A DNA stretch of 64,000 bases. Source: an uncultured virus (IMG/VR IMGVR_UViG_3300020247_000249). Its lineage: Duplodnaviria > Heunggongvirae > Uroviricota > Caudoviricetes. The translations under genes were made by a program, and so were the position numbers. Under the pieces are notes generated by a model. That model was not told where the DNA came from, ran no database searches, and saw only the letters and a program-made list of their open reading frames with translations. Where the stretch lies: the IMG/VR virus record IMGVR_UViG_3300020247_000249; one strand, 5' to 3'. Positions 1 to 64,000 of the stretch are shown here, one piece after another; the first letter of the stretch is position 1, and every line of letters begins with the position of its first letter.

Positions 1-2
1 CT

Positions 3-317
3 TATCGTTCAGATAGTGTTACTCCATTAGGATGTAATCAAGTGCTTATTGAATTTAGGGGATATGGACTACGCAAAGACACACCAGAAGAAAGACGCAC
101 ACGTATCAATCATCACAACAGCATATGGGGACCGTTTGGACGTAACCTACACGAAGACCTAATTGGTGTAGCAGGACAAGGAACCACAATGCGTGAAGGC
201 ACAGAAGCACGTAACATATTGCATGGTAGACATGAAAATGGAACAATTCATGATGAAGTTGGTATGCGCCATTACTACAGCGAATGGGGCAAGTACTTAG
301 ATATTAATCCTTATTAA
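3..317 (+). CDS. C-terminal part of a Rieske aromatic ring-hydroxylating oxygenase alpha subunit (5' truncated by window)
   Basis: Frame is open from the window start (YRSDSVTPLGCNQVLIEFRG...). WGPFGRNLHED and DEVGMRHYYSEW resemble the catalytic-domain C-terminus of ring-hydroxylating alpha subunits. Confidence 0.6.
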   Translation, partial: YRSDSVTPLGCNQVLIEFRGYGLRKDTPEERRTRINHHNSIWGPFGRNLHEDLIGVAGQGTTMREGTEARNILHGRHENGTIHDEVGMRHYYSEWGKYLDINPY

Positions 318-330
318 TTTCAAAAAAAGG

Positions 331-361
331 TTGACAAACCAATTAAATGGTAGTATAAATA
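331..361 (+). promoter_or_regulatory. Composite promoter: sigma70 TTGACA-N17-TATAAA overlapping T4-late-type TATAAATA, driving tmRNA/tRNA
   Basis: TTGACA 331-336, TATAAATA 354-361. Confidence 0.75.
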
Positions 362-365
362 TACA

Positions 366-757
366 TGTAACGTTGAAGCCAATCAACGACAGACAGGACC
401 GGGGGGCGGTACCCCGCGCCTCCACCATAAGCACATTTGGAGATACAGTGAAGACACGTATTAAAATGATTAGCGGCGATGAGTTTGATGCTCTAAGCAA
501 AAAGGCTAAAAATTTACTTCATTGGAGACCAGGTGAACGTAAGAAGATTAAGCGTGGTTATAACAAAAGACTTCGCAAGTGTGCTTATGATGGGGGCGAA
601 CTAGGATCGACTGATGTATGAGAGAACGTGGAGTTACCGGTAGGCGATGACCGTAAATCAAGCAACTTTATAGACGCAAACGATAATTTTGCTCTTGCAG
701 CCTAGTTAACTAGGTAACGGGGTTGGCAACTTACCTGGCAACAGAAAAGTTGCGCCT
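366..757 (+). ncRNA. ssrA: Circularly permuted (two-piece) tmRNA; tag (A)ANDNFALAA
   Basis: The 3' tRNA-like end (T arm, CGCCTCC-ACCA, ends 427) lies upstream of the 5' end GGGGGCG (592-598). The two pair with a G3:U alanine determinant. Tag frame GCA AAC GAT AAT TTT GCT CTT GCA GCC TAG at 676-705. Outer ends approximate. Confidence 0.92.
448..621 (+). CDS. Small basic protein (57 aa) encoded in the tmRNA intervening segment
   Basis: GGAGA SD at 439-443, GTG at 448, MKTRIKMISGDEFDALSKKAKNLLHWRPGERKKIKRGYNKRLRK... Confidence 0.6.
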   Translation: MKTRIKMISGDEFDALSKKAKNLLHWRPGERKKIKRGYNKRLRKCAYDGGELGSTDV

Positions 758-768
758 TTATTGACAAA

Positions 769-842
769 GGGTGAATGGTGTAGTGGTAACACGGCGGTCT
801 CCAAAACCGTAGCTTGAGGTTCGATTCCTTGTTCGCCTGCCA
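769..842 (+). tRNA. tRNA-Trp (CCA)
   Basis: Cloverleaf, anticodon arm GCGGT-CT-CCA-AA-ACCGT, GTTCGATTC T loop, encoded CCA end. Confidence 0.93.
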
Positions 843-863
843 ATAAACTTTATAAATAATGAC

Positions 864-1145
864 ATGAATAAAGAAGAATACGACGAAATAGTAAAAAGAA
901 TCAATACCTTAATTGATGAACAAGTTCAACCGGCAGTAGAGCAACACGGAGGCTTTATTAAGTTTGAAGACTTTGATCAGTCAACAGGTCGTGTAAGTGT
1001 TTTACTACAAGGATCGTGTTCTGGTTGTGCAAGTAGCACAATAACACTTAAGATGGGTGTAGAAAACATGCTGAAACATTACATTCCAGAAGTAACAGGC
1101 GTAGACGGAATGGATGACCCCAACTTTAATAATCCATATTATTAA
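864..1145 (+). CDS. NifU/NfuA C-terminal domain Fe-S carrier
   Basis: VQPAVEQHGG, LQGSCSGC (CxxC), TLKMGVENML. Confidence 0.92.
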   Translation: MNKEEYDEIVKRINTLIDEQVQPAVEQHGGFIKFEDFDQSTGRVSVLLQGSCSGCASSTITLKMGVENMLKHYIPEVTGVDGMDDPNFNNPYY

Positions 1146-1232
1146 AAATGCACTCAGATCTAGCAGACAGGTTGTTAAAATAAATTAAATAATATCTGTA
1201 ATACAATTATAACATAAAGGAACTAACACACT

Positions 1233-1811
1233 ATGAGAGAAGGTGTACAAATACCTAACGTGGTTTTTAAAACTAGAGTCCGAGATGAATCCATTGAAGG
1301 ACCGAACCCTTATCGTTGGCAAGATGTCAACGGCAGCGACTACTTCGCTGGAAAGAGAGTAGTATTATTCAGCTTACCAGGAGCGTTCACTCCAACATGT
1401 AGCACATACCAGCTACCAGGATTTGAAGAGAATTACAACAAGATTAAAGAAATGGGAGTAGATGAAATTTACTGCATTTCTGTTAATGACGCATTTGTTA
1501 TGAACAAATGGGCTAAAGACCAATGTGTAGAAAGAGTAAAGGTCATTCCAGATGGCAATGCACTGTTTACACAAATGATGGGAATGCTAGTCGATAAACG
1601 GCATTTAGGTTTTGGGCAACGTTCATGGCGATATGCGGCTGTCATTAATGACGGTGTAGTTGAAGCATGGTTTGAAGAGCCAGGCAAAAACTGCGATGGC
1701 GCCGATAGCGACCCTTATGGTGAAACAACACCTGAGAAAGTTATTGAATATCTAAGCAGCCAAACAGAAAAATTCACCTTTATTAAAGACATCAAAGGCA
1801 CTGAAGTTTAA
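1233..1811 (+). CDS. Peroxiredoxin (Prx5/redoxin family)
   Basis: FSLPGAFTPTCS, SVNDAFVM, GFGQRSWRYA. Confidence 0.95.
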   Translation: MREGVQIPNVVFKTRVRDESIEGPNPYRWQDVNGSDYFAGKRVVLFSLPGAFTPTCSTYQLPGFEENYNKIKEMGVDEIYCISVNDAFVMNKWAKDQCVERVKVIPDGNALFTQMMGMLVDKRHLGFGQRSWRYAAVINDGVVEAWFEEPGKNCDGADSDPYGETTPEKVIEYLSSQTEKFTFIKDIKGTEV

Positions 1812-1907
1812 AGAGCATATAAGTTTATCTATGTATTCTTTAAATAAAATCAGTGTTGGACAAAGGGGCGCATATCGCGTTCTTCAAAATTATAGGAAAT
1901 AATAAAA

Positions 1908-2531
1908 ATGAAAAAACTAATACTATCTTTTGCTTTCGCTGTGGCGTTAGCATCAACTGCTTATGCTGACAACTTCGATGATACCAGCATGAACATTAAC
2001 ATAACATCAGATAAAACTACTTTATCTGCAGGCACTGGTGCTAGTTATGACTTTGCTGATACAGCAAACGTTTATGGCATCAAGCACGACTTTGGTACTG
2101 TTTACGGCCAAGTCGAGTTTATTGACGATGATGTAAACGATGACTATCGTTTTACTGTTGGTAAACTTTATACAACTGCTGTAGCAGACCCCGTAACAGG
2201 TGAAGCACCACGTGTAACCTTTTATGCTGCTCCAGAAGTACACTATACTGTAGGCGATTCTTTTACTAAAGACGAGTTAAGAATTAGTCCATCAATTGGT
2301 GCTGCATTTGATGCAGGACTAGTAGTTCCTTATGCAGAACTAGGATATGACATTTCATCAGTAGAAGGTGATTTGTTTGACTTTTCTAGAGCAGACGCAT
2401 ATGCAGAACTAGGTGTTGCAGTTCCAGTAAGCGATAAAGCATCTGTACAAGTTGCTTTAATGCAAGATTTAGATTCAGACTTGAATTCAGTTGATAGAGA
2501 AATAGCGTTAACATTTAACGTAAACTTCTAA
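1908..2531 (+). CDS. Secreted outer-membrane beta-barrel-like protein
   Basis: Signal peptide ending AYA, alternating beta-strand pattern, C-terminal FNVNF. Confidence 0.65.
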   Translation: MKKLILSFAFAVALASTAYADNFDDTSMNINITSDKTTLSAGTGASYDFADTANVYGIKHDFGTVYGQVEFIDDDVNDDYRFTVGKLYTTAVADPVTGEAPRVTFYAAPEVHYTVGDSFTKDELRISPSIGAAFDAGLVVPYAELGYDISSVEGDLFDFSRADAYAELGVAVPVSDKASVQVALMQDLDSDLNSVDREIALTFNVNF

Positions 2532-2542
2532 TAAAACTATCC

Positions 2543-2578
2543 AAAAGGTGCCAATTCCAACATTTTGGCACCTTTTTT
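2543..2578 (+). terminator. Rho-independent terminator
   Basis: AAAAGGTGCCAA...TTGGCACCTTTTTT. Confidence 0.85.
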
Positions 2579-2579
2579 C

Positions 2580-2608
2580 TTGACCTTTGCTTCTAAAGGT
2601 GCTATAGT
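2580..2608 (+). promoter_or_regulatory. sigma70-type promoter
   Basis: TTGACC-N17-TATAGT with extended TG. Confidence 0.65.
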
Positions 2609-2621
2609 ATTACTATAACTA

Positions 2622-3281
2622 ATGAAGCAGAGGCATAAAATGAATTGGACAGGCATAAAGCGTAAGGCAATTATCACAGGTATTTCGGTAGCTGCTGTAG
2701 CATTTGCATTTGGTGTTGGTACATTTAATCCAAATGGTTTTGTAACAAGCGACTACACAAAGAAAATTGAGAACAAGTTCTTAAAAGAGGCAATCGCCCT
2801 CGGTATGCATGAACCTGATTTCGTGTATACAGATTCAAACTCATTCATGGACGCAGTAGGACAATGCGTTGACTTTATAAACTTTACAACTCCACGTGAT
2901 CAGCGTGTTCCTAGCTCTATTATTATTGCTATGGCCGGTATTGAAAGTGGTTGGGGTACTAGTAGGTTTACCAGAGACGGTAACAATCTTTTTGGTATAC
3001 GAACATGGGATCCTGATACACCACAGATGAAGCCGCTAGACTTACCAAACGCAGAGTTTGGTGTAAAGACTTATCCTACAAAATGTGCTAGTGTACAAGA
3101 TGCTATTAACATTCTTAATACACACCATGCATATGAAAACTTTCGTATTGAGCGTAAACGTCAAATTGCATTAGATATATGGGATTACGATCAATTAGCA
3201 TTTCATATTTCTCCTTGGAGTACTAATGAGAAGTATAGTAATATGATTGTAAACACTATTGCAAGTAAGGAGTTACCATAA
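2622..3281 (+). CDS. Glucosaminidase-domain (Bax/FlgJ-like) peptidoglycan hydrolase with N-terminal membrane anchor
   Basis: IAMAGIESGWGTSRF, GNNLFGI. Confidence 0.85.
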   Translation: MKQRHKMNWTGIKRKAIITGISVAAVAFAFGVGTFNPNGFVTSDYTKKIENKFLKEAIALGMHEPDFVYTDSNSFMDAVGQCVDFINFTTPRDQRVPSSIIIAMAGIESGWGTSRFTRDGNNLFGIRTWDPDTPQMKPLDLPNAEFGVKTYPTKCASVQDAINILNTHHAYENFRIERKRQIALDIWDYDQLAFHISPWSTNEKYSNMIVNTIASKELP

Positions 3282-3526
3282 TGAAAAGCAAATATGGACC
3301 TAGATACTTCAAGCCTGACTTTATGGATATGAAAGACCATTGGGCAGTTGGCACACAGTGGCCAGTAAAAGGTAGTCGTGGTGATGACTATACTGTTGAG
3401 TGGACATCGAAAGGCTTTACTTGTGATTGTATGGGTATGACAATGCATGGTAAATGTAAACACACTAGAGCAATTGCCGAACGTTGGCAACAAGCCTGTG
3501 ATCCTAACTTTGCACTAGGAGCCTAA
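3281..3526 (+). CDS. SWIM zinc-finger protein
   Basis: YTVE...FTCDC...CKH. Confidence 0.75.
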   Translation: MKSKYGPRYFKPDFMDMKDHWAVGTQWPVKGSRGDDYTVEWTSKGFTCDCMGMTMHGKCKHTRAIAERWQQACDPNFALGA

Positions 3527-3527
3527 T

Positions 3528-3986
3528 ATGACAATGCATTTAGCTCGTGGCTTAACCACATTGAACACAAAGAAACGTAAGAAGAAGAAACTAACAGACA
3601 AGAAGATTGAAGAATATACTGTGAAGTGGAGACAGCATAATAAAGCAATGCGTCGAAAGCATTTACACAGTCATCAGTTTGATACTGTTGAAGATTACAT
3701 TGCATATTGTAGAGGCGAGTACAAACCTAAGTCAACACCTGTTGTTGCTCCTTTACGTACTACTTCTACTCCTGTTGCTAGAGAGTCAGATAAAATTCCT
3801 AGTTACGTTTCTAAGAATACATTCGCACCATGCACTAAGAAAGAGCCGTTGCAGTATACAGGAGAACGTAGACTTGTAGGTATTGCTACAATGCACAAAA
3901 GTAATATGGTTCCTGTGTTCGCGGACGATGATGATAAGACAGGAAAGAAACAAGCGACAGAAATTGCACAAATGAGGCGGAACTAA
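3528..3986 (+). CDS. Basic phage hypothetical protein
   Basis: Tightly packed ORF; C-terminal GIATMHKSNMVPVF motif. Confidence 0.7.
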   Translation: MTMHLARGLTTLNTKKRKKKKLTDKKIEEYTVKWRQHNKAMRRKHLHSHQFDTVEDYIAYCRGEYKPKSTPVVAPLRTTSTPVARESDKIPSYVSKNTFAPCTKKEPLQYTGERRLVGIATMHKSNMVPVFADDDDKTGKKQATEIAQMRRN

Positions 3987-4026
3987 AGTACTATGTTTAG
4001 TATGAACAACAGTATCTAAATAAAGG

Positions 4027-4632
4027 ATGAACAGATTTATGCGATCATTAATTACATTTACAATACTAGCGTTTGTGGTAGTATCTACAGCGCAAAGCGG
4101 GCAACACCTTCAAGCATCAACACTGATGAATGATAAAGAATCAGTGTCAGTTGGAGAGCTGTATTCAAAAGATACACATCCACAAGAATACTGCTTGGCA
4201 CAAAACATTTACTACGAATCACGAGGAGATAATCTAGCAGGTAAAGCGGCTGTTAGTGATGTAGTTATGAACAGAGTAAAATCTACATACTATCCTAATA
4301 CAATTTGTGAAGTAGTTTATCAAGCACGTTGGAAGGAAAGTTGGAAAACTAAACAGTATCCAGACTTGCCAGATGATCAACGTGTTATGATACCTATTAG
4401 AAATCAATGTCAGTTTAGTTGGTTCTGTGACGGCAAGTCAGATGAGCCGCCAATTGGCGATGAATGGCGACAAGCACAGACTATTGCGTATCGCATGGTT
4501 AATTCAGATTACTTAATTGGTATTGCTGATGGCGCAACACACTACCATGCAACTTATGTCAACCCTAAATGGAACAAGGATATGCTACTAATCGGAAGAA
4601 TTGGTTTGCATATATTCTATGTGCAAAGGTAG
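4027..4632 (+). CDS. Cell wall hydrolase (SleB/Hydrolase_2)
   Basis: CLAQNIYYESRG, VMNRV, CQFSWFCDGK, GATHYHA. Confidence 0.92.
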   Translation: MNRFMRSLITFTILAFVVVSTAQSGQHLQASTLMNDKESVSVGELYSKDTHPQEYCLAQNIYYESRGDNLAGKAAVSDVVMNRVKSTYYPNTICEVVYQARWKESWKTKQYPDLPDDQRVMIPIRNQCQFSWFCDGKSDEPPIGDEWRQAQTIAYRMVNSDYLIGIADGATHYHATYVNPKWNKDMLLIGRIGLHIFYVQR

Positions 4633-4636
4633 TTAA

Positions 4637-4864
4637 CTGTCCGATTACATTGACTCATTAATTAAGAATGCAAAGTATCCGGCCTGTGTAGGATTATCAA
4701 GAGTAGGCTGGGTAACAACTGAAGTGTGGAACGATATGATTAGTCGTTCTCCATTACTGTATCGCTTTATTCCTTTAAAGTTTTTAGATTGGGATAGAGA
4801 CGGTGCAAAAATACACTGGCTATTTTGGAGAAAAAAGACTTCCAAAATAATAAAATATACTTGA
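4637..4864 (+). CDS. Possible CTG-start hypothetical protein (75 aa), absent from the ORF track
   Basis: Open frame filling the gap between genes (LSDYIDSLIKNAKYPACVG...WLFWRKK); AAGGT upstream. Confidence 0.4.
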   Translation: MSDYIDSLIKNAKYPACVGLSRVGWVTTEVWNDMISRSPLLYRFIPLKFLDWDRDGAKIHWLFWRKKTSKIIKYT

Positions 4865-4889
4865 CTTATGCAGTATAATTTAGTATACT
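4861..4889 (+). promoter_or_regulatory. sigma70-type promoter
   Basis: TTGACT-N17-TATACT. Confidence 0.7.
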
Positions 4890-4923
4890 GTAAGTACATT
4901 AACACACATACAGAGAGGCTGTT

Positions 4924-5418
4924 ATGAAAATGAAGGCAACAATGAAGGCATTGACTGTAGGCACACTGATACTCGGATTGGGTGCGTGTAGCTCAATGAA
5001 GACAATCGACGTTCGAGAAACGAAAGCAAATCCAAATTGGTACATGGATTGTGAACAAATTGGTTCAGAGGGTTTCTTGTTTTGGAAAGACGACTATGCT
5101 TATGCATGTGGCATGGGTGAAAGTAAGTTTGAACAAGCGTCAGAATCACAAGCGTATGCATTTGCTGTAAAAGGTTTTGCAGAACGTATTAATGGTACCG
5201 TTAACTCATCAACAACTGTAGATATTAAGAACAACAGTCGTGATACAAGAACTTTTGTAGAACACCTTGTTAAGAATACTACAATTAGAGAGCATCTTGA
5301 AGTTAAGAAGTATTCATATGAACTGGCAAGTACAGGTCACGTGCATACGTATGTAAGAATTAAGATGCCGCTGGAAACATTTGATCGTCTGATCGCTGAA
5401 GCGAAAGACCCAGCATAA
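4924..5418 (+). CDS. Lipoprotein (LPP20-like)
   Basis: Lipobox LGAC; GAGG SD. Confidence 0.7.
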   Translation: MKMKATMKALTVGTLILGLGACSSMKTIDVRETKANPNWYMDCEQIGSEGFLFWKDDYAYACGMGESKFEQASESQAYAFAVKGFAERINGTVNSSTTVDIKNNSRDTRTFVEHLVKNTTIREHLEVKKYSYELASTGHVHTYVRIKMPLETFDRLIAEAKDPA

Positions 5419-5744
5419 TGTTTAGGCTACTTGCAATAGTAGGCGCGGCTATTGTGATTACAGGGTGTGCTTCAACGCCCCCTGTGACTGCACAAAAGCC
5501 AAATTATTGCCACACATCAGAAGACATTATCGTACAGAACGGAACCACTGTCGACAGTAAGACAAGGGTACAATGTACTGATAGTCAGATTGAAAGGCTG
5601 TTTGCTAAAAGATCTGGAATGGCTCCTAACTGTGGTGAATTTAATTACTGGATGAAAGTAGGAGGACATAATGTTCAACGCAAAGGTATCAGCTGTCAAA
5701 AACCTGATGGTAGTTGGGAAATTGTGCATACTGATCAGTATTAG
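5418..5744 (+). CDS. Cys-rich lipoprotein
   Basis: Lipobox ITGC; C-terminal CQKPDGSWEIV as in 17 kDa surface-antigen-like domains. Confidence 0.7.
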   Translation: MFRLLAIVGAAIVITGCASTPPVTAQKPNYCHTSEDIIVQNGTTVDSKTRVQCTDSQIERLFAKRSGMAPNCGEFNYWMKVGGHNVQRKGISCQKPDGSWEIVHTDQY

Positions 5745-6114
5745 TACATGTACACCAGCAGTTGCTCAAGACTTTACTAATCCTAAGTTTTTTGATTACT
5801 CATCTAATCACCCTGCATCAAGAGTACTTGAATGGTCGTTTGGTTGGTATAAGAAACTAAATGTAGAACAAAAGAATGCATACATGGCAAGTGTGGTACA
5901 CGCATTACATTATGCAGAAAATGGTGAAGCAGTTAGTTGGTATCGAGCAAATGCAAGTGGTGTTTCAACTCCAGTAGCAACTTGGCCCACAGGGTCGGGT
6001 TATTGTAGGAGGCTTCATCTGAGTGCTATTGCCTATAATAAACAACGAGTTATGTCTGTAACCGCTTGTCATTATAATAGTACTAATTCTTGGGCCTGGT
6101 TTTCAGGTAAATAA
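5707..6114 (+). CDS. Secreted 17 kDa surface-antigen-like domain protein
   Basis: Signal peptide; ENGEAVSW...GYCRR...TAC...W pattern; start reassigned to ATG 5707. Confidence 0.55.
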   Translation: MVVGKLCILISISTCTPAVAQDFTNPKFFDYSSNHPASRVLEWSFGWYKKLNVEQKNAYMASVVHALHYAENGEAVSWYRANASGVSTPVATWPTGSGYCRRLHLSAIAYNKQRVMSVTACHYNSTNSWAWFSGK

Positions 6115-8084
6115 TGTATATGATTTATGGATTACTAACACTACTCACAGCACTTTGTATTAGTGCTATTGCGATTTACTATTCTGTAGCAGGTTTGGTT
6201 GCTATATTTGCGGCGGCTGCACTTCCTATTATTATAATGGGTACTGCTTTAGAAATAGGTAAACTAGTAACTGCTGTATGGTTACACAAGTATTGGAGCA
6301 AAGCTACCTGGTGGCTTAGAACTTATCTCTCCACTGCTGTAGTTGTTCTTATGTTTATTACAAGCATGGGTATTTTTGGTTTCCTAAGTAAAGCACACAT
6401 TGAACAAACTAGTGCAGGTGACGAGAATGTTGCTCAAGTAGAACGTATAGAAAATGAAATTACACGTTACGAAGACATAATTACTCGTGCAGAAAACAAA
6501 ATTAAAAAGTTAGAAACTAGTAATACAGGTAGTGATGCTAACGTACAATCACAGATTGATGCAGAACAAGATCGTATTGATAAAGCATATGACCGTGTTC
6601 AGCCTGCAATTGATGAACAACAAAAAATTATCGATAGCCAAGCAGACTTATACAAAACAGAACTTGCTAAGATAGATGAAGAATTAAAAACACTACAAAC
6701 TTATGTAGACAACGGCGAAACTAAAAAAGCACAACAAATGATTGGTGCTAGTGCTGACGGTATCTTTGGTAAAAAGACAGCTGAAAAGATTGGCGATTGG
6801 AAAGAAATAAGACAACAAGAACGTGCTGAATTAATATCTAAGATTGAACAAGCATCAAACAATCCTCAAGCACAGGCAGCAAGAGAAGAAATTAAACGTC
6901 TACGTACTACAGTTGAAAAGCAAATTGCACAGTCTAATGAACTTATTGATAGACTACGTAAACAATTAGGTGATACAAGTAAAATTGCTGATATTGATTC
7001 ACAAGTTGACGAACAAAATTTAAGAATTAAAGATGCAAACAATCAAATTGATGTACTTACTGAAGAAAAATATTCTATTCAAAGTGAGTATCGTAAACTT
7101 GAAGCAGAAGTAGGACCAATTAAATATATTGCTGAATTTGTGTATGGTGAAAATGCTACACAAAACATGTTAGAAGAAGCAGTACGTTGGGTCATTATAA
7201 TTATCATATTTGTATTTGATCCACTTGCAGTACTATTGCTTATTGCATCACAATACACATTCGAATGGAACAGAAGGTTTGGTCCAGGAGGAGATGATAA
7301 CGGCTCCCCAAAGTTAGATCCAAAACCTAAGCCACCCTTTACGGATGAAGAATATGACGAAGCGTGGAAAGCAAATATAGATAGAGACCACGAACAAGCA
7401 TTAAAAGACAATGAAGAGTTTGATCGTAAGAAATACGAAAATGCTAGAGCTCAAAAGATTGCTGATAATATTCCCCCAGAAATAGAAACTGCACCAGTTA
7501 GACTTGCTGACGAAGAGCAACAAGACGTTCCTGAAAACGAAAAGACTACTCACGAAATGCTAATGGAAGGGTTTGAAGAAGAAAAACAAGATAACGAAGA
7601 TCTTGAAAAATGGAACGATTGGGTAGAAGCAGCCAACAAAGCAGCAAAAGAAGAAGATCCAAACAGCGATGAAGATGATGACTTCGATGACGAAGGCGAT
7701 GACTTTGAAGATGAAGATGATGACTTTGAAGAAGAAGCAAAAGCAAAAGCAACAGGTGAACAGTTTGGAAAAGAACTTCAAAATAAAATAGATCTTGCTG
7801 ACGAAGACGAAGACTTATTCGATGGTGTTGATTCCGAAGAAAAAGAAGCAATGAAACTTTGGAAAATGGAAGATCCAACAAATAACAAAATTAAAGAAAC
7901 AAGACAACAACATGAACAAGGTAAAATTAAACAGTTACCTTGGGCAAAGTATTTGAAAGCACAAGCAGACTATAAGGTGTTTCCAGAACTAGAAGAAGAG
8001 ATTTCAAAAAAAAAGGAATCTTTAAGCTGGATAGAGAAAGATGGAGCGGAGCAAGTCAAGAAAACAATAGAGAAGGAAGTTTAG
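6114..8084 (+). CDS. Membrane-anchored coiled-coil protein with PG-binding-like motif and acidic tail
   Basis: Three N-terminal TM helices, long coiled coil, DGIFGKKT motif, TM ending FDPLAVLLLIA, acidic C-terminus. Confidence 0.85.
   Translation: MYMIYGLLTLLTALCISAIAIYYSVAGLVAIFAAAALPIIIMGTALEIGKLVTAVWLHKYWSKATWWLRTYLSTAVVVLMFITSMGIFGFLSKAHIEQTSAGDENVAQVERIENEITRYEDIITRAENKIKKLETSNTGSDANVQSQIDAEQDRIDKAYDRVQPAIDEQQKIIDSQADLYKTELAKIDEELKTLQTYVDNGETKKAQQMIGASADGIFGKKTAEKIGDWKEIRQQERAELISKIEQASNNPQAQAAREEIKRLRTTVEKQIAQSNELIDRLRKQLGDTSKIADIDSQVDEQNLRIKDANNQIDVLTEEKYSIQSEYRKLEAEVGPIKYIAEFVYGENATQNMLEEAVRWVIIIIIFVFDPLAVLLLIASQYTFEWNRRFGPGGDDNGSPKLDPKPKPPFTDEEYDEAWKANIDRDHEQALKDNEEFDRKKYENARAQKIADNIPPEIETAPVRLADEEQQDVPENEKTTHEMLMEGFEEEKQDNEDLEKWNDWVEAANKAAKEEDPNSDEDDDFDDEGDDFEDEDDDFEEEAKAKATGEQFGKELQNKIDLADEDEDLFDGVDSEEKEAMKLWKMEDPTNNKIKETRQQHEQGKIKQLPWAKYLKAQADYKVFPELEEEISKKKESLSWIEKDGAEQVKKTIEKEV
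7668..7730 (+). repeat. 3 x 21-nt degenerate tandem repeat (DEDDDFD/DEGDDFE/DEDDDFE)
   Basis: Units start at 7668, 7689 and 7710. Confidence 0.8.
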
Positions 8085-8155
8085 GATATATACAAAATGC
8101 AGAACAAAATCCTAACTCAGTATGGCAACGCATAAAAGCAACATCGAATGAATGA
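8006..8155 (+). other. Putative -1 frameshift site (A9G, A_AAA_AAG) and alternative C-terminal frame
   Basis: The -1 frame from 8015 is open to TGA 8153-8155, which overlaps the next start codon region. Confidence 0.55.
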
Positions 8156-8528
8156 CACCGTAAGCATAGTAACATACCCAGACGATATTCAAACAGACGC
8201 ATTAAGAATATTAACGTATGACCTCACACCAGAACAAAGTCAAATGGTAAGTAATACTATTCAAACTTTGGACTTACCTAACACAATAATTTATGTTGCC
8301 AAACCGAGCGATGACCCGCAATGGGTGGTTGACAAAAAACATAAATGTGTTATAGTAATACTAAATGCAAATTCAGAAGATCAACAGACAGCAGGATATT
8401 TTTTGGCTCAGCCTAATAGTTATTATTTTGGCAGTACAAAATTATCCACGGCTAACAATAGAGAGATTCTGGAACAACAACATATAAACAATTTAATGGA
8501 GAAAGCAAAAAACAGTTATGGCATATGA
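8148..8528 (+). CDS. Hypothetical protein
   Basis: ORF overlapping the bS21 start. Confidence 0.7.
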   Translation: MNDTVSIVTYPDDIQTDALRILTYDLTPEQSQMVSNTIQTLDLPNTIIYVAKPSDDPQWVVDKKHKCVIVILNANSEDQQTAGYFLAQPNSYYFGSTKLSTANNREILEQQHINNLMEKAKNSYGI

Positions 8529-8838
8529 TAGAAACCGAAAGCACGTAAATAAGCAATGGCAAAATAAAGGCCATCAAAATAAACCTAGAAAACAGTGGAC
8601 ACCTGATCCTGAAGGATTGGCTGTTACAGTGCGAGAAGGTGAAGATGTCAACAAGGCTCTCCGTAGATTAAAAAAGAAGATTGAACGTGATGGATTAATG
8701 CAAGAAATCCGTGAACGTGAATATTACACAAAACCTAGCGAAAAACGCAAAAAGGCCAAAGCGGCAGCAGTTGCACGTTGGCGTAGAAAAGAGCGTGAAT
8801 TAGAGCAAGGTACTCCCAAAAGAAAAAGAGGACATTAG
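8518..8838 (+). CDS. rpsU: Ribosomal protein bS21 with N-terminal extension
   Basis: VTVREGEDVNKALRRLKKK...EREYYTKPSEKRK. Confidence 0.92.
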   Translation: MAYDRNRKHVNKQWQNKGHQNKPRKQWTPDPEGLAVTVREGEDVNKALRRLKKKIERDGLMQEIREREYYTKPSEKRKKAKAAAVARWRRKERELEQGTPKRKRGH

Positions 8839-8851
8839 TCAACTTTACCGG

Positions 8852-8880
8852 TTGACAACGCCATAACTCTCTGCTATAAT
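8852..8880 (+). promoter_or_regulatory. Consensus sigma70 promoter
   Basis: TTGACA-N17-TATAAT with extended TG. Confidence 0.85.
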
Positions 8881-8915
8881 TATACAGTAAATTAACATAC
8901 ACACAAAGGCATAAA

Positions 8916-9500
8916 ATGAGAACAGATATAATGATCGACTTGGAAACACTTGATGTACTTCCAACTGCGACCGTACTAACAATTGGTGCAGTTAAGTTCG
9001 ATCCGTTCGGAGAAGATCAAGTACAAAAATCAGCAGAAAAGTTCTACGTAAAAGTTGACTTGGACAGTTGTGATGCACTCGGTCTTACAACATCAGAATC
9101 AACACTAGCATGGTGGGGTCAACAGAGTAAGGCCGCACAAGAAGAAGCATTCAGTACAGAAGGTAGAATACCTATCGCTGAAGCAATGAATGGACTATAC
9201 AAATTTTGTTGGGGTGCCCAACGTGTTTGGAGTCATGGTGCTAGTTTTGACGTAGTAATCTGTGAACACATATTTCAAAAACTAGAAAAGTTATGCCCTT
9301 GGAATTTTTGGCAAGTGCGAGATACGAGAACATTGTTTGACATTGGTATCAATCCTCACAGGCCACCAGTACTTGCACACCATGCACTTGAAGATGCATG
9401 GAATCAAGCAGTCGGTGTACAAAATGTTTTACGTACACTAAGATCAAGTTCAACCATCGATGGCAAGTTTATTCAGCCATACGCTAACATGAGAGGATAA
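8916..9500 (+). CDS. DEDDh 3'-5' exonuclease (Rv2179c/DexA-like)
   Basis: MIDLETL, SHGASFD, RDTRT, HHALEDA. Confidence 0.88.
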   Translation: MRTDIMIDLETLDVLPTATVLTIGAVKFDPFGEDQVQKSAEKFYVKVDLDSCDALGLTTSESTLAWWGQQSKAAQEEAFSTEGRIPIAEAMNGLYKFCWGAQRVWSHGASFDVVICEHIFQKLEKLCPWNFWQVRDTRTLFDIGINPHRPPVLAHHALEDAWNQAVGVQNVLRTLRSSSTIDGKFIQPYANMRG

Positions 9501-10553
9501 GTGTCAAATATGCGAATCGAACAAGACATTAAATTGGATTACAAAGACGTCCTTTTTAAGCCCAAGCGGTCAAAATTAGAAAGTCGAAGAAACGTCGATC
9601 TAAACAGAGAATTTAAATTTCACAATAGTGGCCAAACATGGACTGGCGTTCCTATTATGGCATCAAACATGGATGGGGTTGGTACCTTTTCTATGGCAAA
9701 AGCATTACAAGAACAAAACATGATTACTGTAATGCGTAAGCACTACACTATTGATGATTGGCAAAAGAATGCCAAAGGACTAAAATTAAAGAACCTTAGT
9801 GTTTGTACAGGAACAGGAGTTATATGGGATCCTGATGCACCAGACTTTGCTACTATGAAAGCAGTACTTGCGATGTATCCAGATATTCCATTTATTACTG
9901 TAGATGTTGCAAATGCATATCATGAAAACTACGGTGACTTTATTGAGAAACTTCGTGATCAGTATCCTGATAAAACTATTATCGCAGGTAATGTTATTAC
10001 AGGAGAAATGACAGAAGAACTTATCATTAGAGGTGCTGACATTATTAAATGCGGTATTGGTCCAGGAAGTGTTTGTACAACTAGATTGCAAACAGGTGTT
10101 GGTGTTCCGCAACTATCAGGCATTATTGAATGTGCTGATGCAGCCAACGGTATTGGTGGACACATTATTGCTGATGGCGGCTGTGTATATGCAGGAGATG
10201 TAGCAAAAGCATTTGGTGCTGGCGCACACTTTGTTATGCTAGGCGGTATGTTAGCAGGATATGACGAGTCCGAAGGCAAAGTAGTAGATGGAAAAATACA
10301 GTTTTACGGTATGAGTTCAGATGCTGCCATGGCTAAACACGGAAGCAGAAAAGACGGATATCGTGGTGCAGAAGGTAAGGTAGTACAACTACCGCATAGA
10401 GGACCAGTAGCACCGCAACTAATTGAAATTTTGGGTGGTGTACGTAGTGCATGTACATACATTGGCGCTAGACGTATTAAAGATATGCCAAAATGTACTA
10501 CCTTTGTACGTTGTACGCAACAAGTTAATCAGGTGTTTAGTTCATTTGGATAA
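9501..10553 (+). CDS. guaC: GMP reductase
   Basis: KLDYKDVLFKPKRS, SNMDGVG, GIGPGSVCTTR, YRGAEGK. Confidence 0.95.
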   Translation: MSNMRIEQDIKLDYKDVLFKPKRSKLESRRNVDLNREFKFHNSGQTWTGVPIMASNMDGVGTFSMAKALQEQNMITVMRKHYTIDDWQKNAKGLKLKNLSVCTGTGVIWDPDAPDFATMKAVLAMYPDIPFITVDVANAYHENYGDFIEKLRDQYPDKTIIAGNVITGEMTEELIIRGADIIKCGIGPGSVCTTRLQTGVGVPQLSGIIECADAANGIGGHIIADGGCVYAGDVAKAFGAGAHFVMLGGMLAGYDESEGKVVDGKIQFYGMSSDAAMAKHGSRKDGYRGAEGKVVQLPHRGPVAPQLIEILGGVRSACTYIGARRIKDMPKCTTFVRCTQQVNQVFSSFG

Positions 10554-10605
10554 TTTTTTATGCCCATTTTACCGGATTTATCATTTTTCAATGATAAATA
10601 AATGT

Positions 10606-10683
10606 GTACGAAAGACAGATTCTTTTGTGCAGAGTTGGTTGCCCATTAGGGAACCTAAATTAAATCTTGCTTATTAAAGGAGA
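10606..10683 (+). promoter_or_regulatory. ROSE-like RNA thermometer 5' UTR of the sHSP gene
   Basis: Three hairpins; the last, TCTT(G)CTT-ATTA-AAGGAGA, sequesters the SD with a bulged G in the UUGCU motif. Confidence 0.7.
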
Positions 10684-10689
10684 AAAACT

Positions 10690-11151
10690 ATGACAAGAAT
10701 AACAACTCTAGACTTACCCTCAATCCACAGACACTTTGTAGGCTTCGACAGAATGTTCGAAGATATGGACAGAATGTTTGAAAATTCTAAAGGATCAGGG
10801 TATCCCCCATACAACGTAGCACAGATCAACGATAATGAATACATGATTAGTATCGCTGTCGCTGGCTTTGGTATGGATAACTTGACAATTGAAAAGGATA
10901 AAGACGTCCTTAAGATTGAAGGAACTGCACCTAAAGGTGACGAAAAAGTAAACTACCTACACAAAGGTATCGGCGGAAGAAACTTCCGTAGAGAGTTTAC
11001 ACTTGCAGAACACGTAGATGTGAAAGATGCAAACCTTGAATTAGGTATGCTTAACATTCACTTAGTACGTGAAGTTCCAGAAGAGCTACAACCTAAGAAA
11101 ATTAAGATCAATGACGGTCTTACAATTGATGGTAAAGTAGCTGACAAGTAA
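10690..11151 (+). CDS. ibpA: Small heat shock protein (Hsp20, IbpA-like)
   Basis: FVGFDRMF, YPPYNV, IAVAGF, YLHKGIGGRNFRREF, GMLNIHL, PKKIKI. Confidence 0.95.
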   Translation: MTRITTLDLPSIHRHFVGFDRMFEDMDRMFENSKGSGYPPYNVAQINDNEYMISIAVAGFGMDNLTIEKDKDVLKIEGTAPKGDEKVNYLHKGIGGRNFRREFTLAEHVDVKDANLELGMLNIHLVREVPEELQPKKIKINDGLTIDGKVADK

Positions 11152-11161
11152 CAACTGTCTA

Positions 11162-11183
11162 GGGGGAGTGTAACAACTCCCCC
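11162..11183 (+). other. GC-rich intergenic hairpin (no U tract)
   Basis: GGGGGAGT-GTAACA-ACTCCCCC between hsp20 and clpS. Confidence 0.6.
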
Positions 11184-11187
11184 GATT

Positions 11188-11511
11188 ATGGAGAAAGTAA
11201 TGAGTACTAAAACAGACGCAGTCATTGACGAAAAAATAGATATTGATGTTTCAATACCTAAGATGTGGCATGTCCTTGTTATGAATGACGACTTTACACC
11301 AATGGAACTTGTTATTGACATTTTAAAGGCAGTGTTCAAACATGATGAAGAAAGTGCTAAAAAGAAAACTTTAGAAGTACACAACCATGGTGCAGCAGTT
11401 GTTGGTCAATACGTTTTTGAAATTGCCGAACAAAAAGCATTAGAAGCAACTAAGATTGCTAGGATAAATGGCTCGCCACTTAAACTCACCCTTGAGGAAC
11501 AGAGTGGATAA
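11188..11511 (+). CDS. clpS: Clp protease adaptor ClpS
   Basis: VLVMNDDFTPMELV, LEVHNHGAAVVG, EIAEQKA, PL. Confidence 0.93.
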   Translation: MEKVMSTKTDAVIDEKIDIDVSIPKMWHVLVMNDDFTPMELVIDILKAVFKHDEESAKKKTLEVHNHGAAVVGQYVFEIAEQKALEATKIARINGSPLKLTLEEQSG

Positions 11512-11548
11512 CTACTACTATAATATCAAAGTACAGGAGTAGTCACAG

Positions 11549-12097
11549 ATGAGCTTAAAAGAATTAACAAAAGAAAATCATACTAACGCAGAACGCCAAG
11601 AATTTGTAAAGGTTATGTTCTCTGGAAAAATTGATCCAGAGTTTTATGCTCTTTATTTGTGGAATCAATTTCCAGCCTATGAACTACTAGAGATAATGGC
11701 CCAACAACACGGCTTACTAGATGACGTACCTGAACTAATACGTTCAAAAAGAATTATGACTGACTTCTTAGAACTATGGAAAAAAGAAGACAGGCCACCT
11801 ACACTAAAAACTACTCACAAGTATGTAATGTATTTGAAAGAGATCATGAATGACCCTAATAGGTTAATGGCTCATGTTTATGTTAGACACATGGGAGACC
11901 TAAGCGGCGGACAGATGATTGCAAAACGTATACCAGGTAATGGTGAAATGTATAAGTTTGGAGATGTTGACATCAACGATTACAAAGATAAGATTAGAGC
12001 GAAGTGTAATGATAATATGGCAGACGAAGCAAAAGTTTGCTTTGACTTTGCTACTGAACTTTTCAAAGAGTTGATGGAGCATAAAGGTGACAGATAG
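11549..12097 (+). CDS. Heme oxygenase (biliverdin-producing)
   Basis: LKELTKENHTNAE, MAHVYVRHMGDLSGGQMI, EAKVCF. Confidence 0.93.
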   Translation: MSLKELTKENHTNAERQEFVKVMFSGKIDPEFYALYLWNQFPAYELLEIMAQQHGLLDDVPELIRSKRIMTDFLELWKKEDRPPTLKTTHKYVMYLKEIMNDPNRLMAHVYVRHMGDLSGGQMIAKRIPGNGEMYKFGDVDINDYKDKIRAKCNDNMADEAKVCFDFATELFKELMEHKGDR

Positions 12098-12785
12098 TGT
12101 TATATGGGACAGACTAATTGACTGTCAAAATGAGATTATCAAAATTTTTGATGACAAAGCAACAGAGTTCGAAGAGCCCGGACTTGATTACTTTAATAAA
12201 CCAGACGGTAGTTGGATTAACCGTGTTTGGCGTAACGACGATATTCGTAGGGCTCATATTGATGTTGTAGACGCTCGCGATACAAAAGGCCTTTGGATGA
12301 TGCATGTGTGCATTTTTCCAACATTAGATAACCCAGCACCTATTTACGGCTTTGATGTTATAGCAGGTAAGAAGAAAATGACTGGTGCATTTCATGATGT
12401 TAGTGCTAGTAGTGATCCTAATCATCCTATGATACAAGGTTACGCAGAAGCAGTAGAAGATTTTATTCCTAGCAAAAAACGTGAACTACCTGAATGGGCT
12501 CAGAACATTTTTAGTCCAAGCATGATTGCTGCCGGCAATGTAAGCACAGAAGAAGAAGCAGTTGCTATAATCGATCTTGCATTAGATAATTTACATACAT
12601 ATTTTGCTGAAGTAGGTCTTACTAAAGGTGAAGGCGATATTGCATTAGTACAAGCCTCACAAGATTATTACTGCCATAATCAGCAACAAAATCCACATAC
12701 TCCACGTACTATGAAGAGCCTAGGACTTAACGAAGCAGACGTAGACAAGTTTTGCACAGATATGTTATTTCCTAAACTTGGATAA
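12087..12785 (+). CDS. Ferredoxin-dependent bilin reductase (PcyA/PcyX-like)
   Basis: RRAHI, MMHVCIFP, PIYGFD, RELPEWAQNIFS, YCHNQQQNPHT; overlaps the heme oxygenase gene. Confidence 0.88.
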   Translation: MTDSVIWDRLIDCQNEIIKIFDDKATEFEEPGLDYFNKPDGSWINRVWRNDDIRRAHIDVVDARDTKGLWMMHVCIFPTLDNPAPIYGFDVIAGKKKMTGAFHDVSASSDPNHPMIQGYAEAVEDFIPSKKRELPEWAQNIFSPSMIAAGNVSTEEEAVAIIDLALDNLHTYFAEVGLTKGEGDIALVQASQDYYCHNQQQNPHTPRTMKSLGLNEADVDKFCTDMLFPKLG

Positions 12786-12793
12786 ATATTAGT

Positions 12794-13876
12794 ATGAGAG
12801 CATTTGAATTTTTACTTGAAGACGAAGAACCGGCAGAAAACCCAGACGTCGAGAATCTAAAGAAGGTCTTAGCATCTAAGATCAAGCAACTTCCTACTGA
12901 TCCTAAGACTATGGGATTACTACAGGAAATTGAAGAGCTATTAGCGAACATTGGTGCTGGTAGTAGAGTAGAAGTTGTAAAAGGTGCATTACAGCAAATT
13001 AATGATGCTGAAGTTAACAAAGCACAAAAGCTCTTAGCAAAGTATTTCTTAAGTTTAGAAGCAAGTCAAACAGATAAAAACGCACTACTAACTGCTTGGA
13101 AAAACGACAAACTAGTTAACATCAATAAACTTACTGAACCAGGTGCCCACACTATTGCAGATATTATTAACGGCTACGATTCTAATCCTGCTATTAAAGA
13201 AATGACAGATGACCTGTCAATGATTTCATTCTTAGGTCAAGGTAAGGGTGAATTCTTATTAAGTGTATTCAGTAAAAGTATTACTAAAGCAGGTAAAGGC
13301 GATTTATCAGTTGATGGTAAAATGGTTGAAGTTAAAACTAGAGAGGGTGGCGCAGGCCGCTTTATGGATCAACAGGTTAAACCTGGATCAGGATATCAAC
13401 AAGCAGCAAATAATTTTAAACAAGCATACAAAGACATTATTGATTCACAGAAATTAGAAACTGGAACAGGTATTAGTCTATCAAGTATTATTAGAATTGG
13501 TCAAAGTGTTGAGCCAAACATGAAGCCGAGCTTTCAAAACAATTTAAGAAATATATTAGATCAAATCTTTACTAACTTACCAGACGATTCATTGAAAGGA
13601 AAGTTTGTTGATAATGTAGTAGCAGGAAATGAAAAACCTGCTAAACAAATTTATGCAGTTATGGCATTGAACAACTACATTGAAGCAAAAGATGACGATG
13701 GTATTTTAATGATTGATCTTACTAAAAATCCATACGAATTTGTATACTTCACAGACAATGCTTCTCTTAATGCAGGTGGATTAAGATTACACATGTCAAC
13801 AGCATATCCGATAAGCGGCGAATTTAGAAATCTATATCCGCAAACGCATATTACTAGATCTTCAGGATCTGCTTAA
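12794..13876 (+). CDS. Hypothetical late protein with PD-(D/E)xK-like motif
   Basis: GKGEFLL...GDLSVDGKMVEVK; TAAATA-N5-ATG start. Confidence 0.6.
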   Translation: MRAFEFLLEDEEPAENPDVENLKKVLASKIKQLPTDPKTMGLLQEIEELLANIGAGSRVEVVKGALQQINDAEVNKAQKLLAKYFLSLEASQTDKNALLTAWKNDKLVNINKLTEPGAHTIADIINGYDSNPAIKEMTDDLSMISFLGQGKGEFLLSVFSKSITKAGKGDLSVDGKMVEVKTREGGAGRFMDQQVKPGSGYQQAANNFKQAYKDIIDSQKLETGTGISLSSIIRIGQSVEPNMKPSFQNNLRNILDQIFTNLPDDSLKGKFVDNVVAGNEKPAKQIYAVMALNNYIEAKDDDGILMIDLTKNPYEFVYFTDNASLNAGGLRLHMSTAYPISGEFRNLYPQTHITRSSGSA

Positions 13877-14115
13877 TCCTGCTCTAACTCATATTTCTTT
13901 ATTTTAGCAATTAGATTTGTTCGGCCTATGCCCAAATCTTTGGCTGCTCTTGATTTATTCCAATCGTGAAACTCTAAAACTTGTATAAGTTTAGTTTTTT
14001 CAAGTTCTGCTATTTCGTTAGGTAAGTTAATTACTAAATTGTGTTCTTTGCTACCTGGAAATGTCTCTTCTAGTAGCTCCCACATCGCGTCCTGTTCAGT
14101 AAGTTCCTTGCTCAT
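13873..14115 (-). CDS. Stand-alone Fis-family (HTH_8) DNA-binding protein
   Basis: ELEKTKLIQVL...WNKSRAAKDLGIGRTNLIAKIKKY; start reassigned to MSKEL after AAGGGA SD. Confidence 0.85.
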   Translation of the reverse strand: MSKELTEQDAMWELLEETFPGSKEHNLVINLPNEIAELEKTKLIQVLEFHDWNKSRAAKDLGIGRTNLIAKIKKYELEQD

Positions 14116-14197
14116 AAATGTTCCCTTCTCAGTGCTTATGATATTGTATTTATAACGTAGCGTTAACATTGGAAAACTTGGCATTTTTCAATAGCTA

Positions 14198-14215
14198 GTG
14201 TAAAAATTTTTACAC
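14198..14215. promoter_or_regulatory. Perfect 18-bp palindrome (TGT-N10-ACA), candidate operator
   Basis: GTGTAAAAATTTTTACAC between the divergent HTH gene and csgF. Confidence 0.65.
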
Positions 14216-14298
14216 CTGATTGATAAATATGTACGTAGATGTTGCCTAGACTATAACTTAATAAATAGTGTTGACGCGACAACTACTAGGAGCGATCT

Positions 14299-14754
14299 AT
14301 GAAAAATGTAATTTCTACAGCTATCATTCTGGGTTTACTGGCTACAGCACCTGCCCTTGCAGGCGATGAAGTCTTTAAATTTAAGAATCCATCATTTTCA
14401 GGTCAAGGGTACTCCAGCCATGTCTTGAGTATTGAACAATTACAGTTCACTCGTAAAAAAGATATTGAGGACAAGGCTGAATCAGATGCTGCGAGAGCAA
14501 AGCGTGAAGCAGAGTCTACTAACTTAGCGAAGTTTCTTAACAACGTTGAGAGTAGAATCTATGCGCAACTTTCTAAGCAATTGGTCGACGGTATGTTCGA
14601 TGATACTGGTGCTAACAGTGGCACAGCTGAAATCGAAGGTGCTATAATATACTGGGTAAAAGATACTACCACAGATACTATTAGCATCACCATTACAGAA
14701 GAAGATGGAACCGTTACGACAATTACTGTACCGTTGACAGGATTTGGATTTTAA
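14299..14754 (+). CDS. csgF: Curli assembly protein CsgF-like
   Basis: Signal peptide then FKFKNPSFSG; ESRIYAQLS; immediately upstream of csgG. Confidence 0.85.
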   Translation: MKNVISTAIILGLLATAPALAGDEVFKFKNPSFSGQGYSSHVLSIEQLQFTRKKDIEDKAESDAARAKREAESTNLAKFLNNVESRIYAQLSKQLVDGMFDDTGANSGTAEIEGAIIYWVKDTTTDTISITITEEDGTVTTITVPLTGFGF

Positions 14755-15788
14755 TGACAGGATTGAAAAAGCTAATTAGAAGTTTGTTATTTGTGGTCCT
14801 GGCTATAGCAATAACAGGTTGCGCGGCCACCTATACAAAGAAGGATTGGACACCACCCGTGAAAGCGGAAAGTCCATACCAAAGTGTATTGGAGACCGTG
14901 CCAGCTATCGATGGACCAAAAATAACAATTGCAATTTACAGTTTTCTAGACAAAACAGGGCAACGTAAGCCTAATGACAGTTTTAGTCAGCTCAGTAGTG
15001 CGGTTACTCAAGGTGCTGAGGTTTGGGTTATAAATGCTCTGAAAGAAGTGGGTGGAGGAAAGTGGTTCCAAGTTGTGGAACGAGTAGGCTTAGATAATCT
15101 AGTTAAAGAAAGACAGTTAATTAGATCAACTAGAGAAGTTTACGAAAACGATCCGACTGATTTAAAACCACTGCTCTTTGCGGGGCTGATATTAGAAGGT
15201 GGAGTTGTTGGCTACGATTCTAATATGGAGAGTGGGGGTGTTGGTGCTAGATATTTTGGCATTGGCGGTCAGACATCTTATAGAACAGACCAAGTTACTG
15301 TGGCGATGCGCATTATCAGTACACAAACAGGAGAAGTACTCCTAAGCGTGGCAACTGAAAAGAAAATTGCAAGTTATAGTAGCGGAGGCGATGTATTTCG
15401 TTTCTTAGATTTAGGCACTAAGGCACTTGAAATTGAAGTAGGCGCAGCAGTAAATGAGCCAACCAACTATGCAGTTCGTACAGCAATTGAAGCAGCAATA
15501 GTTGAGTTGATAATGAAAGGTGAAGAGAAGAAACTTTGGAAGTTCGTGAGGGAAGATGAACTAGAGAGTATGCCTATACCGGAGTCGCGTCCGACTATAC
15601 ACCAGAGACATGATGCTATTATTAAATTACCAGAAGATGAATTTATTAAGCAGTATCCAGGTGTAACAGGTTACTATTGTGACGCAGACAACATGTGTTG
15701 GCATAACGATCCATTAATTAAAAAGTTGGCTGATGAAATAGACGGTCAAGGGAGCGATAATGAAGATAAAGACAATAGTAGCAAGTAG
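14754..15788 (+). CDS. csgG: Curli secretion channel CsgG/HfaB family lipoprotein
   Basis: Lipobox ITGC; YSFLDKTGQRKP, SAVTQG, WFQVVERVGLDNLVKERQLIR, EGGVVGYD. Confidence 0.93.
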   Translation: MTGLKKLIRSLLFVVLAIAITGCAATYTKKDWTPPVKAESPYQSVLETVPAIDGPKITIAIYSFLDKTGQRKPNDSFSQLSSAVTQGAEVWVINALKEVGGGKWFQVVERVGLDNLVKERQLIRSTREVYENDPTDLKPLLFAGLILEGGVVGYDSNMESGGVGARYFGIGGQTSYRTDQVTVAMRIISTQTGEVLLSVATEKKIASYSSGGDVFRFLDLGTKALEIEVGAAVNEPTNYAVRTAIEAAIVELIMKGEEKKLWKFVREDELESMPIPESRPTIHQRHDAIIKLPEDEFIKQYPGVTGYYCDADNMCWHNDPLIKKLADEIDGQGSDNEDKDNSSK

Positions 15789-16527
15789 TCTTTTTATATT
15801 AAGTTTAGGGCTGATATTCCCAGCGTATGCGAATGACATATACATACAGCAGTCTGGTAATGACTTAGACTTAGATATAACACAAGACGGAACAAATAAC
15901 GTATTAGGTAATAATACAACAGGAGTTACGTTACAAGGTAATGACATGACGTTTTCTGTAGTACAAACAGGTGACTCTAACATCATTGAAACTACCATTA
16001 AAGGTAATACCTATACCGGTAACATTAACTTAACTGGTGATAGCAGTACAGTTGACTTAGACTGTGATGCAGGTGGAGCAGGTAACTGTGAAACAGTATC
16101 ATTAAGCATTGATGCAGTAGGTGATTCATTTGACATTACAGCAACAATTGGCGGATCAGGAGATGCACAGAACTTTGTGGGTACAATTGATCTAGATAAC
16201 AATGGTAATGCAGATACTCTAACTTTTACACTTAATGCTAAAAATGCTGATTTAAACTTTGACATGGGTAACGATGGCTCAACAGCACTAACAGGTGTTG
16301 GCGCTGGCGGTACTACATCATCAAGTTCATCAGTTGAAAGTGGTGTTGCTAACACAGTTGCAATTACACAATCAGGCGCTGGCGATGCTAACGGTCACAG
16401 TATGACAGTTGATATGAAAGGTGGTGGTTCGATTGCGAACATTACACAAACAGGTGTTGAAGATAAAGTGTTGAGTCTTACTACTGTAGGAAACGATGCT
16501 AAAATAGATATTACGCAAACGGATTAA
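15760..16527 (+). CDS. Secreted curlin-like repeat protein
   Basis: Signal peptide; IYIQQSG, ITQDGTNN, VQTGDSN repeats; G/N/D/T-rich. Confidence 0.75.
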   Translation: MKIKTIVASSLFILSLGLIFPAYANDIYIQQSGNDLDLDITQDGTNNVLGNNTTGVTLQGNDMTFSVVQTGDSNIIETTIKGNTYTGNINLTGDSSTVDLDCDAGGAGNCETVSLSIDAVGDSFDITATIGGSGDAQNFVGTIDLDNNGNADTLTFTLNAKNADLNFDMGNDGSTALTGVGAGGTTSSSSSVESGVANTVAITQSGAGDANGHSMTVDMKGGGSIANITQTGVEDKVLSLTTVGNDAKIDITQTD

Positions 16528-16531
16528 CTAT

Positions 16532-17665
16532 ATGATCCGGCTGCTGGACAAAATGCTGCTCCGTGCAGGTATGATGGTTTGTCTAACTATCACCGTACCC
16601 GCGATGGCAAATGTTGCTTCTATCGGAAACGTAACCCAGCAGGTTGGTAATACTATTATCGAAAGACAAGCAGGAGAAAAACTAACTTCTGAAAAAGGTA
16701 GTACTATAGTAAGTTACGATACCGTTCGTACAGGTCAGGGTAAAACTGCTATAGAATTTGTGGATGAAACTAGAGTTGATGTAACACAAAACAGTAAACT
16801 AGTTATTGATGAATTTGTATATGATCCTAATACTTCAAAAGGTAAACTTGCCCTCAAAGCATCTTTTGGAACTATTAGATATGCATCAGGACAGATTGCA
16901 AAGAACAGTAGGCAAGATATAAAAATCACTACACCAACCGCTACTATTGGTGTACGCGGTACTGACTTTACAATGACTGTTGATGAAACAGGAAGTTCAA
17001 CAATTATTCTTTTACCAAGTTGTTCGGCAGTAGGAACAAAGCGTATCTGTGTTGTAGGAGAAATATCAGTAGAATCAGATGCTGGTCAGGTTATTCTAAA
17101 CAAAGCATTTCAAGCAACAGTAGTAGATGTACCAGAGACAAGTCCTTTAGATCCTATTATAATTGACATCAATGAATCACTTATTGATAACCTGCTTATT
17201 ATCCGTAGGCCTAAAGAAGTCGAGTACGAGATAGAAAGAAAAAGAGCAGTAGAACTAGCAGACTTCTTAGGATTTGACTTCCTAGAGTACGACGGATTAG
17301 ATGTAAACCAACTTGATGAGGATCCGGAAATGTGGCAAACAGAATTAGATGCAAACTATTTGGATCAAAACTTCCTTGCTAATGTACTTGATCAACTTAA
17401 TCAAATGTTAGCAAAGGTACTAGGTGGACAACTATCTAAAACAAAAGCAAAAGAAATATACGGAAAAGATCCTGTTACAGGTATCGAGTTATACAATCAA
17501 AATCCTAACTGGGTGTTTAGACGTGATAGCGGAACAGGTATGCAAGTAGAATTAACATTAGATCAACAAAACGGATATAACATAAATTTACAACAATCAG
17601 ATTTTGAAACCAGAGACTACTCACTTGGAGATGGCAGTAATGATATTGACATTATTCAGAAATAG
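16532..17665 (+). CDS. FecR-domain periplasmic protein
   Basis: DTVRTG, SKLVIDEFVYDP, ITTPTATIGVRGTDF. Confidence 0.88.
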   Translation: MIRLLDKMLLRAGMMVCLTITVPAMANVASIGNVTQQVGNTIIERQAGEKLTSEKGSTIVSYDTVRTGQGKTAIEFVDETRVDVTQNSKLVIDEFVYDPNTSKGKLALKASFGTIRYASGQIAKNSRQDIKITTPTATIGVRGTDFTMTVDETGSSTIILLPSCSAVGTKRICVVGEISVESDAGQVILNKAFQATVVDVPETSPLDPIIIDINESLIDNLLIIRRPKEVEYEIERKRAVELADFLGFDFLEYDGLDVNQLDEDPEMWQTELDANYLDQNFLANVLDQLNQMLAKVLGGQLSKTKAKEIYGKDPVTGIELYNQNPNWVFRRDSGTGMQVELTLDQQNGYNINLQQSDFETRDYSLGDGSNDIDIIQK

Positions 17666-19082
17666 TTTATTTTTCCTTTTTCTATTGTTCGCTGTAACTC
17701 CAGCCTTTGCAAATGATGTTATTATATATTACAGCACAGGTGGAACAAACACAAGTTCACACTACAATCATTTAAAAAGTGAACTTGAAGATTTAGGATT
17801 TACAGTTACAGGAAGTACAAGTGGCACAGTAAGTTCAAGTGATCTATCAGGCAAAGAACTTGTAATTGATATAGCAGGAACTTCAAACTGTGGCAGTACG
17901 TGTAAAACAAACTATGAAAGTTTTATAGGCAACGGAGGACACGTAGTTATTCTTGCACCCAACGGAGCAACCAATAGAATAGGTAACATTGAATCGTTGG
18001 TTGAAAGTAAATTAAGTGTAGGAAGTATGTCAATAGCAGGTAGTTGTAATACCTGTTGGGCTTCATATGCAGTAGGCGATTATGCTTCAAGCACATCAAG
18101 TGAAAACACATTACCAGGACCAGACAAATTGTTTACAGCAAGTGGCGGTACAGCAATGGCCAAAAATAGCAGTGCCAGTAGTTGGAACACTTGGTATAAT
18201 TGGGAGTATGGTAGTAATGGTGGATCAATCACAGTTTCATTTGGTTATGGACAGTTACTATCAACACATCAATATAGTAATAACATGGTGGACTTCCTAA
18301 CTCGTTCAATGGTTCAAGCAGGATTATACAGTGTATCATCATATACATCAAGCATAAGCACAGCACAGACTAATCAGATTACAGCATCAAGAGCAGTAAC
18401 ACACAATGGTAGTGGCATATATATTAACCAGGTTGGTAATGATAACGAGCTTGATATAGTTCAAGACGGAAGTGATAACCTTGTAGCAGGTGTTGGTTCA
18501 ACATCTAGCAACATAGTAAACGCTGACATCATTGGTAATAACAATGATACAACATTAACACAAAGAGGTGACAACAATGTAATACTGTTTGATGTTACAG
18601 GAGATACTAATACAACAACTGTAAGTCAAGGTGGATCATCTGGAGCAGATGATAATAGGCTTGAGTTTGATGTTAATGGCGACTCTAACATATTAAGTAT
18701 TACACAAAATCATAACGACGGTATAGGAAACAACGGACACTTTCTTGCAATAGACTTAGACGGAGATACTAATAACATTTTATCAAGTCAACTTAATGAC
18801 GGAGATAAAAAAGCATTCCTTAGTGTTCAAGGTGACGACAATGATATCGATTTATATCAGCAAGGATCAGGATCACACTATGCAGAAATTGCAGTAGGTA
18901 GCGATCAAACTGTTGGTATTACACAAGATGGCACAGGCAATCACAATGCAAGTGTTAGCATGACAGGTCACAGTGCAACACTTGACCTTACACAAGATAG
19001 TTCAAACAATCAAGTTTATTCAATAAACCAAAATTGCGCAAACGCAAATGGTTGTGGTACAACTACAGTAACACAAAACTAA
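17640..19082 (+). CDS. Large secreted protein with C-terminal curlin-like repeats
   Basis: Signal peptide ending AFA; repeats INQVGNDN, VQDGSDN, TQRGDNN, VQGDDN, TQDGTGNH; start reassigned to 17640 after GGAG. Confidence 0.78.
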   Translation: MILTLFRNSLFFLFLLFAVTPAFANDVIIYYSTGGTNTSSHYNHLKSELEDLGFTVTGSTSGTVSSSDLSGKELVIDIAGTSNCGSTCKTNYESFIGNGGHVVILAPNGATNRIGNIESLVESKLSVGSMSIAGSCNTCWASYAVGDYASSTSSENTLPGPDKLFTASGGTAMAKNSSASSWNTWYNWEYGSNGGSITVSFGYGQLLSTHQYSNNMVDFLTRSMVQAGLYSVSSYTSSISTAQTNQITASRAVTHNGSGIYINQVGNDNELDIVQDGSDNLVAGVGSTSSNIVNADIIGNNNDTTLTQRGDNNVILFDVTGDTNTTTVSQGGSSGADDNRLEFDVNGDSNILSITQNHNDGIGNNGHFLAIDLDGDTNNILSSQLNDGDKKAFLSVQGDDNDIDLYQQGSGSHYAEIAVGSDQTVGITQDGTGNHNASVSMTGHSATLDLTQDSSNNQVYSINQNCANANGCGTTTVTQN

Positions 19083-19125
19083 AATCTCGCATAAATACTG
19101 GTGAATATAACAAAGGAGCGAAACT

Positions 19126-19608
19126 TTGATAGATCCCATCTCTGCCGTCGCTATGGCGACCGGCGCATTTAACACAATCAAAGCCGGCTTCGCAGCCGGA
19201 CGTGAAATAGAATCCATGGCAGGCGACTTAGGTCGTTGGATGGGTGCTGTTTCAGATATTAAAAAAGCAGAAGAGTATAATAAGAAACCGCCATTATTTA
19301 AAAAACTATTCCAAGCAGGATCAGTTGAAGAAGAGGCTATGCAAATCTTTATGGCTAAGAAAAAAGCAGAAGATATGAGAGCTGAACTAAAACAGATTAT
19401 TAGTTTTACTAGAGGTCCAAGTGCATGGGATGAGCTTTTAAAAACTGAAGGTGATATTAGAAAGAAAAGACAAAAAGCAATTTACGATCAAGAAGAACGT
19501 AGACGTAAATTGTTAGAAGGTATTGCTATAGCTCTTGGCATAGTTGTTGTCGGCGGCTTTGCAATCTTTATAGTAGTATTGACAGCAAAAGCGAGAGGTA
19601 TGATGTAG
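19126..19608 (+). CDS. Hypothetical protein with C-terminal TM helix
   Basis: AAGGAG SD, TTG start, upstream TAAATA. Confidence 0.75.
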   Translation: MIDPISAVAMATGAFNTIKAGFAAGREIESMAGDLGRWMGAVSDIKKAEEYNKKPPLFKKLFQAGSVEEEAMQIFMAKKKAEDMRAELKQIISFTRGPSAWDELLKTEGDIRKKRQKAIYDQEERRRKLLEGIAIALGIVVVGGFAIFIVVLTAKARGMM

Positions 19609-19908
19609 TTGAGGTATGCTTATAAAGACTATGTTTTTGTAAATGATAATAACAAAGGTATACTTTATAAAGCAGGTAAATTACTTTTTATGGGTAATTC
19701 CTGGAGTGCTATAAACTACTTTATAATTTCTACAGACCAAGCACAAGAAGTTAAAGACATGTTCAAGTCACAACTTTCTCAAAGACAAGAGATTAGACTT
19801 AGAGCAGAATCAAAGAAGCCTAAAGACCCGCCACCTCTTCCTGTTGAGGAAGAAAAGAAACCTGCCATTAGAAGACCAGGACGCAGCGACAGGAGATTAG
19901 TACGTTGA
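19609..19908 (+). CDS. Hypothetical protein
   Basis: Abuts neighbours; GAGG SD. Confidence 0.6.
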   Translation: MRYAYKDYVFVNDNNKGILYKAGKLLFMGNSWSAINYFIISTDQAQEVKDMFKSQLSQRQEIRLRAESKKPKDPPPLPVEEEKKPAIRRPGRSDRRLVR

Positions 19909-20123
19909 TACATGCCTTTATGTTAGTGGTACTAATAGCAGATGTACAGCAACCTTCACCTATGTATTTTAGAAGCATAGATGTGTGCCAATATTACGCT
20001 AAACGTATACCTATGCAGTATGGTAATTACGGAAACAAATACTTAGTTCCGCCAGAACATAGAATAACAGCATATTGCAAACCTGTAAAAATGCAAGACG
20101 GTCCGAATATTTACGATCATTGA
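19905..20123 (+). CDS. Small secreted/membrane Cys-pair protein
   Basis: AGGAG SD; YFRSIDVC...AYCKP. Confidence 0.65.
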   Translation: MIHAFMLVVLIADVQQPSPMYFRSIDVCQYYAKRIPMQYGNYGNKYLVPPEHRITAYCKPVKMQDGPNIYDH

Positions 20124-20142
20124 TCCGTAGATAAATAGGTGT

Positions 20143-22203
20143 ATGAAACTGTCAAAGATTATAACACATTGGTCTACAGCACTTCTAACCTTAGCGGTTA
20201 TTAGTATATTAGGGTTCAACGATCCCTATGTAAAACAGACTTTAAGACTCAAATCTTTTGATCTTATTCAAAGTTATGACACAGTAGAACCACTATCCAA
20301 CGACATTGCTATATTAGAAATAGACGAAGCATCTATAGAAAAGTACGGACAATGGCCATGGAAGCGTGATGTATTAGCAGGTATTATTGAAAACTTAAGA
20401 GCGCATGGTGCTGGCGTTATTGTTATGCCTATCCTATTTTCTGAGAATGATAGACTAGGTGGAGATACTGAACTAGCACAGATGTTGCTAAACAATGGTG
20501 TTGTTATCGCACAAACAGGAACAACACAAACAAATAAAAATGCAGTACCAAGAGGTGTTGCTAAAATAGGTGATCCTATGCCTTGGTTATTTGAATGGCC
20601 GGGCATGTTAGGTCCTATACCTTTACTAGGTGAAAACGCAGCAGGCGTTGGAGTAATTAATACTGCACCTGAAATAGATGGTGTTGTAAGACGCTTACCA
20701 TTGCTAATGCGTGTAGGTGACGAAGTATATCCAAGTATTACTATGGAAACAATACGTGTTGCTGTAGGTGATCCTAGTTATCAAGTTAAAGCAGGCGAGG
20801 GCGGTATTATTGCTATGCGTGTGCCTGCGTATCAAACTATTCAAACAGATCCAAATGGTAGAATTTGGTTGCGTTGGAACAAAGACTTTGATGTATACAG
20901 TGCATCAGAAGAAGATTTCTTTTGGGGAATGGAAGGCAAAATTGTAATTATTGGTATTACAGCAGAAGGACTTGCACCAGTTATTGCTACTCCAAACGGA
21001 GAACAATACAGTTATGTAATGACTGCAACAGCATTACAGACTATCGTAAATGGCGATAACATTGTACGTTTTGATTATGCTACATTTGTAGAGTATGCTG
21101 CTAGTATCGTAATTGGGCTTATTCTTATAATTGCGGCGGTTTTAGCACCATATTACGTAGTGGGTGCATTGGTACTTATTATGTACGCAACGTGCTTGTA
21201 CGGCGCTTATACGCTGTTTAAAGGGCACTTACAGCTATGGGATGTGAGCTGGATACTGCTAGTAGGCACAGCAGTAGGTTTCCATGCTACATTTAACCGT
21301 TTTGTAGTAGAATTCTTTGAAAAACAAAAGATTAAGAAGCAATTTGCAGGGTATGCATCACCAACAGTAGTACGTATGCTACAAGAAAATCCTGCACTTA
21401 TCAAAGACGGTATGAAGAAAGAGGTCAGTATTCTATTTTCAGACTTGCGTGGGTTTACACCTTTGGGCGAATCATTTGGCGATGACGTGAAAGGCTTAAC
21501 CAAAATTATGAATGGCTATATGGATGCTATTACACAACCTATATTAGACAGCGATGGTATGGTAATTAAGTACATTGGTGATGCAAGTATGCATGTACAC
21601 AATGCACCAATTGAAGATCCAGAACATCCAAAGACCGCAGTGCAATGTGGATTAGATATGCTTAAGGCAGTGGAGAAATTTAATGAACAAATTACAAATG
21701 AAGGACGTCCTCCCGTTGGTATGGGTGCCGGTATTAATACTGGCCTTGGTTACCTTGGCGAAATGGGTAGCACCGCAAGGCACTCTTATGACGTTCTTGG
21801 CGACTCTGTAAGTACAGCAGCAAGAATAGAATCTAAGTGTAAAGAATATGGTTGCTTATTACTAGTAGGAGATGCAACATATCAACAAACTAAAGACGAC
21901 TTCTTCTACTTAAAAGTAGACGACCTAGCAGTTAAAGGTAAAACAGTTGGTATTGGTATTTGGACAGTACTAGACAATCCTAAACCAGCATGGCGTACAG
22001 CACAACGCCATCATCAAGAAATGCATGAGTTGTATCAAAAACAAAAGTTTGATGAAGCAATATGGATTTGTGAAAAACTAATGAGACACTTTGATGCTAA
22101 GATGGAAGGATATTATACTATGTGGATTGAACGTTGTGAATATATGAAAACACAAAAGTTACCTAAAGATTGGAATGGAGTGTTCATTGCAACAACAAAA
22201 TGA
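20143..22203 (+). CDS. CHASE2-domain class III adenylate cyclase
   Basis: CHASE2 (IDEASIEKYGQWPWKR, DGVVRR), 3 TM helices, FSDLRGFT, KYIGDA, GINTG, YDVLGD...AARIE, VKGK. Confidence 0.95.
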   Translation: MKLSKIITHWSTALLTLAVISILGFNDPYVKQTLRLKSFDLIQSYDTVEPLSNDIAILEIDEASIEKYGQWPWKRDVLAGIIENLRAHGAGVIVMPILFSENDRLGGDTELAQMLLNNGVVIAQTGTTQTNKNAVPRGVAKIGDPMPWLFEWPGMLGPIPLLGENAAGVGVINTAPEIDGVVRRLPLLMRVGDEVYPSITMETIRVAVGDPSYQVKAGEGGIIAMRVPAYQTIQTDPNGRIWLRWNKDFDVYSASEEDFFWGMEGKIVIIGITAEGLAPVIATPNGEQYSYVMTATALQTIVNGDNIVRFDYATFVEYAASIVIGLILIIAAVLAPYYVVGALVLIMYATCLYGAYTLFKGHLQLWDVSWILLVGTAVGFHATFNRFVVEFFEKQKIKKQFAGYASPTVVRMLQENPALIKDGMKKEVSILFSDLRGFTPLGESFGDDVKGLTKIMNGYMDAITQPILDSDGMVIKYIGDASMHVHNAPIEDPEHPKTAVQCGLDMLKAVEKFNEQITNEGRPPVGMGAGINTGLGYLGEMGSTARHSYDVLGDSVSTAARIESKCKEYGCLLLVGDATYQQTKDDFFYLKVDDLAVKGKTVGIGIWTVLDNPKPAWRTAQRHHQEMHELYQKQKFDEAIWICEKLMRHFDAKMEGYYTMWIERCEYMKTQKLPKDWNGVFIATTK

Positions 22204-22244
22204 TTACTTTAAAAATTTAAGCATAGAAGATAAAGTTACTAACA

Positions 22245-22622
22245 TTAAGCAACGAATACATGACTTGCAACTAGCATTACAATTACGCAGTAAGTTAGAT
22301 AATGTAAAGTCTGATCAATTGCAGCAGCCCACCAAAAGCCACTATCAGCAGAGCTCCAACCGTGTCGAGCAATCCAATGATGTTTCGCCCAGTCAACGTG
22401 CCAATGAATTAAATAATCTAAAAGCGAAACTGATGCAGCGACCAGCAAATCCCCTGTAACAGGAAGCACAACAATCATTGTACCTATACCGTGTTGTGCA
22501 TAATGCCAGTGTGCTTTAGGATTTAACCACTTTAGTTTTTGCTGCCCAACAATGTAATGTTGTAAAGCAAGATCAACTACAGTGTGTTTAACAAGTAGTA
22601 ATGACAGTAAAAATAGTTCCAC
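22245..22622 (-). CDS. DUF3307-like membrane protein
   Basis: KHTVVDLALQ, HYAQHG, HWHVDWAK, DQTLH. Confidence 0.75.
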   Translation of the reverse strand: MELFLLSLLLVKHTVVDLALQHYIVGQQKLKWLNPKAHWHYAQHGIGTMIVVLPVTGDLLVAASVSLLDYLIHWHVDWAKHHWIARHGWSSADSGFWWAAAIDQTLHYLTYCVIVMLVASHVFVA

Positions 22623-22943
22623 CTAGTTCTTCTTTCTAGGTTTTGCTTTTACAGCTTTTTCAATTTCATCTGCATCAAGATCTAGTTTTTTACCTGTAAC
22701 TTTTTCGTATTGTTCTTTAAATTCTAATACCATGTTTAACTTTTGATTAAGTCTAATCATGTCATTGTCTAACATACGAATACGATCTATCAATCCTACT
22801 AGTTTACCCGATGCTTCACCCAGTACAGGTTTAATCTCGGTAGTTACCCACTTCCATACGTAGTAGACAAAATATCCGAGACCCATCGCAGCCACTATAG
22901 GAAAGCCGAAGTCTTTTATCGCTGCTGCTAATTCTGCTGTCAT
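22623..22943 (-). CDS. Small membrane protein (GFPI family, paralog of 23552-23830)
   Basis: DFGFPIVAAMGLGYFVYY, DRIRMLDNDMIRL. Confidence 0.75.
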   Translation of the reverse strand: MTAELAAAIKDFGFPIVAAMGLGYFVYYVWKWVTTEIKPVLGEASGKLVGLIDRIRMLDNDMIRLNQKLNMVLEFKEQYEKVTGKKLDLDADEIEKAVKAKPRKKN

Positions 22944-22951
22944 ACTTGCTA

Positions 22952-23155
22952 TTATCTATCCGTTTCCTCGGCTGCTTTAGCCTCTACTTTACATAACCAA
23001 CCACTTTCATTTACAATGAAACGGTCTCCTGGCTTATACAAAAAATGTTCTTTTTGAGTGCCGTCTTTAGCGACGCCCATTACTTCGCCTTCCCAATCTC
23101 CTTTTACTTTGAAGTTTGGTCCAACCTGGTCAATTGCATAGTCAACCCACATCAT
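22952..23155 (-). CDS. Hypothetical protein
   Basis: MMWVDYAIDQ... after AAGGA SD; start reassigned. Confidence 0.65.
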   Translation of the reverse strand: MMWVDYAIDQVGPNFKVKGDWEGEVMGVAKDGTQKEHFLYKPGDRFIVNESGWLCKVEAKAAEETDR

Positions 23156-23159
23156 AATT

Positions 23160-23351
23160 TTATCCTTTCTTCTGCTCTGCTGCCCACCATTCTGCCTTGT
23201 TAGCAAAACCGTTGGCTTTTGCCCAATGCATTTCTTGGACACTTAAAAAACCTTTCGCTTCGGCTTCTTGTTCCTCACGAATGATTTTTATACCTTCGCC
23301 GACGCTACCTGCGTCAACTTCGTATTCAGTTCCGTCAAGTGTTATTTTCAA
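23160..23351 (-). CDS. Hypothetical protein
   Basis: AGGAG SD, TTG start, packed in operon. Confidence 0.55.
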   Translation of the reverse strand: MKITLDGTEYEVDAGSVGEGIKIIREEQEAEAKGFLSVQEMHWAKANGFANKAEWWAAEQKKG

Positions 23352-23532
23352 TTGCCACTCCTGCTTCGACAGATTTTATCAACTCGAAATATCCGTTTGG
23401 TCCTACTCTATATTCATCACCAATTTTAATATCTACTTCGTCAATAACAAAGAACTTATCTTCTGGGTCCTTGTCTTTTAGAATGCGAAAACCGTTTTCA
23501 AATTTTGTTAGTAGTAAATCTTTCCATAGCAT
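23335..23532 (-). CDS. Hypothetical protein
   Basis: MLWKDLLL... after AAGGG SD; start reassigned. Confidence 0.6.
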   Translation of the reverse strand: MLWKDLLLTKFENGFRILKDKDPEDKFFVIDEVDIKIGDEYRVGPNGYFELIKSVEAGVAIENNT

Positions 23533-23551
23533 GGTAATACCCTTTCTTCTG

Positions 23552-23830
23552 TTAGTCTCGTCTTGCGTCTTCTTTGCCTTCATTGGCAGCTATACGATCT
23601 ATGTTAGGTTTTACGTTTAAAGCATAACTCATCAATGCATCAATCTTAACAAGATCGTTATTCATTGTTTGTACACGATTATCTAATGCTGAAATCATAT
23701 TCTGCAGGCCACATACACTTCCTGTTACACTAGCCAAAATAAATTTTAATGTAGTGAATACAAAGAAGCCTGCGGCTATTGCGCCTGCAATTGGGAATCC
23801 AACTTCGCTTACAAATGTTAAAAAGTCCAT
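23552..23830 (-). CDS. Small membrane protein (GFPI family)
   Basis: EVGFPIAGAIAAGFFVF, DNRVQTMNNDLVKID; upstream TAAATA and AGGAG. Confidence 0.75.
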   Translation of the reverse strand: MDFLTFVSEVGFPIAGAIAAGFFVFTTLKFILASVTGSVCGLQNMISALDNRVQTMNNDLVKIDALMSYALNVKPNIDRIAANEGKEDARRD

Positions 23831-23887
23831 AATAGTATTTTCGCTCCTACTTACTACTATTTAGTCATTTTGTGAGCATAAAACTAT

Positions 23888-23916
23888 TTGACAAGGTTTT
23901 TGTTATATGCTATAAT
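23888..23916 (+). promoter_or_regulatory. Consensus sigma70 promoter, probably leaderless transcript
   Basis: TTGACA-N17-TATAAT; ATG at 23923. Confidence 0.85.
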
Positions 23917-23922
23917 GTTATT

Positions 23923-24117
23923 ATGAGTCATGACATTTATGCGGTGGTTAACGATTGGACAACTTTATCATCCAAATATTCTGAAGAAAAACTAGTTTGG
24001 TGCTTAGAGTCTTGTGTAGACAAGTTTTATAACCGTGGAGAACGCTGGTTTTTTAAGGACGATAGAGATGCACAAATGTTCGCTCTAAAATATGGTGAAA
24101 ACTCAAGCAATCACTAA
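23923..24117 (+). CDS. Small phage hypothetical protein
   Basis: ...WFFKDDRDAQMFALKY C-terminal motif, similar to 25023-25286. Confidence 0.65.
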   Translation: MSHDIYAVVNDWTTLSSKYSEEKLVWCLESCVDKFYNRGERWFFKDDRDAQMFALKYGENSSNH

Positions 24118-24130
24118 TGGTATTTTGTGC

Positions 24131-24159
24131 TTGACACAACCTATAAATATGTGTATACT
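24131..24159 (+). promoter_or_regulatory. sigma70 promoter with embedded TATAAATA late motif
   Basis: TTGACA-N17-TATACT; TATAAATA 24142-24149. Confidence 0.75.
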
Positions 24160-24181
24160 TAATAATTAAAGAGTAATTTCT

Positions 24182-24745
24182 ATGCCAGCAAAGTACGAGA
24201 ATTGGACAGCCAGTGATGCAATAGACAAGAGTCTGCACGATAATGACATTCATTATCTAAGTGGAGATATTGCTAATGACAACGTCAGTCAAACTATTAA
24301 GTGGATTGTTTCTGCCAATTTAAACAAGAAGCCAAAGAAAACACTTACCTTATATGTAAACACATATGGTGGAGACCTATACGAAGCGTTTGCACTTATT
24401 GATGTTATGAAACAAAGTTATCATCATATAAGAACAATAGGTGTTGGTGCAATTATGAGTGCAGGATTTTTAATTTTTGCAAGTGGTAAGCAAGGCGAAA
24501 GGTATATAGGAAAGAATACAGGTATAATGAATCATCAGCATAGCGATACTATGGACGCTAAGATGCACGACATGAAAGCAGCAATGCATGAGAATCAAAA
24601 CTGCGAACAACGTGCATATCAAGTTTTACGAGAAGCGACTGGTTATACTTTAGCACAGGTTAAAAAGTATTTTGACAGTCCGAGTGATCAGTACTTCACC
24701 GCAAAAGATCTGATCAAGCTCAATATTGCGGATCACATTTTATAG
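24182..24745 (+). CDS. clpP: ClpP-family protease subunit
   Basis: LYVNTYGGDL, GAIMSAG (Ser), IMNHQ (His), SDQYFTA (Asp). Confidence 0.88.
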   Translation: MPAKYENWTASDAIDKSLHDNDIHYLSGDIANDNVSQTIKWIVSANLNKKPKKTLTLYVNTYGGDLYEAFALIDVMKQSYHHIRTIGVGAIMSAGFLIFASGKQGERYIGKNTGIMNHQHSDTMDAKMHDMKAAMHENQNCEQRAYQVLREATGYTLAQVKKYFDSPSDQYFTAKDLIKLNIADHIL

Positions 24746-24754
24746 GATTGAGAA

Positions 24755-25048
24755 ATGGAAAAGGAATATAAAGGAATGAAGGTAGTTGACTTTAAGCCTA
24801 ACGAGAAGCAAGAAGTATCAGAAGAGATTCAATCTCGACTAGACATTGTTGATGCGTTTCGTAAACGTGTTGCCGATGGTGAGATTACAGAGTTTGTAAC
24901 TACAAGTTTATCTGCAGATGGTAATGCTGTTATTTGGTCTAATGTACCTGACATTGCAGCCGGTGTAGGATTATTTGAGATTGGTAAGCATATCTTAATG
25001 ACACAGTACGCACCAGAGCACGATGGCTTTGACTTCACCCCAGAATAG
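24755..25048 (+). CDS. Hypothetical protein
   Basis: Packed ORF with SD. Confidence 0.65.
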   Translation: MEKEYKGMKVVDFKPNEKQEVSEEIQSRLDIVDAFRKRVADGEITEFVTTSLSADGNAVIWSNVPDIAAGVGLFEIGKHILMTQYAPEHDGFDFTPE

Positions 25049-25286
25049 ATTTTGCGTTCATAGATTTACGTTAGGTGACGTAGAAGATCCAGAAATATAT
25101 TGCGACACAGCAATCTTTGAATGGATGGAAAAATCTCCTGCTGGTCGATACTGCAAAGACAACTCAAAAAATCTATTTAGAAAAATTTCACAAGACGACT
25201 TTGGTTACGGCTTTCAAGTAGATGTCTTTGCTGATTTTGAAGATAAAGAACTTACATTTTATGCACTAAAATACTTGACAAAGTAA
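25023..25286 (+). CDS. Hypothetical phage protein
   Basis: HRFTLGDVEDPEIYC...TFYALKY. Confidence 0.65.
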   Translation: MALTSPQNRFCVHRFTLGDVEDPEIYCDTAIFEWMEKSPAGRYCKDNSKNLFRKISQDDFGYGFQVDVFADFEDKELTFYALKYLTK

Positions 25287-25303
25287 TACAAAGATGCTAT
25301 TAT
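25275..25303 (+). promoter_or_regulatory. sigma70-type promoter
   Basis: TTGACA-N17-TATTAT with extended TG. Confidence 0.7.
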
Positions 25304-25331
25304 TAAAACATAATAAAGAAGGAGGACAATT

Positions 25332-25853
25332 ATGGACAGGCCATTAGACAGAGCAATCGCTTATGCTACTCTTGCCCACAAAGGTCAGAAAAGAAAATAC
25401 ACTGGCGCTCCTTACATCGGACACCCTATAGAGGTGATGGGTATTGTAAAGACTGTACCACATACAACAGAAATGTTGATAGCGGCAGTTCTACACGATA
25501 CTGTAGAAGATACGGCAGCCACACTTGATGACATCGAAATTCAGTTTGGAAAAGTTGTAAAATCGTTAGTATCTGATCTTACAGATATTTCAGATCCTGA
25601 AGATGGCAACAGGGCATTCCGTAAAGCAAAAGATAGAGAGCATTCTATCAATGCGTCTGCACAAGCGCAGACAATTAAGTATGCAGACCTAATTTCTAAC
25701 TCCGAAAGTATTATAAAACACGACCCGGGGTTTGCAAAGGTTTACATGCAAGAAAAGAAACTGTTACTTGACGGAATGACGAAAGGTAACGCAACTCTAA
25801 GGAACCACGCAATGAAAATCGTGGATCAGTACCATGCAGACAATAAGGAGTAG
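25332..25853 (+). CDS. HD-domain hydrolase, RelA/SpoT hydrolase-like (small alarmone hydrolase/Mesh1 type)
   Basis: AHKGQKRKYTGAPYIGHP, AAVLHDTVEDT, IKYADLISN. Confidence 0.88.
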   Translation: MDRPLDRAIAYATLAHKGQKRKYTGAPYIGHPIEVMGIVKTVPHTTEMLIAAVLHDTVEDTAATLDDIEIQFGKVVKSLVSDLTDISDPEDGNRAFRKAKDREHSINASAQAQTIKYADLISNSESIIKHDPGFAKVYMQEKKLLLDGMTKGNATLRNHAMKIVDQYHADNKE

Positions 25854-25855
25854 GT

Positions 25856-26041
25856 ATGGGTGCAAAACTGTGGGAACTATGGTGCAAGGCAATTGGGGAG
25901 AAAGCATATGAAGAAGATAACAATCGGTCTGACAGAGTGGCAATTATACGCTCTGGGTGGGTGTTGTTGCACATTCTTACTTGCCTTGCTATCATCTTAA
26001 ACGCAATAGCTAATCATGGTTGGAGGTTAATAGGACTATGA
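25856..26041 (+). CDS. Small membrane protein
   Basis: AGGAG SD; WCKAIGEKA...DRVAIIR + TM. Confidence 0.65.
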   Translation: MGAKLWELWCKAIGEKAYEEDNNRSDRVAIIRSGWVLLHILTCLAIILNAIANHGWRLIGL

Positions 26042-26229
26042 CAATGTGGGTATTAGTATTAATAAGTGTCTTGCCATATAAGATTTCTGCATATGAGAAA
26101 GCATCATTTAACTCTATGGAGAAATGTTTTATGGCTCGTGAAGTAGCGTTGGCAGATATGGGATCAATAGATGGATATCCGCCAATTAATCAAAACTTGA
26201 TTTGTATTAAATCAAACGTAAGGAACTAA
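26038..26229 (+). CDS. Small secreted Cys-pair protein
   Basis: MWVLVLI...FNSMEKCFMARE...IC. Confidence 0.6.
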   Translation: MTMWVLVLISVLPYKISAYEKASFNSMEKCFMAREVALADMGSIDGYPPINQNLICIKSNVRN

Positions 26230-26233
26230 GCAA

Positions 26234-26326
26234 ATGGAAATTTTATTCGGATTGGTAATTGCTATGAAGGTTATGGAGTCTCTTAGTATATGGGACGGCA
26301 TGGTCTGTGTAAGTGGGTGCTTATAA
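26234..26326 (+). CDS. Possible 30-aa hydrophobic peptide
   Basis: AAGGA SD; MEILFGLVIAMKVMESLSIWDGMVCVSGCL; TAATG coupling to the next ORF. Confidence 0.45.
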   Translation: MEILFGLVIAMKVMESLSIWDGMVCVSGCL

Positions 26327-26484
26327 TGAGTGAACAAACTAATTATTGCACAACAAAAGGATTGCTACCAGCATTTCTTATCATTACCTTTTTTATCGTA
26401 GGTGTACCGTTGTTATTGGTAGACAACGCAAAGTATTGTAAGCAAAGTATTGTACCTTGCTATCCATGGACGGTGCCAGAATGA
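26326..26484 (+). CDS. Small membrane protein
   Basis: MSEQTNYCTTKGL + TM + YCKQSIVPCYPW. Confidence 0.55.
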   Translation: MSEQTNYCTTKGLLPAFLIITFFIVGVPLLLVDNAKYCKQSIVPCYPWTVPE

Positions 26485-26846
26485 GTGATTTTAAAGAAAA
26501 GCAACAAGACCTTACTGAACTAAACGGTGACGGAAACAGAGACCGTGGACGTTATGGAGAAGATTTAAAAGAGGAGATGCCATCTGTTCTTAAAATCTTA
26601 AAAGAAAGTACTATTGCAAAACTTGTTAAAGGTGAAGTGGTAGTTACATTCAATAAAATTAACGGAGATAAACGTGTAATGACTTGTACGTTGCAAGAAG
26701 GTGTTGTGCCTAAAGCAACTAAAGATCCTGCATCTCAAAAGAAAGTGCAAAAGATCAACGAAGAAGTACAGGTAGTATGGGATGTCAATGCAAAAGGTTG
26801 GCGAAGTTTCCGTTGGGCAAACGTTACTGAGGTAGCGAGTGTTTAG
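26481..26846 (+). CDS. WYL_2/SH3 beta-barrel phage protein
   Basis: VTFNKINGDKRVMTCTL...VWDVNAKGWRSFR. Confidence 0.75.
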   Translation: MSDFKEKQQDLTELNGDGNRDRGRYGEDLKEEMPSVLKILKESTIAKLVKGEVVVTFNKINGDKRVMTCTLQEGVVPKATKDPASQKKVQKINEEVQVVWDVNAKGWRSFRWANVTEVASV

Positions 26847-26997
26847 ATTGTATGACTATGTCGCTATAGTAATATTCACGCAGTTGTTTTACTATGGCGT
26901 CATAGGATTAATATACGGAGGATTCGTTGGAGGTATTGTATTATTCGTTACCTGGGAACTCTGGAAGATGTATGAAATATGGAGAGTTCAGCAATGA
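26839..26997 (+). CDS. Small membrane protein (52 aa), absent from the ORF track
   Basis: GAGGT SD, GTG start, hydrophobic, ATGA overlap with kdsB. Confidence 0.55.
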   Translation: MFRLYDYVAIVIFTQLFYYGVIGLIYGGFVGGIVLFVTWELWKMYEIWRVQQ

Positions 26998-27683
26998 CAA
27001 CAGCAATTTTAATTCCTGCTAGATATGGCAGTACACGTTATCCAGGCAAACCTCTTATAGACTTAGACGGCAAGCCTATGATTAAACGTGTGTATGATGC
27101 TTGTGTAGCAACTGGACGTGATACTTTTGTGTTAACAGACAGTATGAAAATTTTTCCTTTGTTCGGTTCAGACAGTTGTTGGATTGAGGAAACTCCATAT
27201 GAAAATGGAACTGCAAGATGTGCAGGAGCCGCTTCAAGTAATTTCTTTAAAGCATACGATACATTTATAAATGTACAAGGCGACATGCCAGACATTACAG
27301 AAACAATGATTGATCGATGTGAAGAATGGTTACAGTATTATTCTGTTAGTACTGTTTATACAACAATGCGTGAAGAAGAACAGAACAGACCCGAAAGTGT
27401 TAAAATGGTAAGAGCTGGAGATAAAGCACTGTGGTTCGGACGAGGCATGACCGGGTATGGAGAATGGCACTTAGGTGTTTATGGATACAAACGCAATGCT
27501 TTGGAAATGTATCCAAATCTAGAGATTCCAATCGAGGAAGATGTAGAAAAACTTGAACAACTACGCTGGTTAAAGAATGGTTGGGACATTGGATGTTCGC
27601 ATGTTGACTTCGACGGAGTTGAGATTAACACGAAAGAAGATGTTCACTTATGGAACTACAAGCATGGTGTGGAAGTTAAATAA
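26994..27683 (+). CDS. kdsB: 3-deoxy-manno-octulosonate cytidylyltransferase (CMP-Kdo synthetase)
   Basis: IPARYGSTRYPGKPL, NGTAR, INVQGD, HLGVYGY, EKLEQLRWL. Confidence 0.9.
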   Translation: MTTAILIPARYGSTRYPGKPLIDLDGKPMIKRVYDACVATGRDTFVLTDSMKIFPLFGSDSCWIEETPYENGTARCAGAASSNFFKAYDTFINVQGDMPDITETMIDRCEEWLQYYSVSTVYTTMREEEQNRPESVKMVRAGDKALWFGRGMTGYGEWHLGVYGYKRNALEMYPNLEIPIEEDVEKLEQLRWLKNGWDIGCSHVDFDGVEINTKEDVHLWNYKHGVEVK

Positions 27684-27690
27684 AACATAC

Positions 27691-27766
27691 GCTGGATTAG
27701 CTCATTTGGTAGAGCAGCTGATTTGTAATCAGCAGGTGGTCAGTTCGAATCCGACATCCAGCACCA
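27691..27766 (+). tRNA. tRNA-Thr (TGT)
   Basis: GCTGA-TT-TGT-AA-TCAGC arm, GTTCGAATC, CCA end. Confidence 0.95.
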
Positions 27767-27781
27767 AATTTAGAGGGTGCA

Positions 27782-28294
27782 ATGTATAAGGTCACTGCAT
27801 ATTTTAAGAATTATAAAGTTGTGCAAAAATTTCATGACTTATATGATGCAATAGATTTTAGAGATAGTGCAGATGCAAACTATCCTAAAGAAGTAACATT
27901 TGAGAAAGTAAGAGATATGAGAGAATGGGTATATAATTGTTGGAATGTAGTAATGGATTATGAAAAGAATCCACTGAGTAAAATTCCAGACTTTAGTACA
28001 CGCCATATGATTATGCAAGTATTAGCATGGATGTGGTGTACAGTATTTGGTATTATTGTAGGTAGCATGTATATGGGAGTGTTTAGTATGGTGCTACACG
28101 TATTACTCCTAGGTGCTATTGCTGTCACAGTAGCAACATTTGAAACAGCTCATAGAAAGCCGAGCGCCTTTAATTTTGTCAGCGGCTATACTTCATATGG
28201 TAGAGGAAGAACTTATACTATTTGGAGAGATGAAAAAGGTAACGCCCATAAAGTGCCTTTAGACAAAAACGATCCAGGTGGCGAACATGAATAG
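27782..28294 (+). CDS. Hypothetical membrane protein
   Basis: NPLSKIPDFSTRHMIMQVLAWMWC + TM helices. Confidence 0.7.
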   Translation: MYKVTAYFKNYKVVQKFHDLYDAIDFRDSADANYPKEVTFEKVRDMREWVYNCWNVVMDYEKNPLSKIPDFSTRHMIMQVLAWMWCTVFGIIVGSMYMGVFSMVLHVLLLGAIAVTVATFETAHRKPSAFNFVSGYTSYGRGRTYTIWRDEKGNAHKVPLDKNDPGGEHE

Positions 28295-28369
28295 GGGCCA
28301 TAGCTCAGTTGGGAGAGCGCCTGATTTGCATTCAGGAGGTCGTGGGTTCGATTCCCTCTGGCTCCACCA
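28294..28369 (+). tRNA. tRNA-Ala (TGC)
   Basis: GGGGCCA/TGGCTCC stem with G3:U70, CCTGA-TT-TGC-AT-TCAGG, CCA end. Confidence 0.95.
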
Positions 28370-28381
28370 CGTACAGGATAT

Positions 28382-28573
28382 ATGATGGAATTTATCTGGC
28401 ATATATTATTAACAGTATGTTTAGGTTCAACATGTGTTGAACAAGATGTACAATGGTTTGAAACTGAAGAGGAGTGTTTTAAAATGCTAGCCGTATTTGA
28501 AACTCTTCCACCTGATGGAGATTGGTCAACAATACAGTACCAGTGTAAACCTATTAACTCTTTATCAACTTAG
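28382..28573 (+). CDS. Small Cys-rich protein
   Basis: AGGA SD; WHILLTVCLGSTC...FETEEEC...QCKP. Confidence 0.6.
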   Translation: MMEFIWHILLTVCLGSTCVEQDVQWFETEEECFKMLAVFETLPPDGDWSTIQYQCKPINSLST

Positions 28574-28580
28574 GAAAAGC

Positions 28581-29180
28581 ATGAACAACGAGAACTTAGA
28601 AGTATATCCACTGTTTGCTAAAACAATTATACGCACTCAAGTAGATTTAGAAGGCACAGATTTAAGTAAGATTGAATGGGTGCAAAACTATCAAAACAAT
28701 ATTAGTACTAGTCAAGCAGTACTAGATGATCCTCACTTTACTAAACTTAAAAAAGAATGTATGAAAGGTATTAACGATTACTTTCATGGTGTAATGAAAG
28801 TATCAGAAGATACAGAAATTTACATTACAGAGTCTTGGTTTAATAAAACTAACAAAGGACAAACACATCATAGGCATTGGCATCCTAACTCAACACTTTC
28901 AGCAATTGTGTTTATGTCAGGCGAAGCAGACAAAGGCGGACATACTAGTTTTATTACAAGTCAGTACGATACACTTGAATTTGATATTACAGAAGCAAAT
29001 CTTTACAACAGCAAAAGTTGGTCTGTAGATCCTGCTGTTGGAACAATGTTAATTTTTCCATCGAGCGTAGAACACTTAGTACAACCATACGATGGTGATG
29101 AGCCTCGCATATCATTAAGTTTTAATACTTTTGTAAGAGGCAAATTAAATCAACAAACATTAACAAGGTTAGAAGTATAA
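28581..29180 (+). CDS. Putative 2OG-Fe(II) oxygenase (TIGR02466-like)
   Basis: SWFN, HRHWHPNS, IFPSSVEHLV, RISLSFN. Confidence 0.85.
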   Translation: MNNENLEVYPLFAKTIIRTQVDLEGTDLSKIEWVQNYQNNISTSQAVLDDPHFTKLKKECMKGINDYFHGVMKVSEDTEIYITESWFNKTNKGQTHHRHWHPNSTLSAIVFMSGEADKGGHTSFITSQYDTLEFDITEANLYNSKSWSVDPAVGTMLIFPSSVEHLVQPYDGDEPRISLSFNTFVRGKLNQQTLTRLEV

Positions 29181-29791
29181 TGAAATTTGCATATTTTAAT
29201 CCTACGGTAATGGCCGTAGATGATGTTACTGCTGAACAATACAGTAGGTTACGTGAAATAGTAAATGCTGCTCACGAACATAACGAACACAATGATGAAG
29301 GCGATCCTAATATTAGCATTAGGGGAGGTCAGCAAGTACAAGTTGTTCCAAATGAATTTAAACTTGATACTTCTTTTTTATCTCAATACATTGAAGAACG
29401 ATGCCAAGCATATATTGACAACATTATTAAAACAAGTGGTGTTAGTGATTTAAATGGTTATAAGCCAATGCTTGTATCAGCATGGACTATTAAGCAAACA
29501 GCAGGCGACTACCAAGCATTACATAACCACGAAGCACATATTAGTGGGAATATCTATTTGGACGTTCCATTACTTGATGAAGGTTCAAAAAGCAGTGATG
29601 CAAATATTGAATTTAGATTACCAGTAATTAGAAACCCTGCTCATTTTGTGTTTACTGATCAGTGGCGTTTTAAGCCAGAACCTTTAAAGATGATTATATT
29701 TCCAAGTTATGTTTCGCATACTGTTTATCCGTGGAAAGGCCAAGGAAGTAGAACTATTTTGGCTTGGGACGTTAAACTTATAGCAAAATAA
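29180..29791 (+). CDS. Putative 2OG-Fe(II) oxygenase
   Basis: YQALHNH, ISGNIYL, IFPSYVSHTVYP, RTILAWD. Confidence 0.85.
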   Translation: MKFAYFNPTVMAVDDVTAEQYSRLREIVNAAHEHNEHNDEGDPNISIRGGQQVQVVPNEFKLDTSFLSQYIEERCQAYIDNIIKTSGVSDLNGYKPMLVSAWTIKQTAGDYQALHNHEAHISGNIYLDVPLLDEGSKSSDANIEFRLPVIRNPAHFVFTDQWRFKPEPLKMIIFPSYVSHTVYPWKGQGSRTILAWDVKLIAK

Positions 29792-29795
29792 GGTG

Positions 29796-29824
29796 TTGAC
29801 TAAAGGTACTGTAGATGCTATACT
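29796..29824 (+). promoter_or_regulatory. sigma70-type promoter
   Basis: TTGACT-N17-TATACT with extended TG. Confidence 0.7.
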
Positions 29825-29858
29825 GATGATATAAACAAAAATAACGATAGGAAAATTT

Positions 29859-30209
29859 ATGCCCGAACTTGATGATAAGCAAAAAGAGCAATACGGATAC
29901 CACCAACAGGCACACGATTTAATAAATTCACAACACTTGCTAGTGTTAATGGCAAGTAAGAGAGCAAGAGAAATACAACAAGGATCCAAACCTTTAGTTG
30001 AATATCAGAAAGGGCAAAAAACTACTACAATAGCAATTAAGGAAATCGCACTAGGATTTTATACTGAAGATCATTACAACGGTAAAATTAAAAGTGCTGA
30101 AGATGAATTAATGGCAAAACGATTCCAAGAGGAGGAAGAGCAATATGGAAGAGAAGAAAACCGAGCAGATGCAAATGAACATCCGCAAAGCAACACACTT
30201 ACAGAATAA
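29859..30209 (+). CDS. rpoZ: RNA polymerase omega subunit homolog
   Basis: LVLMASKRAREIQQGSKPLV...KTTTIAIKEIALG. Confidence 0.82.
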   Translation: MPELDDKQKEQYGYHQQAHDLINSQHLLVLMASKRAREIQQGSKPLVEYQKGQKTTTIAIKEIALGFYTEDHYNGKIKSAEDELMAKRFQEEEEQYGREENRADANEHPQSNTLTE

Positions 30210-30699
30210 CATTAAGCGTTATATTGATGCAATTACTCTTGAGTTTTCAAAAGAAGTTAATACTGATGACGACATCGTAAAGACTTTACAGGACTCAAAT
30301 GAGTTATTGTTTAAGACTGACGAGCGTAGGAATAAACTATTAACTATCTATTACAACATTGCGGCACTTATTGCACAAGCAAATGCAGGTTGTGGTATCA
30401 CTACAGCACAAGCAAAAATTGGCTTTGTTGACAATAGGATTACACAGGTAGAGCAAATTGCAAAAGCAGTTCCGCTTACAGACCCTGATGCACTTGCAGG
30501 ATATCTAAAAGAAGTAACAGGCAGTGTTTCAACTGGTGTTGTTTCTTTAGACCAAATCAAACAAGCAAAAGCAGAGTTGGCAAACTTAAAAATTAATAGA
30601 CAGCAACTAGAAGAAGAAATCTTTGAACTAATGGTTAAGACAGAGATTCCTATCACAGACGATAATGTTGCAATTTTAGGTCAAGAAGGACTACTGTAA
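30145..30699 (+). CDS. Helical hypothetical protein
   Basis: GAGG SD; coiled-coil character. Confidence 0.7.
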   Translation: MEEKKTEQMQMNIRKATHLQNNIKRYIDAITLEFSKEVNTDDDIVKTLQDSNELLFKTDERRNKLLTIYYNIAALIAQANAGCGITTAQAKIGFVDNRITQVEQIAKAVPLTDPDALAGYLKEVTGSVSTGVVSLDQIKQAKAELANLKINRQQLEEEIFELMVKTEIPITDDNVAILGQEGLL

Positions 30700-31431
30700 A
30701 TGTCAAAGGCCCTAAAAGTATACTGGGCACCTGATTACGAAGCAGGTAATATCGATTGGAATATGTTATATTCTGATCCTACTACTGTATTTGATAAGTC
30801 ATACAAACGTAAGACTGACATTGACAAATACGATAGTTTCTTTTATTGTCCTGCATATAAAAATCTAGCAAAGAATACACTTGTTTTTAAGAATCCGTTA
30901 ACATCTACTTTTGAGTTTGACAACGGAAACTTAATCCCTCCTCAAAAACAACAAGGTGTATTTGCTAATGTTGTACGTGGACCTAATCTAAAAGATCAAA
31001 CACTTTTAGAATATGGTTTACGTTACATCTTCTTTACAGAAGCAGACGAACTAGATTGTACATTAACTGCTCCATGGTTTGATAATTCACCTTGGCAAAA
31101 GACTGCAACTGTTGTACCTGGAAGGTATGATGTTGGCAGATGGTTTAGAGCTGTTAATGTAGAGTTTATGTTAGATCCTAATGTATCAAAGTTTACAATT
31201 AAGAAAGACGAGCCGTTGTGCTATTTTAGTTTTGGCACAGATCGTCCTATAGAATTTGTGCGTTTTAAGATGAATGAAGAACTTAAACGCTATTCAGTTG
31301 CATGTAGTACAGCAACTAGTTGGGAATCTTGGGTGCCGTTAGCAGATAGGTATAAACGGTTTAAAGATAGTAGAATGAAATCACTCATTCTAAAAGAAAT
31401 AAAAAGAGGTATTATAGATGGCAAAGCGTAG
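30700..31431 (+). CDS. Hypothetical phage protein
   Basis: CPAY, VPGRYDVGRWFRAVN, DEPLCY. Confidence 0.7.
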   Translation: MSKALKVYWAPDYEAGNIDWNMLYSDPTTVFDKSYKRKTDIDKYDSFFYCPAYKNLAKNTLVFKNPLTSTFEFDNGNLIPPQKQQGVFANVVRGPNLKDQTLLEYGLRYIFFTEADELDCTLTAPWFDNSPWQKTATVVPGRYDVGRWFRAVNVEFMLDPNVSKFTIKKDEPLCYFSFGTDRPIEFVRFKMNEELKRYSVACSTATSWESWVPLADRYKRFKDSRMKSLILKEIKRGIIDGKA

Positions 31432-32113
31432 ATTTAGAATTCAAGCAAGTAACTATGGTGGAGAACTTACCATTGGAGAGGTTAGTAAAGAGTTTGTAGA
31501 TTACTTTATTGACAAAGACGAATCGGACCTTATTGAAACTGTAACTAGTTACGAATGGGACGATGAAGACATGGGCGACAAAGATGCACCTAAAATTGCA
31601 GAAGATTTTAATGCATGGCATGAGTGTGATGAACTAGAACATCTTAATAACTCTTATGCTGACGGTGAATGGTTTGTTAACGAAGTACCTGCAGACGGTA
31701 GTGATGATTACGGGTGGGACGAAAATGAACTTAGGTTTGAACCGTATCACTTGTATGGCAGAGAAGCATATCATCAAGACAAAGAAGAAGAAGGATTGAT
31801 TCCAGTCCTTTGTTTTCATAGTGGAGAGAAGGGTGGCTTCGGTTCGTGGTTTGTTGAAACCGAAGGTGAAGACTTTGATCCTAAGAAACTAGCATTTAGT
31901 TCAGTTGAAACTAGTGTGTCTGAAATTGTCGAAAACGTTTGGTATGATAAAGTAGAACTTGAAGCAGACTTTGACTATAATGACACAACAGGCAAAGGCT
32001 ATTATGCTAGTGTTGGTTACTTCAATCCTAAGTGGCATGACAAAGAAGATATGTACACACCAGAATATTTAAAAGAAAACGAATATTGGGAAGGGTTTGA
32101 CGAGCAGGAATGA
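31418..32113 (+). CDS. Acidic hypothetical phage protein
   Basis: YGGELTIG, SGEKGGF, DTTGKG; GAGG SD. Confidence 0.7.
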   Translation: MAKRRFRIQASNYGGELTIGEVSKEFVDYFIDKDESDLIETVTSYEWDDEDMGDKDAPKIAEDFNAWHECDELEHLNNSYADGEWFVNEVPADGSDDYGWDENELRFEPYHLYGREAYHQDKEEEGLIPVLCFHSGEKGGFGSWFVETEGEDFDPKKLAFSSVETSVSEIVENVWYDKVELEADFDYNDTTGKGYYASVGYFNPKWHDKEDMYTPEYLKENEYWEGFDEQE

Positions 32114-32667
32114 TAAAGTTACCTATTAACTGTCCTTATGTTATTGGTGAGTTTGAACAACATGCAGAACTAAAGCAAGATGTTCTTAATGCTATTAACG
32201 AACAAGAAGTACAAGGATTACAAGAATCTGAAGATGCTGTAAACATCACGAGATCCGATTGGGAATCTGCAAGATGGGATTACAACAAGAAGTGGTTGCA
32301 CTTACTAGGAGACCATTTCCACAATCATCTTCTAAAAGTTTCTAAAGAGTTAGGGTACGAGTTTTATAGATTAAAAGAAATATGGTTCCAGCAATATGCT
32401 GATCAGAGCTATCATGGTTGGCATGTACATGGTGCTAACTGGACTAGTGTTTATTATTTAGACTTACCAGACGGTAGTCCACAAACAGAATATATAGTTC
32501 CTTATGAACAAACAGATGTACAAACGTTTGACATAAAAGAAGGACAAACTATTACATTTCCTAGTTTTGTTGTACACAGAGCTCCCATAAATAATAATGA
32601 TAAAATAAAAACAATCATATCATGGAATATGGATACTGAGATTGTGCCAGGATTGTACAGTGAGTAA
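32110..32667 (+). CDS. Putative 2OG-Fe(II) oxygenase
   Basis: WFQQY, HGWHVH, VYYL, FPSFVVHRAP, KTIISWN. Confidence 0.8.
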   Translation: MIKLPINCPYVIGEFEQHAELKQDVLNAINEQEVQGLQESEDAVNITRSDWESARWDYNKKWLHLLGDHFHNHLLKVSKELGYEFYRLKEIWFQQYADQSYHGWHVHGANWTSVYYLDLPDGSPQTEYIVPYEQTDVQTFDIKEGQTITFPSFVVHRAPINNNDKIKTIISWNMDTEIVPGLYSE

Positions 32668-33232
32668 CATTATAGATCAAAACGAAGTATTCAGAAAGTT
32701 TAACTTTAGCAGTACTATAACTGCTGAAGATAATCAAAATGCTATTGCTATTATAAAGCATATTATTGATAGTGGCAACTACTGGGAAAATAGTCCCAAG
32801 TATCAGACAAAAGAAAACATTTTTAGTAGACCAGAGCCACTATGGTTGAAGTATCGTATGAGCTTCTTGTTTAGTGTGTTTATGTACTTTGGACGTGAAG
32901 TGCAAGTAGGTAACATGCAGGCTTGGAGTTTTATGACAAACAAAGAAGGTGCAGAAGATAGAGAAAGACTTTGGCACCATCATCAACACAAACCAGAGCC
33001 TAAAAGCATGAGCGGTATTATGTACTTAGAAATACCCGACGATGTGCAGGACAAAAACTTATGTGGTACAGAATTCGCTCCTAACGGACCCAATAATGAC
33101 GGTAAATTCTTTGTTAAACCTGACGAATATACGTGGTTAATATACCCAAGCGAATACTGGCATCGTCCAGCGGCGCCACAAAGTGATAAATATAGATATA
33201 TAATAGCAGCAGACGTTGAAATCACAACTTAG
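32660..33232 (+). CDS. Putative 2OG-Fe(II) oxygenase-fold protein
   Basis: WHHH, SGIMYL, GTEF, IYPSEYWHRP, RYIIAAD. Confidence 0.7.
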   Translation: MSNIIDQNEVFRKFNFSSTITAEDNQNAIAIIKHIIDSGNYWENSPKYQTKENIFSRPEPLWLKYRMSFLFSVFMYFGREVQVGNMQAWSFMTNKEGAEDRERLWHHHQHKPEPKSMSGIMYLEIPDDVQDKNLCGTEFAPNGPNNDGKFFVKPDEYTWLIYPSEYWHRPAAPQSDKYRYIIAADVEITT

Positions 33233-33306
33233 GAATTATGCACGAATAAGCGTACAGGCATAAATACTAAGTATAGAAACGAATATTGCCAGGAGTTTAA
33301 AAGAAT

Positions 33307-34800
33307 ATGCCATTACAGATAAGAAGAGGAACCGACGCTGAACGCCAAGTACTAGCGACCGCTCCACAAGCGGGTGAGCTAATTTGGGTTACAGATCAAG
33401 CCAAACTGTACGTAGGTGACGGAACAACCTTACTAAAAGATTTAGAAGCAGTAACTGGTTTTAATGCAGAAGATGCACAAGACGCAGTTGCAAACATGCT
33501 TGTAGCAGGACCCAATACAGGTATTAGTTTTACATATAACGATGGGGCCAACACAATTTCCGCAACAGCAAATCAACCGCAGTTGCTACAGAATTTAGAC
33601 TTAAACTCATTCAACATTACTGGCAGTGGTGGATTGAACATAACTGGAAACAGCACAATTAATGGCAACTTGACTGTTGAAGGTAAAATTGTAGCAGACT
33701 ACAATGGTTCTGTATTTGGCGATGACTCAACTATACTAGTAAACGCAGTAGAAGGTGCTGTTAACTTATCCGGTACAGTAAAAGATAACATTGTACCTGG
33801 TACAGCAGACACACATAACGTTGGTGCACCTGGCACACAATTTAACAACGTTTATGTTAAAAACGGCGTATGGGTTGATGGTGCAGCAATTACGAATAAC
33901 GGTGGCGCTATTGAACTTCCAGCAGGTTCAACAGTAGGCGGACTAACACTTGGCGGTGTTGCAGAACCGGGAGCAAACGTAAATGCAAACATCATTGGTG
34001 ATGACTCTAGCACAATTGTTAATACTTCAAACAACTCCGTTACTGCAAACTCAGTTTCAGCAAGTTCTGTAACAGCAGCAGCAATTGACGGTGATTTAAA
34101 AGGAAGTGTATTCACTGACGATAGTACTGTTATTGTTAACTCTATTACTAAAGCAATTATTGCAGAAACAGTTACAGGTGACCTAAGAGGTAGCGTGTCA
34201 GGTGATGACTCAACTATACTTGTTGATGCTATTGCAAGTCAAATCAAAGGTAATGTGAATAATGATACTGTTGATACAGGTAATATCATTCTTAATAAAA
34301 ATTTAACAACAGGCGGCTTATTCCTTGAAACAGAAGGTGACGGTGAAGATGATTACGATCTATTCACTGTACAAGCATACAACGATGGTGCAGATGCACC
34401 AGCACAACAGGTTGTTAAAACTCGTGGTACAAAAGCAAGTCCAGCTGCTATTCAAAATGGCGATGGTATATTTAGAATTGCTTATATGGGGTACGGTGGA
34501 ACAACAGCAGGATCAATTGGTGTAGCAGTTGTTGTTGATGCTGAAGCTGATGGAACTATTGCAACTAATCAGGTTCCAGGTAGATATGTTGTACGTACAG
34601 CAACAGCCGCAGGTGGGTTAGATGAAGCTGTTAGATTCAATTCAAAACAAGAAACAGTATTTGGTGGGCCAGCTCAACTTAAATCATACACTACAACACA
34701 ACGTGATGCTCTTACAGCAGTTGCTGGACAGATGATTTACAATACTTCTACTTCTAAAATACAAGCGTATGCTGGTAGTAGTTGGGTAGACTTACACTAA
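33307..34800 (+). CDS. Tail fibre/virion structural protein
   Basis: N-terminal LQIRRGT...GELIWVTD...LYVGDG anchor; G/T/N/V-rich beta repeats; C-terminal TTTQRDAL...GQMIYNT...W. Confidence 0.8.
   Translation: MPLQIRRGTDAERQVLATAPQAGELIWVTDQAKLYVGDGTTLLKDLEAVTGFNAEDAQDAVANMLVAGPNTGISFTYNDGANTISATANQPQLLQNLDLNSFNITGSGGLNITGNSTINGNLTVEGKIVADYNGSVFGDDSTILVNAVEGAVNLSGTVKDNIVPGTADTHNVGAPGTQFNNVYVKNGVWVDGAAITNNGGAIELPAGSTVGGLTLGGVAEPGANVNANIIGDDSSTIVNTSNNSVTANSVSASSVTAAAIDGDLKGSVFTDDSTVIVNSITKAIIAETVTGDLRGSVSGDDSTILVDAIASQIKGNVNNDTVDTGNIILNKNLTTGGLFLETEGDGEDDYDLFTVQAYNDGADAPAQQVVKTRGTKASPAAIQNGDGIFRIAYMGYGGTTAGSIGVAVVVDAEADGTIATNQVPGRYVVRTATAAGGLDEAVRFNSKQETVFGGPAQLKSYTTTQRDALTAVAGQMIYNTSTSKIQAYAGSSWVDLH
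33706..34233 (+). repeat. Four dispersed peptide repeats GSVxxDDSTxxV in the fibre gene
   Basis: GSVFGDDSTILVN, NIIGDDSSTIVN, GSVFTDDSTVIVN, GSVSGDDSTILVD. Confidence 0.75.
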
Positions 34801-35919
34801 TTCCCAAACATAAGGATCTTTTTTAGCAACAGCAAAGTTGAGATAAGTTTCAATTTTGTCAAGGTCTTTAACTGTCTTTATAGAACACAATTCATTTGCA
34901 AAGTGTAGTTCAACACCTTTCTCTAATGCTAGATTAAAAAGCTCTTTGCGTCTTTCAACATCATCAGTCATTGAATAGATACTGCATAGTACAATAACAT
35001 CTGGTTGTTCATTAATATAAAATTCTAAACCAGGCATCCAGTCTAGGTGTTCGTTTTCAAATTCGTAACTTGTATATTCAATTTTGTTTTTAATGCAGTA
35101 TGGCTCAATAATTGCTCTTTGCATAGGTAACGGAATTTGATTTGAAAACTTACTGTTCCAGCCTGCATATGTTATAGCACTTTTTCCTGTATAGTCTGCT
35201 TCTCCAGCAACTTCATGATCGCCTGGTAAGCGCATAAATCCTCCTGGATGTCTTCTACCGTATTCTTCACCTTCAATAAGGATACGCATGTCCATGCTTA
35301 CCCGTGTATAACCTTCTTCGTTGTTTACGTTACCATGTAACATCTCTTGAAAGAACAAATGGCTTTGTCCTGGCTTTAGTGTAATGGGAAACGCATGTTT
35401 CAAACATTCATCTTCTATCTGTTCCAAACTCCATTTCTCAGCCATAATTTGTTTTGTAATTCTTCTACTATTTTCTACATCTACCATCCACATAGTGTTA
35501 GTACCACGTGCTTCTGTAAACGGTGTCCATATAGTTCTACAACCTCTGCCATTACCTACAAAGATACCTTGATGGAAAGCAAGTCTTCGTCCTACACTTG
35601 CTTGATTAGGAATAACAACACGCAACGTTCCTTGACGCTGGATCATGTATCTTTTATTATCGATACGCTGCGGAATATATTCAGCAACAAAAGCATCAAA
35701 GCGTTCCATAAAGTCTTTACGACTACATGCATTTTGTACATGCCTACTAACAGTTACAATTTCTTTAGGAGATAGTACTTCGTGTAGTGTTTCTAGTTTA
35801 GTAACCTGTGGTGCTACTTCTTGTACAACACTTAACGCCCATGCAGGCCAGTTGAATTTTTCTAGATCGTATTCTAATGTACAATTATTAAATTCTTTTT
35901 GAAGTGATGTTAGTTCCAT
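34792..35919 (-). CDS. StrG/PhyH-like 2OG-Fe(II) enzyme with HxG motif, fused to a C-terminal alpha/beta domain
   Basis: TLRVVIP, FHQG, TIWTPFT, LHGNVNN, TRVSMDMR; the C-terminal IPLPMQRAIIEPYC...IVLCSIY...ELHFANE resembles TIGR04323 sporadic carbohydrate cluster proteins. Confidence 0.7.
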   Translation of the reverse strand: MELTSLQKEFNNCTLEYDLEKFNWPAWALSVVQEVAPQVTKLETLHEVLSPKEIVTVSRHVQNACSRKDFMERFDAFVAEYIPQRIDNKRYMIQRQGTLRVVIPNQASVGRRLAFHQGIFVGNGRGCRTIWTPFTEARGTNTMWMVDVENSRRITKQIMAEKWSLEQIEDECLKHAFPITLKPGQSHLFFQEMLHGNVNNEEGYTRVSMDMRILIEGEEYGRRHPGGFMRLPGDHEVAGEADYTGKSAITYAGWNSKFSNQIPLPMQRAIIEPYCIKNKIEYTSYEFENEHLDWMPGLEFYINEQPDVIVLCSIYSMTDDVERRKELFNLALEKGVELHFANELCSIKTVKDLDKIETYLNFAVAKKDPYVWELV

Positions 35920-36413
35920 TATTTCCTCGTGTTTACTTGGCAAGTATTAAAGTTGAAGTTGCTGGCATTTCCAGCACAGTGTATATCTTCATGTGTAAAT
36001 GTCCATACATCACCTTTTTCCCATTTAGTAATAGGTTGTTGCTCAAACTCAACAAGATGTCCTAATGTCCAATCTTCTAAAAATATAAGATATCTTAAGC
36101 AATCATCAATGTCCACATTATGCTTTTTTCTAAGTTTAAAAAATTTGTCTGCATGTACAGGAATAGTTCCTGACGGCTTAATTTGTGTCCAGCTTATACT
36201 GCTGACTGCTTCATCTTCAATGTATAGTTCTTTAAAGAACCTACCATAACATTTTGGTAATTGTCCATCAAACCCTTGCATTAAATTATTTGTTTCATCA
36301 AAGTAAGCATCATGAAAATTTTCATTCTGTCCTGTGCTTACAGATTCGGGCCATTTGTAATTCTGTAAATCTTCTTTCCAGAAGTCATCTACTTTGCCCC
36401 AGTACTTTAGCAT
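35919..36413 (-). CDS. Cupin/2OG-Fe(II) oxygenase
   Basis: PVHAD, IFLEDWTLGH, HCAGN. Confidence 0.75.
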   Translation of the reverse strand: MLKYWGKVDDFWKEDLQNYKWPESVSTGQNENFHDAYFDETNNLMQGFDGQLPKCYGRFFKELYIEDEAVSSISWTQIKPSGTIPVHADKFFKLRKKHNVDIDDCLRYLIFLEDWTLGHLVEFEQQPITKWEKGDVWTFTHEDIHCAGNASNFNFNTCQVNTRK

Positions 36414-37465
36414 TATGTATAATCCTCCAATACACCTTTACGTTTTAAATCAAGTGTTGCACAATGCAAACCACCACTTAAAGTCATAGCATGTCTAAAG
36501 CGTACAGGTACACTAGTAATACCATGCTTGTCTAATTCTTTCATTAAAGGTTCTTGAGTATCATCTACCACAACAGTATCGTGATTAATACTTAAAATAT
36601 TCATTCCTATATAAGGACTACAAGGAGCAACACCTCCTGGTATCTTACTTCCTTGAGCAACACAATCATCAAACCAAATCTTATCCCATTTCTCAAATAC
36701 CTTAGGACAGTTTTCTGCGGTTACTCTTGAACTGTTTAGTAATACTAATCCAGGACGTAAAGGTACTATTGTGCTATCAAAGTGTCCGTAACTGTAAATA
36801 TGTTCTGCAGGGTGTATACGATAACCTCTATGCTCTAAAACATTTTGTAGCCATTTCAGTCCCCAGTGGTTACCTGTGTTACTAATTTGGAATAATATGT
36901 CTTTACCTAAACGTACACAATTTGGTGCATCAAAGATAGGTTCTAAGTTTAGCAAACTAGGCTTGCCTTCAATATCTTCAAATTGATATCCTTCATCTGG
37001 CAATATTGGCTTAGGTGCAGCAATCCATTCAACACCATCGTCAATTGCTTCTAACATGATGTTTCTGTATGCTCTTGTTTCATATTGCCTTGCACGACAA
37101 GCACTTGGAGTTTCAATTACTAAGTTGTCCATTGGCAATAGTAAATCTCTAGGACACCACGTATACCAACCTGTAGTTTTCCATTCAGGTGTACTAAATT
37201 CTACACTGTGATCAATAGGAATAGGTCTGTGTACTTTTATACCTTCTTTAGATAAAACGTCACTCAGTCCTTGTAAATCTTCGTTGGCTTCGTCAATAAG
37301 CCATTCTGGGTATGCGCCTTCTAAAGGCTTAATTAAATCTATAGGATGATTAGTGTAGCTCATACTCATAGTGCTACGATCAACAGTTGGTACTCTAGCA
37401 TGATCAGCTATTCCAACTACTATCTCTTCTAAGGGATCCCAATGGTTGTGAGTAGATACTTTCAT
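36413..37465 (-). CDS. Amidinotransferase (glycine/inosamine-phosphate amidinotransferase family)
   Basis: HNHWDPLEEIVVG, CPRD, FDAPN, HFDST, MNILSI, GGLHCATLD. Confidence 0.92.
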   Translation of the reverse strand: MKVSTHNHWDPLEEIVVGIADHARVPTVDRSTMSMSYTNHPIDLIKPLEGAYPEWLIDEANEDLQGLSDVLSKEGIKVHRPIPIDHSVEFSTPEWKTTGWYTWCPRDLLLPMDNLVIETPSACRARQYETRAYRNIMLEAIDDGVEWIAAPKPILPDEGYQFEDIEGKPSLLNLEPIFDAPNCVRLGKDILFQISNTGNHWGLKWLQNVLEHRGYRIHPAEHIYSYGHFDSTIVPLRPGLVLLNSSRVTAENCPKVFEKWDKIWFDDCVAQGSKIPGGVAPCSPYIGMNILSINHDTVVVDDTQEPLMKELDKHGITSVPVRFRHAMTLSGGLHCATLDLKRKGVLEDYT

Positions 37466-37466
37466 G

Positions 37467-38015
37467 TTATTCCTTTTTAAATGTATCTTTGTTAATATAT
37501 ATCAGCAAAGACAGCCAGTCTTGCGAAGTGTGGTTCCATGCTTCGTGTGGTATTTGTGCATTAAAAACAATTGGTTTGCTAACGTCTGCTATATCTTCTC
37601 CAACTTTAACACCTAACTCTCCTTGTGGAATATGGAAACCTGTAAACACATTATAGAATGGAGTTTCTTCGTACAACGGCCTTTCCATATCATCAATATG
37701 CTTTGGCATAATAGACTTAGGGCCTATGTTTATAATAGCAGCACGTTCAACACCTTGCATACTTTCAAGTATATCACAAACAGGTTTTAGTCTTGGTATT
37801 CGATTATCTTTATCTGGGTGAAATATACAAATACGGAAGTCTACGTTATCTCTATCTTTTGGATGTATTTCTGTTAAGTCAGGACTGTCATCATATTCTG
37901 TTACATCAACTAGATGTTCTACAATACAAAACTTATTAGGTATAGCAGTCTTTGCTGCTTCTACTGCTTGTAAAAACTTATCATGGTCAACGTATGTTTT
38001 AATATCATGCAACAT
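37467..38015 (-). CDS. Aspartyl/asparaginyl beta-hydroxylase-like oxygenase
   Basis: PKHID, FNAQIPHEAWN. Confidence 0.72.
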   Translation of the reverse strand: MLHDIKTYVDHDKFLQAVEAAKTAIPNKFCIVEHLVDVTEYDDSPDLTEIHPKDRDNVDFRICIFHPDKDNRIPRLKPVCDILESMQGVERAAIINIGPKSIMPKHIDDMERPLYEETPFYNVFTGFHIPQGELGVKVGEDIADVSKPIVFNAQIPHEAWNHTSQDWLSLLIYINKDTFKKE

Positions 38016-38919
38016 GGTTAATAAGTGCTTCCTTGTTTGCTATATTTGTTTTTGCTATACTGTTTATTACTTCTTGTTTATTTTCAACTGTGTTAACGTC
38101 TAATTGTTTAGGAAATGTAAGTATGTTTACTGACCACTCAACATCTTTTAAACTGTTAATATAGTTTTCTAAATCAACAAGTCCGTGATAGTTATTTCTA
38201 TGTAGCACAGTGTTTACACTTAATTTGTAACCCCATATCTTTACTTGATCGATAAAGCGTTCTATCTTATTCCATTCGCAGTTTTTTCTTACACGCTCAT
38301 TTAGTTCGCCATAGCCGTCAAGACTTAGAATGAATTCAACACTTTTACATTTTTCAAGTTGCCTTATTGTTTCTTTGTCTAACATAAATGTACCGTTAGT
38401 GTTGTATATCACTGTCATTTTACTTAGATCGTTTACCATTTCTAGTAAGCGTCTATGCCTGTTAGTCATTAACGGTTCGCCACCTAAGAATAATATCTTT
38501 GTTACAGTGTCTGGAATAGAAGTTATTTCATCACTGCTTACAATATGTTTCTTTTTATTTGGGTCTAGTATCTTACCCCACTCGCTGCTAAACTCTGGAT
38601 AACAACCGTCGCAGGCTGCATTACAAATATTATCAAACCCTATTTCTAAATATTCTAATTTTACTTCTTCTGTGTCATACTCAGCATTAAAGCGTTCACG
38701 CAAACTATTCTTGCCTAGTGACTCTTCGTGTATGCATTTTGCACAATTAGGATTATCTTCAACCGGCGTTTCTCTTAACTTTTGCATTTCTGGTAAGTCA
38801 AGTATCTTATTTAGATTACCGTCAAAAACAGCAACAGGTTCTTTGTAGCGACAGCAAGGAAATATTCTATTTCCACTACGCACATTAGTATGCTTATAAA
38901 ATGCTGCACATTTACTCAT
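38005..38919 (-). CDS. Radical SAM protein with N-terminal Cys-rich (twitch/SPASM-like) region
   Basis: PCC...CAKC; CNAACDGC; FLGGEPL; YNTNGT; LSLDG. Confidence 0.9.
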   Translation of the reverse strand: MSKCAAFYKHTNVRSGNRIFPCCRYKEPVAVFDGNLNKILDLPEMQKLRETPVEDNPNCAKCIHEESLGKNSLRERFNAEYDTEEVKLEYLEIGFDNICNAACDGCYPEFSSEWGKILDPNKKKHIVSSDEITSIPDTVTKILFLGGEPLMTNRHRRLLEMVNDLSKMTVIYNTNGTFMLDKETIRQLEKCKSVEFILSLDGYGELNERVRKNCEWNKIERFIDQVKIWGYKLSVNTVLHRNNYHGLVDLENYINSLKDVEWSVNILTFPKQLDVNTVENKQEVINSIAKTNIANKEALINHVA

Positions 38920-40108
38920 ACGATGGCGGTCTCTGTACTAGATTACTATATCCTGTTTGATTAAGATAATAGTTTACTTCCTCTCTTGGTGCACCATAAT
39001 GCTCAACCAAATAATCAAAAAGTAAATGTTGTTTATCAAGATAACGCTTTGCTAATTGATAGTTATGTTCTATATCATCAATTAGTCCTTGCGGCTTCTT
39101 AAGTTTTAAAAAGTCTGCTGTATTAGTTACAATTGCATCAAGACGTTGCTCCTCTGTTTCAAGGTGTGCATACTCTGGTATAGTCATGTATTCTGTAAAT
39201 GTTCTGAACCCAAGATTTTCCATATATTTGAACTGATCTATGTCGCCTGCAAACAAGAACGGGTGTTTATGAAATACTGCTCTCCAAAATTTTTCTGTCA
39301 CAAAAGAATTGTTTGTACTATAATTCCAATAGTTAGGGCCTTCACTAATAATGCTTAAACACGTTTCTGGAAATATGCTACTGTCAATTAGTGCAGGTGC
39401 TTTAGCCCAATCAGTATCACCAACATCATGCCAATCACCTGTTTGATAATATTCTTCTGCAAAAAACTTTTTAGCATTTTCGTATTCATCACCTATTCTT
39501 CTATCAGCAAAATTACAAAACTCGTTAAATTCTTCTTCTGATAAAATATGCATTATATCCTTGCATACTTTACGTTCTTCTTCTGTCCATGGAACAAAGA
39601 ATGTCCAAATAGCATTATAGTCTAACATTCCAAGTTTATAATACTTGTAAAGCAATCCTATACGATTCATTCTCGATGGCACACCGCCAAGGAATAAAAA
39701 TTTATTTGCATGTGGATTGTATTCAGTTAGTTTATTTTTTTTAATTCTATCTTCGTAAGATTTATAAGTGAATTGAAGTGTGTAATCAATAGAATACATT
39801 TTATCAAATGCTACAGGCATAATCCATTCGTGTCCACCATGGCCTGAAACAAACACTAGTTTTTCTATTCCTAGTTTTGTACAACGCTCTTTCATCTTAG
39901 CAACTTCACCTGGCCATATATTCGGCTCTAGATTTAAAACACCATCAATCATCATTACTGCAATGACAGTATCACACCCGTCTTTGGCTGCTTGTTTAAG
40001 TTCTTTGAATATCCACTTTAGTTTTAATTTGCTGAATACCTGTTTATCAAGATTCCATCTATTATTATCAGGCGTCCATTCTATATTAACTACTCTTGCT
40101 TTATGCAC
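38912..40108 (-). CDS. Hypothetical protein, possible glycosyltransferase-like C-terminus
   Basis: FLFLGG...NRIGLL, SIISE, FVTEKFWRA...HPF, LGFRTF, HNY (GT10-like EK motif). Confidence 0.5.
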   Translation of the reverse strand: MHKARVVNIEWTPDNNRWNLDKQVFSKLKLKWIFKELKQAAKDGCDTVIAVMMIDGVLNLEPNIWPGEVAKMKERCTKLGIEKLVFVSGHGGHEWIMPVAFDKMYSIDYTLQFTYKSYEDRIKKNKLTEYNPHANKFLFLGGVPSRMNRIGLLYKYYKLGMLDYNAIWTFFVPWTEEERKVCKDIMHILSEEEFNEFCNFADRRIGDEYENAKKFFAEEYYQTGDWHDVGDTDWAKAPALIDSSIFPETCLSIISEGPNYWNYSTNNSFVTEKFWRAVFHKHPFLFAGDIDQFKYMENLGFRTFTEYMTIPEYAHLETEEQRLDAIVTNTADFLKLKKPQGLIDDIEHNYQLAKRYLDKQHLLFDYLVEHYGAPREEVNYYLNQTGYSNLVQRPPSYE

Positions 40109-41025
40109 TGTGCGAACTCCTCAATTGACATAGGTAGAAATTTATGAAAACTGAGCCTATTCAGTTCAGCATCAGGACTGCCGCCACCTCTATCGTATTC
40201 TACATACTTGTCTTGAGGCGCAATACCAAATAATACCGTGCTACTAGGCTCGACACCTAAATGTTTACAAAATTCTAATTGTTGTGATTTATACTTTTTA
40301 TAGATAAAGTCAGGACTATAATTTTCCATTAATTGTAAACCTATATAAGCACCTAGTCTATTCACGTAACTATTTTTGTTATAAACAAATAAAGTATCAT
40401 CGTCATCGTATTTGCTTAAACGCATACCTATCCTTGCATGTGCTACTGGAAATGTTTTTGATAAACTAAAAACAATATCAGTTATACATTCGTGCTTAAA
40501 GTTAAATTCTATAGCAGACGATATACCAAAATAGCAACAGTCAAGTAAAACAGGTATACCTAGTCTATCACATTCATCTAATGCTGCTTCGTGTAACTTG
40601 TGTTTGTTTCCTGTATTACTAAAAGGTAAACTAATAACTAGTGCGTCATTGGCATCTAAACAATCATCATCGGCATACAACCAATTAAATTTATCACGCC
40701 ATGCTAACTGGTGATAAAGATATTCACCTCTAAAACATCTGAATCTTCTATCCTTATGCTTCATGTAAAATTTATCAAATGATTCAGTAGTACCATGAGA
40801 GTAACATTTGTAAGGAAAATCATCTATGCCTGCCATTAAATTTAGAGCTGACATTCTAATCCAAGCATGATATCTTTCTAAATATTCTTCAGTTACATTT
40901 ACATCATACATATGTTCTGTGAATCTAAGAGGCATCATGTTCAAAAAGTTCATTACTTCTTGATCGAGGACTGCTCCTGAATGTCCAAATGGTAAATGTT
41001 TTTTATCGTATGGAAACTTTTGCAT
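40090..41025 (-). CDS. PLP-dependent aminotransferase-fold protein
   Basis: GTTESFD, SLPFSNTG, LLDCCYF, FSLSKTF (Lys), RIG. Confidence 0.78.
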   Translation of the reverse strand: MQKFPYDKKHLPFGHSGAVLDQEVMNFLNMMPLRFTEHMYDVNVTEEYLERYHAWIRMSALNLMAGIDDFPYKCYSHGTTESFDKFYMKHKDRRFRCFRGEYLYHQLAWRDKFNWLYADDDCLDANDALVISLPFSNTGNKHKLHEAALDECDRLGIPVLLDCCYFGISSAIEFNFKHECITDIVFSLSKTFPVAHARIGMRLSKYDDDDTLFVYNKNSYVNRLGAYIGLQLMENYSPDFIYKKYKSQQLEFCKHLGVEPSSTVLFGIAPQDKYVEYDRGGGSPDAELNRLSFHKFLPMSIEEFAQCIKQE

Positions 41026-41046
41026 ACTAGTATTTATATGCGCAGT

Positions 41047-41883
41047 TTATACCTGTTGAATTTTTATGTTTTCGTAGTGTGATCTTGGAGTTGTCGGATC
41101 GCCTTGTTGATCCATACGCTTTGGATTGGAAGGACACATTGAGCAAAAACTTTCACATCCTCTAGCAAAAAACTCTGCTAGTTCTTGATCTGTGCAATCT
41201 GCTGTTATTGGCTTATACTTTAAATAGGGATCCCATTTAGGAGATAAGTTGTATAATTTCTTTTGGAATGGTAGATATGCTAGTGGCGCACATTTGTATA
41301 TTTCGTTATCTAGTAGTTGGAAACAATCTTGTCCTGTAATACAATTGTCCCAACTCTTCTGTGCGTCATTGTCTTCATAAGGCATCATATTGTTTCCATA
41401 CCCTTTGTATATTTCAAACCAATATGTATGGCACGGAGCAACTTCTGCTTTAATGTTATAATCTTTTTTCCATTGTAATAGTAATTCTTCTGCAGGAGCA
41501 AACTTTTTCATATATGCTTCTTTAGTACTATGCTTACTAAGACTAATAGATATATTAGTTTCTTCTAACACTTTAGGTAAGTCAGGATACTTGTAAAGCA
41601 GAAAGCCATTAGTTTGTAAATTTAAGTTTTCGCAGTCGGGCCAGTACTTTCTTGTTAAGAAAAGAATATTATAAATGTCTTTGTTTAGTAGAGGCTCTCC
41701 TCCTAGTATATCAATGGTTTCTGGATCAAGTCTATGAGCCCAGCTCTTATACCAAGATTCTAACTCGTCATACTTCACTATACCTGTATGTCTATGATTA
41801 CTAAAATGCCCACACCCTACACATGTAAGATTACATGAGTGAGCTACATGCCACTCAAGATGTGAGATTTTTAACTTTGACAA
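41047..41883 (-). CDS. Radical SAM protein with C-terminal Cys cluster
   Basis: CNLTCVGC, ILGGEPLL, QTNG, YKC, CSMCP. Confidence 0.92.
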   Translation of the reverse strand: MSKLKISHLEWHVAHSCNLTCVGCGHFSNHRHTGIVKYDELESWYKSWAHRLDPETIDILGGEPLLNKDIYNILFLTRKYWPDCENLNLQTNGFLLYKYPDLPKVLEETNISISLSKHSTKEAYMKKFAPAEELLLQWKKDYNIKAEVAPCHTYWFEIYKGYGNNMMPYEDNDAQKSWDNCITGQDCFQLLDNEIYKCAPLAYLPFQKKLYNLSPKWDPYLKYKPITADCTDQELAEFFARGCESFCSMCPSNPKRMDQQGDPTTPRSHYENIKIQQV

Positions 41884-42811
41884 GGTCTACTCCTTTGAAT
41901 GCTTTCTTTCTGTTTTTATCAAATTGTACATCAACTGAAAGTTCTTTTGGCTTTGGTTTTTTGTGCATAGCACACAAAGAACATGCTGGAATTGACTTTC
42001 CTATATTGTTAAAGAAGTCTTGCATTGTTTCTTTGTCTTGGTCTACTGTTAATGGCTTATAATCTTCTAATAATGGGTATGCTCTTTCTTCGTAATATGT
42101 TTGTGTTTTTAATTCATCATAGTTTAGCACTAGAGGACATTTAAATAGTTTGCCTCGTTGTAGTGTATGGCAGTGTTGTCCGTATAAACATGCATCATGA
42201 CTCTCTTCTCTGTCGCCATCATCTAAAATTATTGTATTGTCTTTTACTTCTTTTACATAGTTAGGAAACATCTTATCTACAATAGTATGTCCAATAGCAT
42301 ACTTTCCATCAATCTGCCACATATCTAAATGTTCAAATCCGTATGGATCATCATAATCTGGATTTATCCTTTCAGCTCTGTCGCCGAATGGTTCTAGAAT
42401 TTTATCAATGAACATTTTAAATTTAGGAATATCTTTTTGATCATGTCCTGATAAATTTAAACATACACCTGCTTCTAAAAATGTACGAGTTGTTTCAACA
42501 TTCTTTTTCAATCCTAATAATGTTCCGTTAGTTACAACGTTCACTTGGCTATCTGGCCATAGGCTTTTAATACCTAATGCCCAGTCTAACAGTTCAGGAT
42601 TAAGATATGGCTCTCCTCCTAGTATGTCAATCTCTGGGAAGTTTGCTTTCTTAGCCCATTCTTCATAAAGATGCTTTTCTTCCTTCCAAGACATTACTCC
42701 TGCAAAATTATAATTCTGCAATGTACCACATGCATTACATGTAAGATTACAGGTATTGTTTATAATAATGCATACAGGATTTTCACTGGGTAGGCTTAAT
42801 CTATTATCCAT
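41855..42811 (-). CDS. Radical SAM protein with C-terminal Cys cluster
   Basis: CNLTCNAC, ILGGEPYL, VTNG, FKCP, CSLC; start reassigned to MDNRL. Confidence 0.92.
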   Translation of the reverse strand: MDNRLSLPSENPVCIIINNTCNLTCNACGTLQNYNFAGVMSWKEEKHLYEEWAKKANFPEIDILGGEPYLNPELLDWALGIKSLWPDSQVNVVTNGTLLGLKKNVETTRTFLEAGVCLNLSGHDQKDIPKFKMFIDKILEPFGDRAERINPDYDDPYGFEHLDMWQIDGKYAIGHTIVDKMFPNYVKEVKDNTIILDDGDREESHDACLYGQHCHTLQRGKLFKCPLVLNYDELKTQTYYEERAYPLLEDYKPLTVDQDKETMQDFFNNIGKSIPACSLCAMHKKPKPKELSVDVQFDKNRKKAFKGVDLVKVKNLTS

Positions 42812-42851
42812 ATTACTATTTATAAGAGCATATAACTGCATAAGTAACTAT

Positions 42852-43583
42852 ATGAATGCTGTAGATTTCTATGAAAAAAACAAAGATTGTATATGGAAAA
42901 TGCCTGCGGCTCCTGCTGATTGCAGCAATGACGTAGAACTAGCACATTGGTTGTTGAACAAAGCCAACTTTGGTTGGTTAGAATTAGACATAGATATTCC
43001 TATAGACTTATGGAAGTCAGATATACAGCATACTAAATTCTATAACCATAGAGGAAATGATCACCCAGGTTGGAACAGTGCTTGTATTCATGGCATTGAT
43101 GTTGACAAAACCGGTGCATGGACAAATTACGGCTATGAGCGTGAAGAAGATGTTCCTTACAAATGGACTACACTAAGTGAATCTACACCAAGTATAAAAA
43201 GTTTTTGGCAACGTTTTCCTTATGAAACTTATCGAAGAATACGACTTATGCAAATAGAGCCAGAAGGTTATATTAGTCCACACAGTGACGCACCTGGAAA
43301 GTTACCAGGTGAGGATAATTTAGATATTTTAGAGTTTGGTGTTCCTATCAATGTAGCAATTATACACCCTAAAGATTGTGTAATGACTCTTGAAGGATAT
43401 GGTTGTGTACCTTTTGAAGAAGGCAAGGCATTTATTATAAACATTAGAAACTATCATAGTGTTATTAATCCATCTAATCAATCAAGGATACATTTAATTT
43501 CACATGGTATTCCAGGAAAAAGTAAAAAAGAATTTGCAGAGCTTGTAGCAAGGAGTTATCGAAAACAATATGAATATAGTTGA
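42852..43583 (+). CDS. Aspartyl/asparaginyl beta-hydroxylase-like oxygenase
   Basis: RIRLM, YISPHSD, NYHSVIN, RIHLI. Confidence 0.8.
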   Translation: MNAVDFYEKNKDCIWKMPAAPADCSNDVELAHWLLNKANFGWLELDIDIPIDLWKSDIQHTKFYNHRGNDHPGWNSACIHGIDVDKTGAWTNYGYEREEDVPYKWTTLSESTPSIKSFWQRFPYETYRRIRLMQIEPEGYISPHSDAPGKLPGEDNLDILEFGVPINVAIIHPKDCVMTLEGYGCVPFEEGKAFIINIRNYHSVINPSNQSRIHLISHGIPGKSKKEFAELVARSYRKQYEYS

Positions 43584-44802
43584 ATACAACAACACAGACG
43601 ATAGAGAATTAGTATTTTGTATTCTAGATACAACTACAACTATTACAGATCCATGGATAAAAGAGCTTACTAAGAACCAAGCAGATTTCACACTACAAAA
43701 CTTGTTTAGCAAAGGCTACAGCGTACTTCAAGGTACGAATGAGTACTTACTACTACTTGAGGCACAAAACCGCTTTAAATACGCTTGTGTGCTGTCTACG
43801 GGTACAGAATTCACTAACGGCACAGCAGGTATTGATGCTATTGCTAAATTATGCCAAGATGACTTTGTAGTAACAGGACATATTTTGGATAGAGGTGATG
43901 CATACTATGAGCTACATCAACAGTGCTATCTAATTAATTTACAAAAATGGCGTGAGCTAGGAATGCCTACTATCGGTGATGAAAGTATGGGTGAAGACTT
44001 TTTTACAAGACAGCCTGTAAGAAGTCAAGAAAATTATCATGACGAGTACACACCTGTATGGATTGCACCCGGTTGTGAGTTTCAACCATACAATCATAAA
44101 AGGCATGGTTGGAACATTATTCAAAAATCTTTAGATGCAGGTTACGGTATACGCAGTTTTGATGACAGTGTTAGAAATAACAAGTATCATCTGTATCCTG
44201 AATCACCTAAAGACTTTTACAAGCAGATAGAATATGCATATTACAAAGACGGGTTTTGTAGAACCGAACATGTACATACAGATCATACCGAACACCCTAA
44301 TAGAAAATACAAAGACTTACAGCAAGTAGTTGTACCTGCCAGCGGAGAAAATTACAAAGACTGGTTACATAAAGAACTTCCTGTTAAGGTTATTATGTAT
44401 GATTACAACAAGCAAAGTTTAGACTATTGGAAAGAAAATGTTGAACGTTTACCTAATGTAGAATATGAATTTATTGAATGGGACTTACTAGCAGAGCATT
44501 ATAATATATGTGATCACCTTGATTTAAGTAAACAAGAGTTTACATTGTTTAATTTAAGCAACATTTTTTGCTATGAGGGTACTAATACACTATACAGTAT
44601 CAAGTATAAACTGCAAAAAGAGAACCATTTAATTAATTATTTGAAGGAAAAAATGCCTGCTGCACAGATAAATTTCAGCTCAAGAACTTCCGAAGCATTT
44701 ACATATTATAACTTATATGGGTCTGTAAGAGATATAGTTGTGTATGAAATTGAAAACTTTAAATGCCCTACATGGCATTCTAGTGACTGGTATACTCAGT
44801 AA
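43570..44802 (+). CDS. Hypothetical protein of the modification cluster
   Basis: 410-aa ORF; GHILDR, YYELHQQC, HDEYTP; C-terminal Rossmann-like YDYN...LSNIF. Confidence 0.7.
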   Translation: MNIVEYNNTDDRELVFCILDTTTTITDPWIKELTKNQADFTLQNLFSKGYSVLQGTNEYLLLLEAQNRFKYACVLSTGTEFTNGTAGIDAIAKLCQDDFVVTGHILDRGDAYYELHQQCYLINLQKWRELGMPTIGDESMGEDFFTRQPVRSQENYHDEYTPVWIAPGCEFQPYNHKRHGWNIIQKSLDAGYGIRSFDDSVRNNKYHLYPESPKDFYKQIEYAYYKDGFCRTEHVHTDHTEHPNRKYKDLQQVVVPASGENYKDWLHKELPVKVIMYDYNKQSLDYWKENVERLPNVEYEFIEWDLLAEHYNICDHLDLSKQEFTLFNLSNIFCYEGTNTLYSIKYKLQKENHLINYLKEKMPAAQINFSSRTSEAFTYYNLYGSVRDIVVYEIENFKCPTWHSSDWYTQ

Positions 44803-45280
44803 CCTGTAATACAAGCCTTGGTTCAAAAGAAAGATTAGCAGCACCGTGTTCGTCTTGCGAATGCTCATATTCAAACACATCACCTCTTTTGTAATTTGCT
44901 ATCATTGAATTACCGTATAGAAAAACATGTCCTGCTACATAATCTTGTAAAGGTACCCAAAAACGTTTACATGTTTGATCTTCGTGTGTAAGAGGATCTG
45001 TGTGCATAGGCATCATTTGCCCAGGTAGCAGTTTAGTAATCCACCAATGGCATTTACCAAACGTCCATGGAAACTTTAAATCTATTTGTAGATCTTGTTG
45101 CTCGTAAACATACCACATTGTTTTACCAAAGTCAAATGTTGATTTGCCTTTTTCCCAAAGCTCTTTTTCAACATCATTAATTGGTTTCCAATCTCCAGGG
45201 CGGGCTTGTCCTTTTGCATCCATTACAAGTTTATTTAGAGCTGGGTTAAAATCTTTTTCAAAGTTACCAATCCACTTCAT
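44780..45280 (-). CDS. Cupin/2OG-Fe(II) oxygenase
   Basis: PGQMMPMHTD, RFWVPLQDYVAGH, HGAAN, PRLVLQ. Confidence 0.78.
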   Translation of the reverse strand: MKWIGNFEKDFNPALNKLVMDAKGQARPGDWKPINDVEKELWEKGKSTFDFGKTMWYVYEQQDLQIDLKFPWTFGKCHWWITKLLPGQMMPMHTDPLTHEDQTCKRFWVPLQDYVAGHVFLYGNSMIANYKRGDVFEYEHSQDEHGAANLSFEPRLVLQVTEYTSH

Positions 45281-46095
45281 TAATAATTCTCCAAGTGGTC
45301 GATACCTAACTTCTTTCTAAAGTCATCTGTAAACTTACAGTCAATACGCAAACCGTATTCAACTTCTACACTGTTTTCTCCGCCATGCCAGTCTTGGTCA
45401 TTCCAAAATGCTGCATTACAGTTTAAGTAATGTTTGTTTTCTGACTCTGGATCCCAAATATAGAATCCTCTTTTTGTGCGATAGCGTATATGTATAAATT
45501 CATTATTGTGCGGACTGTATTGCTTATCATCATGTACTCCATTATTAGCGTCTAAGTCTCTGTGTTCAAATGCTCTGCCATTATGATCACAATGAAAAAA
45601 TATTACTCTACCTATACGATCAATAATGTTATTTGTTTGTAAATCTTCAACCCATTTTACAACACCTGGAAAGTATTTGCTTTCTTCTGTTTTCTGCCTT
45701 TCAGCATTACGCTCATTCCAATCACCTTCATTCCAAAGGAAGTAATAAATGTATGGATCATTAGCACCCATTGTTGCTTTAAGGTAACGAGTAAAGATAT
45801 TACGCTGTTTATAGTCGCCAAAATCTTTAGGAAGTATTGTCTGCCCATGTACTTTAATAGGATCGTCATCAGGCAATGCTTCATATTCTTCCATAGCTTT
45901 GTATATTGGTTTCCAATTCAATATATAACTTGAATCTTTCCATTCAAAGCCAGGTGCCATCCAAGTTCCTTCTTTTGCATAGTCTCTTGCTAGTGCAAAT
46001 CCTTTAGAAATCTCAGGATGTAGATCTTTGAAAGATGATGTATCTAAATATGGATCTAAGTTAATGTAAGGCTTTCCGCCAATTCCTCTAATCAT
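45280..46095 (-). CDS. Cupin/2OG-Fe(II) oxygenase-like protein
   Basis: GRVIFF, FEHRD, WNDQDWHGG, LRID. Confidence 0.65.
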   Translation of the reverse strand: MIRGIGGKPYINLDPYLDTSSFKDLHPEISKGFALARDYAKEGTWMAPGFEWKDSSYILNWKPIYKAMEEYEALPDDDPIKVHGQTILPKDFGDYKQRNIFTRYLKATMGANDPYIYYFLWNEGDWNERNAERQKTEESKYFPGVVKWVEDLQTNNIIDRIGRVIFFHCDHNGRAFEHRDLDANNGVHDDKQYSPHNNEFIHIRYRTKRGFYIWDPESENKHYLNCNAAFWNDQDWHGGENSVEVEYGLRIDCKFTDDFRKKLGIDHLENY

Positions 46096-46121
46096 GTAGA
46101 TATTTACCGTTAAATATAGCT

Positions 46122-46817
46122 ATGAGTAACAACTTTGAATATTACTATAACACAGTTCCCGGAAAAGGTCAATGCCGAAATAATCTAATATACACTAGTT
46201 TGATTAGTAAGGATAAAAAGACATTTTGCCAATGGTACTATAATGATGAGCAATATCATGGCGGACACAATCAAGTAGTTGATCCTGACCTAATGGAAGA
46301 AAAATGGTTACGTGAGATTAACTTTATACAAGAAATGGAAATGCACTATCCACAACATGTTCCAGAAATACAAGATATTGACTTTGTTAATAGAAAATTA
46401 TTTTTAAAGATTGACGGTCCTGATATGTGGGAACTTGCCGGCTGTGAAGGAAAAGACTATAGTGTAGTTGACAATTGGGAACAGCAAATGCTTGATATTA
46501 TCGAAGCACATAAAAACTTAGGTATATACAAGTATAGTATGCACCCTAGCAGTTACTTTGTAGTAGACGGAACATTAAAAAGTATTAACTATTTTTTCTG
46601 TTATAAGGATAATGATCCTGCAATAAGTTTACGCAGTGTAATGAGTCATATTAGTGAGGATCGTCAAGCAGACTTGTTTCCTAAAATGACAGCGGCAGGT
46701 ATTGATGTTAATACTCCTACTGAACATGTTAAAATACAACAACTAGCATTTGACAGTTTTAAAACAAACTTCCCAGATAGTACTATGGAAAAGGCAAAAC
46801 AAATATATGCAGCCTAA
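46122..46817 (+). CDS. Protein-kinase-fold protein with degenerate catalytic loop
   Basis: WLREINF, VPEIQDID, GIYKYSMHPSSYFV, LKSINYF; paralog of 51053-51745. Confidence 0.55.
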   Translation: MSNNFEYYYNTVPGKGQCRNNLIYTSLISKDKKTFCQWYYNDEQYHGGHNQVVDPDLMEEKWLREINFIQEMEMHYPQHVPEIQDIDFVNRKLFLKIDGPDMWELAGCEGKDYSVVDNWEQQMLDIIEAHKNLGIYKYSMHPSSYFVVDGTLKSINYFFCYKDNDPAISLRSVMSHISEDRQADLFPKMTAAGIDVNTPTEHVKIQQLAFDSFKTNFPDSTMEKAKQIYAA

Positions 46818-47817
46818 ATTAAAAATACTTGATGTGTTCTATGGAAACATGTGTAACCTTACCTGTACTCAATGTGATGTGCGTAGCGATATATTTAGGA
46901 AAGGCGAGTATGACAAAGATTTAGAAAATATCAAAGAAGGTATAAGACTTGCAAGTGAGAAGTTTGAAATTGAAAACTATACATTGCTAGGTGGAGAGCC
47001 TCTTTTGTATATGGACCGTATTGTTGAACTAGCAAAATACATTAGGTCTATTGCACCTAACACAGTTATCATGTGTCCTACCAATGGAGCATTATTATCA
47101 AAGAATAAAGAATGGTGTGTAGAGTTAATTGAAAAATATAAAGTATTACTAATTGTTAGCGATCACTTTGCACAGTTTGAAGATAAGAAATTATCAAATA
47201 GAGTTAGGCAGGCAGCGATAGAAGTTCAAGAGAAAATTCAATTCCCGCAGTTAGATGCTGTAGACTGGTTTTACGAAATATTTGATTTTAATAATGAAAA
47301 GCAAGATCCTTTGTTTCAAGGTTGGCTTGACTTGTTAAGTATTACACACGAAGATGTAAACTATGGATTAGAAAACGATTTGTTTTTCTTAAAAGAAAGA
47401 CACGGCTTATACTATAAACAGTATGGTGTGTTTCAAAAACATCATTACATTAATGAATTTGGAAAACCTAAACCATACAACGAAGGCGATCCTGAATCAT
47501 CATATAAAAGAGGTTGCTGTAGTCCATGGTGTACATATATGCATGACAAGAAGTTATGGAAGTGTGGTTCATTAGGAACACTGCATAGATTCTTATCACA
47601 TCATAATAGTTTAGATGATCCTGATTGGCAAATGTATTTAGAATACAAACCATTAGATTTAGAAACTTGTACAGACGAAGAAGTAGCACAATTTAACTTA
47701 GACAAATATAGATCAGTTAAGCAATGTCAAATGTGTCCTAAGAACGGTGACGACTTTACTAAAACACCAGAGATGGTTTTGCCTAACAAGAGAAAAATAA
47801 ATGTACAAAGTATCTAA
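46807..47817 (+). CDS. Radical SAM protein with C-terminal Cys cluster
   Basis: CNLTCTQC, LLGGEPLL, PTNG, WKC, CQMCP. Confidence 0.92.
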   Translation: MQPKLKILDVFYGNMCNLTCTQCDVRSDIFRKGEYDKDLENIKEGIRLASEKFEIENYTLLGGEPLLYMDRIVELAKYIRSIAPNTVIMCPTNGALLSKNKEWCVELIEKYKVLLIVSDHFAQFEDKKLSNRVRQAAIEVQEKIQFPQLDAVDWFYEIFDFNNEKQDPLFQGWLDLLSITHEDVNYGLENDLFFLKERHGLYYKQYGVFQKHHYINEFGKPKPYNEGDPESSYKRGCCSPWCTYMHDKKLWKCGSLGTLHRFLSHHNSLDDPDWQMYLEYKPLDLETCTDEEVAQFNLDKYRSVKQCQMCPKNGDDFTKTPEMVLPNKRKINVQSI

Positions 47818-48358
47818 ATGGAACGAGCTACTAGACTTATCTGACTTTTACGCAGAAGCAGAGAGTAGAGGATTTAAAAATAACAGTAGTCAAGCAGCAA
47901 TGATCGATTGCTTTCGCAATGAACGCGAGTGGGAAGCATGGATATTATACCAAGATGATAAAGCCATTGGAAGCGTTGCCGCACACAGCTTTGACGATGT
48001 TATGCCTGGAGGTTATCGTATACTTACAAGAGTTTGTACGTTTGCTGAAGCACGTAAAACAACAGGACTTATTACACCTAAAAGACTAGTTGCTGAACAT
48101 CAAAACCTAACAGACCAATTCTTACTTCCACAATGTATAGAGTGGGTAGGTAATAGAGGAAAAATGTATGCTACAAGTAATAAAAGCAAAGAAGCAAGTC
48201 AACGCCTAGTTCACAGTTATTACTTTCCTACATTAGAAAAAATAGGAATTGTTAGCAGAGTAAAAGATGTGCATTATAGACACACAGATCAAACTGTATG
48301 GGAAATACATGCTGATAAGTTTTTGGAAAACTTAGAACGTTATCCGAGATGGGTCTAA
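47801..48358 (+). CDS. GNAT-fold-like protein
   Basis: WILYQDDKAIGSVAAH, YRILTRVC, MYATSN pattern. Confidence 0.45.
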   Translation: MYKVSKWNELLDLSDFYAEAESRGFKNNSSQAAMIDCFRNEREWEAWILYQDDKAIGSVAAHSFDDVMPGGYRILTRVCTFAEARKTTGLITPKRLVAEHQNLTDQFLLPQCIEWVGNRGKMYATSNKSKEASQRLVHSYYFPTLEKIGIVSRVKDVHYRHTDQTVWEIHADKFLENLERYPRWV

Positions 48359-48907
48359 GTTAGGATTTATTCTTTCTAATTCTTTGCGTACAAAGGGTGT
48401 ACATTTCCAAACAAATTCTATATTCTGTACATTAGGATTTTTTAACCAAAACTTAACTGCTTCTAAAATCTCTGTATACTTAATATGGTTATCGCTTGTA
48501 AATGCTGTAGGGTCTTGGAAGTTAACATCTGTTTGTTCAATAAAACTTAGATCAAGGTGTAACACAGGACAAGTGTCTGGTTGTAAATTATGTAACCTAC
48601 ATGCTTCGTATAGTGCTTCTTTGTCTTGAACATAGTCAGTAGGAATAAGTTCAGGATACATTCTACTAATACTACCCATTACTATCATTTTACCTACATG
48701 GTCTTTTAGTGCATGAAACAGTTTTAATTGTTGTTGATCTCTATAAGCATTGTTAATAAACAAGTCAGCACCTTTTGCTGCTTCAACTACTTTATCAAAA
48801 TCTTTATCAATATCGTAACCATTAGAACGTGATAAACCTTCTCCTTGAAAATAGGCATGAAGTATTTTACCAACTCCGCTTGTGTGTCCTGTAATTACTG
48901 TTTTCAT
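48332..48907 (-). CDS. Short SDR-family oxidoreductase
   Basis: ITGHTSGVG, LFINNA, MGS, YVQDK. Confidence 0.75.
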   Translation of the reverse strand: MKTVITGHTSGVGKILHAYFQGEGLSRSNGYDIDKDFDKVVEAAKGADLFINNAYRDQQQLKLFHALKDHVGKMIVMGSISRMYPELIPTDYVQDKEALYEACRLHNLQPDTCPVLHLDLSFIEQTDVNFQDPTAFTSDNHIKYTEILEAVKFWLKNPNVQNIEFVWKCTPFVRKELERINPNLDPSRITF

Positions 48908-49362
48908 ATTGTAAATCTAATTTCGTTGATTGTACTGTTTTCTAGCCAATAGTCTATTGTGTTATGTATTGTTTGATATTCTTTTACTGCTGTTCCTGTT
49001 AGTGTTAGTAGTAATATGTCTGCCTTGCATGTATCACGAGATTGAGATATCTCAAGTACTCTTTCACGTAAGTTCTTTTTATCTAAACTGTACACAGGCA
49101 TGTCAGGATCAGGTGAATCTGCTGCAATACTACCACTTACTATAATTTTTATGTTGTAGTCTTTTAGTGTTTCTATATAGTTTAGTTGCCTACCATCTGC
49201 GTAAGCATTGCAAATAAAAACATCACAAGTTTTAGCAACATCAACTACTTCATCAAATAAACTGTTTTTACCAAACTCTTTTACATCAGCATTTTTAAGT
49301 TTGAAATATGCTGAAAGTAGTTGCCCTACTCCTTTTGTTCCGCCTAATACTACAACGTTCAT
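48904..49362 (-). CDS. Short SDR-family oxidoreductase
   Basis: VLGGTKGVG, FICNA, SGS, YSLDK; start reassigned. Confidence 0.72.
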   Translation of the reverse strand: MNVVVLGGTKGVGQLLSAYFKLKNADVKEFGKNSLFDEVVDVAKTCDVFICNAYADGRQLNYIETLKDYNIKIIVSGSIAADSPDPDMPVYSLDKKNLRERVLEISQSRDTCKADILLLTLTGTAVKEYQTIHNTIDYWLENSTINEIRFTI

Positions 49363-49958
49363 TCTACCCTCGGACCGTTTGCAATAAAAAATGCAGCAAT
49401 CCACTTGGCTCCTTTAGTAATTGGCATGCCTTCATGTATTGTCATTTTGTTTATTTTTTCATCTTCATAGTCGTACTCAAAGTACATCATTCCTCCTTTT
49501 TCAGGAGTAACACAAACACCTAACTCTGGAAACTTACATTCGCCTCCGTCATATCCATCATTTAACCAAAATATTGCAGTTGCTTTTCTATCACCTCCTT
49601 TTGCGTAATAAGCAATGTCTTCTGGTGTGTATGGAAAGTCGTGGTGCAGTCCAAAGTATTGGCCTGTATCGTATCTATAGATATCCCCAGCTTCAATATG
49701 ACTGTCAGGTATTTTTAATACTTCACAAATTTTATTTCTAAAAAATTGTCTATCTTCAGTTGAGGTGTCCCAACTAATACTACGTTGTTCTACTTCCTCA
49801 GTAATTTGTCCGTATGTTTGTTCTCTAGATTCTAACCCTGCATTAGGATTCATTCCTAGTTCTGTATATTTTTTAACAAACTTATCACAGGTTTCATTAT
49901 CTACAACATCTGTGTAAACAGAAATCCACGGGTGATCTAAATATAAAATGTTTTCCAT
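49359..49958 (-). CDS. Prolyl 4-hydroxylase-like 2OG-Fe(II) oxygenase
   Basis: RYDTGQYFGLHHD, DRKATAIFWLN, GGECKFP, HEGMPITKGAKW. Confidence 0.88.
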   Translation of the reverse strand: MENILYLDHPWISVYTDVVDNETCDKFVKKYTELGMNPNAGLESREQTYGQITEEVEQRSISWDTSTEDRQFFRNKICEVLKIPDSHIEAGDIYRYDTGQYFGLHHDFPYTPEDIAYYAKGGDRKATAIFWLNDGYDGGECKFPELGVCVTPEKGGMMYFEYDYEDEKINKMTIHEGMPITKGAKWIAAFFIANGPRVE

Positions 49959-50485
49959 TACCATGCGTTCCATATATACTTAGGCACTGTTCCACAATTT
50001 GTTCCGGCGTGCCAAATCTTTCTATCTTCCCACTCGTAAGTTGCACCTTGTGGAATATTATAAAATGTATCATTACCAGCAATAAAAATATGCCCCCATT
50101 GCGGACTACCTATATGGCAATGATATCTAGGACAATCAGGAATGTTTTCTTCGTTGTCATGTACGTCCCAATGAATAGGTGCAAAACGTCCTGGGTGTAT
50201 TCTACTTATCCACACGTTTTTACAGTCTAATCCGTAAAACTCGTTCCAAGCATCAACTATGCTTTGATCAAATTGTTTACCTGGAATAAACATATCCCAA
50301 CCTGCTGTGCCACCTTCGTGTACAGTTTTAATGCCTGCTTCTTCCCACATATCTAATATAGGATCTAGTCCAGGAATAGTGTCACCACGCTTATGACTAG
50401 GTCCTACAAACTCAGGTTCGACACTTGCACATTGTTCTATTACACTATCCCAATCAATAGTATTACATACACCTAAATGCTTCAT
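49958..50485 (-). CDS. Cupin/2OG-Fe(II) oxygenase
   Basis: PGRFAPIHWD, WGHIF, WHAGTNCG. Confidence 0.78.
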   Translation of the reverse strand: MKHLGVCNTIDWDSVIEQCASVEPEFVGPSHKRGDTIPGLDPILDMWEEAGIKTVHEGGTAGWDMFIPGKQFDQSIVDAWNEFYGLDCKNVWISRIHPGRFAPIHWDVHDNEENIPDCPRYHCHIGSPQWGHIFIAGNDTFYNIPQGATYEWEDRKIWHAGTNCGTVPKYIWNAW

Positions 50486-51060
50486 TTGTTTGGCCTTCCT
50501 AAAAAATGAAACAAGTATTGATGATGTACACCCATACAAGTTCCTGCATGATAGCTTCTATAACTATCCCATTCCCATATTTCGCCTTGTGCTACATTAT
50601 GAAATGCTTGTTCTTCTAACACTAGTACATTACCCCAACGTGGCTTGTCCATAAAACATACCCAACGTTTAAGTTCACCTAGTTTTAACCATTCTTCTTC
50701 TTTATCTTCTACGTCCCAATGATAAGGAACATTGTTACATGGAGCAACATCACTAACAAACACTCTTAAAGGCTCTGCATCTATAATTTTAGCAAACTTG
50801 TTTTGTATCTCAATATCGAAATGTTCACCTGGATAATAATCCCACCATTGAATCTCATCTAAATTATAACCTGCTTTATCCCAAGTATCAATTACATTGT
50901 GATATGAGCCTAGTAATTCTGGATTGTCTCTCCAGTTACCTTCTGAACGATCTACAACTGTCTTAACTGAATTATAATCGCCAGTGGTGCATTTAGCACA
51001 CAGATCAACTATAGGATCCCAGTCTATAACATCTTTAGTTGTACCAACTAGTTTAGCCAT
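50482..51060 (-). CDS. Cupin/2OG-Fe(II) oxygenase (paralog of 49958-50485)
   Basis: VPYHWD, QGEIWEW, YHAGTC. Confidence 0.78.
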   Translation of the reverse strand: MAKLVGTTKDVIDWDPIVDLCAKCTTGDYNSVKTVVDRSEGNWRDNPELLGSYHNVIDTWDKAGYNLDEIQWWDYYPGEHFDIEIQNKFAKIIDAEPLRVFVSDVAPCNNVPYHWDVEDKEEEWLKLGELKRWVCFMDKPRWGNVLVLEEQAFHNVAQGEIWEWDSYRSYHAGTCMGVHHQYLFHFLGRPNK

Positions 51061-51745
51061 CTCCAAACAATTCCTTGTATATGTAACTCATGTTTTCATC
51101 TCCCCATAAAACATGTTCTCCTAGACTACGCTTAAACATAATTTCTAAATTGACCTTGTCGTCAATTGGCTCACCTGTTTCGTCTAGTCTAAATTGTGCT
51201 GTGTCGTGTATAATACCTTGCATATATTTTTGCTCAATGAAAGGATCGTCAATAGGAACACAGCCGTACCAATCAATTGCTTTCATTTGTTTTGTATCTG
51301 TAATATAGTGACAGTGTGGATACATTGTTAACTTGTAGATACCTTCATCATACTGGTCAACTATAATATCTCTAATTTGCCTACGCCACATATACTCAGG
51401 CCACTCTTTAATTTCAGGATCATTAATTATTTGGTTACAGCTCTTGCCATACCATTTAATATAAATCTTTTGATTTTTGTAATCAATGTCTTTAACTTCT
51501 GGTGCATACTTTTTATCTTTAAAAAGCTCTAAGTATGTTAGTTCGTTTTGAAAAAACCAATCAACAACTTCTTTAGTGTAAAGTGGCCTTGGTTTGTTTT
51601 CCATCTTTTGATATTCGCTATCAACATTATAATTCTTACAAAACGTTGTTCCGTCTTCACTTATAAGAGGTTCATAAGTTTGCTGAGCCATACACGGCCA
51701 GCCTTCTGGATCTAGTTTAAGATATGGTTGCCATTTAGCGTTCAA
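51053..51745 (-). CDS. Protein-kinase-fold protein
   Basis: FQNELTY, APEVKDID, GIYKLTMYPHCHY, KAIDWYG. Confidence 0.55.
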   Translation of the reverse strand: MNAKWQPYLKLDPEGWPCMAQQTYEPLISEDGTTFCKNYNVDSEYQKMENKPRPLYTKEVVDWFFQNELTYLELFKDKKYAPEVKDIDYKNQKIYIKWYGKSCNQIINDPEIKEWPEYMWRRQIRDIIVDQYDEGIYKLTMYPHCHYITDTKQMKAIDWYGCVPIDDPFIEQKYMQGIIHDTAQFRLDETGEPIDDKVNLEIMFKRSLGEHVLWGDENMSYIYKELFGDG

Positions 51746-52649
51746 GTTTTTGTCTCCAGTATTCTATGGTTCTGTCTAAGCCTTCATCTAACGTAACTTT
51801 AGGCTCCCAACCTAGTTTTTCTTTGATCAGTTTATTGTTAGAGTTTAGCCAATAAATTTCTCCTGCTCGGAATAATTTTGTGTTCCAGTTAATAGGTCCT
51901 GTGTATCCAATCTTTTCTGCAATAAGCTCTGCATAGTCTTTAATCTTAATAGGATTGTCAGGACCAATTGTAAAAATTAATCCGCTATTGCATTTGTCTG
52001 GATTAGTAATTACAGTTTCCCATGCATCAAGCATATCAGTAACATATATAAAATTACGATAAGGTTCTGCATAACCTAAGTTACATTCTTTACCTTCAAG
52101 CATTTGGCTAATAATCTGCTCTGTAACAAAATAGTCATTGTCTTTTCTACCATAGCAGTTAGTTTGTCTAAATGCAGTAAAAGGTAGATCTAAACAACGG
52201 TTTGCATATTCTAAATATTTTTCACACCCGTACTTTGCTACCGCATATGGTGCATTAGGGTTAGGTTGTGTGTTTTCGTCAAACGCTATAAATTTTTCTG
52301 GTATACCATCTTTTTCAACTTCGTCTGAAATAGGTTGCCAACCATATACTTCCATTGTACTAGCAAACACAAAATTCTTTAAACGCTTTATCCTTGATGC
52401 TGCTTCAATTAAATTTACAGTTCCAACATAGTTAATTTCACTAAATGTAATTTGCTCATAAAAACTTTGTTCTACTTCAGTACGTGCAGCAAGGTGTACA
52501 ATTTGATCTGGGTTAACTGCAAGTACTTCGTCTGCAACTGCTTTATGATCTCTCAGGTCACTACGCATGTGATGTATGTCGTAATGTTTTAACCTTTCAG
52601 TTAACGCTTGACCGATAAATCCAGAGGAACCTGTCATTAAAATTTTCAT
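51735..52649 (-). CDS. NAD-dependent epimerase/dehydratase (NDP-sugar)
   Basis: TGSSGFIG, HLAA, ASTMEVYG, PYAVAK, LGWEP. Confidence 0.93.
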   Translation of the reverse strand: MKILMTGSSGFIGQALTERLKHYDIHHMRSDLRDHKAVADEVLAVNPDQIVHLAARTEVEQSFYEQITFSEINYVGTVNLIEAASRIKRLKNFVFASTMEVYGWQPISDEVEKDGIPEKFIAFDENTQPNPNAPYAVAKYGCEKYLEYANRCLDLPFTAFRQTNCYGRKDNDYFVTEQIISQMLEGKECNLGYAEPYRNFIYVTDMLDAWETVITNPDKCNSGLIFTIGPDNPIKIKDYAELIAEKIGYTGPINWNTKLFRAGEIYWLNSNNKLIKEKLGWEPKVTLDEGLDRTIEYWRQKLER

Positions 52650-53302
52650 AGTATTACTAACTCCATTTGTTGTGGTACTGGGATTATTGGCACCAAGCCC
52701 TTTTCAATATCAAACTCTATGCCTTGCTTAACAACTTTTACATTGCTAATAATTTTTGTGTTATTTGCTGCCCTGTTTAACCAAGGACTTAAATGTTTAT
52801 CAAACTCGTATCGTATGTTTCCTTTGACTCCTGCAATTCTAACATGTTGCGGATCATTAATAATATTTTTAGGTAGTAATTTTCTTACAACTAACTGCGC
52901 TCTTATCTCAGCACCTATATTCATAGCAGTGTGTGGAACACCAGCATCCATGTCATACCATTTGCCGTCAAGCACAGTCTTAAACATTTCTTCTTTTTCT
53001 AAATCAATAAGGTAGGCTTCATCTCCGCAAAGATTTAAATGCCAACGATTGTCAATGTCTGCATGTGAAGTATAACAACTAGGCGATTCTAAAATAATAA
53101 TTCTTCCTTGTCCTTTAGGTTCTGGCAAACTATTCCAAATAGTTTCCCATGCTGTTCCTAAGAACTCCGGCTTCAACTGCCAAGGATCATAAAAGAAGCT
53201 GCCAGTTTGCTCAGATATATCAAACTTTCCAATATCATACACATCGCCCATTACGCCTGCTATATCATCTAAAGATACTGTATATTTGGTATTTTGGATC
53301 AT
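52646..53302 (-). CDS. Cupin/2OG-Fe(II) oxygenase-like protein
   Basis: YTSHADIDNRWHL, HTAMN, RAQLV; start reassigned to MIQNT. Confidence 0.7.
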   Translation of the reverse strand: MIQNTKYTVSLDDIAGVMGDVYDIGKFDISEQTGSFFYDPWQLKPEFLGTAWETIWNSLPEPKGQGRIIILESPSCYTSHADIDNRWHLNLCGDEAYLIDLEKEEMFKTVLDGKWYDMDAGVPHTAMNIGAEIRAQLVVRKLLPKNIINDPQHVRIAGVKGNIRYEFDKHLSPWLNRAANNTKIISNVKVVKQGIEFDIEKGLVPIIPVPQQMELVIL

Positions 53303-53356
53303 ATGCATATTTACCGGAACTAAATTAACTGTGTACATAACTTGGTAAATATGAAT

Positions 53357-54094
53357 ATGCGTAAAATAAAGATTGACGATGTGATCTTACCAATGGATAT
53401 AAAATGGAAAAACGTTGGTATTAGTTTAAGTGGTGGAGCAGATAGTGCGTTACTTGCATACTTAATTTGCCAAAACCTACATGACAACTGTAAAGTACAC
53501 ATTAGTACACAGGTTAGAATGTGGAAATCACGACCATGGCAAGAGCATATTTCAGCAGAAGTATTTGATTGGTTTGTAGGACATTTTCCTGATCTTGAGT
53601 TTGAAAGACACGTTAACTTTATTCCACCTGAACTTGAAGAGCCACATACCACTATGATTAAAGATGAAAATGGCAAAATGAAGTCAGGTAACAGAATTAT
53701 ACTAAGATCGTTCAACGAGTACCTTGCACACAAAGTAAACTTAGATGCATGGTATGCAGCCGTTACACTAAATCCTGATGTAGAATTTGACGGTGCAATG
53801 AGTGATAGACAAGAGCCGGCAATAGATGCTATAATGACACATATGGGCGTAACAGTTTGTCACCCTTTTATTGCTAGTAAAAAAGATTGGGTCATAGGAC
53901 AATACATAAAAAATGATATTGCTGAGTTGTTAAACATCACTAGAAGTTGCGAAGGTGACAACGATCAATATCCGGAAGTCTTCAAAGGACTAGATTATAA
54001 AACATACACACCCGGACAATATGTACCAACATGTAAGAAATGTTTTTGGTGTCAAGAAAGACAATGGGGAGTAATGAATGCCATGCAAAAGTAA
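53357..54094 (+). CDS. QueC-like PP-loop ATPase
   Basis: SLSGGADS, HPF, TRSCE, CKKCFWCQER; start reassigned to MRKIK. Confidence 0.75.
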   Translation: MRKIKIDDVILPMDIKWKNVGISLSGGADSALLAYLICQNLHDNCKVHISTQVRMWKSRPWQEHISAEVFDWFVGHFPDLEFERHVNFIPPELEEPHTTMIKDENGKMKSGNRIILRSFNEYLAHKVNLDAWYAAVTLNPDVEFDGAMSDRQEPAIDAIMTHMGVTVCHPFIASKKDWVIGQYIKNDIAELLNITRSCEGDNDQYPEVFKGLDYKTYTPGQYVPTCKKCFWCQERQWGVMNAMQK

Positions 54095-55349
54095 AACATT
54101 TTGTATGCATCCTTTTACAGGATTAGCAACAAGAGAAGATGGCGCAATTAAGATCTGTTGCCGTAGTGCTCCTATTGGAGACATTAAAGACAACACACTA
54201 GAAGAGATTTGGAACGGCGACAAAATGAAAGAAGTTCGTCGACAGGTTATGAATGACGAACGTCCTGATGTTTGTGAGCCTTGCTTTAGATTAGAAGATC
54301 AGGGTGTACAGAGCTTACGACAGCGTCATACAGCAGGAGTAATACCTGAAGCAAGGATCAACTTATACCCAGACGCATTAGACGCACTAGAAGATGATTA
54401 CAGTATGCCGTTTGAAATGCCTACTATGGAAGTTAAACTTAATAATCTATGTAACTTAAAGTGTCGTATGTGTAACCCATTAGATAGTACACAATGGAAA
54501 GACTGGGACCAAGTTACAGAATTTTATAAAAAAGAAAATAACTTTCTTATACCCACAGTTAATAAATTAGTAGACACACCAGGCAAGTATATTGATGCAT
54601 TTAATGATACAGACAACTGGTGGAAGTCTTTTGAAAAACTACTGCCGCACTTTAGACGTGTAGAGTTTGCAGGTGGAGAACCTTTAATGGATCCTCAGCA
54701 CTATAAAATTTTAGATATGTTAGCACCATACGGTAAAAATATCGAAATCAAGTATGCAACAAACGGCACCACACTAGGAATCAAAGGCGGACGTACAATA
54801 CACGATTACTGGCCTAAGTTTAAAAGTGTTGCAGTTAATGTTTCAATTGATGGTGTACATGATGTATATGAATACATCAGAGGAAACGGTAAGTTTGAAG
54901 AGATTGAAGAAAACATTAAGATAATGAAAACTATACCAACAGTAAGTAGAATAGTTGGAGCATTTACAGTACAAGCAAACAACATAATGCAAATAGATAA
55001 AGTAATAGAATACTTCATGGAAAACATGGACATTATTTTCTATAGTCATAGGGTGCAATATCCAAGAGCGTTATCAGCACAATGTATTCCGCCAGATCTA
55101 AAACAAAAAGTTATTGCTAAATTAGAAGCAATGAAAACAAAAGTGTTAGATTACAAACTTGTTAAAAGTGACGAACGTATTAAGGACTTTACACTAACGC
55201 AAATTCAGGATAATATTAACTTCTTAGAAGCAGATGATCTACACAACGAACTATGGCAAGACTGCATTAATTTTAATCGCAACTTAGATAAGAGTCGTAA
55301 ACAAGGACCATTTGAAGTTATTAATCCGGAGTTTGCTCCGTATGTTTAA
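54078..55349 (+). CDS. Radical SAM protein, N-terminal twitch/SPASM-like domain
   Basis: FCMHPF...CC...CEPC; CNLKCRMC; FAGGEPL; YATNGT. Confidence 0.93.
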   Translation: MPCKSKTFCMHPFTGLATREDGAIKICCRSAPIGDIKDNTLEEIWNGDKMKEVRRQVMNDERPDVCEPCFRLEDQGVQSLRQRHTAGVIPEARINLYPDALDALEDDYSMPFEMPTMEVKLNNLCNLKCRMCNPLDSTQWKDWDQVTEFYKKENNFLIPTVNKLVDTPGKYIDAFNDTDNWWKSFEKLLPHFRRVEFAGGEPLMDPQHYKILDMLAPYGKNIEIKYATNGTTLGIKGGRTIHDYWPKFKSVAVNVSIDGVHDVYEYIRGNGKFEEIEENIKIMKTIPTVSRIVGAFTVQANNIMQIDKVIEYFMENMDIIFYSHRVQYPRALSAQCIPPDLKQKVIAKLEAMKTKVLDYKLVKSDERIKDFTLTQIQDNINFLEADDLHNELWQDCINFNRNLDKSRKQGPFEVINPEFAPYV

Positions 55350-56259
55350 AATAGCGTCTAGTTATGATCGGCAAGACAGCGTTCATGTTGAGTGGAATCT
55401 TGGCAAACGTTGTAACTTTGATTGTAGTTATTGTCCAGCAGAAATACACGATAACACTAGTCCACACACAAATATTAAAGTATTAATAGATGCCGTTGAT
55501 GCACTAGCTGAAACTGGTAAATCAATGCGTGTAAGTTTTACAGGCGGTGAACCGTGTGTACACCCACAGTTTACAGAACTAGTTGATCATGCAAGTCAGC
55601 GTGTTGACTGGATCAATGTAACTACTAACGGAACACGTACAGCAAAGTACTACAGTGACCTTAACGTAAATCATATTGTGTTTAGTTTGCATGTAGAAGA
55701 TGACGAGCATTGGAGAAGATGTGCAGAAACTGTGTTAATGTTTTCTCAGATAAATGAAGGATATGCATCTCCGCAAAAGCCATTTCAAGTTAATTTAATG
55801 GCACATCATAAATTTATGGATAGAGTAAAAGAGTGTGCTACAATGTTCGACGGACACGGTATTCCTTATGTTGTAAGACGAATAAGATGGACAGAAGGTG
55901 ACCATGATGTGTTTGATGATTTAAAATATGAAGGTAAAGACTTAGAATGGATATTGTCTAAAACATCTACTGTAGAACCTAATGTTATTATTGATGATAA
56001 AACTAAAATGCATGCCAACGATATTATCAAAAAACATCTAAATCAATTTGAAGGTTGGAAATGTAGTGCAGGTATCGAAAGCCTAATGATTAATTGGGAC
56101 GGTGAAGTTCATCGTGCTACTTGTAGAGTTGGTGGAAGTATAGGTAACATTTATGACGGTAGTTTTGAACAACCGGAAGAGTGGATAACTTGTACTCGTA
56201 AGTGGTGTACTTGTGCTGCTGATATACCCCTTACTAAAGTAAGTGATCTAGTTCAGTAA
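55342..56259 (+). CDS. Radical SAM protein with C-terminal SPASM-like domain
   Basis: CNFDCSYC, FTGGEP, TTNG, CSAG, CTRKWCTCAAD. Confidence 0.93.
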   Translation: MFKIASSYDRQDSVHVEWNLGKRCNFDCSYCPAEIHDNTSPHTNIKVLIDAVDALAETGKSMRVSFTGGEPCVHPQFTELVDHASQRVDWINVTTNGTRTAKYYSDLNVNHIVFSLHVEDDEHWRRCAETVLMFSQINEGYASPQKPFQVNLMAHHKFMDRVKECATMFDGHGIPYVVRRIRWTEGDHDVFDDLKYEGKDLEWILSKTSTVEPNVIIDDKTKMHANDIIKKHLNQFEGWKCSAGIESLMINWDGEVHRATCRVGGSIGNIYDGSFEQPEEWITCTRKWCTCAADIPLTKVSDLVQ

Positions 56260-57637
56260 ATATTTTTGCTGCATCTAGTCCACGGATTGCATCTAACTTA
56301 TTAACGTATTCTTTAAAGCCAGGTAACATATGACTGTTATCACAACTATCCATATGCTTTAATAATCCTTCCCATTGACGCCATCCTTTAGGATTGTGTT
56401 TCCAAAACTCATCGTCTTGTGTAAAGTTATCCCATAACCATTGTTTTAGTTCAGCAAACTTTTCACGTACTTCTTGCTTGTCTTTTTCAGGCAGTATTGT
56501 AATATTTAAGAATGTTGGTATGTGTACTAGATGTGCATTTACAAGACCGCCACCCATAACATGTCCGTCAATTAAACCAACATTCATCTTTTTAAAATTA
56601 CTGTTAACTTTCCATTTAATAAATTCAGGTATAGTTTTTATATTGAATATTTGCACTGCTGTTGCAATACTAACATGAATGTTATCTGGTGTGTTGTCTA
56701 GCATGTGTAAAGTTTTTTCAACTTGATTAAAGTCTGTTGGAAATCTAATATATTCATCACGCTTTTTATATGAATCAATACTTACAGCAAACTTAACTTT
56801 CTTAAACTTACTCCATATATCAATTAGTTCTTCGTCAACTAGTAAACCATTAGAATTATATCTTACTAATATTTTGTCTGCATACCCTTGTTTAATAATT
56901 TCTTCTAGAAAGCGTTTATGCTCTCTAATCATTAATGGCTCTCCTCCTGCGAAATATACTTGCTTCAGGTAAGGTATTTGTGCATTAAGCTCTTGCCAAA
57001 AAGTATCTTTTTCATGCCATTTATTATTAAAAAGTTTTCTATCCCACTGCATTTGTCTTTTAACTTCTGGGTCTTGTAGCACAGGAATAAGTTTTTTATG
57101 GTCCGCAACCCACTTACTACTGTCGTGAGGGCTACACATTACACACTTAATATTGCATGTATGTCCTAATCTTAGATCCAGATATTGTAATTGTTCAGGT
57201 ACGGTTCCGTCTTCTTGTGTTTGTGCAATAAGCTCTGGTATATCAACACCTTCGTCATTTTTCCACGTTGCACTTTCCCATATACGTTTGCTAACAATAC
57301 CTTGTGATTCTTCTTTGAAACAGCCTTTACAACTTGCAGGAATTTCTCCACGTAACATTGTTTTACGCACACTTTTCATGTAATCGTTATTCCATGCTTC
57401 CATAGGAGTGTGTTTACCAAAGTTTGCAGGCTTGCCATCTTCCATCTTTACAAGTCCTACTTCATGATCGTCACCTGCACCACTTGCATTAGATGTACAG
57501 CATAATCTCATATCACCATTTGGTCTAGTTGCCATGTGTATCCAAGGTAACACACAAAATGATTTTGTAGATGCTTCTGCAAGTTCTCTTTGGAACTTAC
57601 CTAGTCTGGTATCTTCTTTGTCGTAGTACCAAGTCAT
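56234..57637 (-). CDS. Radical SAM protein, N-terminal twitch/SPASM-like domain
   Basis: FCVLPW...LCC...CKGC; CNIKCVMC; FAGGEPL; YNSNG. Confidence 0.93.
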   Translation of the reverse strand: MTWYYDKEDTRLGKFQRELAEASTKSFCVLPWIHMATRPNGDMRLCCTSNASGAGDDHEVGLVKMEDGKPANFGKHTPMEAWNNDYMKSVRKTMLRGEIPASCKGCFKEESQGIVSKRIWESATWKNDEGVDIPELIAQTQEDGTVPEQLQYLDLRLGHTCNIKCVMCSPHDSSKWVADHKKLIPVLQDPEVKRQMQWDRKLFNNKWHEKDTFWQELNAQIPYLKQVYFAGGEPLMIREHKRFLEEIIKQGYADKILVRYNSNGLLVDEELIDIWSKFKKVKFAVSIDSYKKRDEYIRFPTDFNQVEKTLHMLDNTPDNIHVSIATAVQIFNIKTIPEFIKWKVNSNFKKMNVGLIDGHVMGGGLVNAHLVHIPTFLNITILPEKDKQEVREKFAELKQWLWDNFTQDDEFWKHNPKGWRQWEGLLKHMDSCDNSHMLPGFKEYVNKLDAIRGLDAAKIFTELDHLL

Positions 57638-58719
57638 TACAGCATTTCTCTTTCTATAAATTGATCTTGTGGTTGAGAGATATCAAAAGTTTTAAACTTA
57701 CCACATGTTCTTGCACACATAAGCATTTTATCTTCGTTCCACTTTTTCTTCCATATGTTTTGCCATACGTCAGAACTTATAATATTTTTTATTCCTTTTG
57801 TTGCATCAAGATTTTGTATACCACCAAAGTCGCTTATCATTTTATTGTATTGGTTACGCAACATGTCTACTACATCTTCACAAATATGTGTAGGATCGTA
57901 AAACGTCATTGGCGTTTGTGCTAACCAACAACAAGGTAATAAAGTTTTAAATCCGTCAATATAAATTTCTTTAATCTTTTGTACATGACAGTCTATCTCT
58001 GCTTCATCTAACACTGACTTATAATCATCAATTACTTCTTTAGGTAAAAAATGTGTTTCAGTATCAGATGGTGCTTCTAAACTGTATATAGGTATTCTAT
58101 TTTTGTCCCACACATCATACTTAGGTTCAACTAAAAATCTTGATGTGTTCTTAACTGTGAAATCTTGAAAGCCTACTTCCTTTGCAATCTTTCTACATTC
58201 TTCTACTTGGTGCTCGTTGTGTTTAAATTTGATATAAGTCCAGTTAGCACGACCACCTGCTTCAATAAATGTTTTTGCATTTTCAATAATCTTATTCCAG
58301 TCAGTGCCAACTCTATATAATTTGTGAGTGTCTTCTAAACCGTCAAGTGCAAAGTACACACAATGATCTTGTGGTAAAGACTGTGCTAGTTCTGTCCACC
58401 ATTTTGCATTTCTTAAACTACCGTTTGTGTGAATTCCTATTGCAGTTTTAGGACTTGTTTCTTTTGCGTACTTACACATTTCAACAAGGTTGTCATTAAG
58501 TAAAGGGTCGCCAAAGTTTCCGCAAAAGTATATACGGTCTACTGTTTCTAATACTTCTTTGTTTATAATAGTTTTGAAATCTTCTAATGTCCAACCAACA
58601 ATTTTTAGTAATGGGTTTTCAATACCACTGTGTATATTACGTGAACACATAGGACACTTGGCTTGGCAATTTGTTGTCAGCTCAATATGTATTGTTTTAA
58701 GATCTGAAAAGTCAAACAT
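57637..58719 (-). CDS. Radical SAM protein with C-terminal SPASM-like domain
   Basis: CQAKCPMC, GNFGDP, HTNG, PCCW, CARTC. Confidence 0.93.
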   Translation of the reverse strand: MFDFSDLKTIHIELTTNCQAKCPMCSRNIHSGIENPLLKIVGWTLEDFKTIINKEVLETVDRIYFCGNFGDPLLNDNLVEMCKYAKETSPKTAIGIHTNGSLRNAKWWTELAQSLPQDHCVYFALDGLEDTHKLYRVGTDWNKIIENAKTFIEAGGRANWTYIKFKHNEHQVEECRKIAKEVGFQDFTVKNTSRFLVEPKYDVWDKNRIPIYSLEAPSDTETHFLPKEVIDDYKSVLDEAEIDCHVQKIKEIYIDGFKTLLPCCWLAQTPMTFYDPTHICEDVVDMLRNQYNKMISDFGGIQNLDATKGIKNIISSDVWQNIWKKKWNEDKMLMCARTCGKFKTFDISQPQDQFIEREML

Positions 58720-59324
58720 TAAAATCTTCCTATAAGCATGTAACGTGTATATTTGGGTAATTCTAATTGATCTTTAACTAGCACAGTGTTTAATTTAGAT
58801 TTCTTTTTAAAACTATCAAGGTCTCTTGAACAATTTAAATGTTCTTCTAGTTCAAAGTAGTTATTAGATTGTAAAATTACTTCTGAACTCTTTGGCACAC
58901 GTTTTGCCCACTTGTTATATTGTTGCTGTGTAAGATGTTCGCAACTTGTATTAATAACCATGTAAGGTTGATTGGTATATTCATACTCACACATGTCAGC
59001 GGTAACTGCTGTGAATCGCCCTTCCATTTCTTGACGTTTATTAATTGTGGTTGCTGTCTCTGCACACTTAGGATCAATATCAACACTTGTGATATGCTTG
59101 AAACCTATTGTGCTGTTAAACAATAAATTTGCTAATACTCCGTTCCATCCTCCGAATATGACACAACTAATATTGGACACATGATGATTTCTTTGTAATG
59201 TTTCGACTAACCATTCTTTAGATTTTAATTGTCCACCCCAAAAACTTTCAAGTGTACGATCTCTATCTTCGCTATTGCGAACTGCATCCATCCAAAATTT
59301 TATATCTTCTATTTCAACTTTCAT
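58719..59324 (-). CDS. Class I SAM-dependent methyltransferase-like protein
   Basis: IFGGWNG, SVDIDP, TADM, INTSCEH, LQSNNY. Confidence 0.8.
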   Translation of the reverse strand: MKVEIEDIKFWMDAVRNSEDRDRTLESFWGGQLKSKEWLVETLQRNHHVSNISCVIFGGWNGVLANLLFNSTIGFKHITSVDIDPKCAETATTINKRQEMEGRFTAVTADMCEYEYTNQPYMVINTSCEHLTQQQYNKWAKRVPKSSEVILQSNNYFELEEHLNCSRDLDSFKKKSKLNTVLVKDQLELPKYTRYMLIGRF

Positions 59325-60303
59325 GTAGTACCTTTGGTATCTTGCTGTCTGCACTGCTTACACAAGAGCTAGTAATGCATTTAGATGGTGTCTTAAACAG
59401 CGTAAAACCGCCCTGTAGCGTTCCTAAAGGGATATCGCTGCAACTATATGCTCTCTTAACTTCATCACCCCTTATAATGCAGCTTTGATACCCTGCATTG
59501 CAATGCCAATTTTTAAACTTGTTGAAGTTAAATGCATTCATTCTTTCTGCTTGATCCAATCCGTAATGGTTTCCTTTGGCATCTTCCAAATACATTTGCA
59601 TGACTTGTTCGCCTTTCCAATTTTGTGGAAAGCCTGTTTGTAACTTATCAATTTGCTCATCTGTATAACCATCAACTATTCTAGACGCGGTAGGGTCGGA
59701 CTGCGGTTTAAGAGTGACGTTAATTCCTTTGTCTGCGAATCTACTACAACGCTCATAGTATTCTTCAAAGTGTTCAGGAACCATAACTTGATTAATTGTA
59801 ACAAATACTCCTCCCTCCATGAGTTGCAAACATCTATCACCAAAGTCTTTTTCGTTTGCAAATTCTGCGTGATAACTTGCAGTGATGCTGCGACGTGTTA
59901 AGTGACTGGTGTTGTCTATAAATCTTGCCCACCATTTCTCACCTGGACTTAAATTAGTTGTAAGGTGTATGCTTTGATACTTAGCCTCATCGTCATTTGC
60001 ATAGTATTCAACTAGGTCACCAAACTTTTTATATGCTGTTGGTTCTCCTCCACTGAAACTAAAATGAAACTCAGTAAATCCGTTTTCTCTCGCTTGTCTT
60101 TTAATTTCATCTATTGCATTTGTATACACTTCAAAGTCTTGATGATCCGGAACATTTGAATTTGCATACGGCCAACAGTAACTACAACTGTAATTACAAA
60201 AGCGACCAAGTATCCAACTAACGTTGAATAGTGGCTGTTTTAGCATTGTAGTTTGTCCGAACTTAACAATGTTGTGGAACGGAATAAGAGTAAAATCATT
60301 CAT
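59314..60303 (-). CDS. Radical SAM protein with C-terminal SPASM-like domain
   Basis: CNYSCSYC, FSGGEPT, TTN, CNAG, CITSSCVSSAD; paralog of 55342-56259. Confidence 0.93.
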   Translation of the reverse strand: MNDFTLIPFHNIVKFGQTTMLKQPLFNVSWILGRFCNYSCSYCWPYANSNVPDHQDFEVYTNAIDEIKRQARENGFTEFHFSFSGGEPTAYKKFGDLVEYYANDDEAKYQSIHLTTNLSPGEKWWARFIDNTSHLTRRSITASYHAEFANEKDFGDRCLQLMEGGVFVTINQVMVPEHFEEYYERCSRFADKGINVTLKPQSDPTASRIVDGYTDEQIDKLQTGFPQNWKGEQVMQMYLEDAKGNHYGLDQAERMNAFNFNKFKNWHCNAGYQSCIIRGDEVKRAYSCSDIPLGTLQGGFTLFKTPSKCITSSCVSSADSKIPKVLHES

Positions 60304-60330
60304 TATGTACGTATTTAACCACTTTAATAG

Positions 60331-60359
60331 TTGACTTTTGCAGTCTAGGCTTATATACT
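60331..60359 (+). promoter_or_regulatory. sigma70-type promoter
   Basis: TTGACT-N17-TATACT. Confidence 0.7.
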
Positions 60360-60407
60360 ATGACTGTTGAGAAGACTCTCGGCACAGATTAAAAGGAAAA
60401 ATAAATT

Positions 60408-60605
60408 ATGAGTACACACGTAGAATCACTAAAATCAGCATTTGAGACGTTTTTGGAAGAAAACGAAAAATTTGAAAACGGCAATGGAGCAGCAGGAACC
60501 AGAGCCCGTAAAGCATTACAAGAAATGACTAAAGCCGCAAAAGAACGTAGAAAAGAAATCACTGATACTAAAAACGCTAGAAAAAACGCAGCAGTATCAC
60601 AGTAA
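60408..60605 (+). CDS. Histone H1-like (Hc1 family) small protein
   Basis: KFENGNGAAGTRARKALQEM...RKE. Confidence 0.7.
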   Translation: MSTHVESLKSAFETFLEENEKFENGNGAAGTRARKALQEMTKAAKERRKEITDTKNARKNAAVSQ

Positions 60606-60616
60606 CCCACCCACTG

Positions 60617-60649
60617 GTAGGGCTACGTGGTGTAGCCCTACAGTATTTT
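60617..60649 (+). terminator. Hairpin, possible terminator
   Basis: GTAGGGCTAC-GTGGT-GTAGCCCTAC followed by AGTATTTT. Confidence 0.5.
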
Positions 60650-60667
60650 ACATAAGGAAATAAACAG

Positions 60668-61339
60668 TTGACAGAAGTAAAACTAGTATCGTATAGTCGA
60701 GCAACAGAAGAATTTGAAAACGAAGGGTTAACAGACCTACAAGAACTAATTGCATTTTGTGCAAAGGTATCAAATCCACAAGCACAAATTAACACAGAAA
60801 CAAGCGAACGCTTAATCAAATATCTAATTAAACATCAACATTGGTCACCTTTAGAAATGGTTAATGCTGTACTAGAAATCAACACAACTAGAGATATTGC
60901 ACATCAAATTGTGCGACATCGTAGTTTTGCTTTCCAAGAGTTTAGTCAACGTTACGCTGATCCTGCAGAGATGGGTAATCAGTTTGTAACACGTGAAGCA
61001 CGTTTACAGGATACAAAGAACAGACAAAACAGTATTGAGATCGATACTGAAAGTGACTTACACTACGAATGGCAAATGAAACAACAAAGTGTCATTGACA
61101 AAGCCAAGGAAGTTTACGAATGGGCAATTGACAACGGTATTGCAAAAGAACAAGCCCGTGTAGTGTTACCAGAAGGTCTAACCAAAACACGCCTATACAT
61201 GAATGGAACAATTAGAAGTTGGGTACATTATATTCAACTTAGAGGTGCAAACGGAACACAAAAAGAGCATATGGACATTGCTATAGCGTGTGCTAAAGTC
61301 ATCTCAGAAATATTTCCTATTGCGAAAAATCTAACATGA
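60668..61339 (+). CDS. thyX: FAD-dependent thymidylate synthase
   Basis: HWSPLE, QIVRHRSFAFQEFSQRY, EQARVVLP, TQKEH. Confidence 0.95.
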   Translation: MTEVKLVSYSRATEEFENEGLTDLQELIAFCAKVSNPQAQINTETSERLIKYLIKHQHWSPLEMVNAVLEINTTRDIAHQIVRHRSFAFQEFSQRYADPAEMGNQFVTREARLQDTKNRQNSIEIDTESDLHYEWQMKQQSVIDKAKEVYEWAIDNGIAKEQARVVLPEGLTKTRLYMNGTIRSWVHYIQLRGANGTQKEHMDIAIACAKVISEIFPIAKNLT

Positions 61340-61364
61340 CAATTTCGTTTAGGGCAGATTTTTC

Positions 61365-61393
61365 TTGACAAATGATATATATCATCATATAGT
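61365..61393 (+). promoter_or_regulatory. sigma70-type promoter
   Basis: TTGACA-N17-TATAGT. Confidence 0.7.
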
Positions 61394-61418
61394 AATATTT
61401 TTATCATAGGAGCATCAG

Positions 61419-62720
61419 ATGGCATTGCCTAAGAGTACCAAGAAGAAAAAGCCAAGAGCAGCACCTCGCATTCAGCGTGGCGCAAAGCTCACGGAACCTA
61501 ATTGGGACGGTTGGGAAGAAATGAATGGCGAGCAAATTCATAGGCATCGTCGAGCAACACACGAATGGTATTACGCAAACTTTAAACCAGAGGACTTGTA
61601 TACTAACGTATATGCCTGGATGGAAAAAGAAGGCAAGTATACTAGCGATCAAATCAAATGGATCAAAGCCGCTCCTAAACATGCTATTAGTGTTACTGCT
61701 GGAATTGTTGCACGTATGGATACAAAAGGTGCTCCAAGGTTTTCACAAAAAGAAGCAGATCATTGGGAATCACTTCCTGGAACAATGGGTCAATTAAAAT
61801 CATCTATGGAGTTTCTTGAAAAAAGAATTGAAATAGCAATCCAAGCAGGCAAAGACGTTAAGCAAGAGAAAGAAGAAAAAGAAAAGAAACAACCAGAGAA
61901 AAGAGTAATTTCTATACAAGAGCGTATTGAGATGCAGGCAATTGCTGCTTGTGAAAAAGTTGATGTATGGCTTGATGGTTGGACTGAAAGTCAGCAAGAT
62001 AAAACAGTAAAATTTGATCCTAAAGGATTTGACTTTGCAAAACATTTTGCTCAAATGAAAATAACACAAGCACACGCTCGTAAAATTATGAATCTGTATG
62101 AGCCTGAACTTAAAGAAATACGAGAAGTACTTAATCCACCCAAGTTAAAGAAAACTGCAACTGAACTTGAAATTGACTATGCAAAACAATTACAAGAAGC
62201 ATATGAGTTCTCGAACAAAAAAGAACTTAAGAACTTACTAACAGCACTAGAAAGAATATATGGTGGTTGTCAGGTTGTTATTGATTCAAGTAAAGCAAAA
62301 CGTAAACCACGTAAACGTAAAGTGTACAGTGCAGACAAACTGGTAGCAAAACTGAAGTACAAAAAATCAGATGACAAATATCAACTTGCTAGTATTAATC
62401 CAGAGGATATTATCAAGTGCAATGAGCTATGGGTGTTTAACTGTAAAACACGTAAGATAGGGAAATACATAGCAGAAATACAAGACCCACAAGGACTACA
62501 GCGTGAGGGCAGTGGACTTAGTGTAAAAGGTACAACTATTACAGGATTTAAAGAATCTGAAAGTATACAGAAGACACTACGTAAACCAGAAGAACAACTA
62601 AAACAGTTCAAAGATAGTGGTAAAGTCAAGTTGAGATCATTCCTAGATGACATTAAAGCAGTGGACATAAAGCTCAACGGTCGGATAAATAATGATATAA
62701 TCTTGCTGAAAGTACAATAA
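61419..62720 (+). CDS. Conserved-looking T4-like phage hypothetical protein
   Basis: AGGAG SD; LWVFNCKTRKIGKY, VKGTTI, KTLRKPEE, NGRIN..ILLK. Confidence 0.78.
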   Translation: MALPKSTKKKKPRAAPRIQRGAKLTEPNWDGWEEMNGEQIHRHRRATHEWYYANFKPEDLYTNVYAWMEKEGKYTSDQIKWIKAAPKHAISVTAGIVARMDTKGAPRFSQKEADHWESLPGTMGQLKSSMEFLEKRIEIAIQAGKDVKQEKEEKEKKQPEKRVISIQERIEMQAIAACEKVDVWLDGWTESQQDKTVKFDPKGFDFAKHFAQMKITQAHARKIMNLYEPELKEIREVLNPPKLKKTATELEIDYAKQLQEAYEFSNKKELKNLLTALERIYGGCQVVIDSSKAKRKPRKRKVYSADKLVAKLKYKKSDDKYQLASINPEDIIKCNELWVFNCKTRKIGKYIAEIQDPQGLQREGSGLSVKGTTITGFKESESIQKTLRKPEEQLKQFKDSGKVKLRSFLDDIKAVDIKLNGRINNDIILLKVQ

Positions 62721-62753
62721 ACCGGCTTTTCTGTATAAAGGATAAATACTAAT

Positions 62754-63569
62754 ATGGACAATACGAGACTTAATCAAGCCCTAACTGAGCTAGAATCAGC
62801 TTTAACATCAGACGGTGGATGGGCATCAAATCAGTCAATTAAATTCACTACCGATATCAACGGTAAAGGTCTTTTCTGGGCGGGTAAAGACTACACTAAA
62901 CAATTATCTTATATGGAAGATACAAAGAGTATCTTTTCAACAGAGAATATTGACCTTGCAAAAAATAAAGCAATTAAAGTAAACAATTTAGAAGTACTAT
63001 CACTAGACACACTAGGAACTAGTGTAGTAAACAGTAATTTAAAATCAGTTGGTAGATTAAGAGGCTTAGTAGTAGACGGCGATATTTCAATCAATCAATA
63101 CATTTACTTTGACTCAGGTACAGATAGATTAGGTATTGGTACTGAACAACCAAATGCTGCTGTAGGTATAGCAGAAGATGGTGTAGAAATTATTATGGGT
63201 ACAGATGAGTCAACAAAAGGATTTGTTGGCACATTTGGTAGTCATCAATTAGACGTAAAAACAGACAATCAAGTTAGAATAACTGTAGAAGCTGGTGGTG
63301 ATGTACGCATTGCTAAAGACGGCTTTGTTGGAGGCAAACTAGCAGTAGGAGTTTCCAACCCAGACAGCACAGTTGACTTGCATGTTAGGGGCGCAATTAA
63401 ATTCAACAATGCACTTCATATCAATGGCGTTGAAGCACCACAAGGTGGTAACTTCAATCAAGGTGATATTTGCTGGAACTCAAGAGCAAGACAGAAGTCA
63501 TACATTGGTTGGGTTTGTATCCAAGCAGGTAACCCTGGCATATGGGCACCGTTTGGAGAAATCAGGTAA
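62754..63569 (+). CDS. Virion structural/fibre-like protein
   Basis: SNLKSVGRL, RLGIGTEQP, GDICWNS...IGWVCIQAGNPGIWAPFG; TAAATA-N5-ATG start. Confidence 0.65.
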   Translation: MDNTRLNQALTELESALTSDGGWASNQSIKFTTDINGKGLFWAGKDYTKQLSYMEDTKSIFSTENIDLAKNKAIKVNNLEVLSLDTLGTSVVNSNLKSVGRLRGLVVDGDISINQYIYFDSGTDRLGIGTEQPNAAVGIAEDGVEIIMGTDESTKGFVGTFGSHQLDVKTDNQVRITVEAGGDVRIAKDGFVGGKLAVGVSNPDSTVDLHVRGAIKFNNALHINGVEAPQGGNFNQGDICWNSRARQKSYIGWVCIQAGNPGIWAPFGEIR

Positions 63570-63575
63570 CACGGA

Positions 63576-64000
63576 GTGTCCGGGACTTTAGTTTTAGGTA
63601 ACGGAGAAAGTCGCAAAGGGCTAGATATCGCCCGCATTTACCCAAATTACGAAATAGTAGGCTGCAACGCAGTACATAGAGATATGGCTGTTGATCATCT
63701 TGTGTGTTGCGATAGGCGCATGGTACTTGAAGCAGTCGATGGAGAGAACACAAAGAACACTAAGATATATGTTCGAGGTGAAAACTATCAATACTTTCGT
63801 AAAATTCGAAAAGATAAAAGAATAAATTCTGTTCCTTACATAACACCTAAAGACGAACAAAAACACAATCAACCAATCAATTGGGGAAGTGGTCCGTATG
63901 CTGTTTTACTTGCAGCAACTCTTGAATCAGATAATATTACACTGCTAGGGTTTGATCTTTACGGCAACAATCATAAAGTTAATAATTTGTATAAAGGTAC
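63576..64000 (+). CDS. Hypothetical protein, sialyltransferase/MptE-like Rossmann motifs (3' truncated)
   Basis: VLGNGESR, GCNA, DHLVCCD, WGSGPYA, LLGFDL; open to the window end. Confidence 0.6.
   Translation, partial: MSGTLVLGNGESRKGLDIARIYPNYEIVGCNAVHRDMAVDHLVCCDRRMVLEAVDGENTKNTKIYVRGENYQYFRKIRKDKRINSVPYITPKDEQKHNQPINWGSGPYAVLLAATLESDNITLLGFDLYGNNHKVNNLYKG

Follow-up and report, generated by a model that had tools for sequence, protein, structure and literature searches.

Permuted tmRNA transcripts are cut into two pieces by tRNA-processing enzymes (PMC11915505), and such two-piece tmRNAs are known in marine myophages, e.g. in the OM43 phage Melnitz and in pelagimyophages (PMC9004378). In the available portion of the Melnitz paper (PMC9004378) we found no discussion of the spacer that separates the two pieces. 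Similarly, the spacer contents mentioned in the accessible part of a 2025 tmRNA database paper are one tRNA gene and one repetitive element only, and no report of a protein gene in a tmRNA spacer was found in the literature searched, some of it available as excerpts. The spacers of tmRNA genes have so far been treated as discarded filler. At the locus described here, a single transcript would act first as mRNA and later be processed into a stable RNA.

The window, i.e. the whole 64,000-nt stretch of DNA analysed here (IMG/VR IMGVR_UViG_3300020247_000249), comes from an uncultured marine phage. Its tmRNA gene shares the order of the pieces, the tRNA-like domain, the encoded CCA and a tag ending in LAA with the two-piece tmRNAs of Alphaproteobacteria and marine myophages (Caulobacter type), but its spacer has 164 nt and is filled by a conserved gene, whereas the longest alphaproteobacterial spacers (73-133 nt) contain no convincing gene. 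The nearest precedent is offered by the intervening sequences of 23S rRNA with an S23p ORF in Coxiella and Leptospira (PMC4990558), which have in common with the window a stem-closed, excised segment with a small ORF that is optional and apparently mobile. The window differs from them in its host RNA (tmRNA), in a protein unrelated to S23p, in the use of one slot for many genes, and in an ORF that crosses a processing site. The 23S rRNA intervening sequences are excised by RNase III, whereas the tmRNA spacer would be cut out by tRNA-processing enzymes.

Three further systems invite comparison. ArfA and BrfA are alternative ribosome-rescue factors made from non-stop mRNAs (PMC10107115), and as in their case a small basic protein in the window has a message that would lose its stop codon through RNA processing and become a tmRNA substrate, a likeness of geometry only. 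The differences are the lack of sequence similarity in our searches, the existence of free-standing family members with normal stops, and another processing enzyme and RNA context. Group I introns with homing-endonuclease genes, as found in intron-form tmRNA (PMC11915505), likewise nest a protein gene in a removed part of a tmRNA and are patchy among close relatives. In contrast to these, no ribozyme was found in positions 1-5000 of the window, the insertion lies in the permutation spacer rather than in the T-loop, and the product has no nuclease domain. In tRNA-punctuated transcripts (mitochondrial mRNAs, the phage T4 tRNA region) RNase P and the 3' processing of flanking tRNA-like structures determine where an mRNA ends, and some mitochondrial mRNAs end without a complete stop codon; unlike in those, the message in the window appears to sit inside one permuted tRNA-like domain.

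Our best explanation, which we hold with a probability of roughly 0.8, is that the stem-closed spacer of this tmRNA serves as a slot, which a small accessory gene fills at 448-621. Against it speak the GTG start and the partly paired Shine-Dalgarno (SD) sequence of this gene, as well as a mechanism of exchange that we infer for a cassette encoding neither a recombinase nor an endonuclease.

A two-piece tmRNA gene with a stem-closed spacer

ARAGORN called a permuted tmRNA at 333-796 with the tag ANDNFALAA followed by a stop codon. Both Rfam covariance models of two-piece tmRNAs (RF01849 and RF04321) were matched end to end with scores above their gathering cut-offs over the full model, alpha_tmRNA at 314-756 (118.7 bits, cut-off 50) and tmRNA_permuted at 367-705 (116.2 bits, cut-off 47), and in both alignments the segment 3' of the CCA stands out as a long insertion. 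The pieces are in permuted order: the acceptor piece, which ends in CCA, precedes the one containing the 5' end and the tag frame. By these models, 333-796 is a phage-borne, alpha-type two-piece tmRNA gene. The features of the locus are as follows.

331-359, plus strand: putative promoter-like site just upstream of the tmRNA, TTGACA (331-336), 17 nt, TATAAA (354-359); read by eye
367-427, plus strand: acceptor (3') piece with the T-arm, the 3' strand of the acceptor stem and the encoded CCA at 425-427; Rfam, ARAGORN
427-442, plus strand: 5' arm of the closing helix, overlapping the SD; sequence reading, folding
428-591, plus strand: spacer (intervening segment) of 164 nt, not in the mature tmRNA; insertion relative to both Rfam models
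439-443, plus strand: SD-like GGAGA, separated from the start codon by 4 nt, part of it paired within the closing helix; sequence reading, folding
448-621, plus strand: 57-codon gene of the PHROG 16066 family, GTG start at 448-450, TGA stop at 619-621; translation, homologues
572-588, plus strand: 3' arm of the closing helix, also coding for the ORF residues ..RKCAY; sequence reading, folding
591-592, plus strand: expected RNase P site at the mature 5' end of the coding piece; predicted from the Rfam and ARAGORN positions
592-756, plus strand: coding (5') piece with the tag frame at 676-705 (ANDNFALAA and stop); sequence reading, ARAGORN, Rfam
769-842, plus strand: tRNA-Trp (CCA anticodon) directly downstream of the tmRNA; ARAGORN, Rfam tRNA 58.4 bits

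The promoter-like site was missed by a consensus scan because that scan demands a T at position 6 of the -10 hexamer. As the CCA end lies at 425-427 and the mature 5' end GGGGGCGAA begins at 592, the spacer comprises 428-591, its absence from the mature RNA being taken from the tmRNA models. The tRNA-Trp gene at 769-842 is probably co-transcribed with the tmRNA. No intron family or ribozyme was found in an Rfam E-value scan of positions 1-5000.

The spacer is closed by a stem in which ATAAGCACATTTG (427-439) pairs with CAAGTGTGCTTAT (576-588) over 13 bp, including one T436-G579 wobble. A preliminary description of this DNA had placed the spacer and its 13-bp stem at these positions, and all of its coordinates hold. 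RNA folding adds three pairs across a bulge and extends the helix to 426-442 / 572-590, and the fold is more stable than that of dinucleotide shuffles (z = -3.2 for 425-595 and -3.6 for 362-760). The helix is kept in relatives with differing sequences: of the 64 distinct related spacers among the matches listed that measure at least 40 nt, 62 have a closing helix of at least 8 bp, compared to 149 of 1280 controls with a shuffled 3' arm. With its presence or absence among tmRNAs 97-100% identical to each other, the spacer is a stem-closed optional segment of a stable-RNA gene, as in the intervening sequences of other stable RNAs. Around free-standing copies of the gene family described below, a bracketing helix was not more frequent than expected by chance (23/44 vs 81/176 shuffles).

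The spacer gene and its protein family

The SD (GGAGA), the GTG start, a Lys/Arg-rich ORF and a stop codon 30 nt inside the coding piece had also been claimed previously, and all of them are present. The stop (619-621) lies 30 nt past the mature 5' end at 592, which places the last 30 nt of the ORF within the mature tmRNA, and the expected RNase P site coincides with a codon boundary of the ORF (between GAT and GGG). K and R make up 16 of the 57 residues of the product, and a tblastn search for a paralogue within the 64-kb window matched only the ORF itself.

This product matches PHROG 16066 (E = 2.6e-5), a family with unannotated function and the pattern GDE[YF]DAL...W..G..KK[IL]KR.YNKR.RK, in which D11, E12, D14, W26, G29, K32, K35, R41 and R43 are invariant across 38 aligned members. 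A protein-database search returned 50 matches, 49 of them at E <= 7.3e-13. The query and 44 matches were aligned in 45 rows, with six near-duplicates left out (P0012, P0030, P0033, P0034, P0036, P0037). In 14 rows an N-terminal extension corresponds to the translated acceptor arm, and in 42 of the 45 the sequence continues as ..R[LVF]R[KR]-C-x-x-[DV]-G, which is the read-through of the closing stem into the 5' end of the tmRNA.

A scan of viral contigs gave 403 pattern matches, from which 250 relatives were confirmed and 80 kept. Spacer-borne copies, recognizable by their position behind a ..TCCACCA end, account for 14 of these 80 (L028-L039, L046, L054), so that the search of other phage tmRNA spacers suggested beforehand did recover the family, with starts of either GGAGA plus GTG or GGAAA plus ATG. 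In L028, L030-L032, L038/L039 and L237 the gene lies within a tmRNA called by ARAGORN, and five different tag peptides occur among these loci. The other 66 copies are free-standing, about 48-66 codons long, and end with a stop of their own 6-22 residues after the NKR.RK motif. Their neighbours encode DNA polymerase A, PhoH, terminase, DnaB, ThyX (three loci), a methyltransferase and a minor capsid protein, and no conserved neighbourhood was found among them. Free-standing copies directly follow thyX in L077, L097 and L098, and lie within or beside phage tRNA gene arrays in L071/L075, L078 and L067. The spacer-borne copy of L038/L039 is diverged (60% identity) and has its SD, AAGGAG, in the closing helix itself, right after the CCA.

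In bacteria the family is rare. A bacterial collection of 185,579 species representatives contained only 13 family loci, one of them spacer-borne on a 2.5-kb contig. In phage GenBank records, blastn matched only the tRNA-Trp and short tmRNA pieces, and tblastn with the ORF gave weak mycobacteriophage matches (best E = 6e-3). The nearest viral record, a 46.9-kb fragment (G001), lacks the tmRNA-ORF locus.

The ORF had been proposed to encode a protein, and its coding conservation, seen in the 250 confirmed relatives, is in agreement with this. Compared to 13 diverged copies, including the spacer-borne L046, L054 and L038, the window shows a pS of 0.61-1.03 and a pN of 0.20-0.29; with synonymous sites saturated and replacement sites not, the ORF is, by this measure, under purifying selection. 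The dN/dS comparison put forward in the preliminary description thus gave an answer for diverged copies, while the eight near-identical 164-nt copies were uninformative at their low divergence (pairwise dN/dS 0.21-2.45; variable columns by codon position 5/7/9). One might still regard the frame as open by chance, or the spacer as a structured non-coding insert conserved for RNA reasons, given a short ORF in A-rich sequence, the extra fold stability (z = -3.2) and the uninformative dN/dS within the closest clade. We consider this extremely improbable, as hundreds of homologues, including free-standing ones in unrelated contexts, keep their residues while synonymous sites are saturated, and the closing helix alone explains the extra fold stability. 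On comparative grounds, 448-621 is a genuine protein-coding gene of a marine-phage family that is free-standing in most loci examined.

Separate histories of cassette and tmRNA

The spacer of the window is 88-98% identical to those of L029-L036, whereas the acceptor pieces of these loci are 57-83% and their coding pieces 10-55% identical to those of the window, and their flanks cannot be aligned. Conversely, the tmRNA pieces of L007, L008 and L016 are 97-100% identical to those of the window, but they carry spacers of 45, 68 and 106 nt that show no relation to that of the window; in L007, even the upstream flank is 93% identical. Contigs from one seawater library also show the same flanks joined over other fillers. 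Counting the five different tag peptides around the gene as well, the ancestry of the cassette is, by these alignments, decoupled from that of the surrounding tmRNA. Cassettes would probably be exchanged by recombination in short conserved flanks during co-infection, with ..TCCACCA-TAAGCACA and TGTGCTTATGAT-GGGG.CGAA.TAGGATCGAC as candidate sites.

The association of gene and tmRNA is also loose at the level of genomes. No family copy was found in two complete genomes of phages with a tmRNA (165 and 160 kb), nor in three incomplete records. Conversely, two records with a free-standing copy, one complete and the other 97% complete, have no permuted tmRNA, while a single fragment carries both a tmRNA and a free-standing copy about 40 kb apart. 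Judging from these genomes, the link between gene and tmRNA is facultative.

The spacer as a slot for unrelated small genes

Spacers were gathered from viral contigs by RNA patterns anchored on the acceptor stem, and the resulting frequencies are rough since the patterns require exact matches and were counted among the matches listed. On this basis, a spacer was obtained for 116 of 188 sources, giving 91 distinct spacers of 5-499 nt among the matches listed. The protein-independent set consists of the 83 distinct spacers found by RNA patterns only (again among the matches listed), and the share of spacers in which one ORF covers at least 80% of the length changed with spacer size, as given here for the matches listed.

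Spacers below 60 nt: sense 1/32, antisense 2/32
Spacers of 60-99 nt: sense 5/24, antisense 6/24
Spacers of 100-139 nt: sense 4/9, antisense 1/9
Spacers of at least 140 nt: sense 16/18, antisense 1/18

Shuffled spacers of at least 140 nt reached a mean ORF cover of 0.40, and an SD-like motif precedes 13 of the 16 sense ORFs in the longest class among the matches listed. These ORFs are mutually unrelated and form at least six multi-member families in addition to singletons, e.g. a family with the pattern YDGY..RLWGN..GFEENY (L005, L012, L112), one with WISW..FQWG..NGNPYK (L115, L148, L179), and two families of membrane peptides (L163/L167 and L159/L184). In the first of these, L012 and L005 differ by a pS of 0.75 and a pN of 0.23, which indicates that a second spacer family is also under selection. 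In L005 and L012 the conserved TTATGAT supplies the TGA stop of the ORF, so that only one base separates it from the mature 5' end, whereas the ORF of their relative L112 reads 13 nt into the tmRNA. The longest spacer of the survey (L154, IMG/VR, 499 nt) holds a singleton ORF of 120 codons with hydrophobic stretches behind a GGAG motif.

In the related phages surveyed, the spacer is thus a slot that holds either unrelated small genes or short non-coding fillers. A permuted tmRNA was present in 148 of 151 alphaproteobacterial genomes (a tally that includes the unpublished G053, counted here only), with spans of 181-343 nt, and the spacers of 73-133 nt mentioned above as lacking a convincing gene are the six longest of this sample. 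Spacer genes are phage-specific within the sample. As a recombination slot, the spacer would allow marine phages to trade small genes, including those for basic proteins and membrane peptides. Small phage genes of this kind will be overlooked wherever RNA genes are masked before gene calling.

Proposed expression and processing

The ssrA promoter would drive the gene within the pre-tmRNA, and translation would take place mostly while the precursor is nascent or still unprocessed, with the helix not yet shut over the SD by the 3' arm. As this arm follows about 130 nt downstream of the SD region, initiation might be easiest on the nascent chain, and a ribosome trailing the polymerase could terminate at 619-621 and release the full-length product ending in ..KCAYDGGELGSTDV (the ..GGELGSTDV form). 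Cleavage by RNase P between 591 and 592 and a cut after the CCA at 427 would then yield a stem-closed spacer RNA of 164 nt and the two tmRNA pieces. This spacer RNA would end in ..TAT GAT (..KCAYD), and since the stop codon lies 30 nt past the RNase P site, a ribosome on it would reach the 3' end without terminating and become a target of rescue and tagging. The non-stop outcome would be a consequence of joining cassette and slot, of which a regulatory use is possible.

Two contigs assembled from RNA libraries of two studies bridge both processing sites, namely a 293-nt metatranscriptome contig that spans 399-691 with 0 differences (X1) and a 485-nt contig from an oligo-dT library that lies on 407-753 with 7 differences (X3); both possibly stem from contaminating DNA and show neither RNA ends nor levels. 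Stretches of the window without cover by RNA-library contigs are not evidence of absence. The locus offers a natural system for the competition between translation and tRNA-type processing on one RNA. With an ORF that runs across the RNase P site, it also makes a possible self-reporting non-stop message accessible to direct tests.

The overlap of the ORF with the 3' arm (572-588) and with the 5'-most 30 nt of the mature tmRNA, to which the acceptor stem belongs, could also be taken to mean that translation gates tmRNA maturation. A ribosome on 448-621 would melt both the 3' arm and the acceptor stem on its 5' side (592-598). Folding and processing of the tRNA-like domain could then proceed only while no ribosome translates the ORF, tying the output of mature tmRNA to translational load. 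Many spacer genes end before the acceptor stem, though, and many tmRNAs of the same lineages have short non-coding spacers, so that the tmRNA evidently needs no such gate, and we regard this scenario as very unlikely.

Protein function and the read-through junction

AlphaFold2 with the alignment modelled the product with two helices, a short one at 10-16 and a long basic one at 30-48, at a pLDDT of 78.9. No Pfam family, ArfA family and S23p included, matched the protein of the window at E cut-offs of 0.01 and 10, the Pfam search gave no nuclease domain in the 57-residue product, and no rescue-factor family appeared among the weak Pfam matches of the 38 members at E up to 10. A profile search of 177,635 PDB sequences at E <= 10 had BM2 as its sole match (E = 0.049), which was judged a chance match. 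Thus, neither the Pfam nor the PDB-sequence profile searches detected sequence similarity to ArfA, BrfA or SmpB. Structure searches have to be read in the light of the model, which with two helices and 57 residues carries little information: Foldseek gave no PDB match at E <= 0.001, and VIA-align gave 672 chains at Z >= 2, with a highest Z of 3.5. Ties in the latter search included sigma region 4-like helices and were taken as non-specific. In the ESM Atlas, only clusters of hypothetical proteins were matched.

The preliminary description went further and suggested a feedback loop like that of ArfA, with the protein as a candidate ribosome/RNA-binding or backup rescue factor. Spelled out as a loop of the ArfA/BrfA type, RNase P would create a non-stop message, its product would be tagged by the phage tmRNA and degraded, and the protein would accumulate only when trans-translation is saturated and act on ribosomes. 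The geometry behind this idea is right, i.e. the excised spacer would be a stop-less message because the stop lies beyond the expected RNase P site. Read-through is found at all 14 spacer-borne loci, in three types of junction (that of the window, another frame in L046/L054 and another stem in L038), as well as in 42/45 aligned proteins. The loop might draw further support from the predicted long basic helix, from the ClpP-family protease encoded in the window (24182-24742), and from the conserved core, which ends at ..NKRLRK in the 38 aligned members, for which reason a product cut at ..CAYD would retain all of it. However, the conserved 3' arm (TTATGAT) can be read without a stop in two frames out of three, so that the three junction types are unremarkable, with a chance probability of about 0.3. 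Moreover, the matches listed include 19 spacers with an ORF and a length of at least 140 nt, of which 12 have ORFs that stop inside the spacer and 7 read through, and the 66 free-standing homologues have ordinary stops. The searches for ArfA-like families among the 38 members and the one chance match of the PDB-sequence profile also speak against a feedback, as do the two complete tmRNA phages without the gene and the complete or near-complete gene-bearing phages without a permuted tmRNA.

The comparative data do not favour a designed feedback junction, and a read-through that is selected or regulatory is not supported. The claim of a backup rescue factor in particular finds no backing, since no sequence similarity or informative fold match to ArfA, BrfA or a ribosome factor was detected and since gene and phage tmRNA each occur without the other. 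We consider the feedback loop unlikely. The related view that the junction is a designed sensor is similarly doubtful; the product would then be either full-length or tagged with ANDNFALAA and passed to ClpP, reporting the speed of tmRNA maturation and the load on trans-translation, and the protein would act on ribosomes or on tmRNA-SmpB. If true, this would represent an ArfA/BrfA-style circuit built into the gene of the rescue RNA itself.

Other genes of the phage

The window encodes several further functions. Directly downstream of the tmRNA and tRNA-Trp genes lie genes for a NifU-like protein and a redoxin/peroxiredoxin (864-1811, plus strand). A heme oxygenase and ferredoxin-dependent bilin reductase pair and a CHASE2-adenylate/guanylate cyclase are encoded on the plus strand at 11549-12782 and 20143-22200. 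CsgG (E = 4e-50) and a curlin-repeat protein are located at 14754-19079 (plus strand), and CsgG and curlin genes have been reported for Melnitz and pelagimyophages (PMC9004378). The ClpP-family protease (plus strand; Pfam CLP_protease, E = 9e-26) could form a phage-borne tag-and-degrade pair with the tmRNA. Cell-wall hydrolases and an Mtd-like tail protein are encoded as well. Finally, the region 36416-60303 contains, on both strands and around a strand switch, 11 radical-SAM ORFs (PF04055), one with a SPASM domain, together with an NAD-dependent epimerase/dehydratase, and may represent a modification or peptide-maturation island.

Follow-up and report, generated by a model that had tools for sequence, protein, structure and literature searches.

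Loss of the carboxylate iron ligand is described as the marker common to all known radical halogenases, and both of the predicted 2His-Gly/Ala enzymes that Kipouros and Chang tested turned out to be halogenases (PMC13489965). The same report describes hydroxylases and halogenases as interleaved within families, and asks of a halogenase that the vacated coordination site be one that no other side chain of the protein can occupy (PMC13489965). HygX, an orthoester-forming Fe(II)/2-oxoglutarate (Fe/2OG) enzyme of hygromycin B biosynthesis, has the motif H-X-G...E-X3-H, in which the acidic ligand is relocated, and the gap left by its Gly is filled by Lys137, a residue proposed to tune reactivity (PMC13374393). 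AspH, a natural 2-His hydroxylase, is reported to lack halogenase activity with chloride, and the D201G variant of FIH is described as catalytically viable, its 2-His site being able to hydroxylate (PMC6817910). Judging from AspH and HygX as counterexamples, H-x-G alone does not make a halogenase. Among viruses, flavin-dependent halogenases are known in cyanophages (PMC10452541).

Results

We analyzed a gene from a 64,000-nucleotide stretch (the window) of the 119.7-kb record of an uncultured virus. Its product, P0001 (Table 1), probably begins at the ATG at 35919-35917; this codon and the stop TAA of the gene before it overlap (TAATG). Homologues of P0001 are 371-381 aa long. There were 621 homologues at E<=0.001, and marine metagenomes were the source of most of the best matches. 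A tblastn search of 50,697 phage records and a phmmer search of PDB sequences with P0001 gave no match, and the only match in the same record was the gene itself, i.e., no paralogue was found there.

Scanning P0001 against NCBIfam at E<=0.01 returned two families only, TIGR04324 (sporadic carbohydrate cluster 2OG-Fe(II) oxygenase) for the N-terminal domain (E 8.4e-22, 77.9 bits, and 78.5 bits in a search of the genome, below the curated cut-off of 150) and TIGR04323 for the C-terminal domain (E 3.4e-12, 46.4 bits, below the cut-off of 55). The second match bears out the claim of an earlier note on this DNA that the enzyme is fused to a domain resembling sporadic carbohydrate cluster proteins, a family on which a literature search found no paper. 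At the same threshold, Pfam gave no match to P0001, and no halogenase family model of NCBIfam or Pfam matched it. PF05118, the Pfam family of AspH, did not match P0001 either, unlike two other genes of the window. The TIGR04324 and TIGR04323 parts travel together, either fused as in P0001 or as neighbouring genes in other genomes; the TIGR04323 part stands as a gene of its own, next to its partner, at locus L043 of a Bacteriovoracaceae MAG and in many genomes of that MAG's phylum. P0001 shares the partnership of the two families that are the best matches to its domains, but the wider TIGR04324 family has H-x-D together with a small residue four positions before the distal His (His-4), whereas the P0001 clade has H-x-G together with Gln.

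The modelled C-terminal domain (residues 245-351) aligned to 3guv_A with Z 12.2 (rmsd 2.4, 101 aligned, 9% identity), and to Bxb1 with Z 12.1. There was no Pfam resolvase match (E<=0.01), and the likeness to serine recombinases is one of fold only. Sequence searches with this domain returned mostly fragments of fused proteins.

Table 1. Positions in the window of the P0001 gene, its domains, predicted active-site residues and upstream genes.
Feature	Position	Strand	Details
Two-domain enzyme CDS (P0001)	34795..35919	-	375 aa; stop codon 34792-34794
N-terminal PhyH-type Fe(II)/2-oxoglutarate oxygenase domain	35215..35919	-	aa 1-235; TIGR04324 over aa 35-213
C-terminal TIGR04323 (LIC12192-family) domain, serine-recombinase catalytic-domain fold	34810..35187	-	aa 245-370
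His116, predicted proximal iron ligand	35572..35574	-	cat; 107/107 rows; aligns to His of PtlH H-x-D
Gly118, at the place of the carboxylate ligand	35566..35568	-	ggt; Gly 34, Asp 73 of 107 rows
Gln191, distal-His-4; predicted relocated third ligand or halide/water partner	35347..35349	-	caa
His195 (LHGN), predicted distal iron ligand	35335..35337	-	cat; invariant
Arg206-Val207-Ser208, predicted 2-oxoglutarate C5 carboxylate site	35296..35304	-	R-x-S of PtlH aligned
Upstream co-directional genes of P0001	35922..42841	-	164-aa protein of no assigned family through two radical SAM proteins
StrB1-like amidinotransferase	36416-37465	-	upstream of P0001
AspH-family protein	37470-38015	-	upstream of P0001
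Twitch radical SAM	38008-38919	-	upstream of P0001
398-aa and 311-aa proteins, no assigned family	within 35922..42841	-	upstream of P0001
Two radical SAM proteins	41050-42841	-	upstream of P0001

Only some of the related phage contigs share the upstream arrangement, and an amidinotransferase lay near the P0001 homologue in 13 of 41 loci; in other phages, the neighbours include DnaB, DNA ligase, ClpX and Dam genes. Reading the substrate from gene context was rejected as too weak, because the neighbours vary in this way between phages. The Gly/Gln member of the Bacteriovoracaceae MAG adjoins a glycosyltransferase gene and a UDP-galactopyranose-mutase-like gene, and the window also encodes a CMP-sugar-type cytidylyltransferase and an NDP-sugar epimerase; we counted these sugar-related genes in favor of a sugar-type substrate. 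TIGR04325 and TIGR04326, which we take to be cassette partners of TIGR04323 and TIGR04324, had no match in the 119.7-kb record, and for TIGR04326 the control genomes were likewise silent, which makes that negative uninformative. A cyanophage or giant-phage label for the virus found no support; for one neighbouring gene, the closest matches among cultured phages were in Methylophilales phage Melnitz (70%) and Pelagibacter phage HTVC008M (49%).

The codons confirmed that the first metal motif is F-H-Q-G, as had been read before, with H116-Q117-G118 at 35574-35566, Phe115 encoded by ttc (35577-35575) and Gln117 by caa (35571-35569). The distal His and the R-x-S of the TRVSMD motif (T205-R206-V207-S208-M209-D210) were likewise found to be retained: profile alignment to PtlH placed His116 and Gly118 on its H-x-D and His195, Arg206 and Ser208 on its distal His and R-x-S, and His195 also aligned to the distal His of AndA, EasH and PhyH. 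In a diverse alignment of 107 rows, Arg206 was invariant and Ser208 was present in at least 90% of rows. At His-4, the canonical relatives have a small residue (Ala in PtlH, Gly in AndA and EasH, Pro in PhyH), and the halogenase CytC3 has Ser, in a weak alignment (E 1.4); the equivalent serine of SyrB2 presumably lines its chloride pocket. The diverse alignment held no clade-specific conserved Asp or Glu able to complete the triad. Glu192 was rejected as a relocated ligand, since just 68% of Gly rows have Glu at that position.

Gly118 was kept in 120 of 121 close homologues, the exception being P0047 with Cys, and in 34 of the 107 diverse rows, so it is neither a chance substitution nor a sequencing variant. 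In the diverse alignment it defines a clade of 44 rows, while the wider family retains H-x-D. Its pairing with Gln191 is strict: among 238 sequences, all 142 Gly118 rows carry Gln191, whereas the 83 Asp118 rows have Gln once (P0136), Glu once (P0145) and otherwise S/A/P/N/T/G/H and similar, including Met in P0126. No position separated Gly from Asp rows better than 191, with Gln in 22/22 versus 1/10 rows in the clade and 0/63 outside it. A further 49 sequences comprised 47 with Gly and Gln, one with Gly and Glu, and one fragment; in the pooled 190 Gly-type rows, His-4 was Gln in 189, Glu in one and a small residue in none. The Glu-bearing protein, P0394 (383 aa, on a 6.1-Mb contig), is 33% identical over 368 aa and has H-Q-G, with its Glu aligned to Gln191 without gaps, and it is nested among Gly/Gln rows in the tree (support 82).

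When the tree was rooted on Asp-type outgroups, rows with Asp and a small residue arose repeatedly within the Gly/Gln clade (seven changes, at least three of them forced by starred branches), as would be expected if the one site can be built in either of two exchangeable ways. An independent-pairs test of the Gly-Gln coupling gave p 0.5, with just two pairs on starred branches, too few to give it power. Of 401 genomes from the phylum to which the Bacteriovoracaceae MAG belongs, 26 had a match; 26 of the 27 distinct ORFs from this phylum were Asp-type without Gln at His-4, and the remaining one was the MAG's own Gly/Gln protein. A contig search with the single protein P0144 matched its own MAG alone.

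The AlphaFold model of P0001 (pLDDT 96.7) is a PhyH-type barrel. In VIA-align comparisons, its best structural neighbours were PhyH-type oxygenases, many with sugar or aminoglycoside substrates: PtlH (Z 13.8), AviO1 (12.1), EvdO2 (11.8), KanJ (11.2) and HygX (PDB 4XCB; 10.1, rmsd 4.8, 201 aligned). The halogenases CurA Hal (Z 11.8), SyrB2 (Z 11.2), HalB and WelO5 lay within Z 9.3-11.8, and were equalled or exceeded by hydroxylases. The top Foldseek match was the CurA halogenase domain (E 1.6e-9 versus 5.5e-8 for PtlH), and on this model we regard the matches to hydroxylases and to halogenases as tied.

The features of a radical halogenase that are present in P0001 are the DSBH fold, two His, the 2OG-binding Arg and Gly in place of the carboxylate. 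SyrB2, CytC3 and CurA Hal share with it the PhyH-type fold and the exchange of the carboxylate ligand for a non-ligating residue, but they have H-x-A rather than H-x-G and act on carrier-protein-bound amino acids. HygX has the same type of fold and no detectable sequence match to P0001; its E-x3-H and Q191-x3-H195 of P0001 have identical spacing, but His-4 is Glu in HygX and Gln in P0001 (Glu in only one of 190 relatives). HygX acts on a sugar substrate, which would resemble the sugar-type substrate proposed for P0001. Human AspH (aspartate/asparagine beta-hydroxylase) has two His ligands only and belongs to another subfamily (PF05118) than P0001. No TIGR04324 or 'sporadic' row occurs in the searchable supplement tables of PMC13489965, nor any phage or virus row in its Fig. 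1c atlas table.

Discussion

We put at about an even chance our preferred reading, that P0001 is an oxygenase with a rebuilt 2-His-1-Gln iron site; to our knowledge, no natural 2OG oxygenase of this kind has been described. His116 and His195 would be kept as iron ligands, Gly118 would occupy the canonical place of Asp, and Gln191 would supply the third ligand or hold a water or oxo ligand. The enzyme would then still oxidise a sugar-type substrate, by hydroxylation or a related reaction, and would not halogenate it. That Gln191 reaches the metal is predicted from its spacing and from HygX, and we infer both the type of reaction and the class of substrate. The enzyme is likely to be a sugar-pathway oxygenase whose third iron ligand has moved, and less likely to be the first radical halogenase encoded by a virus. 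A neutral amide N-H beside an open site could, as a counterpoint, hold a halide equally well, and the preference for Gln over Glu in 189 of the 190 Gly rows would fit a role in anion binding too.

The earlier note had proposed that the enzyme may chlorinate or brominate its substrate, and we judge a radical Fe(II)/2OG halogenase to be unlikely, though it deserves weighing. Gly118 would open a chloride or bromide site, the N-H of Gln191 would stabilise the halide, and a sugar-type C-H would be halogenated. Part of the proposal stood: H-x-G is present with both His and the 2OG-binding R-x-S intact, the Gly proved to be clade-wide, and a conserved clade-specific Asp or Glu is lacking. Carboxylate loss as the marker of all known radical halogenases, and the interleaving of Gly- and Asp-types in the family tree, as of halogenases and hydroxylases elsewhere (PMC13489965), also favor it, as do the first place of CurA Hal in Foldseek, the presence of SyrB2, HalB and WelO5 among the structural neighbours, the occurrence of Gln rather than Glu and the ample halide of a marine setting. 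The step from motif to halogenase was borne out only in part: Gln191 lies at the position of the relocated ligand of HygX (PMC13374393), and Glu is found there in P0394, where a carboxylate would not suit halide binding. Moreover, CytC3 has Ser at His-4 (in the weak alignment), and Gly with a small residue is absent from the P0001 family (0/190); no NCBIfam or Pfam halogenase family matched (E<=0.01), hydroxylases scored as high or higher in VIA-align, and neither AspH nor HygX, both of the H-x-G kind, is a halogenase (PMC6817910, PMC13374393). Correspondingly doubtful is the boldest version of this reading, in which the enzyme, widespread among phages, would be the first Fe/2OG radical halogenase from a virus, with a Gly118/Gln191 halide pocket unlike those of described halogenases, and would add chlorine or bromine to a sugar-type building block while the phage infects abundant marine bacteria. 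The remark that such an enzyme is unusual for a phage holds in that an Fe/2OG halogenase would be a novelty for viruses, but not for halogenases at large, as flavin-dependent ones occur in cyanophages (PMC10452541).

Less probable still is a hydroxylase resembling AspH, with two protein ligands only and Gln191 in the second sphere or in substrate binding. AspH does work with two His and FIH D201G is viable (PMC6817910), and the Gly gap of HygX is filled by another residue, Lys137 (PMC13374393). However, the strict Gly-Gln pairing, the exchange of Gln for Glu at the HygX ligand position and what appears to be near compensation of volume between Asp-to-Gly and Ser-to-Gln together point to a direct role of Gln191 at the vacated site. 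A redox-dead oxygenase domain, kept as a module that binds or scaffolds the resolvase-fold domain, would accord with the missing canonical ligand, the lack of a Pfam match and the score under the TIGR04324 cut-off; we consider it very improbable, given that conservation over 107 diverse rows is complete or almost complete at both His, Arg206, Ser208 and further core positions, that the Gly/Gln pair is strictly conserved (189/190), and that the family is abundant, with 621 matches.

One lesson is that H-x-G by itself over-calls halogenases. If the site binds halide, P0001 would represent a new halogenase family beyond the published structure-mined atlas (PMC13489965), and the first viral Fe/2OG halogenase, with a sugar-type substrate. 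If instead Gln191 binds iron, the family would hold a naturally occurring facial triad of the 2-His-1-Gln kind, one that has toggled with 2-His-1-Asp several times within a single family, and its members would form a ready experiment of nature on the way in which the charge of a ligand tunes ferryl chemistry. With either outcome, the chemistry would be new, and the phage gene behind it is a very common one.

Gly118 and residue 191 of the oxygenase domain

The earlier note described the gene as a candidate phage Fe(II)/2OG halogenase in which HQG replaces the HxD metal motif, with the distal His and the 2OG-binding RxS retained and a second domain fused to it. All of these features were present in the 375-aa translation and its NCBIfam matches, in which residues 35-213 matched TIGR04324 ("sporadic carbohydrate cluster 2OG-Fe(II) oxygenase"; E 8.4e-22, 77.9 bits against a cut-off of 150) and residues 260-361 matched TIGR04323 (LIC12192 family; E 3.4e-12, 46.4 bits against a cut-off of 55). 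The protein had no Pfam match at E≤0.01. A profile search of PDB sequences aligned FH-x-[D/G] to FHQD of PtlH, and the H...R-x-S block to the distal His and 2OG site of the same enzyme (E 5.1e-8), confirming the motif assignment.

A word-indexed search yielded 621 homologues at E≤0.001. Homologues measured 371-381 aa, and the best 120 were of the same length as the target and 75-98% identical to it. When the target and these 120 were aligned, residue 118 was Gly in 120 of 121 sequences and Cys in the remaining one, and residue 191, four positions before the distal His, was Gln in all 121. An exhaustive search of cluster representatives with residues 1-240 gave 343 matches at E≤0.001, and alignment of the target with 105 representatives of at least 200 aa among the matches listed led to a 107-row alignment of diverse homologues. 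H116, W131, F189, H195, G196 and R206 were invariant in these rows, and S208, D210 and N200 were conserved in at least 90% of them, while position 118 was Asp in 73 and Gly in 34. Maximum-likelihood analysis of the oxygenase domain, with the trait column left out, gave a tree in which all 34 Gly rows fell in one 44-row clade (SH-aLRT 99) that also contained 10 Asp rows; the 63 rows outside were all Asp. The tree required seven Gly/Asp changes, at least three of them forced by well-supported branches. As judged from these alignments, Gly118 is a clade character, and the concern that it might be a singleton or sequencing variant was ruled out.

Residue 191 was the position that best separated Gly from Asp rows. 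Gln was found there in 22/22 non-redundant Gly rows, in one of the clade's 10 Asp rows and in none of the 63 outside it. Among 238 sequences, every Gly118 row in which position 191 was occupied had Gln (142/142); in 83 Asp rows, Gln and Glu each occurred once (proteins P0136 and P0145, respectively), the others having residues such as S, A, P, N, T, G and H. When an Asp-type member of the clade (P0126) served as the query of another search, 49 sequences were added, comprising 47 with Gly and Gln, one fragment and one with Gly and Glu, bringing the 190 Gly-type sequences to 189 Gln, one Glu and no small residue at position 191. The Glu-bearing protein, P0394 (383 aa, on a 6.1-Mb contig), is 33% identical to the target across 368 residues, with its Glu189 in ungapped alignment with Gln191, and it groups among the Gly/Gln rows (support 82). 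As the sole Gly-type member found with Glu at this position, it brings a HygX-like H-x-G...E-x3-H motif into the family and offers a natural comparison point. A strict independent-pairs test found two pairs on well-supported branches and seven on the best tree, too few for significance. Thus, in the sequences compared, the Gly-Gln coupling is highly consistent, yet few independent events lie behind it.

Fold of the two domains

An AlphaFold2 model from the 107-row alignment (mean pLDDT 96.7, pTM 0.92) predicted a PhyH-type double-stranded beta-helix for the N-terminal domain. In Foldseek, the best match was to the halogenase domain of CurA (E 1.6e-9), followed by ThoJ, PtlH (5.5e-8), EctD, GriE and SyrB2 (3.8e-7). 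The top VIA-align match was PtlH (Z 13.8, rmsd 3.6, 213 aligned); the neighbours listed after it, all within about 2-4 Z units, were PHYHD1 (12.7), AviO1 (12.1), CurA Hal and EvdO2 (both 11.8), SyrB2 and KanJ (both 11.2), HygX (10.1), HalB (9.8) and WelO5 (9.3). The modeled fold points to a subfamily in which halogenases of the SyrB2 type occur together with many oxygenases of sugars or aminoglycosides, and it does not discriminate between the two. Residues 245-351 matched the serine-recombinase catalytic-domain fold (3guv_A, Z 12.2, rmsd 2.4, 101 aligned, 9% identity; Bxb1, Z 12.1), with no sequence-family match to serine recombinases in Pfam at E≤0.01.

Genome context and a plausible substrate

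The window lies in a 119.7-kb viral record and encodes a prohead protease, endolysins and a tail-fibre-like protein. One of its proteins, of 686 aa, shares 70% identity with an "adenylate/guanylate cyclase catalytic domain" protein of Methylophilales phage Melnitz and 49% with a protein of Pelagibacter phage HTVC008M, and on the basis of these relatives the phage is probably a myovirus of marine heterotrophs. This placement also suggests that the CheckV completeness of 34% for 119.7 kb may be too low. By tblastn, the target gene matched nothing in the phage collection searched, in which Melnitz and HTVC008M are included.

The target is the last gene of a tightly packed co-directional run. This run contains three radical SAM enzymes, and its product may be a sugar or cyclitol bearing a guanidino group. 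The amidinotransferase run was found with the gene at only 13 of the 41 related viral loci; elsewhere the neighbours were replication genes. Bacterial MAGs of Planctomycetota and Bacteriovoracaceae also contain Gly/Gln members, and in the Bacteriovoracaceae MAG the two domains are adjoining genes beside a glycosyltransferase and a UDP-galactopyranose-mutase-like gene. In the phylum of this MAG, 26 of 401 sampled genomes bear family members, often as gene pairs, all of them Asp-type except the MAG's own protein. A sugar-type substrate is plausible for the target enzyme.

Other genes of the window and of a related contig are included in the table. The cytidylyltransferase and epimerase hint at a phage-encoded activated-sugar pathway. 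At least nine radical SAM genes were counted in 64 kb, a density unusual for a phage. Two genes belong to the AspH family, of which human AspH is a two-His enzyme. The gene set of L011, a viral contig carrying a target homologue, may reflect an unusual metabolic load; alternatively, the contig may be a cellular fragment that was misclassified.

Features of the target gene, its surroundings and contig L011
Feature	Position	Strand	Description
Target gene	34795-35919; stop 34794-34792	-	ATG at 35919, overlapping the upstream stop (TAATG)
F115-H116-Q117-G118	35574-35566 (H116-Q117-G118)	-	Translation
H195		-	Within LHGN; translation
R206 and S208		-	Within TRVSMD; translation
Co-directional run upstream of target	35922-42841	-	164-aa unknown protein, amidinotransferase, AspH-family protein, twitch-domain radical SAM, two unknown proteins, two more radical SAM
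StrB1-type amidinotransferase	36416-37465	-	E 2.7e-95 to PDB 1bwd
AspH-family gene	37470-38015	-	Pfam Asp_Arg_Hydrox (PF05118)
AspH-family gene	42756-43583	+	Pfam Asp_Arg_Hydrox (PF05118)
686-aa protein	20143-22203	+	
Cytidylyltransferase	26979-27683	+	CTP_transf_3, CMP-Kdo or CMP-nonulosonate type, E 5.5e-23
Four 2OG-Fe(II) oxygenase genes	28497-29180, 29180-29791, 32110-32667, 32642-33232	+	PHROG 81; near tandem, within 28497-33232, directly upstream of the tail-fibre-like gene
Tail-fibre-like gene	33307-34800		Mtd_N domain
At least six more radical SAM genes	46750-47817, 54078-55349, 55312-56259, 56237-57637, 57640-58719, 59317-60303		Within 46750-60303
NDP-sugar epimerase	51738-52649	-	
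L011 gene set	7132-11748 of L011		NuoB-like (Oxidored_q6), SufB/D, cytochrome b and dihydroorotate dehydrogenase beside DnaB, Dam and HhH-GPD glycosylase

Possible roles of the Gly-Gln pair

According to Kipouros & Chang 2026 (PMC13489965), the carboxylate ligand is lost in all known radical halogenases; their structure-mining study took "2 His, no further ligand nearby" as its marker and validated two new ones. A radical halogenase in the phage would fit the first-ranked Foldseek match, the preference for Gln over Glu in 189 of 190 rows, a neutral amide N-H that could plausibly hold a halide at the open site, and the interleaving of halogenases and hydroxylases typical of these families in the same study. 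Against it stand the Glu-bearing P0394 and the lack of any halogenase-family match in Pfam or NCBIfam at E≤0.01. The halogenase CytC3, aligned weakly (E 1.4), has Ser four before the distal His where the target has Gln; such a pairing of Gly/Ala with a small residue is absent here, which also counts against a halogenase. The halogenase proposal is thus supported in part, by the clade-wide Gly and the lack of an additional conserved carboxylate in Gly rows, but the Gln pairing and HygX spacing make it not the best reading, and we regard it as rather unlikely. No 2OG halogenase from a phage was described in the titles and abstracts listed, no paper was found under "sporadic carbohydrate cluster", and the halogenase atlas of PMC13489965 had no TIGR04324 or "sporadic" row in 10 supplement files and no phage or virus row in its Fig. 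1c table; flavin-dependent viral halogenases are already known (PMC10452541). Loss of the carboxylate is also compatible with hydroxylation, since AspH is a natural two-His hydroxylase in which chloride gave no halogenase activity, and FIH remains viable with the D201G substitution (both from PMC6817910). An AspH-like enzyme in which Gln191 would be confined to the second sphere seems less probable again.

The simplest reading, to which we give an even chance, is that the site was rebuilt, so that the third ligand, or a group filling the vacated site, would have shifted to residue 191. A review (PMC13374393) describes HygX, a PhyH-type oxygenase with a sugar substrate, as bearing "H-X-G E-X3-H", with the acidic ligand relocated and glycine in its former place; Q191-x3-H195 has the spacing of this E-X3-H, and P0394 bears Glu there. 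In contrast, the canonical relatives PtlH, AndA, EasH and PhyH have Ala, Gly, Gly and Pro, respectively, where the target has Gln. The side-chain atoms lost from Asp to Gly would be roughly matched by those gained from Ser to Gln. Gly/Gln and Asp/small would then be alternative builds of one site, and the family would alternate between them on the tree because there are two ways of building it.
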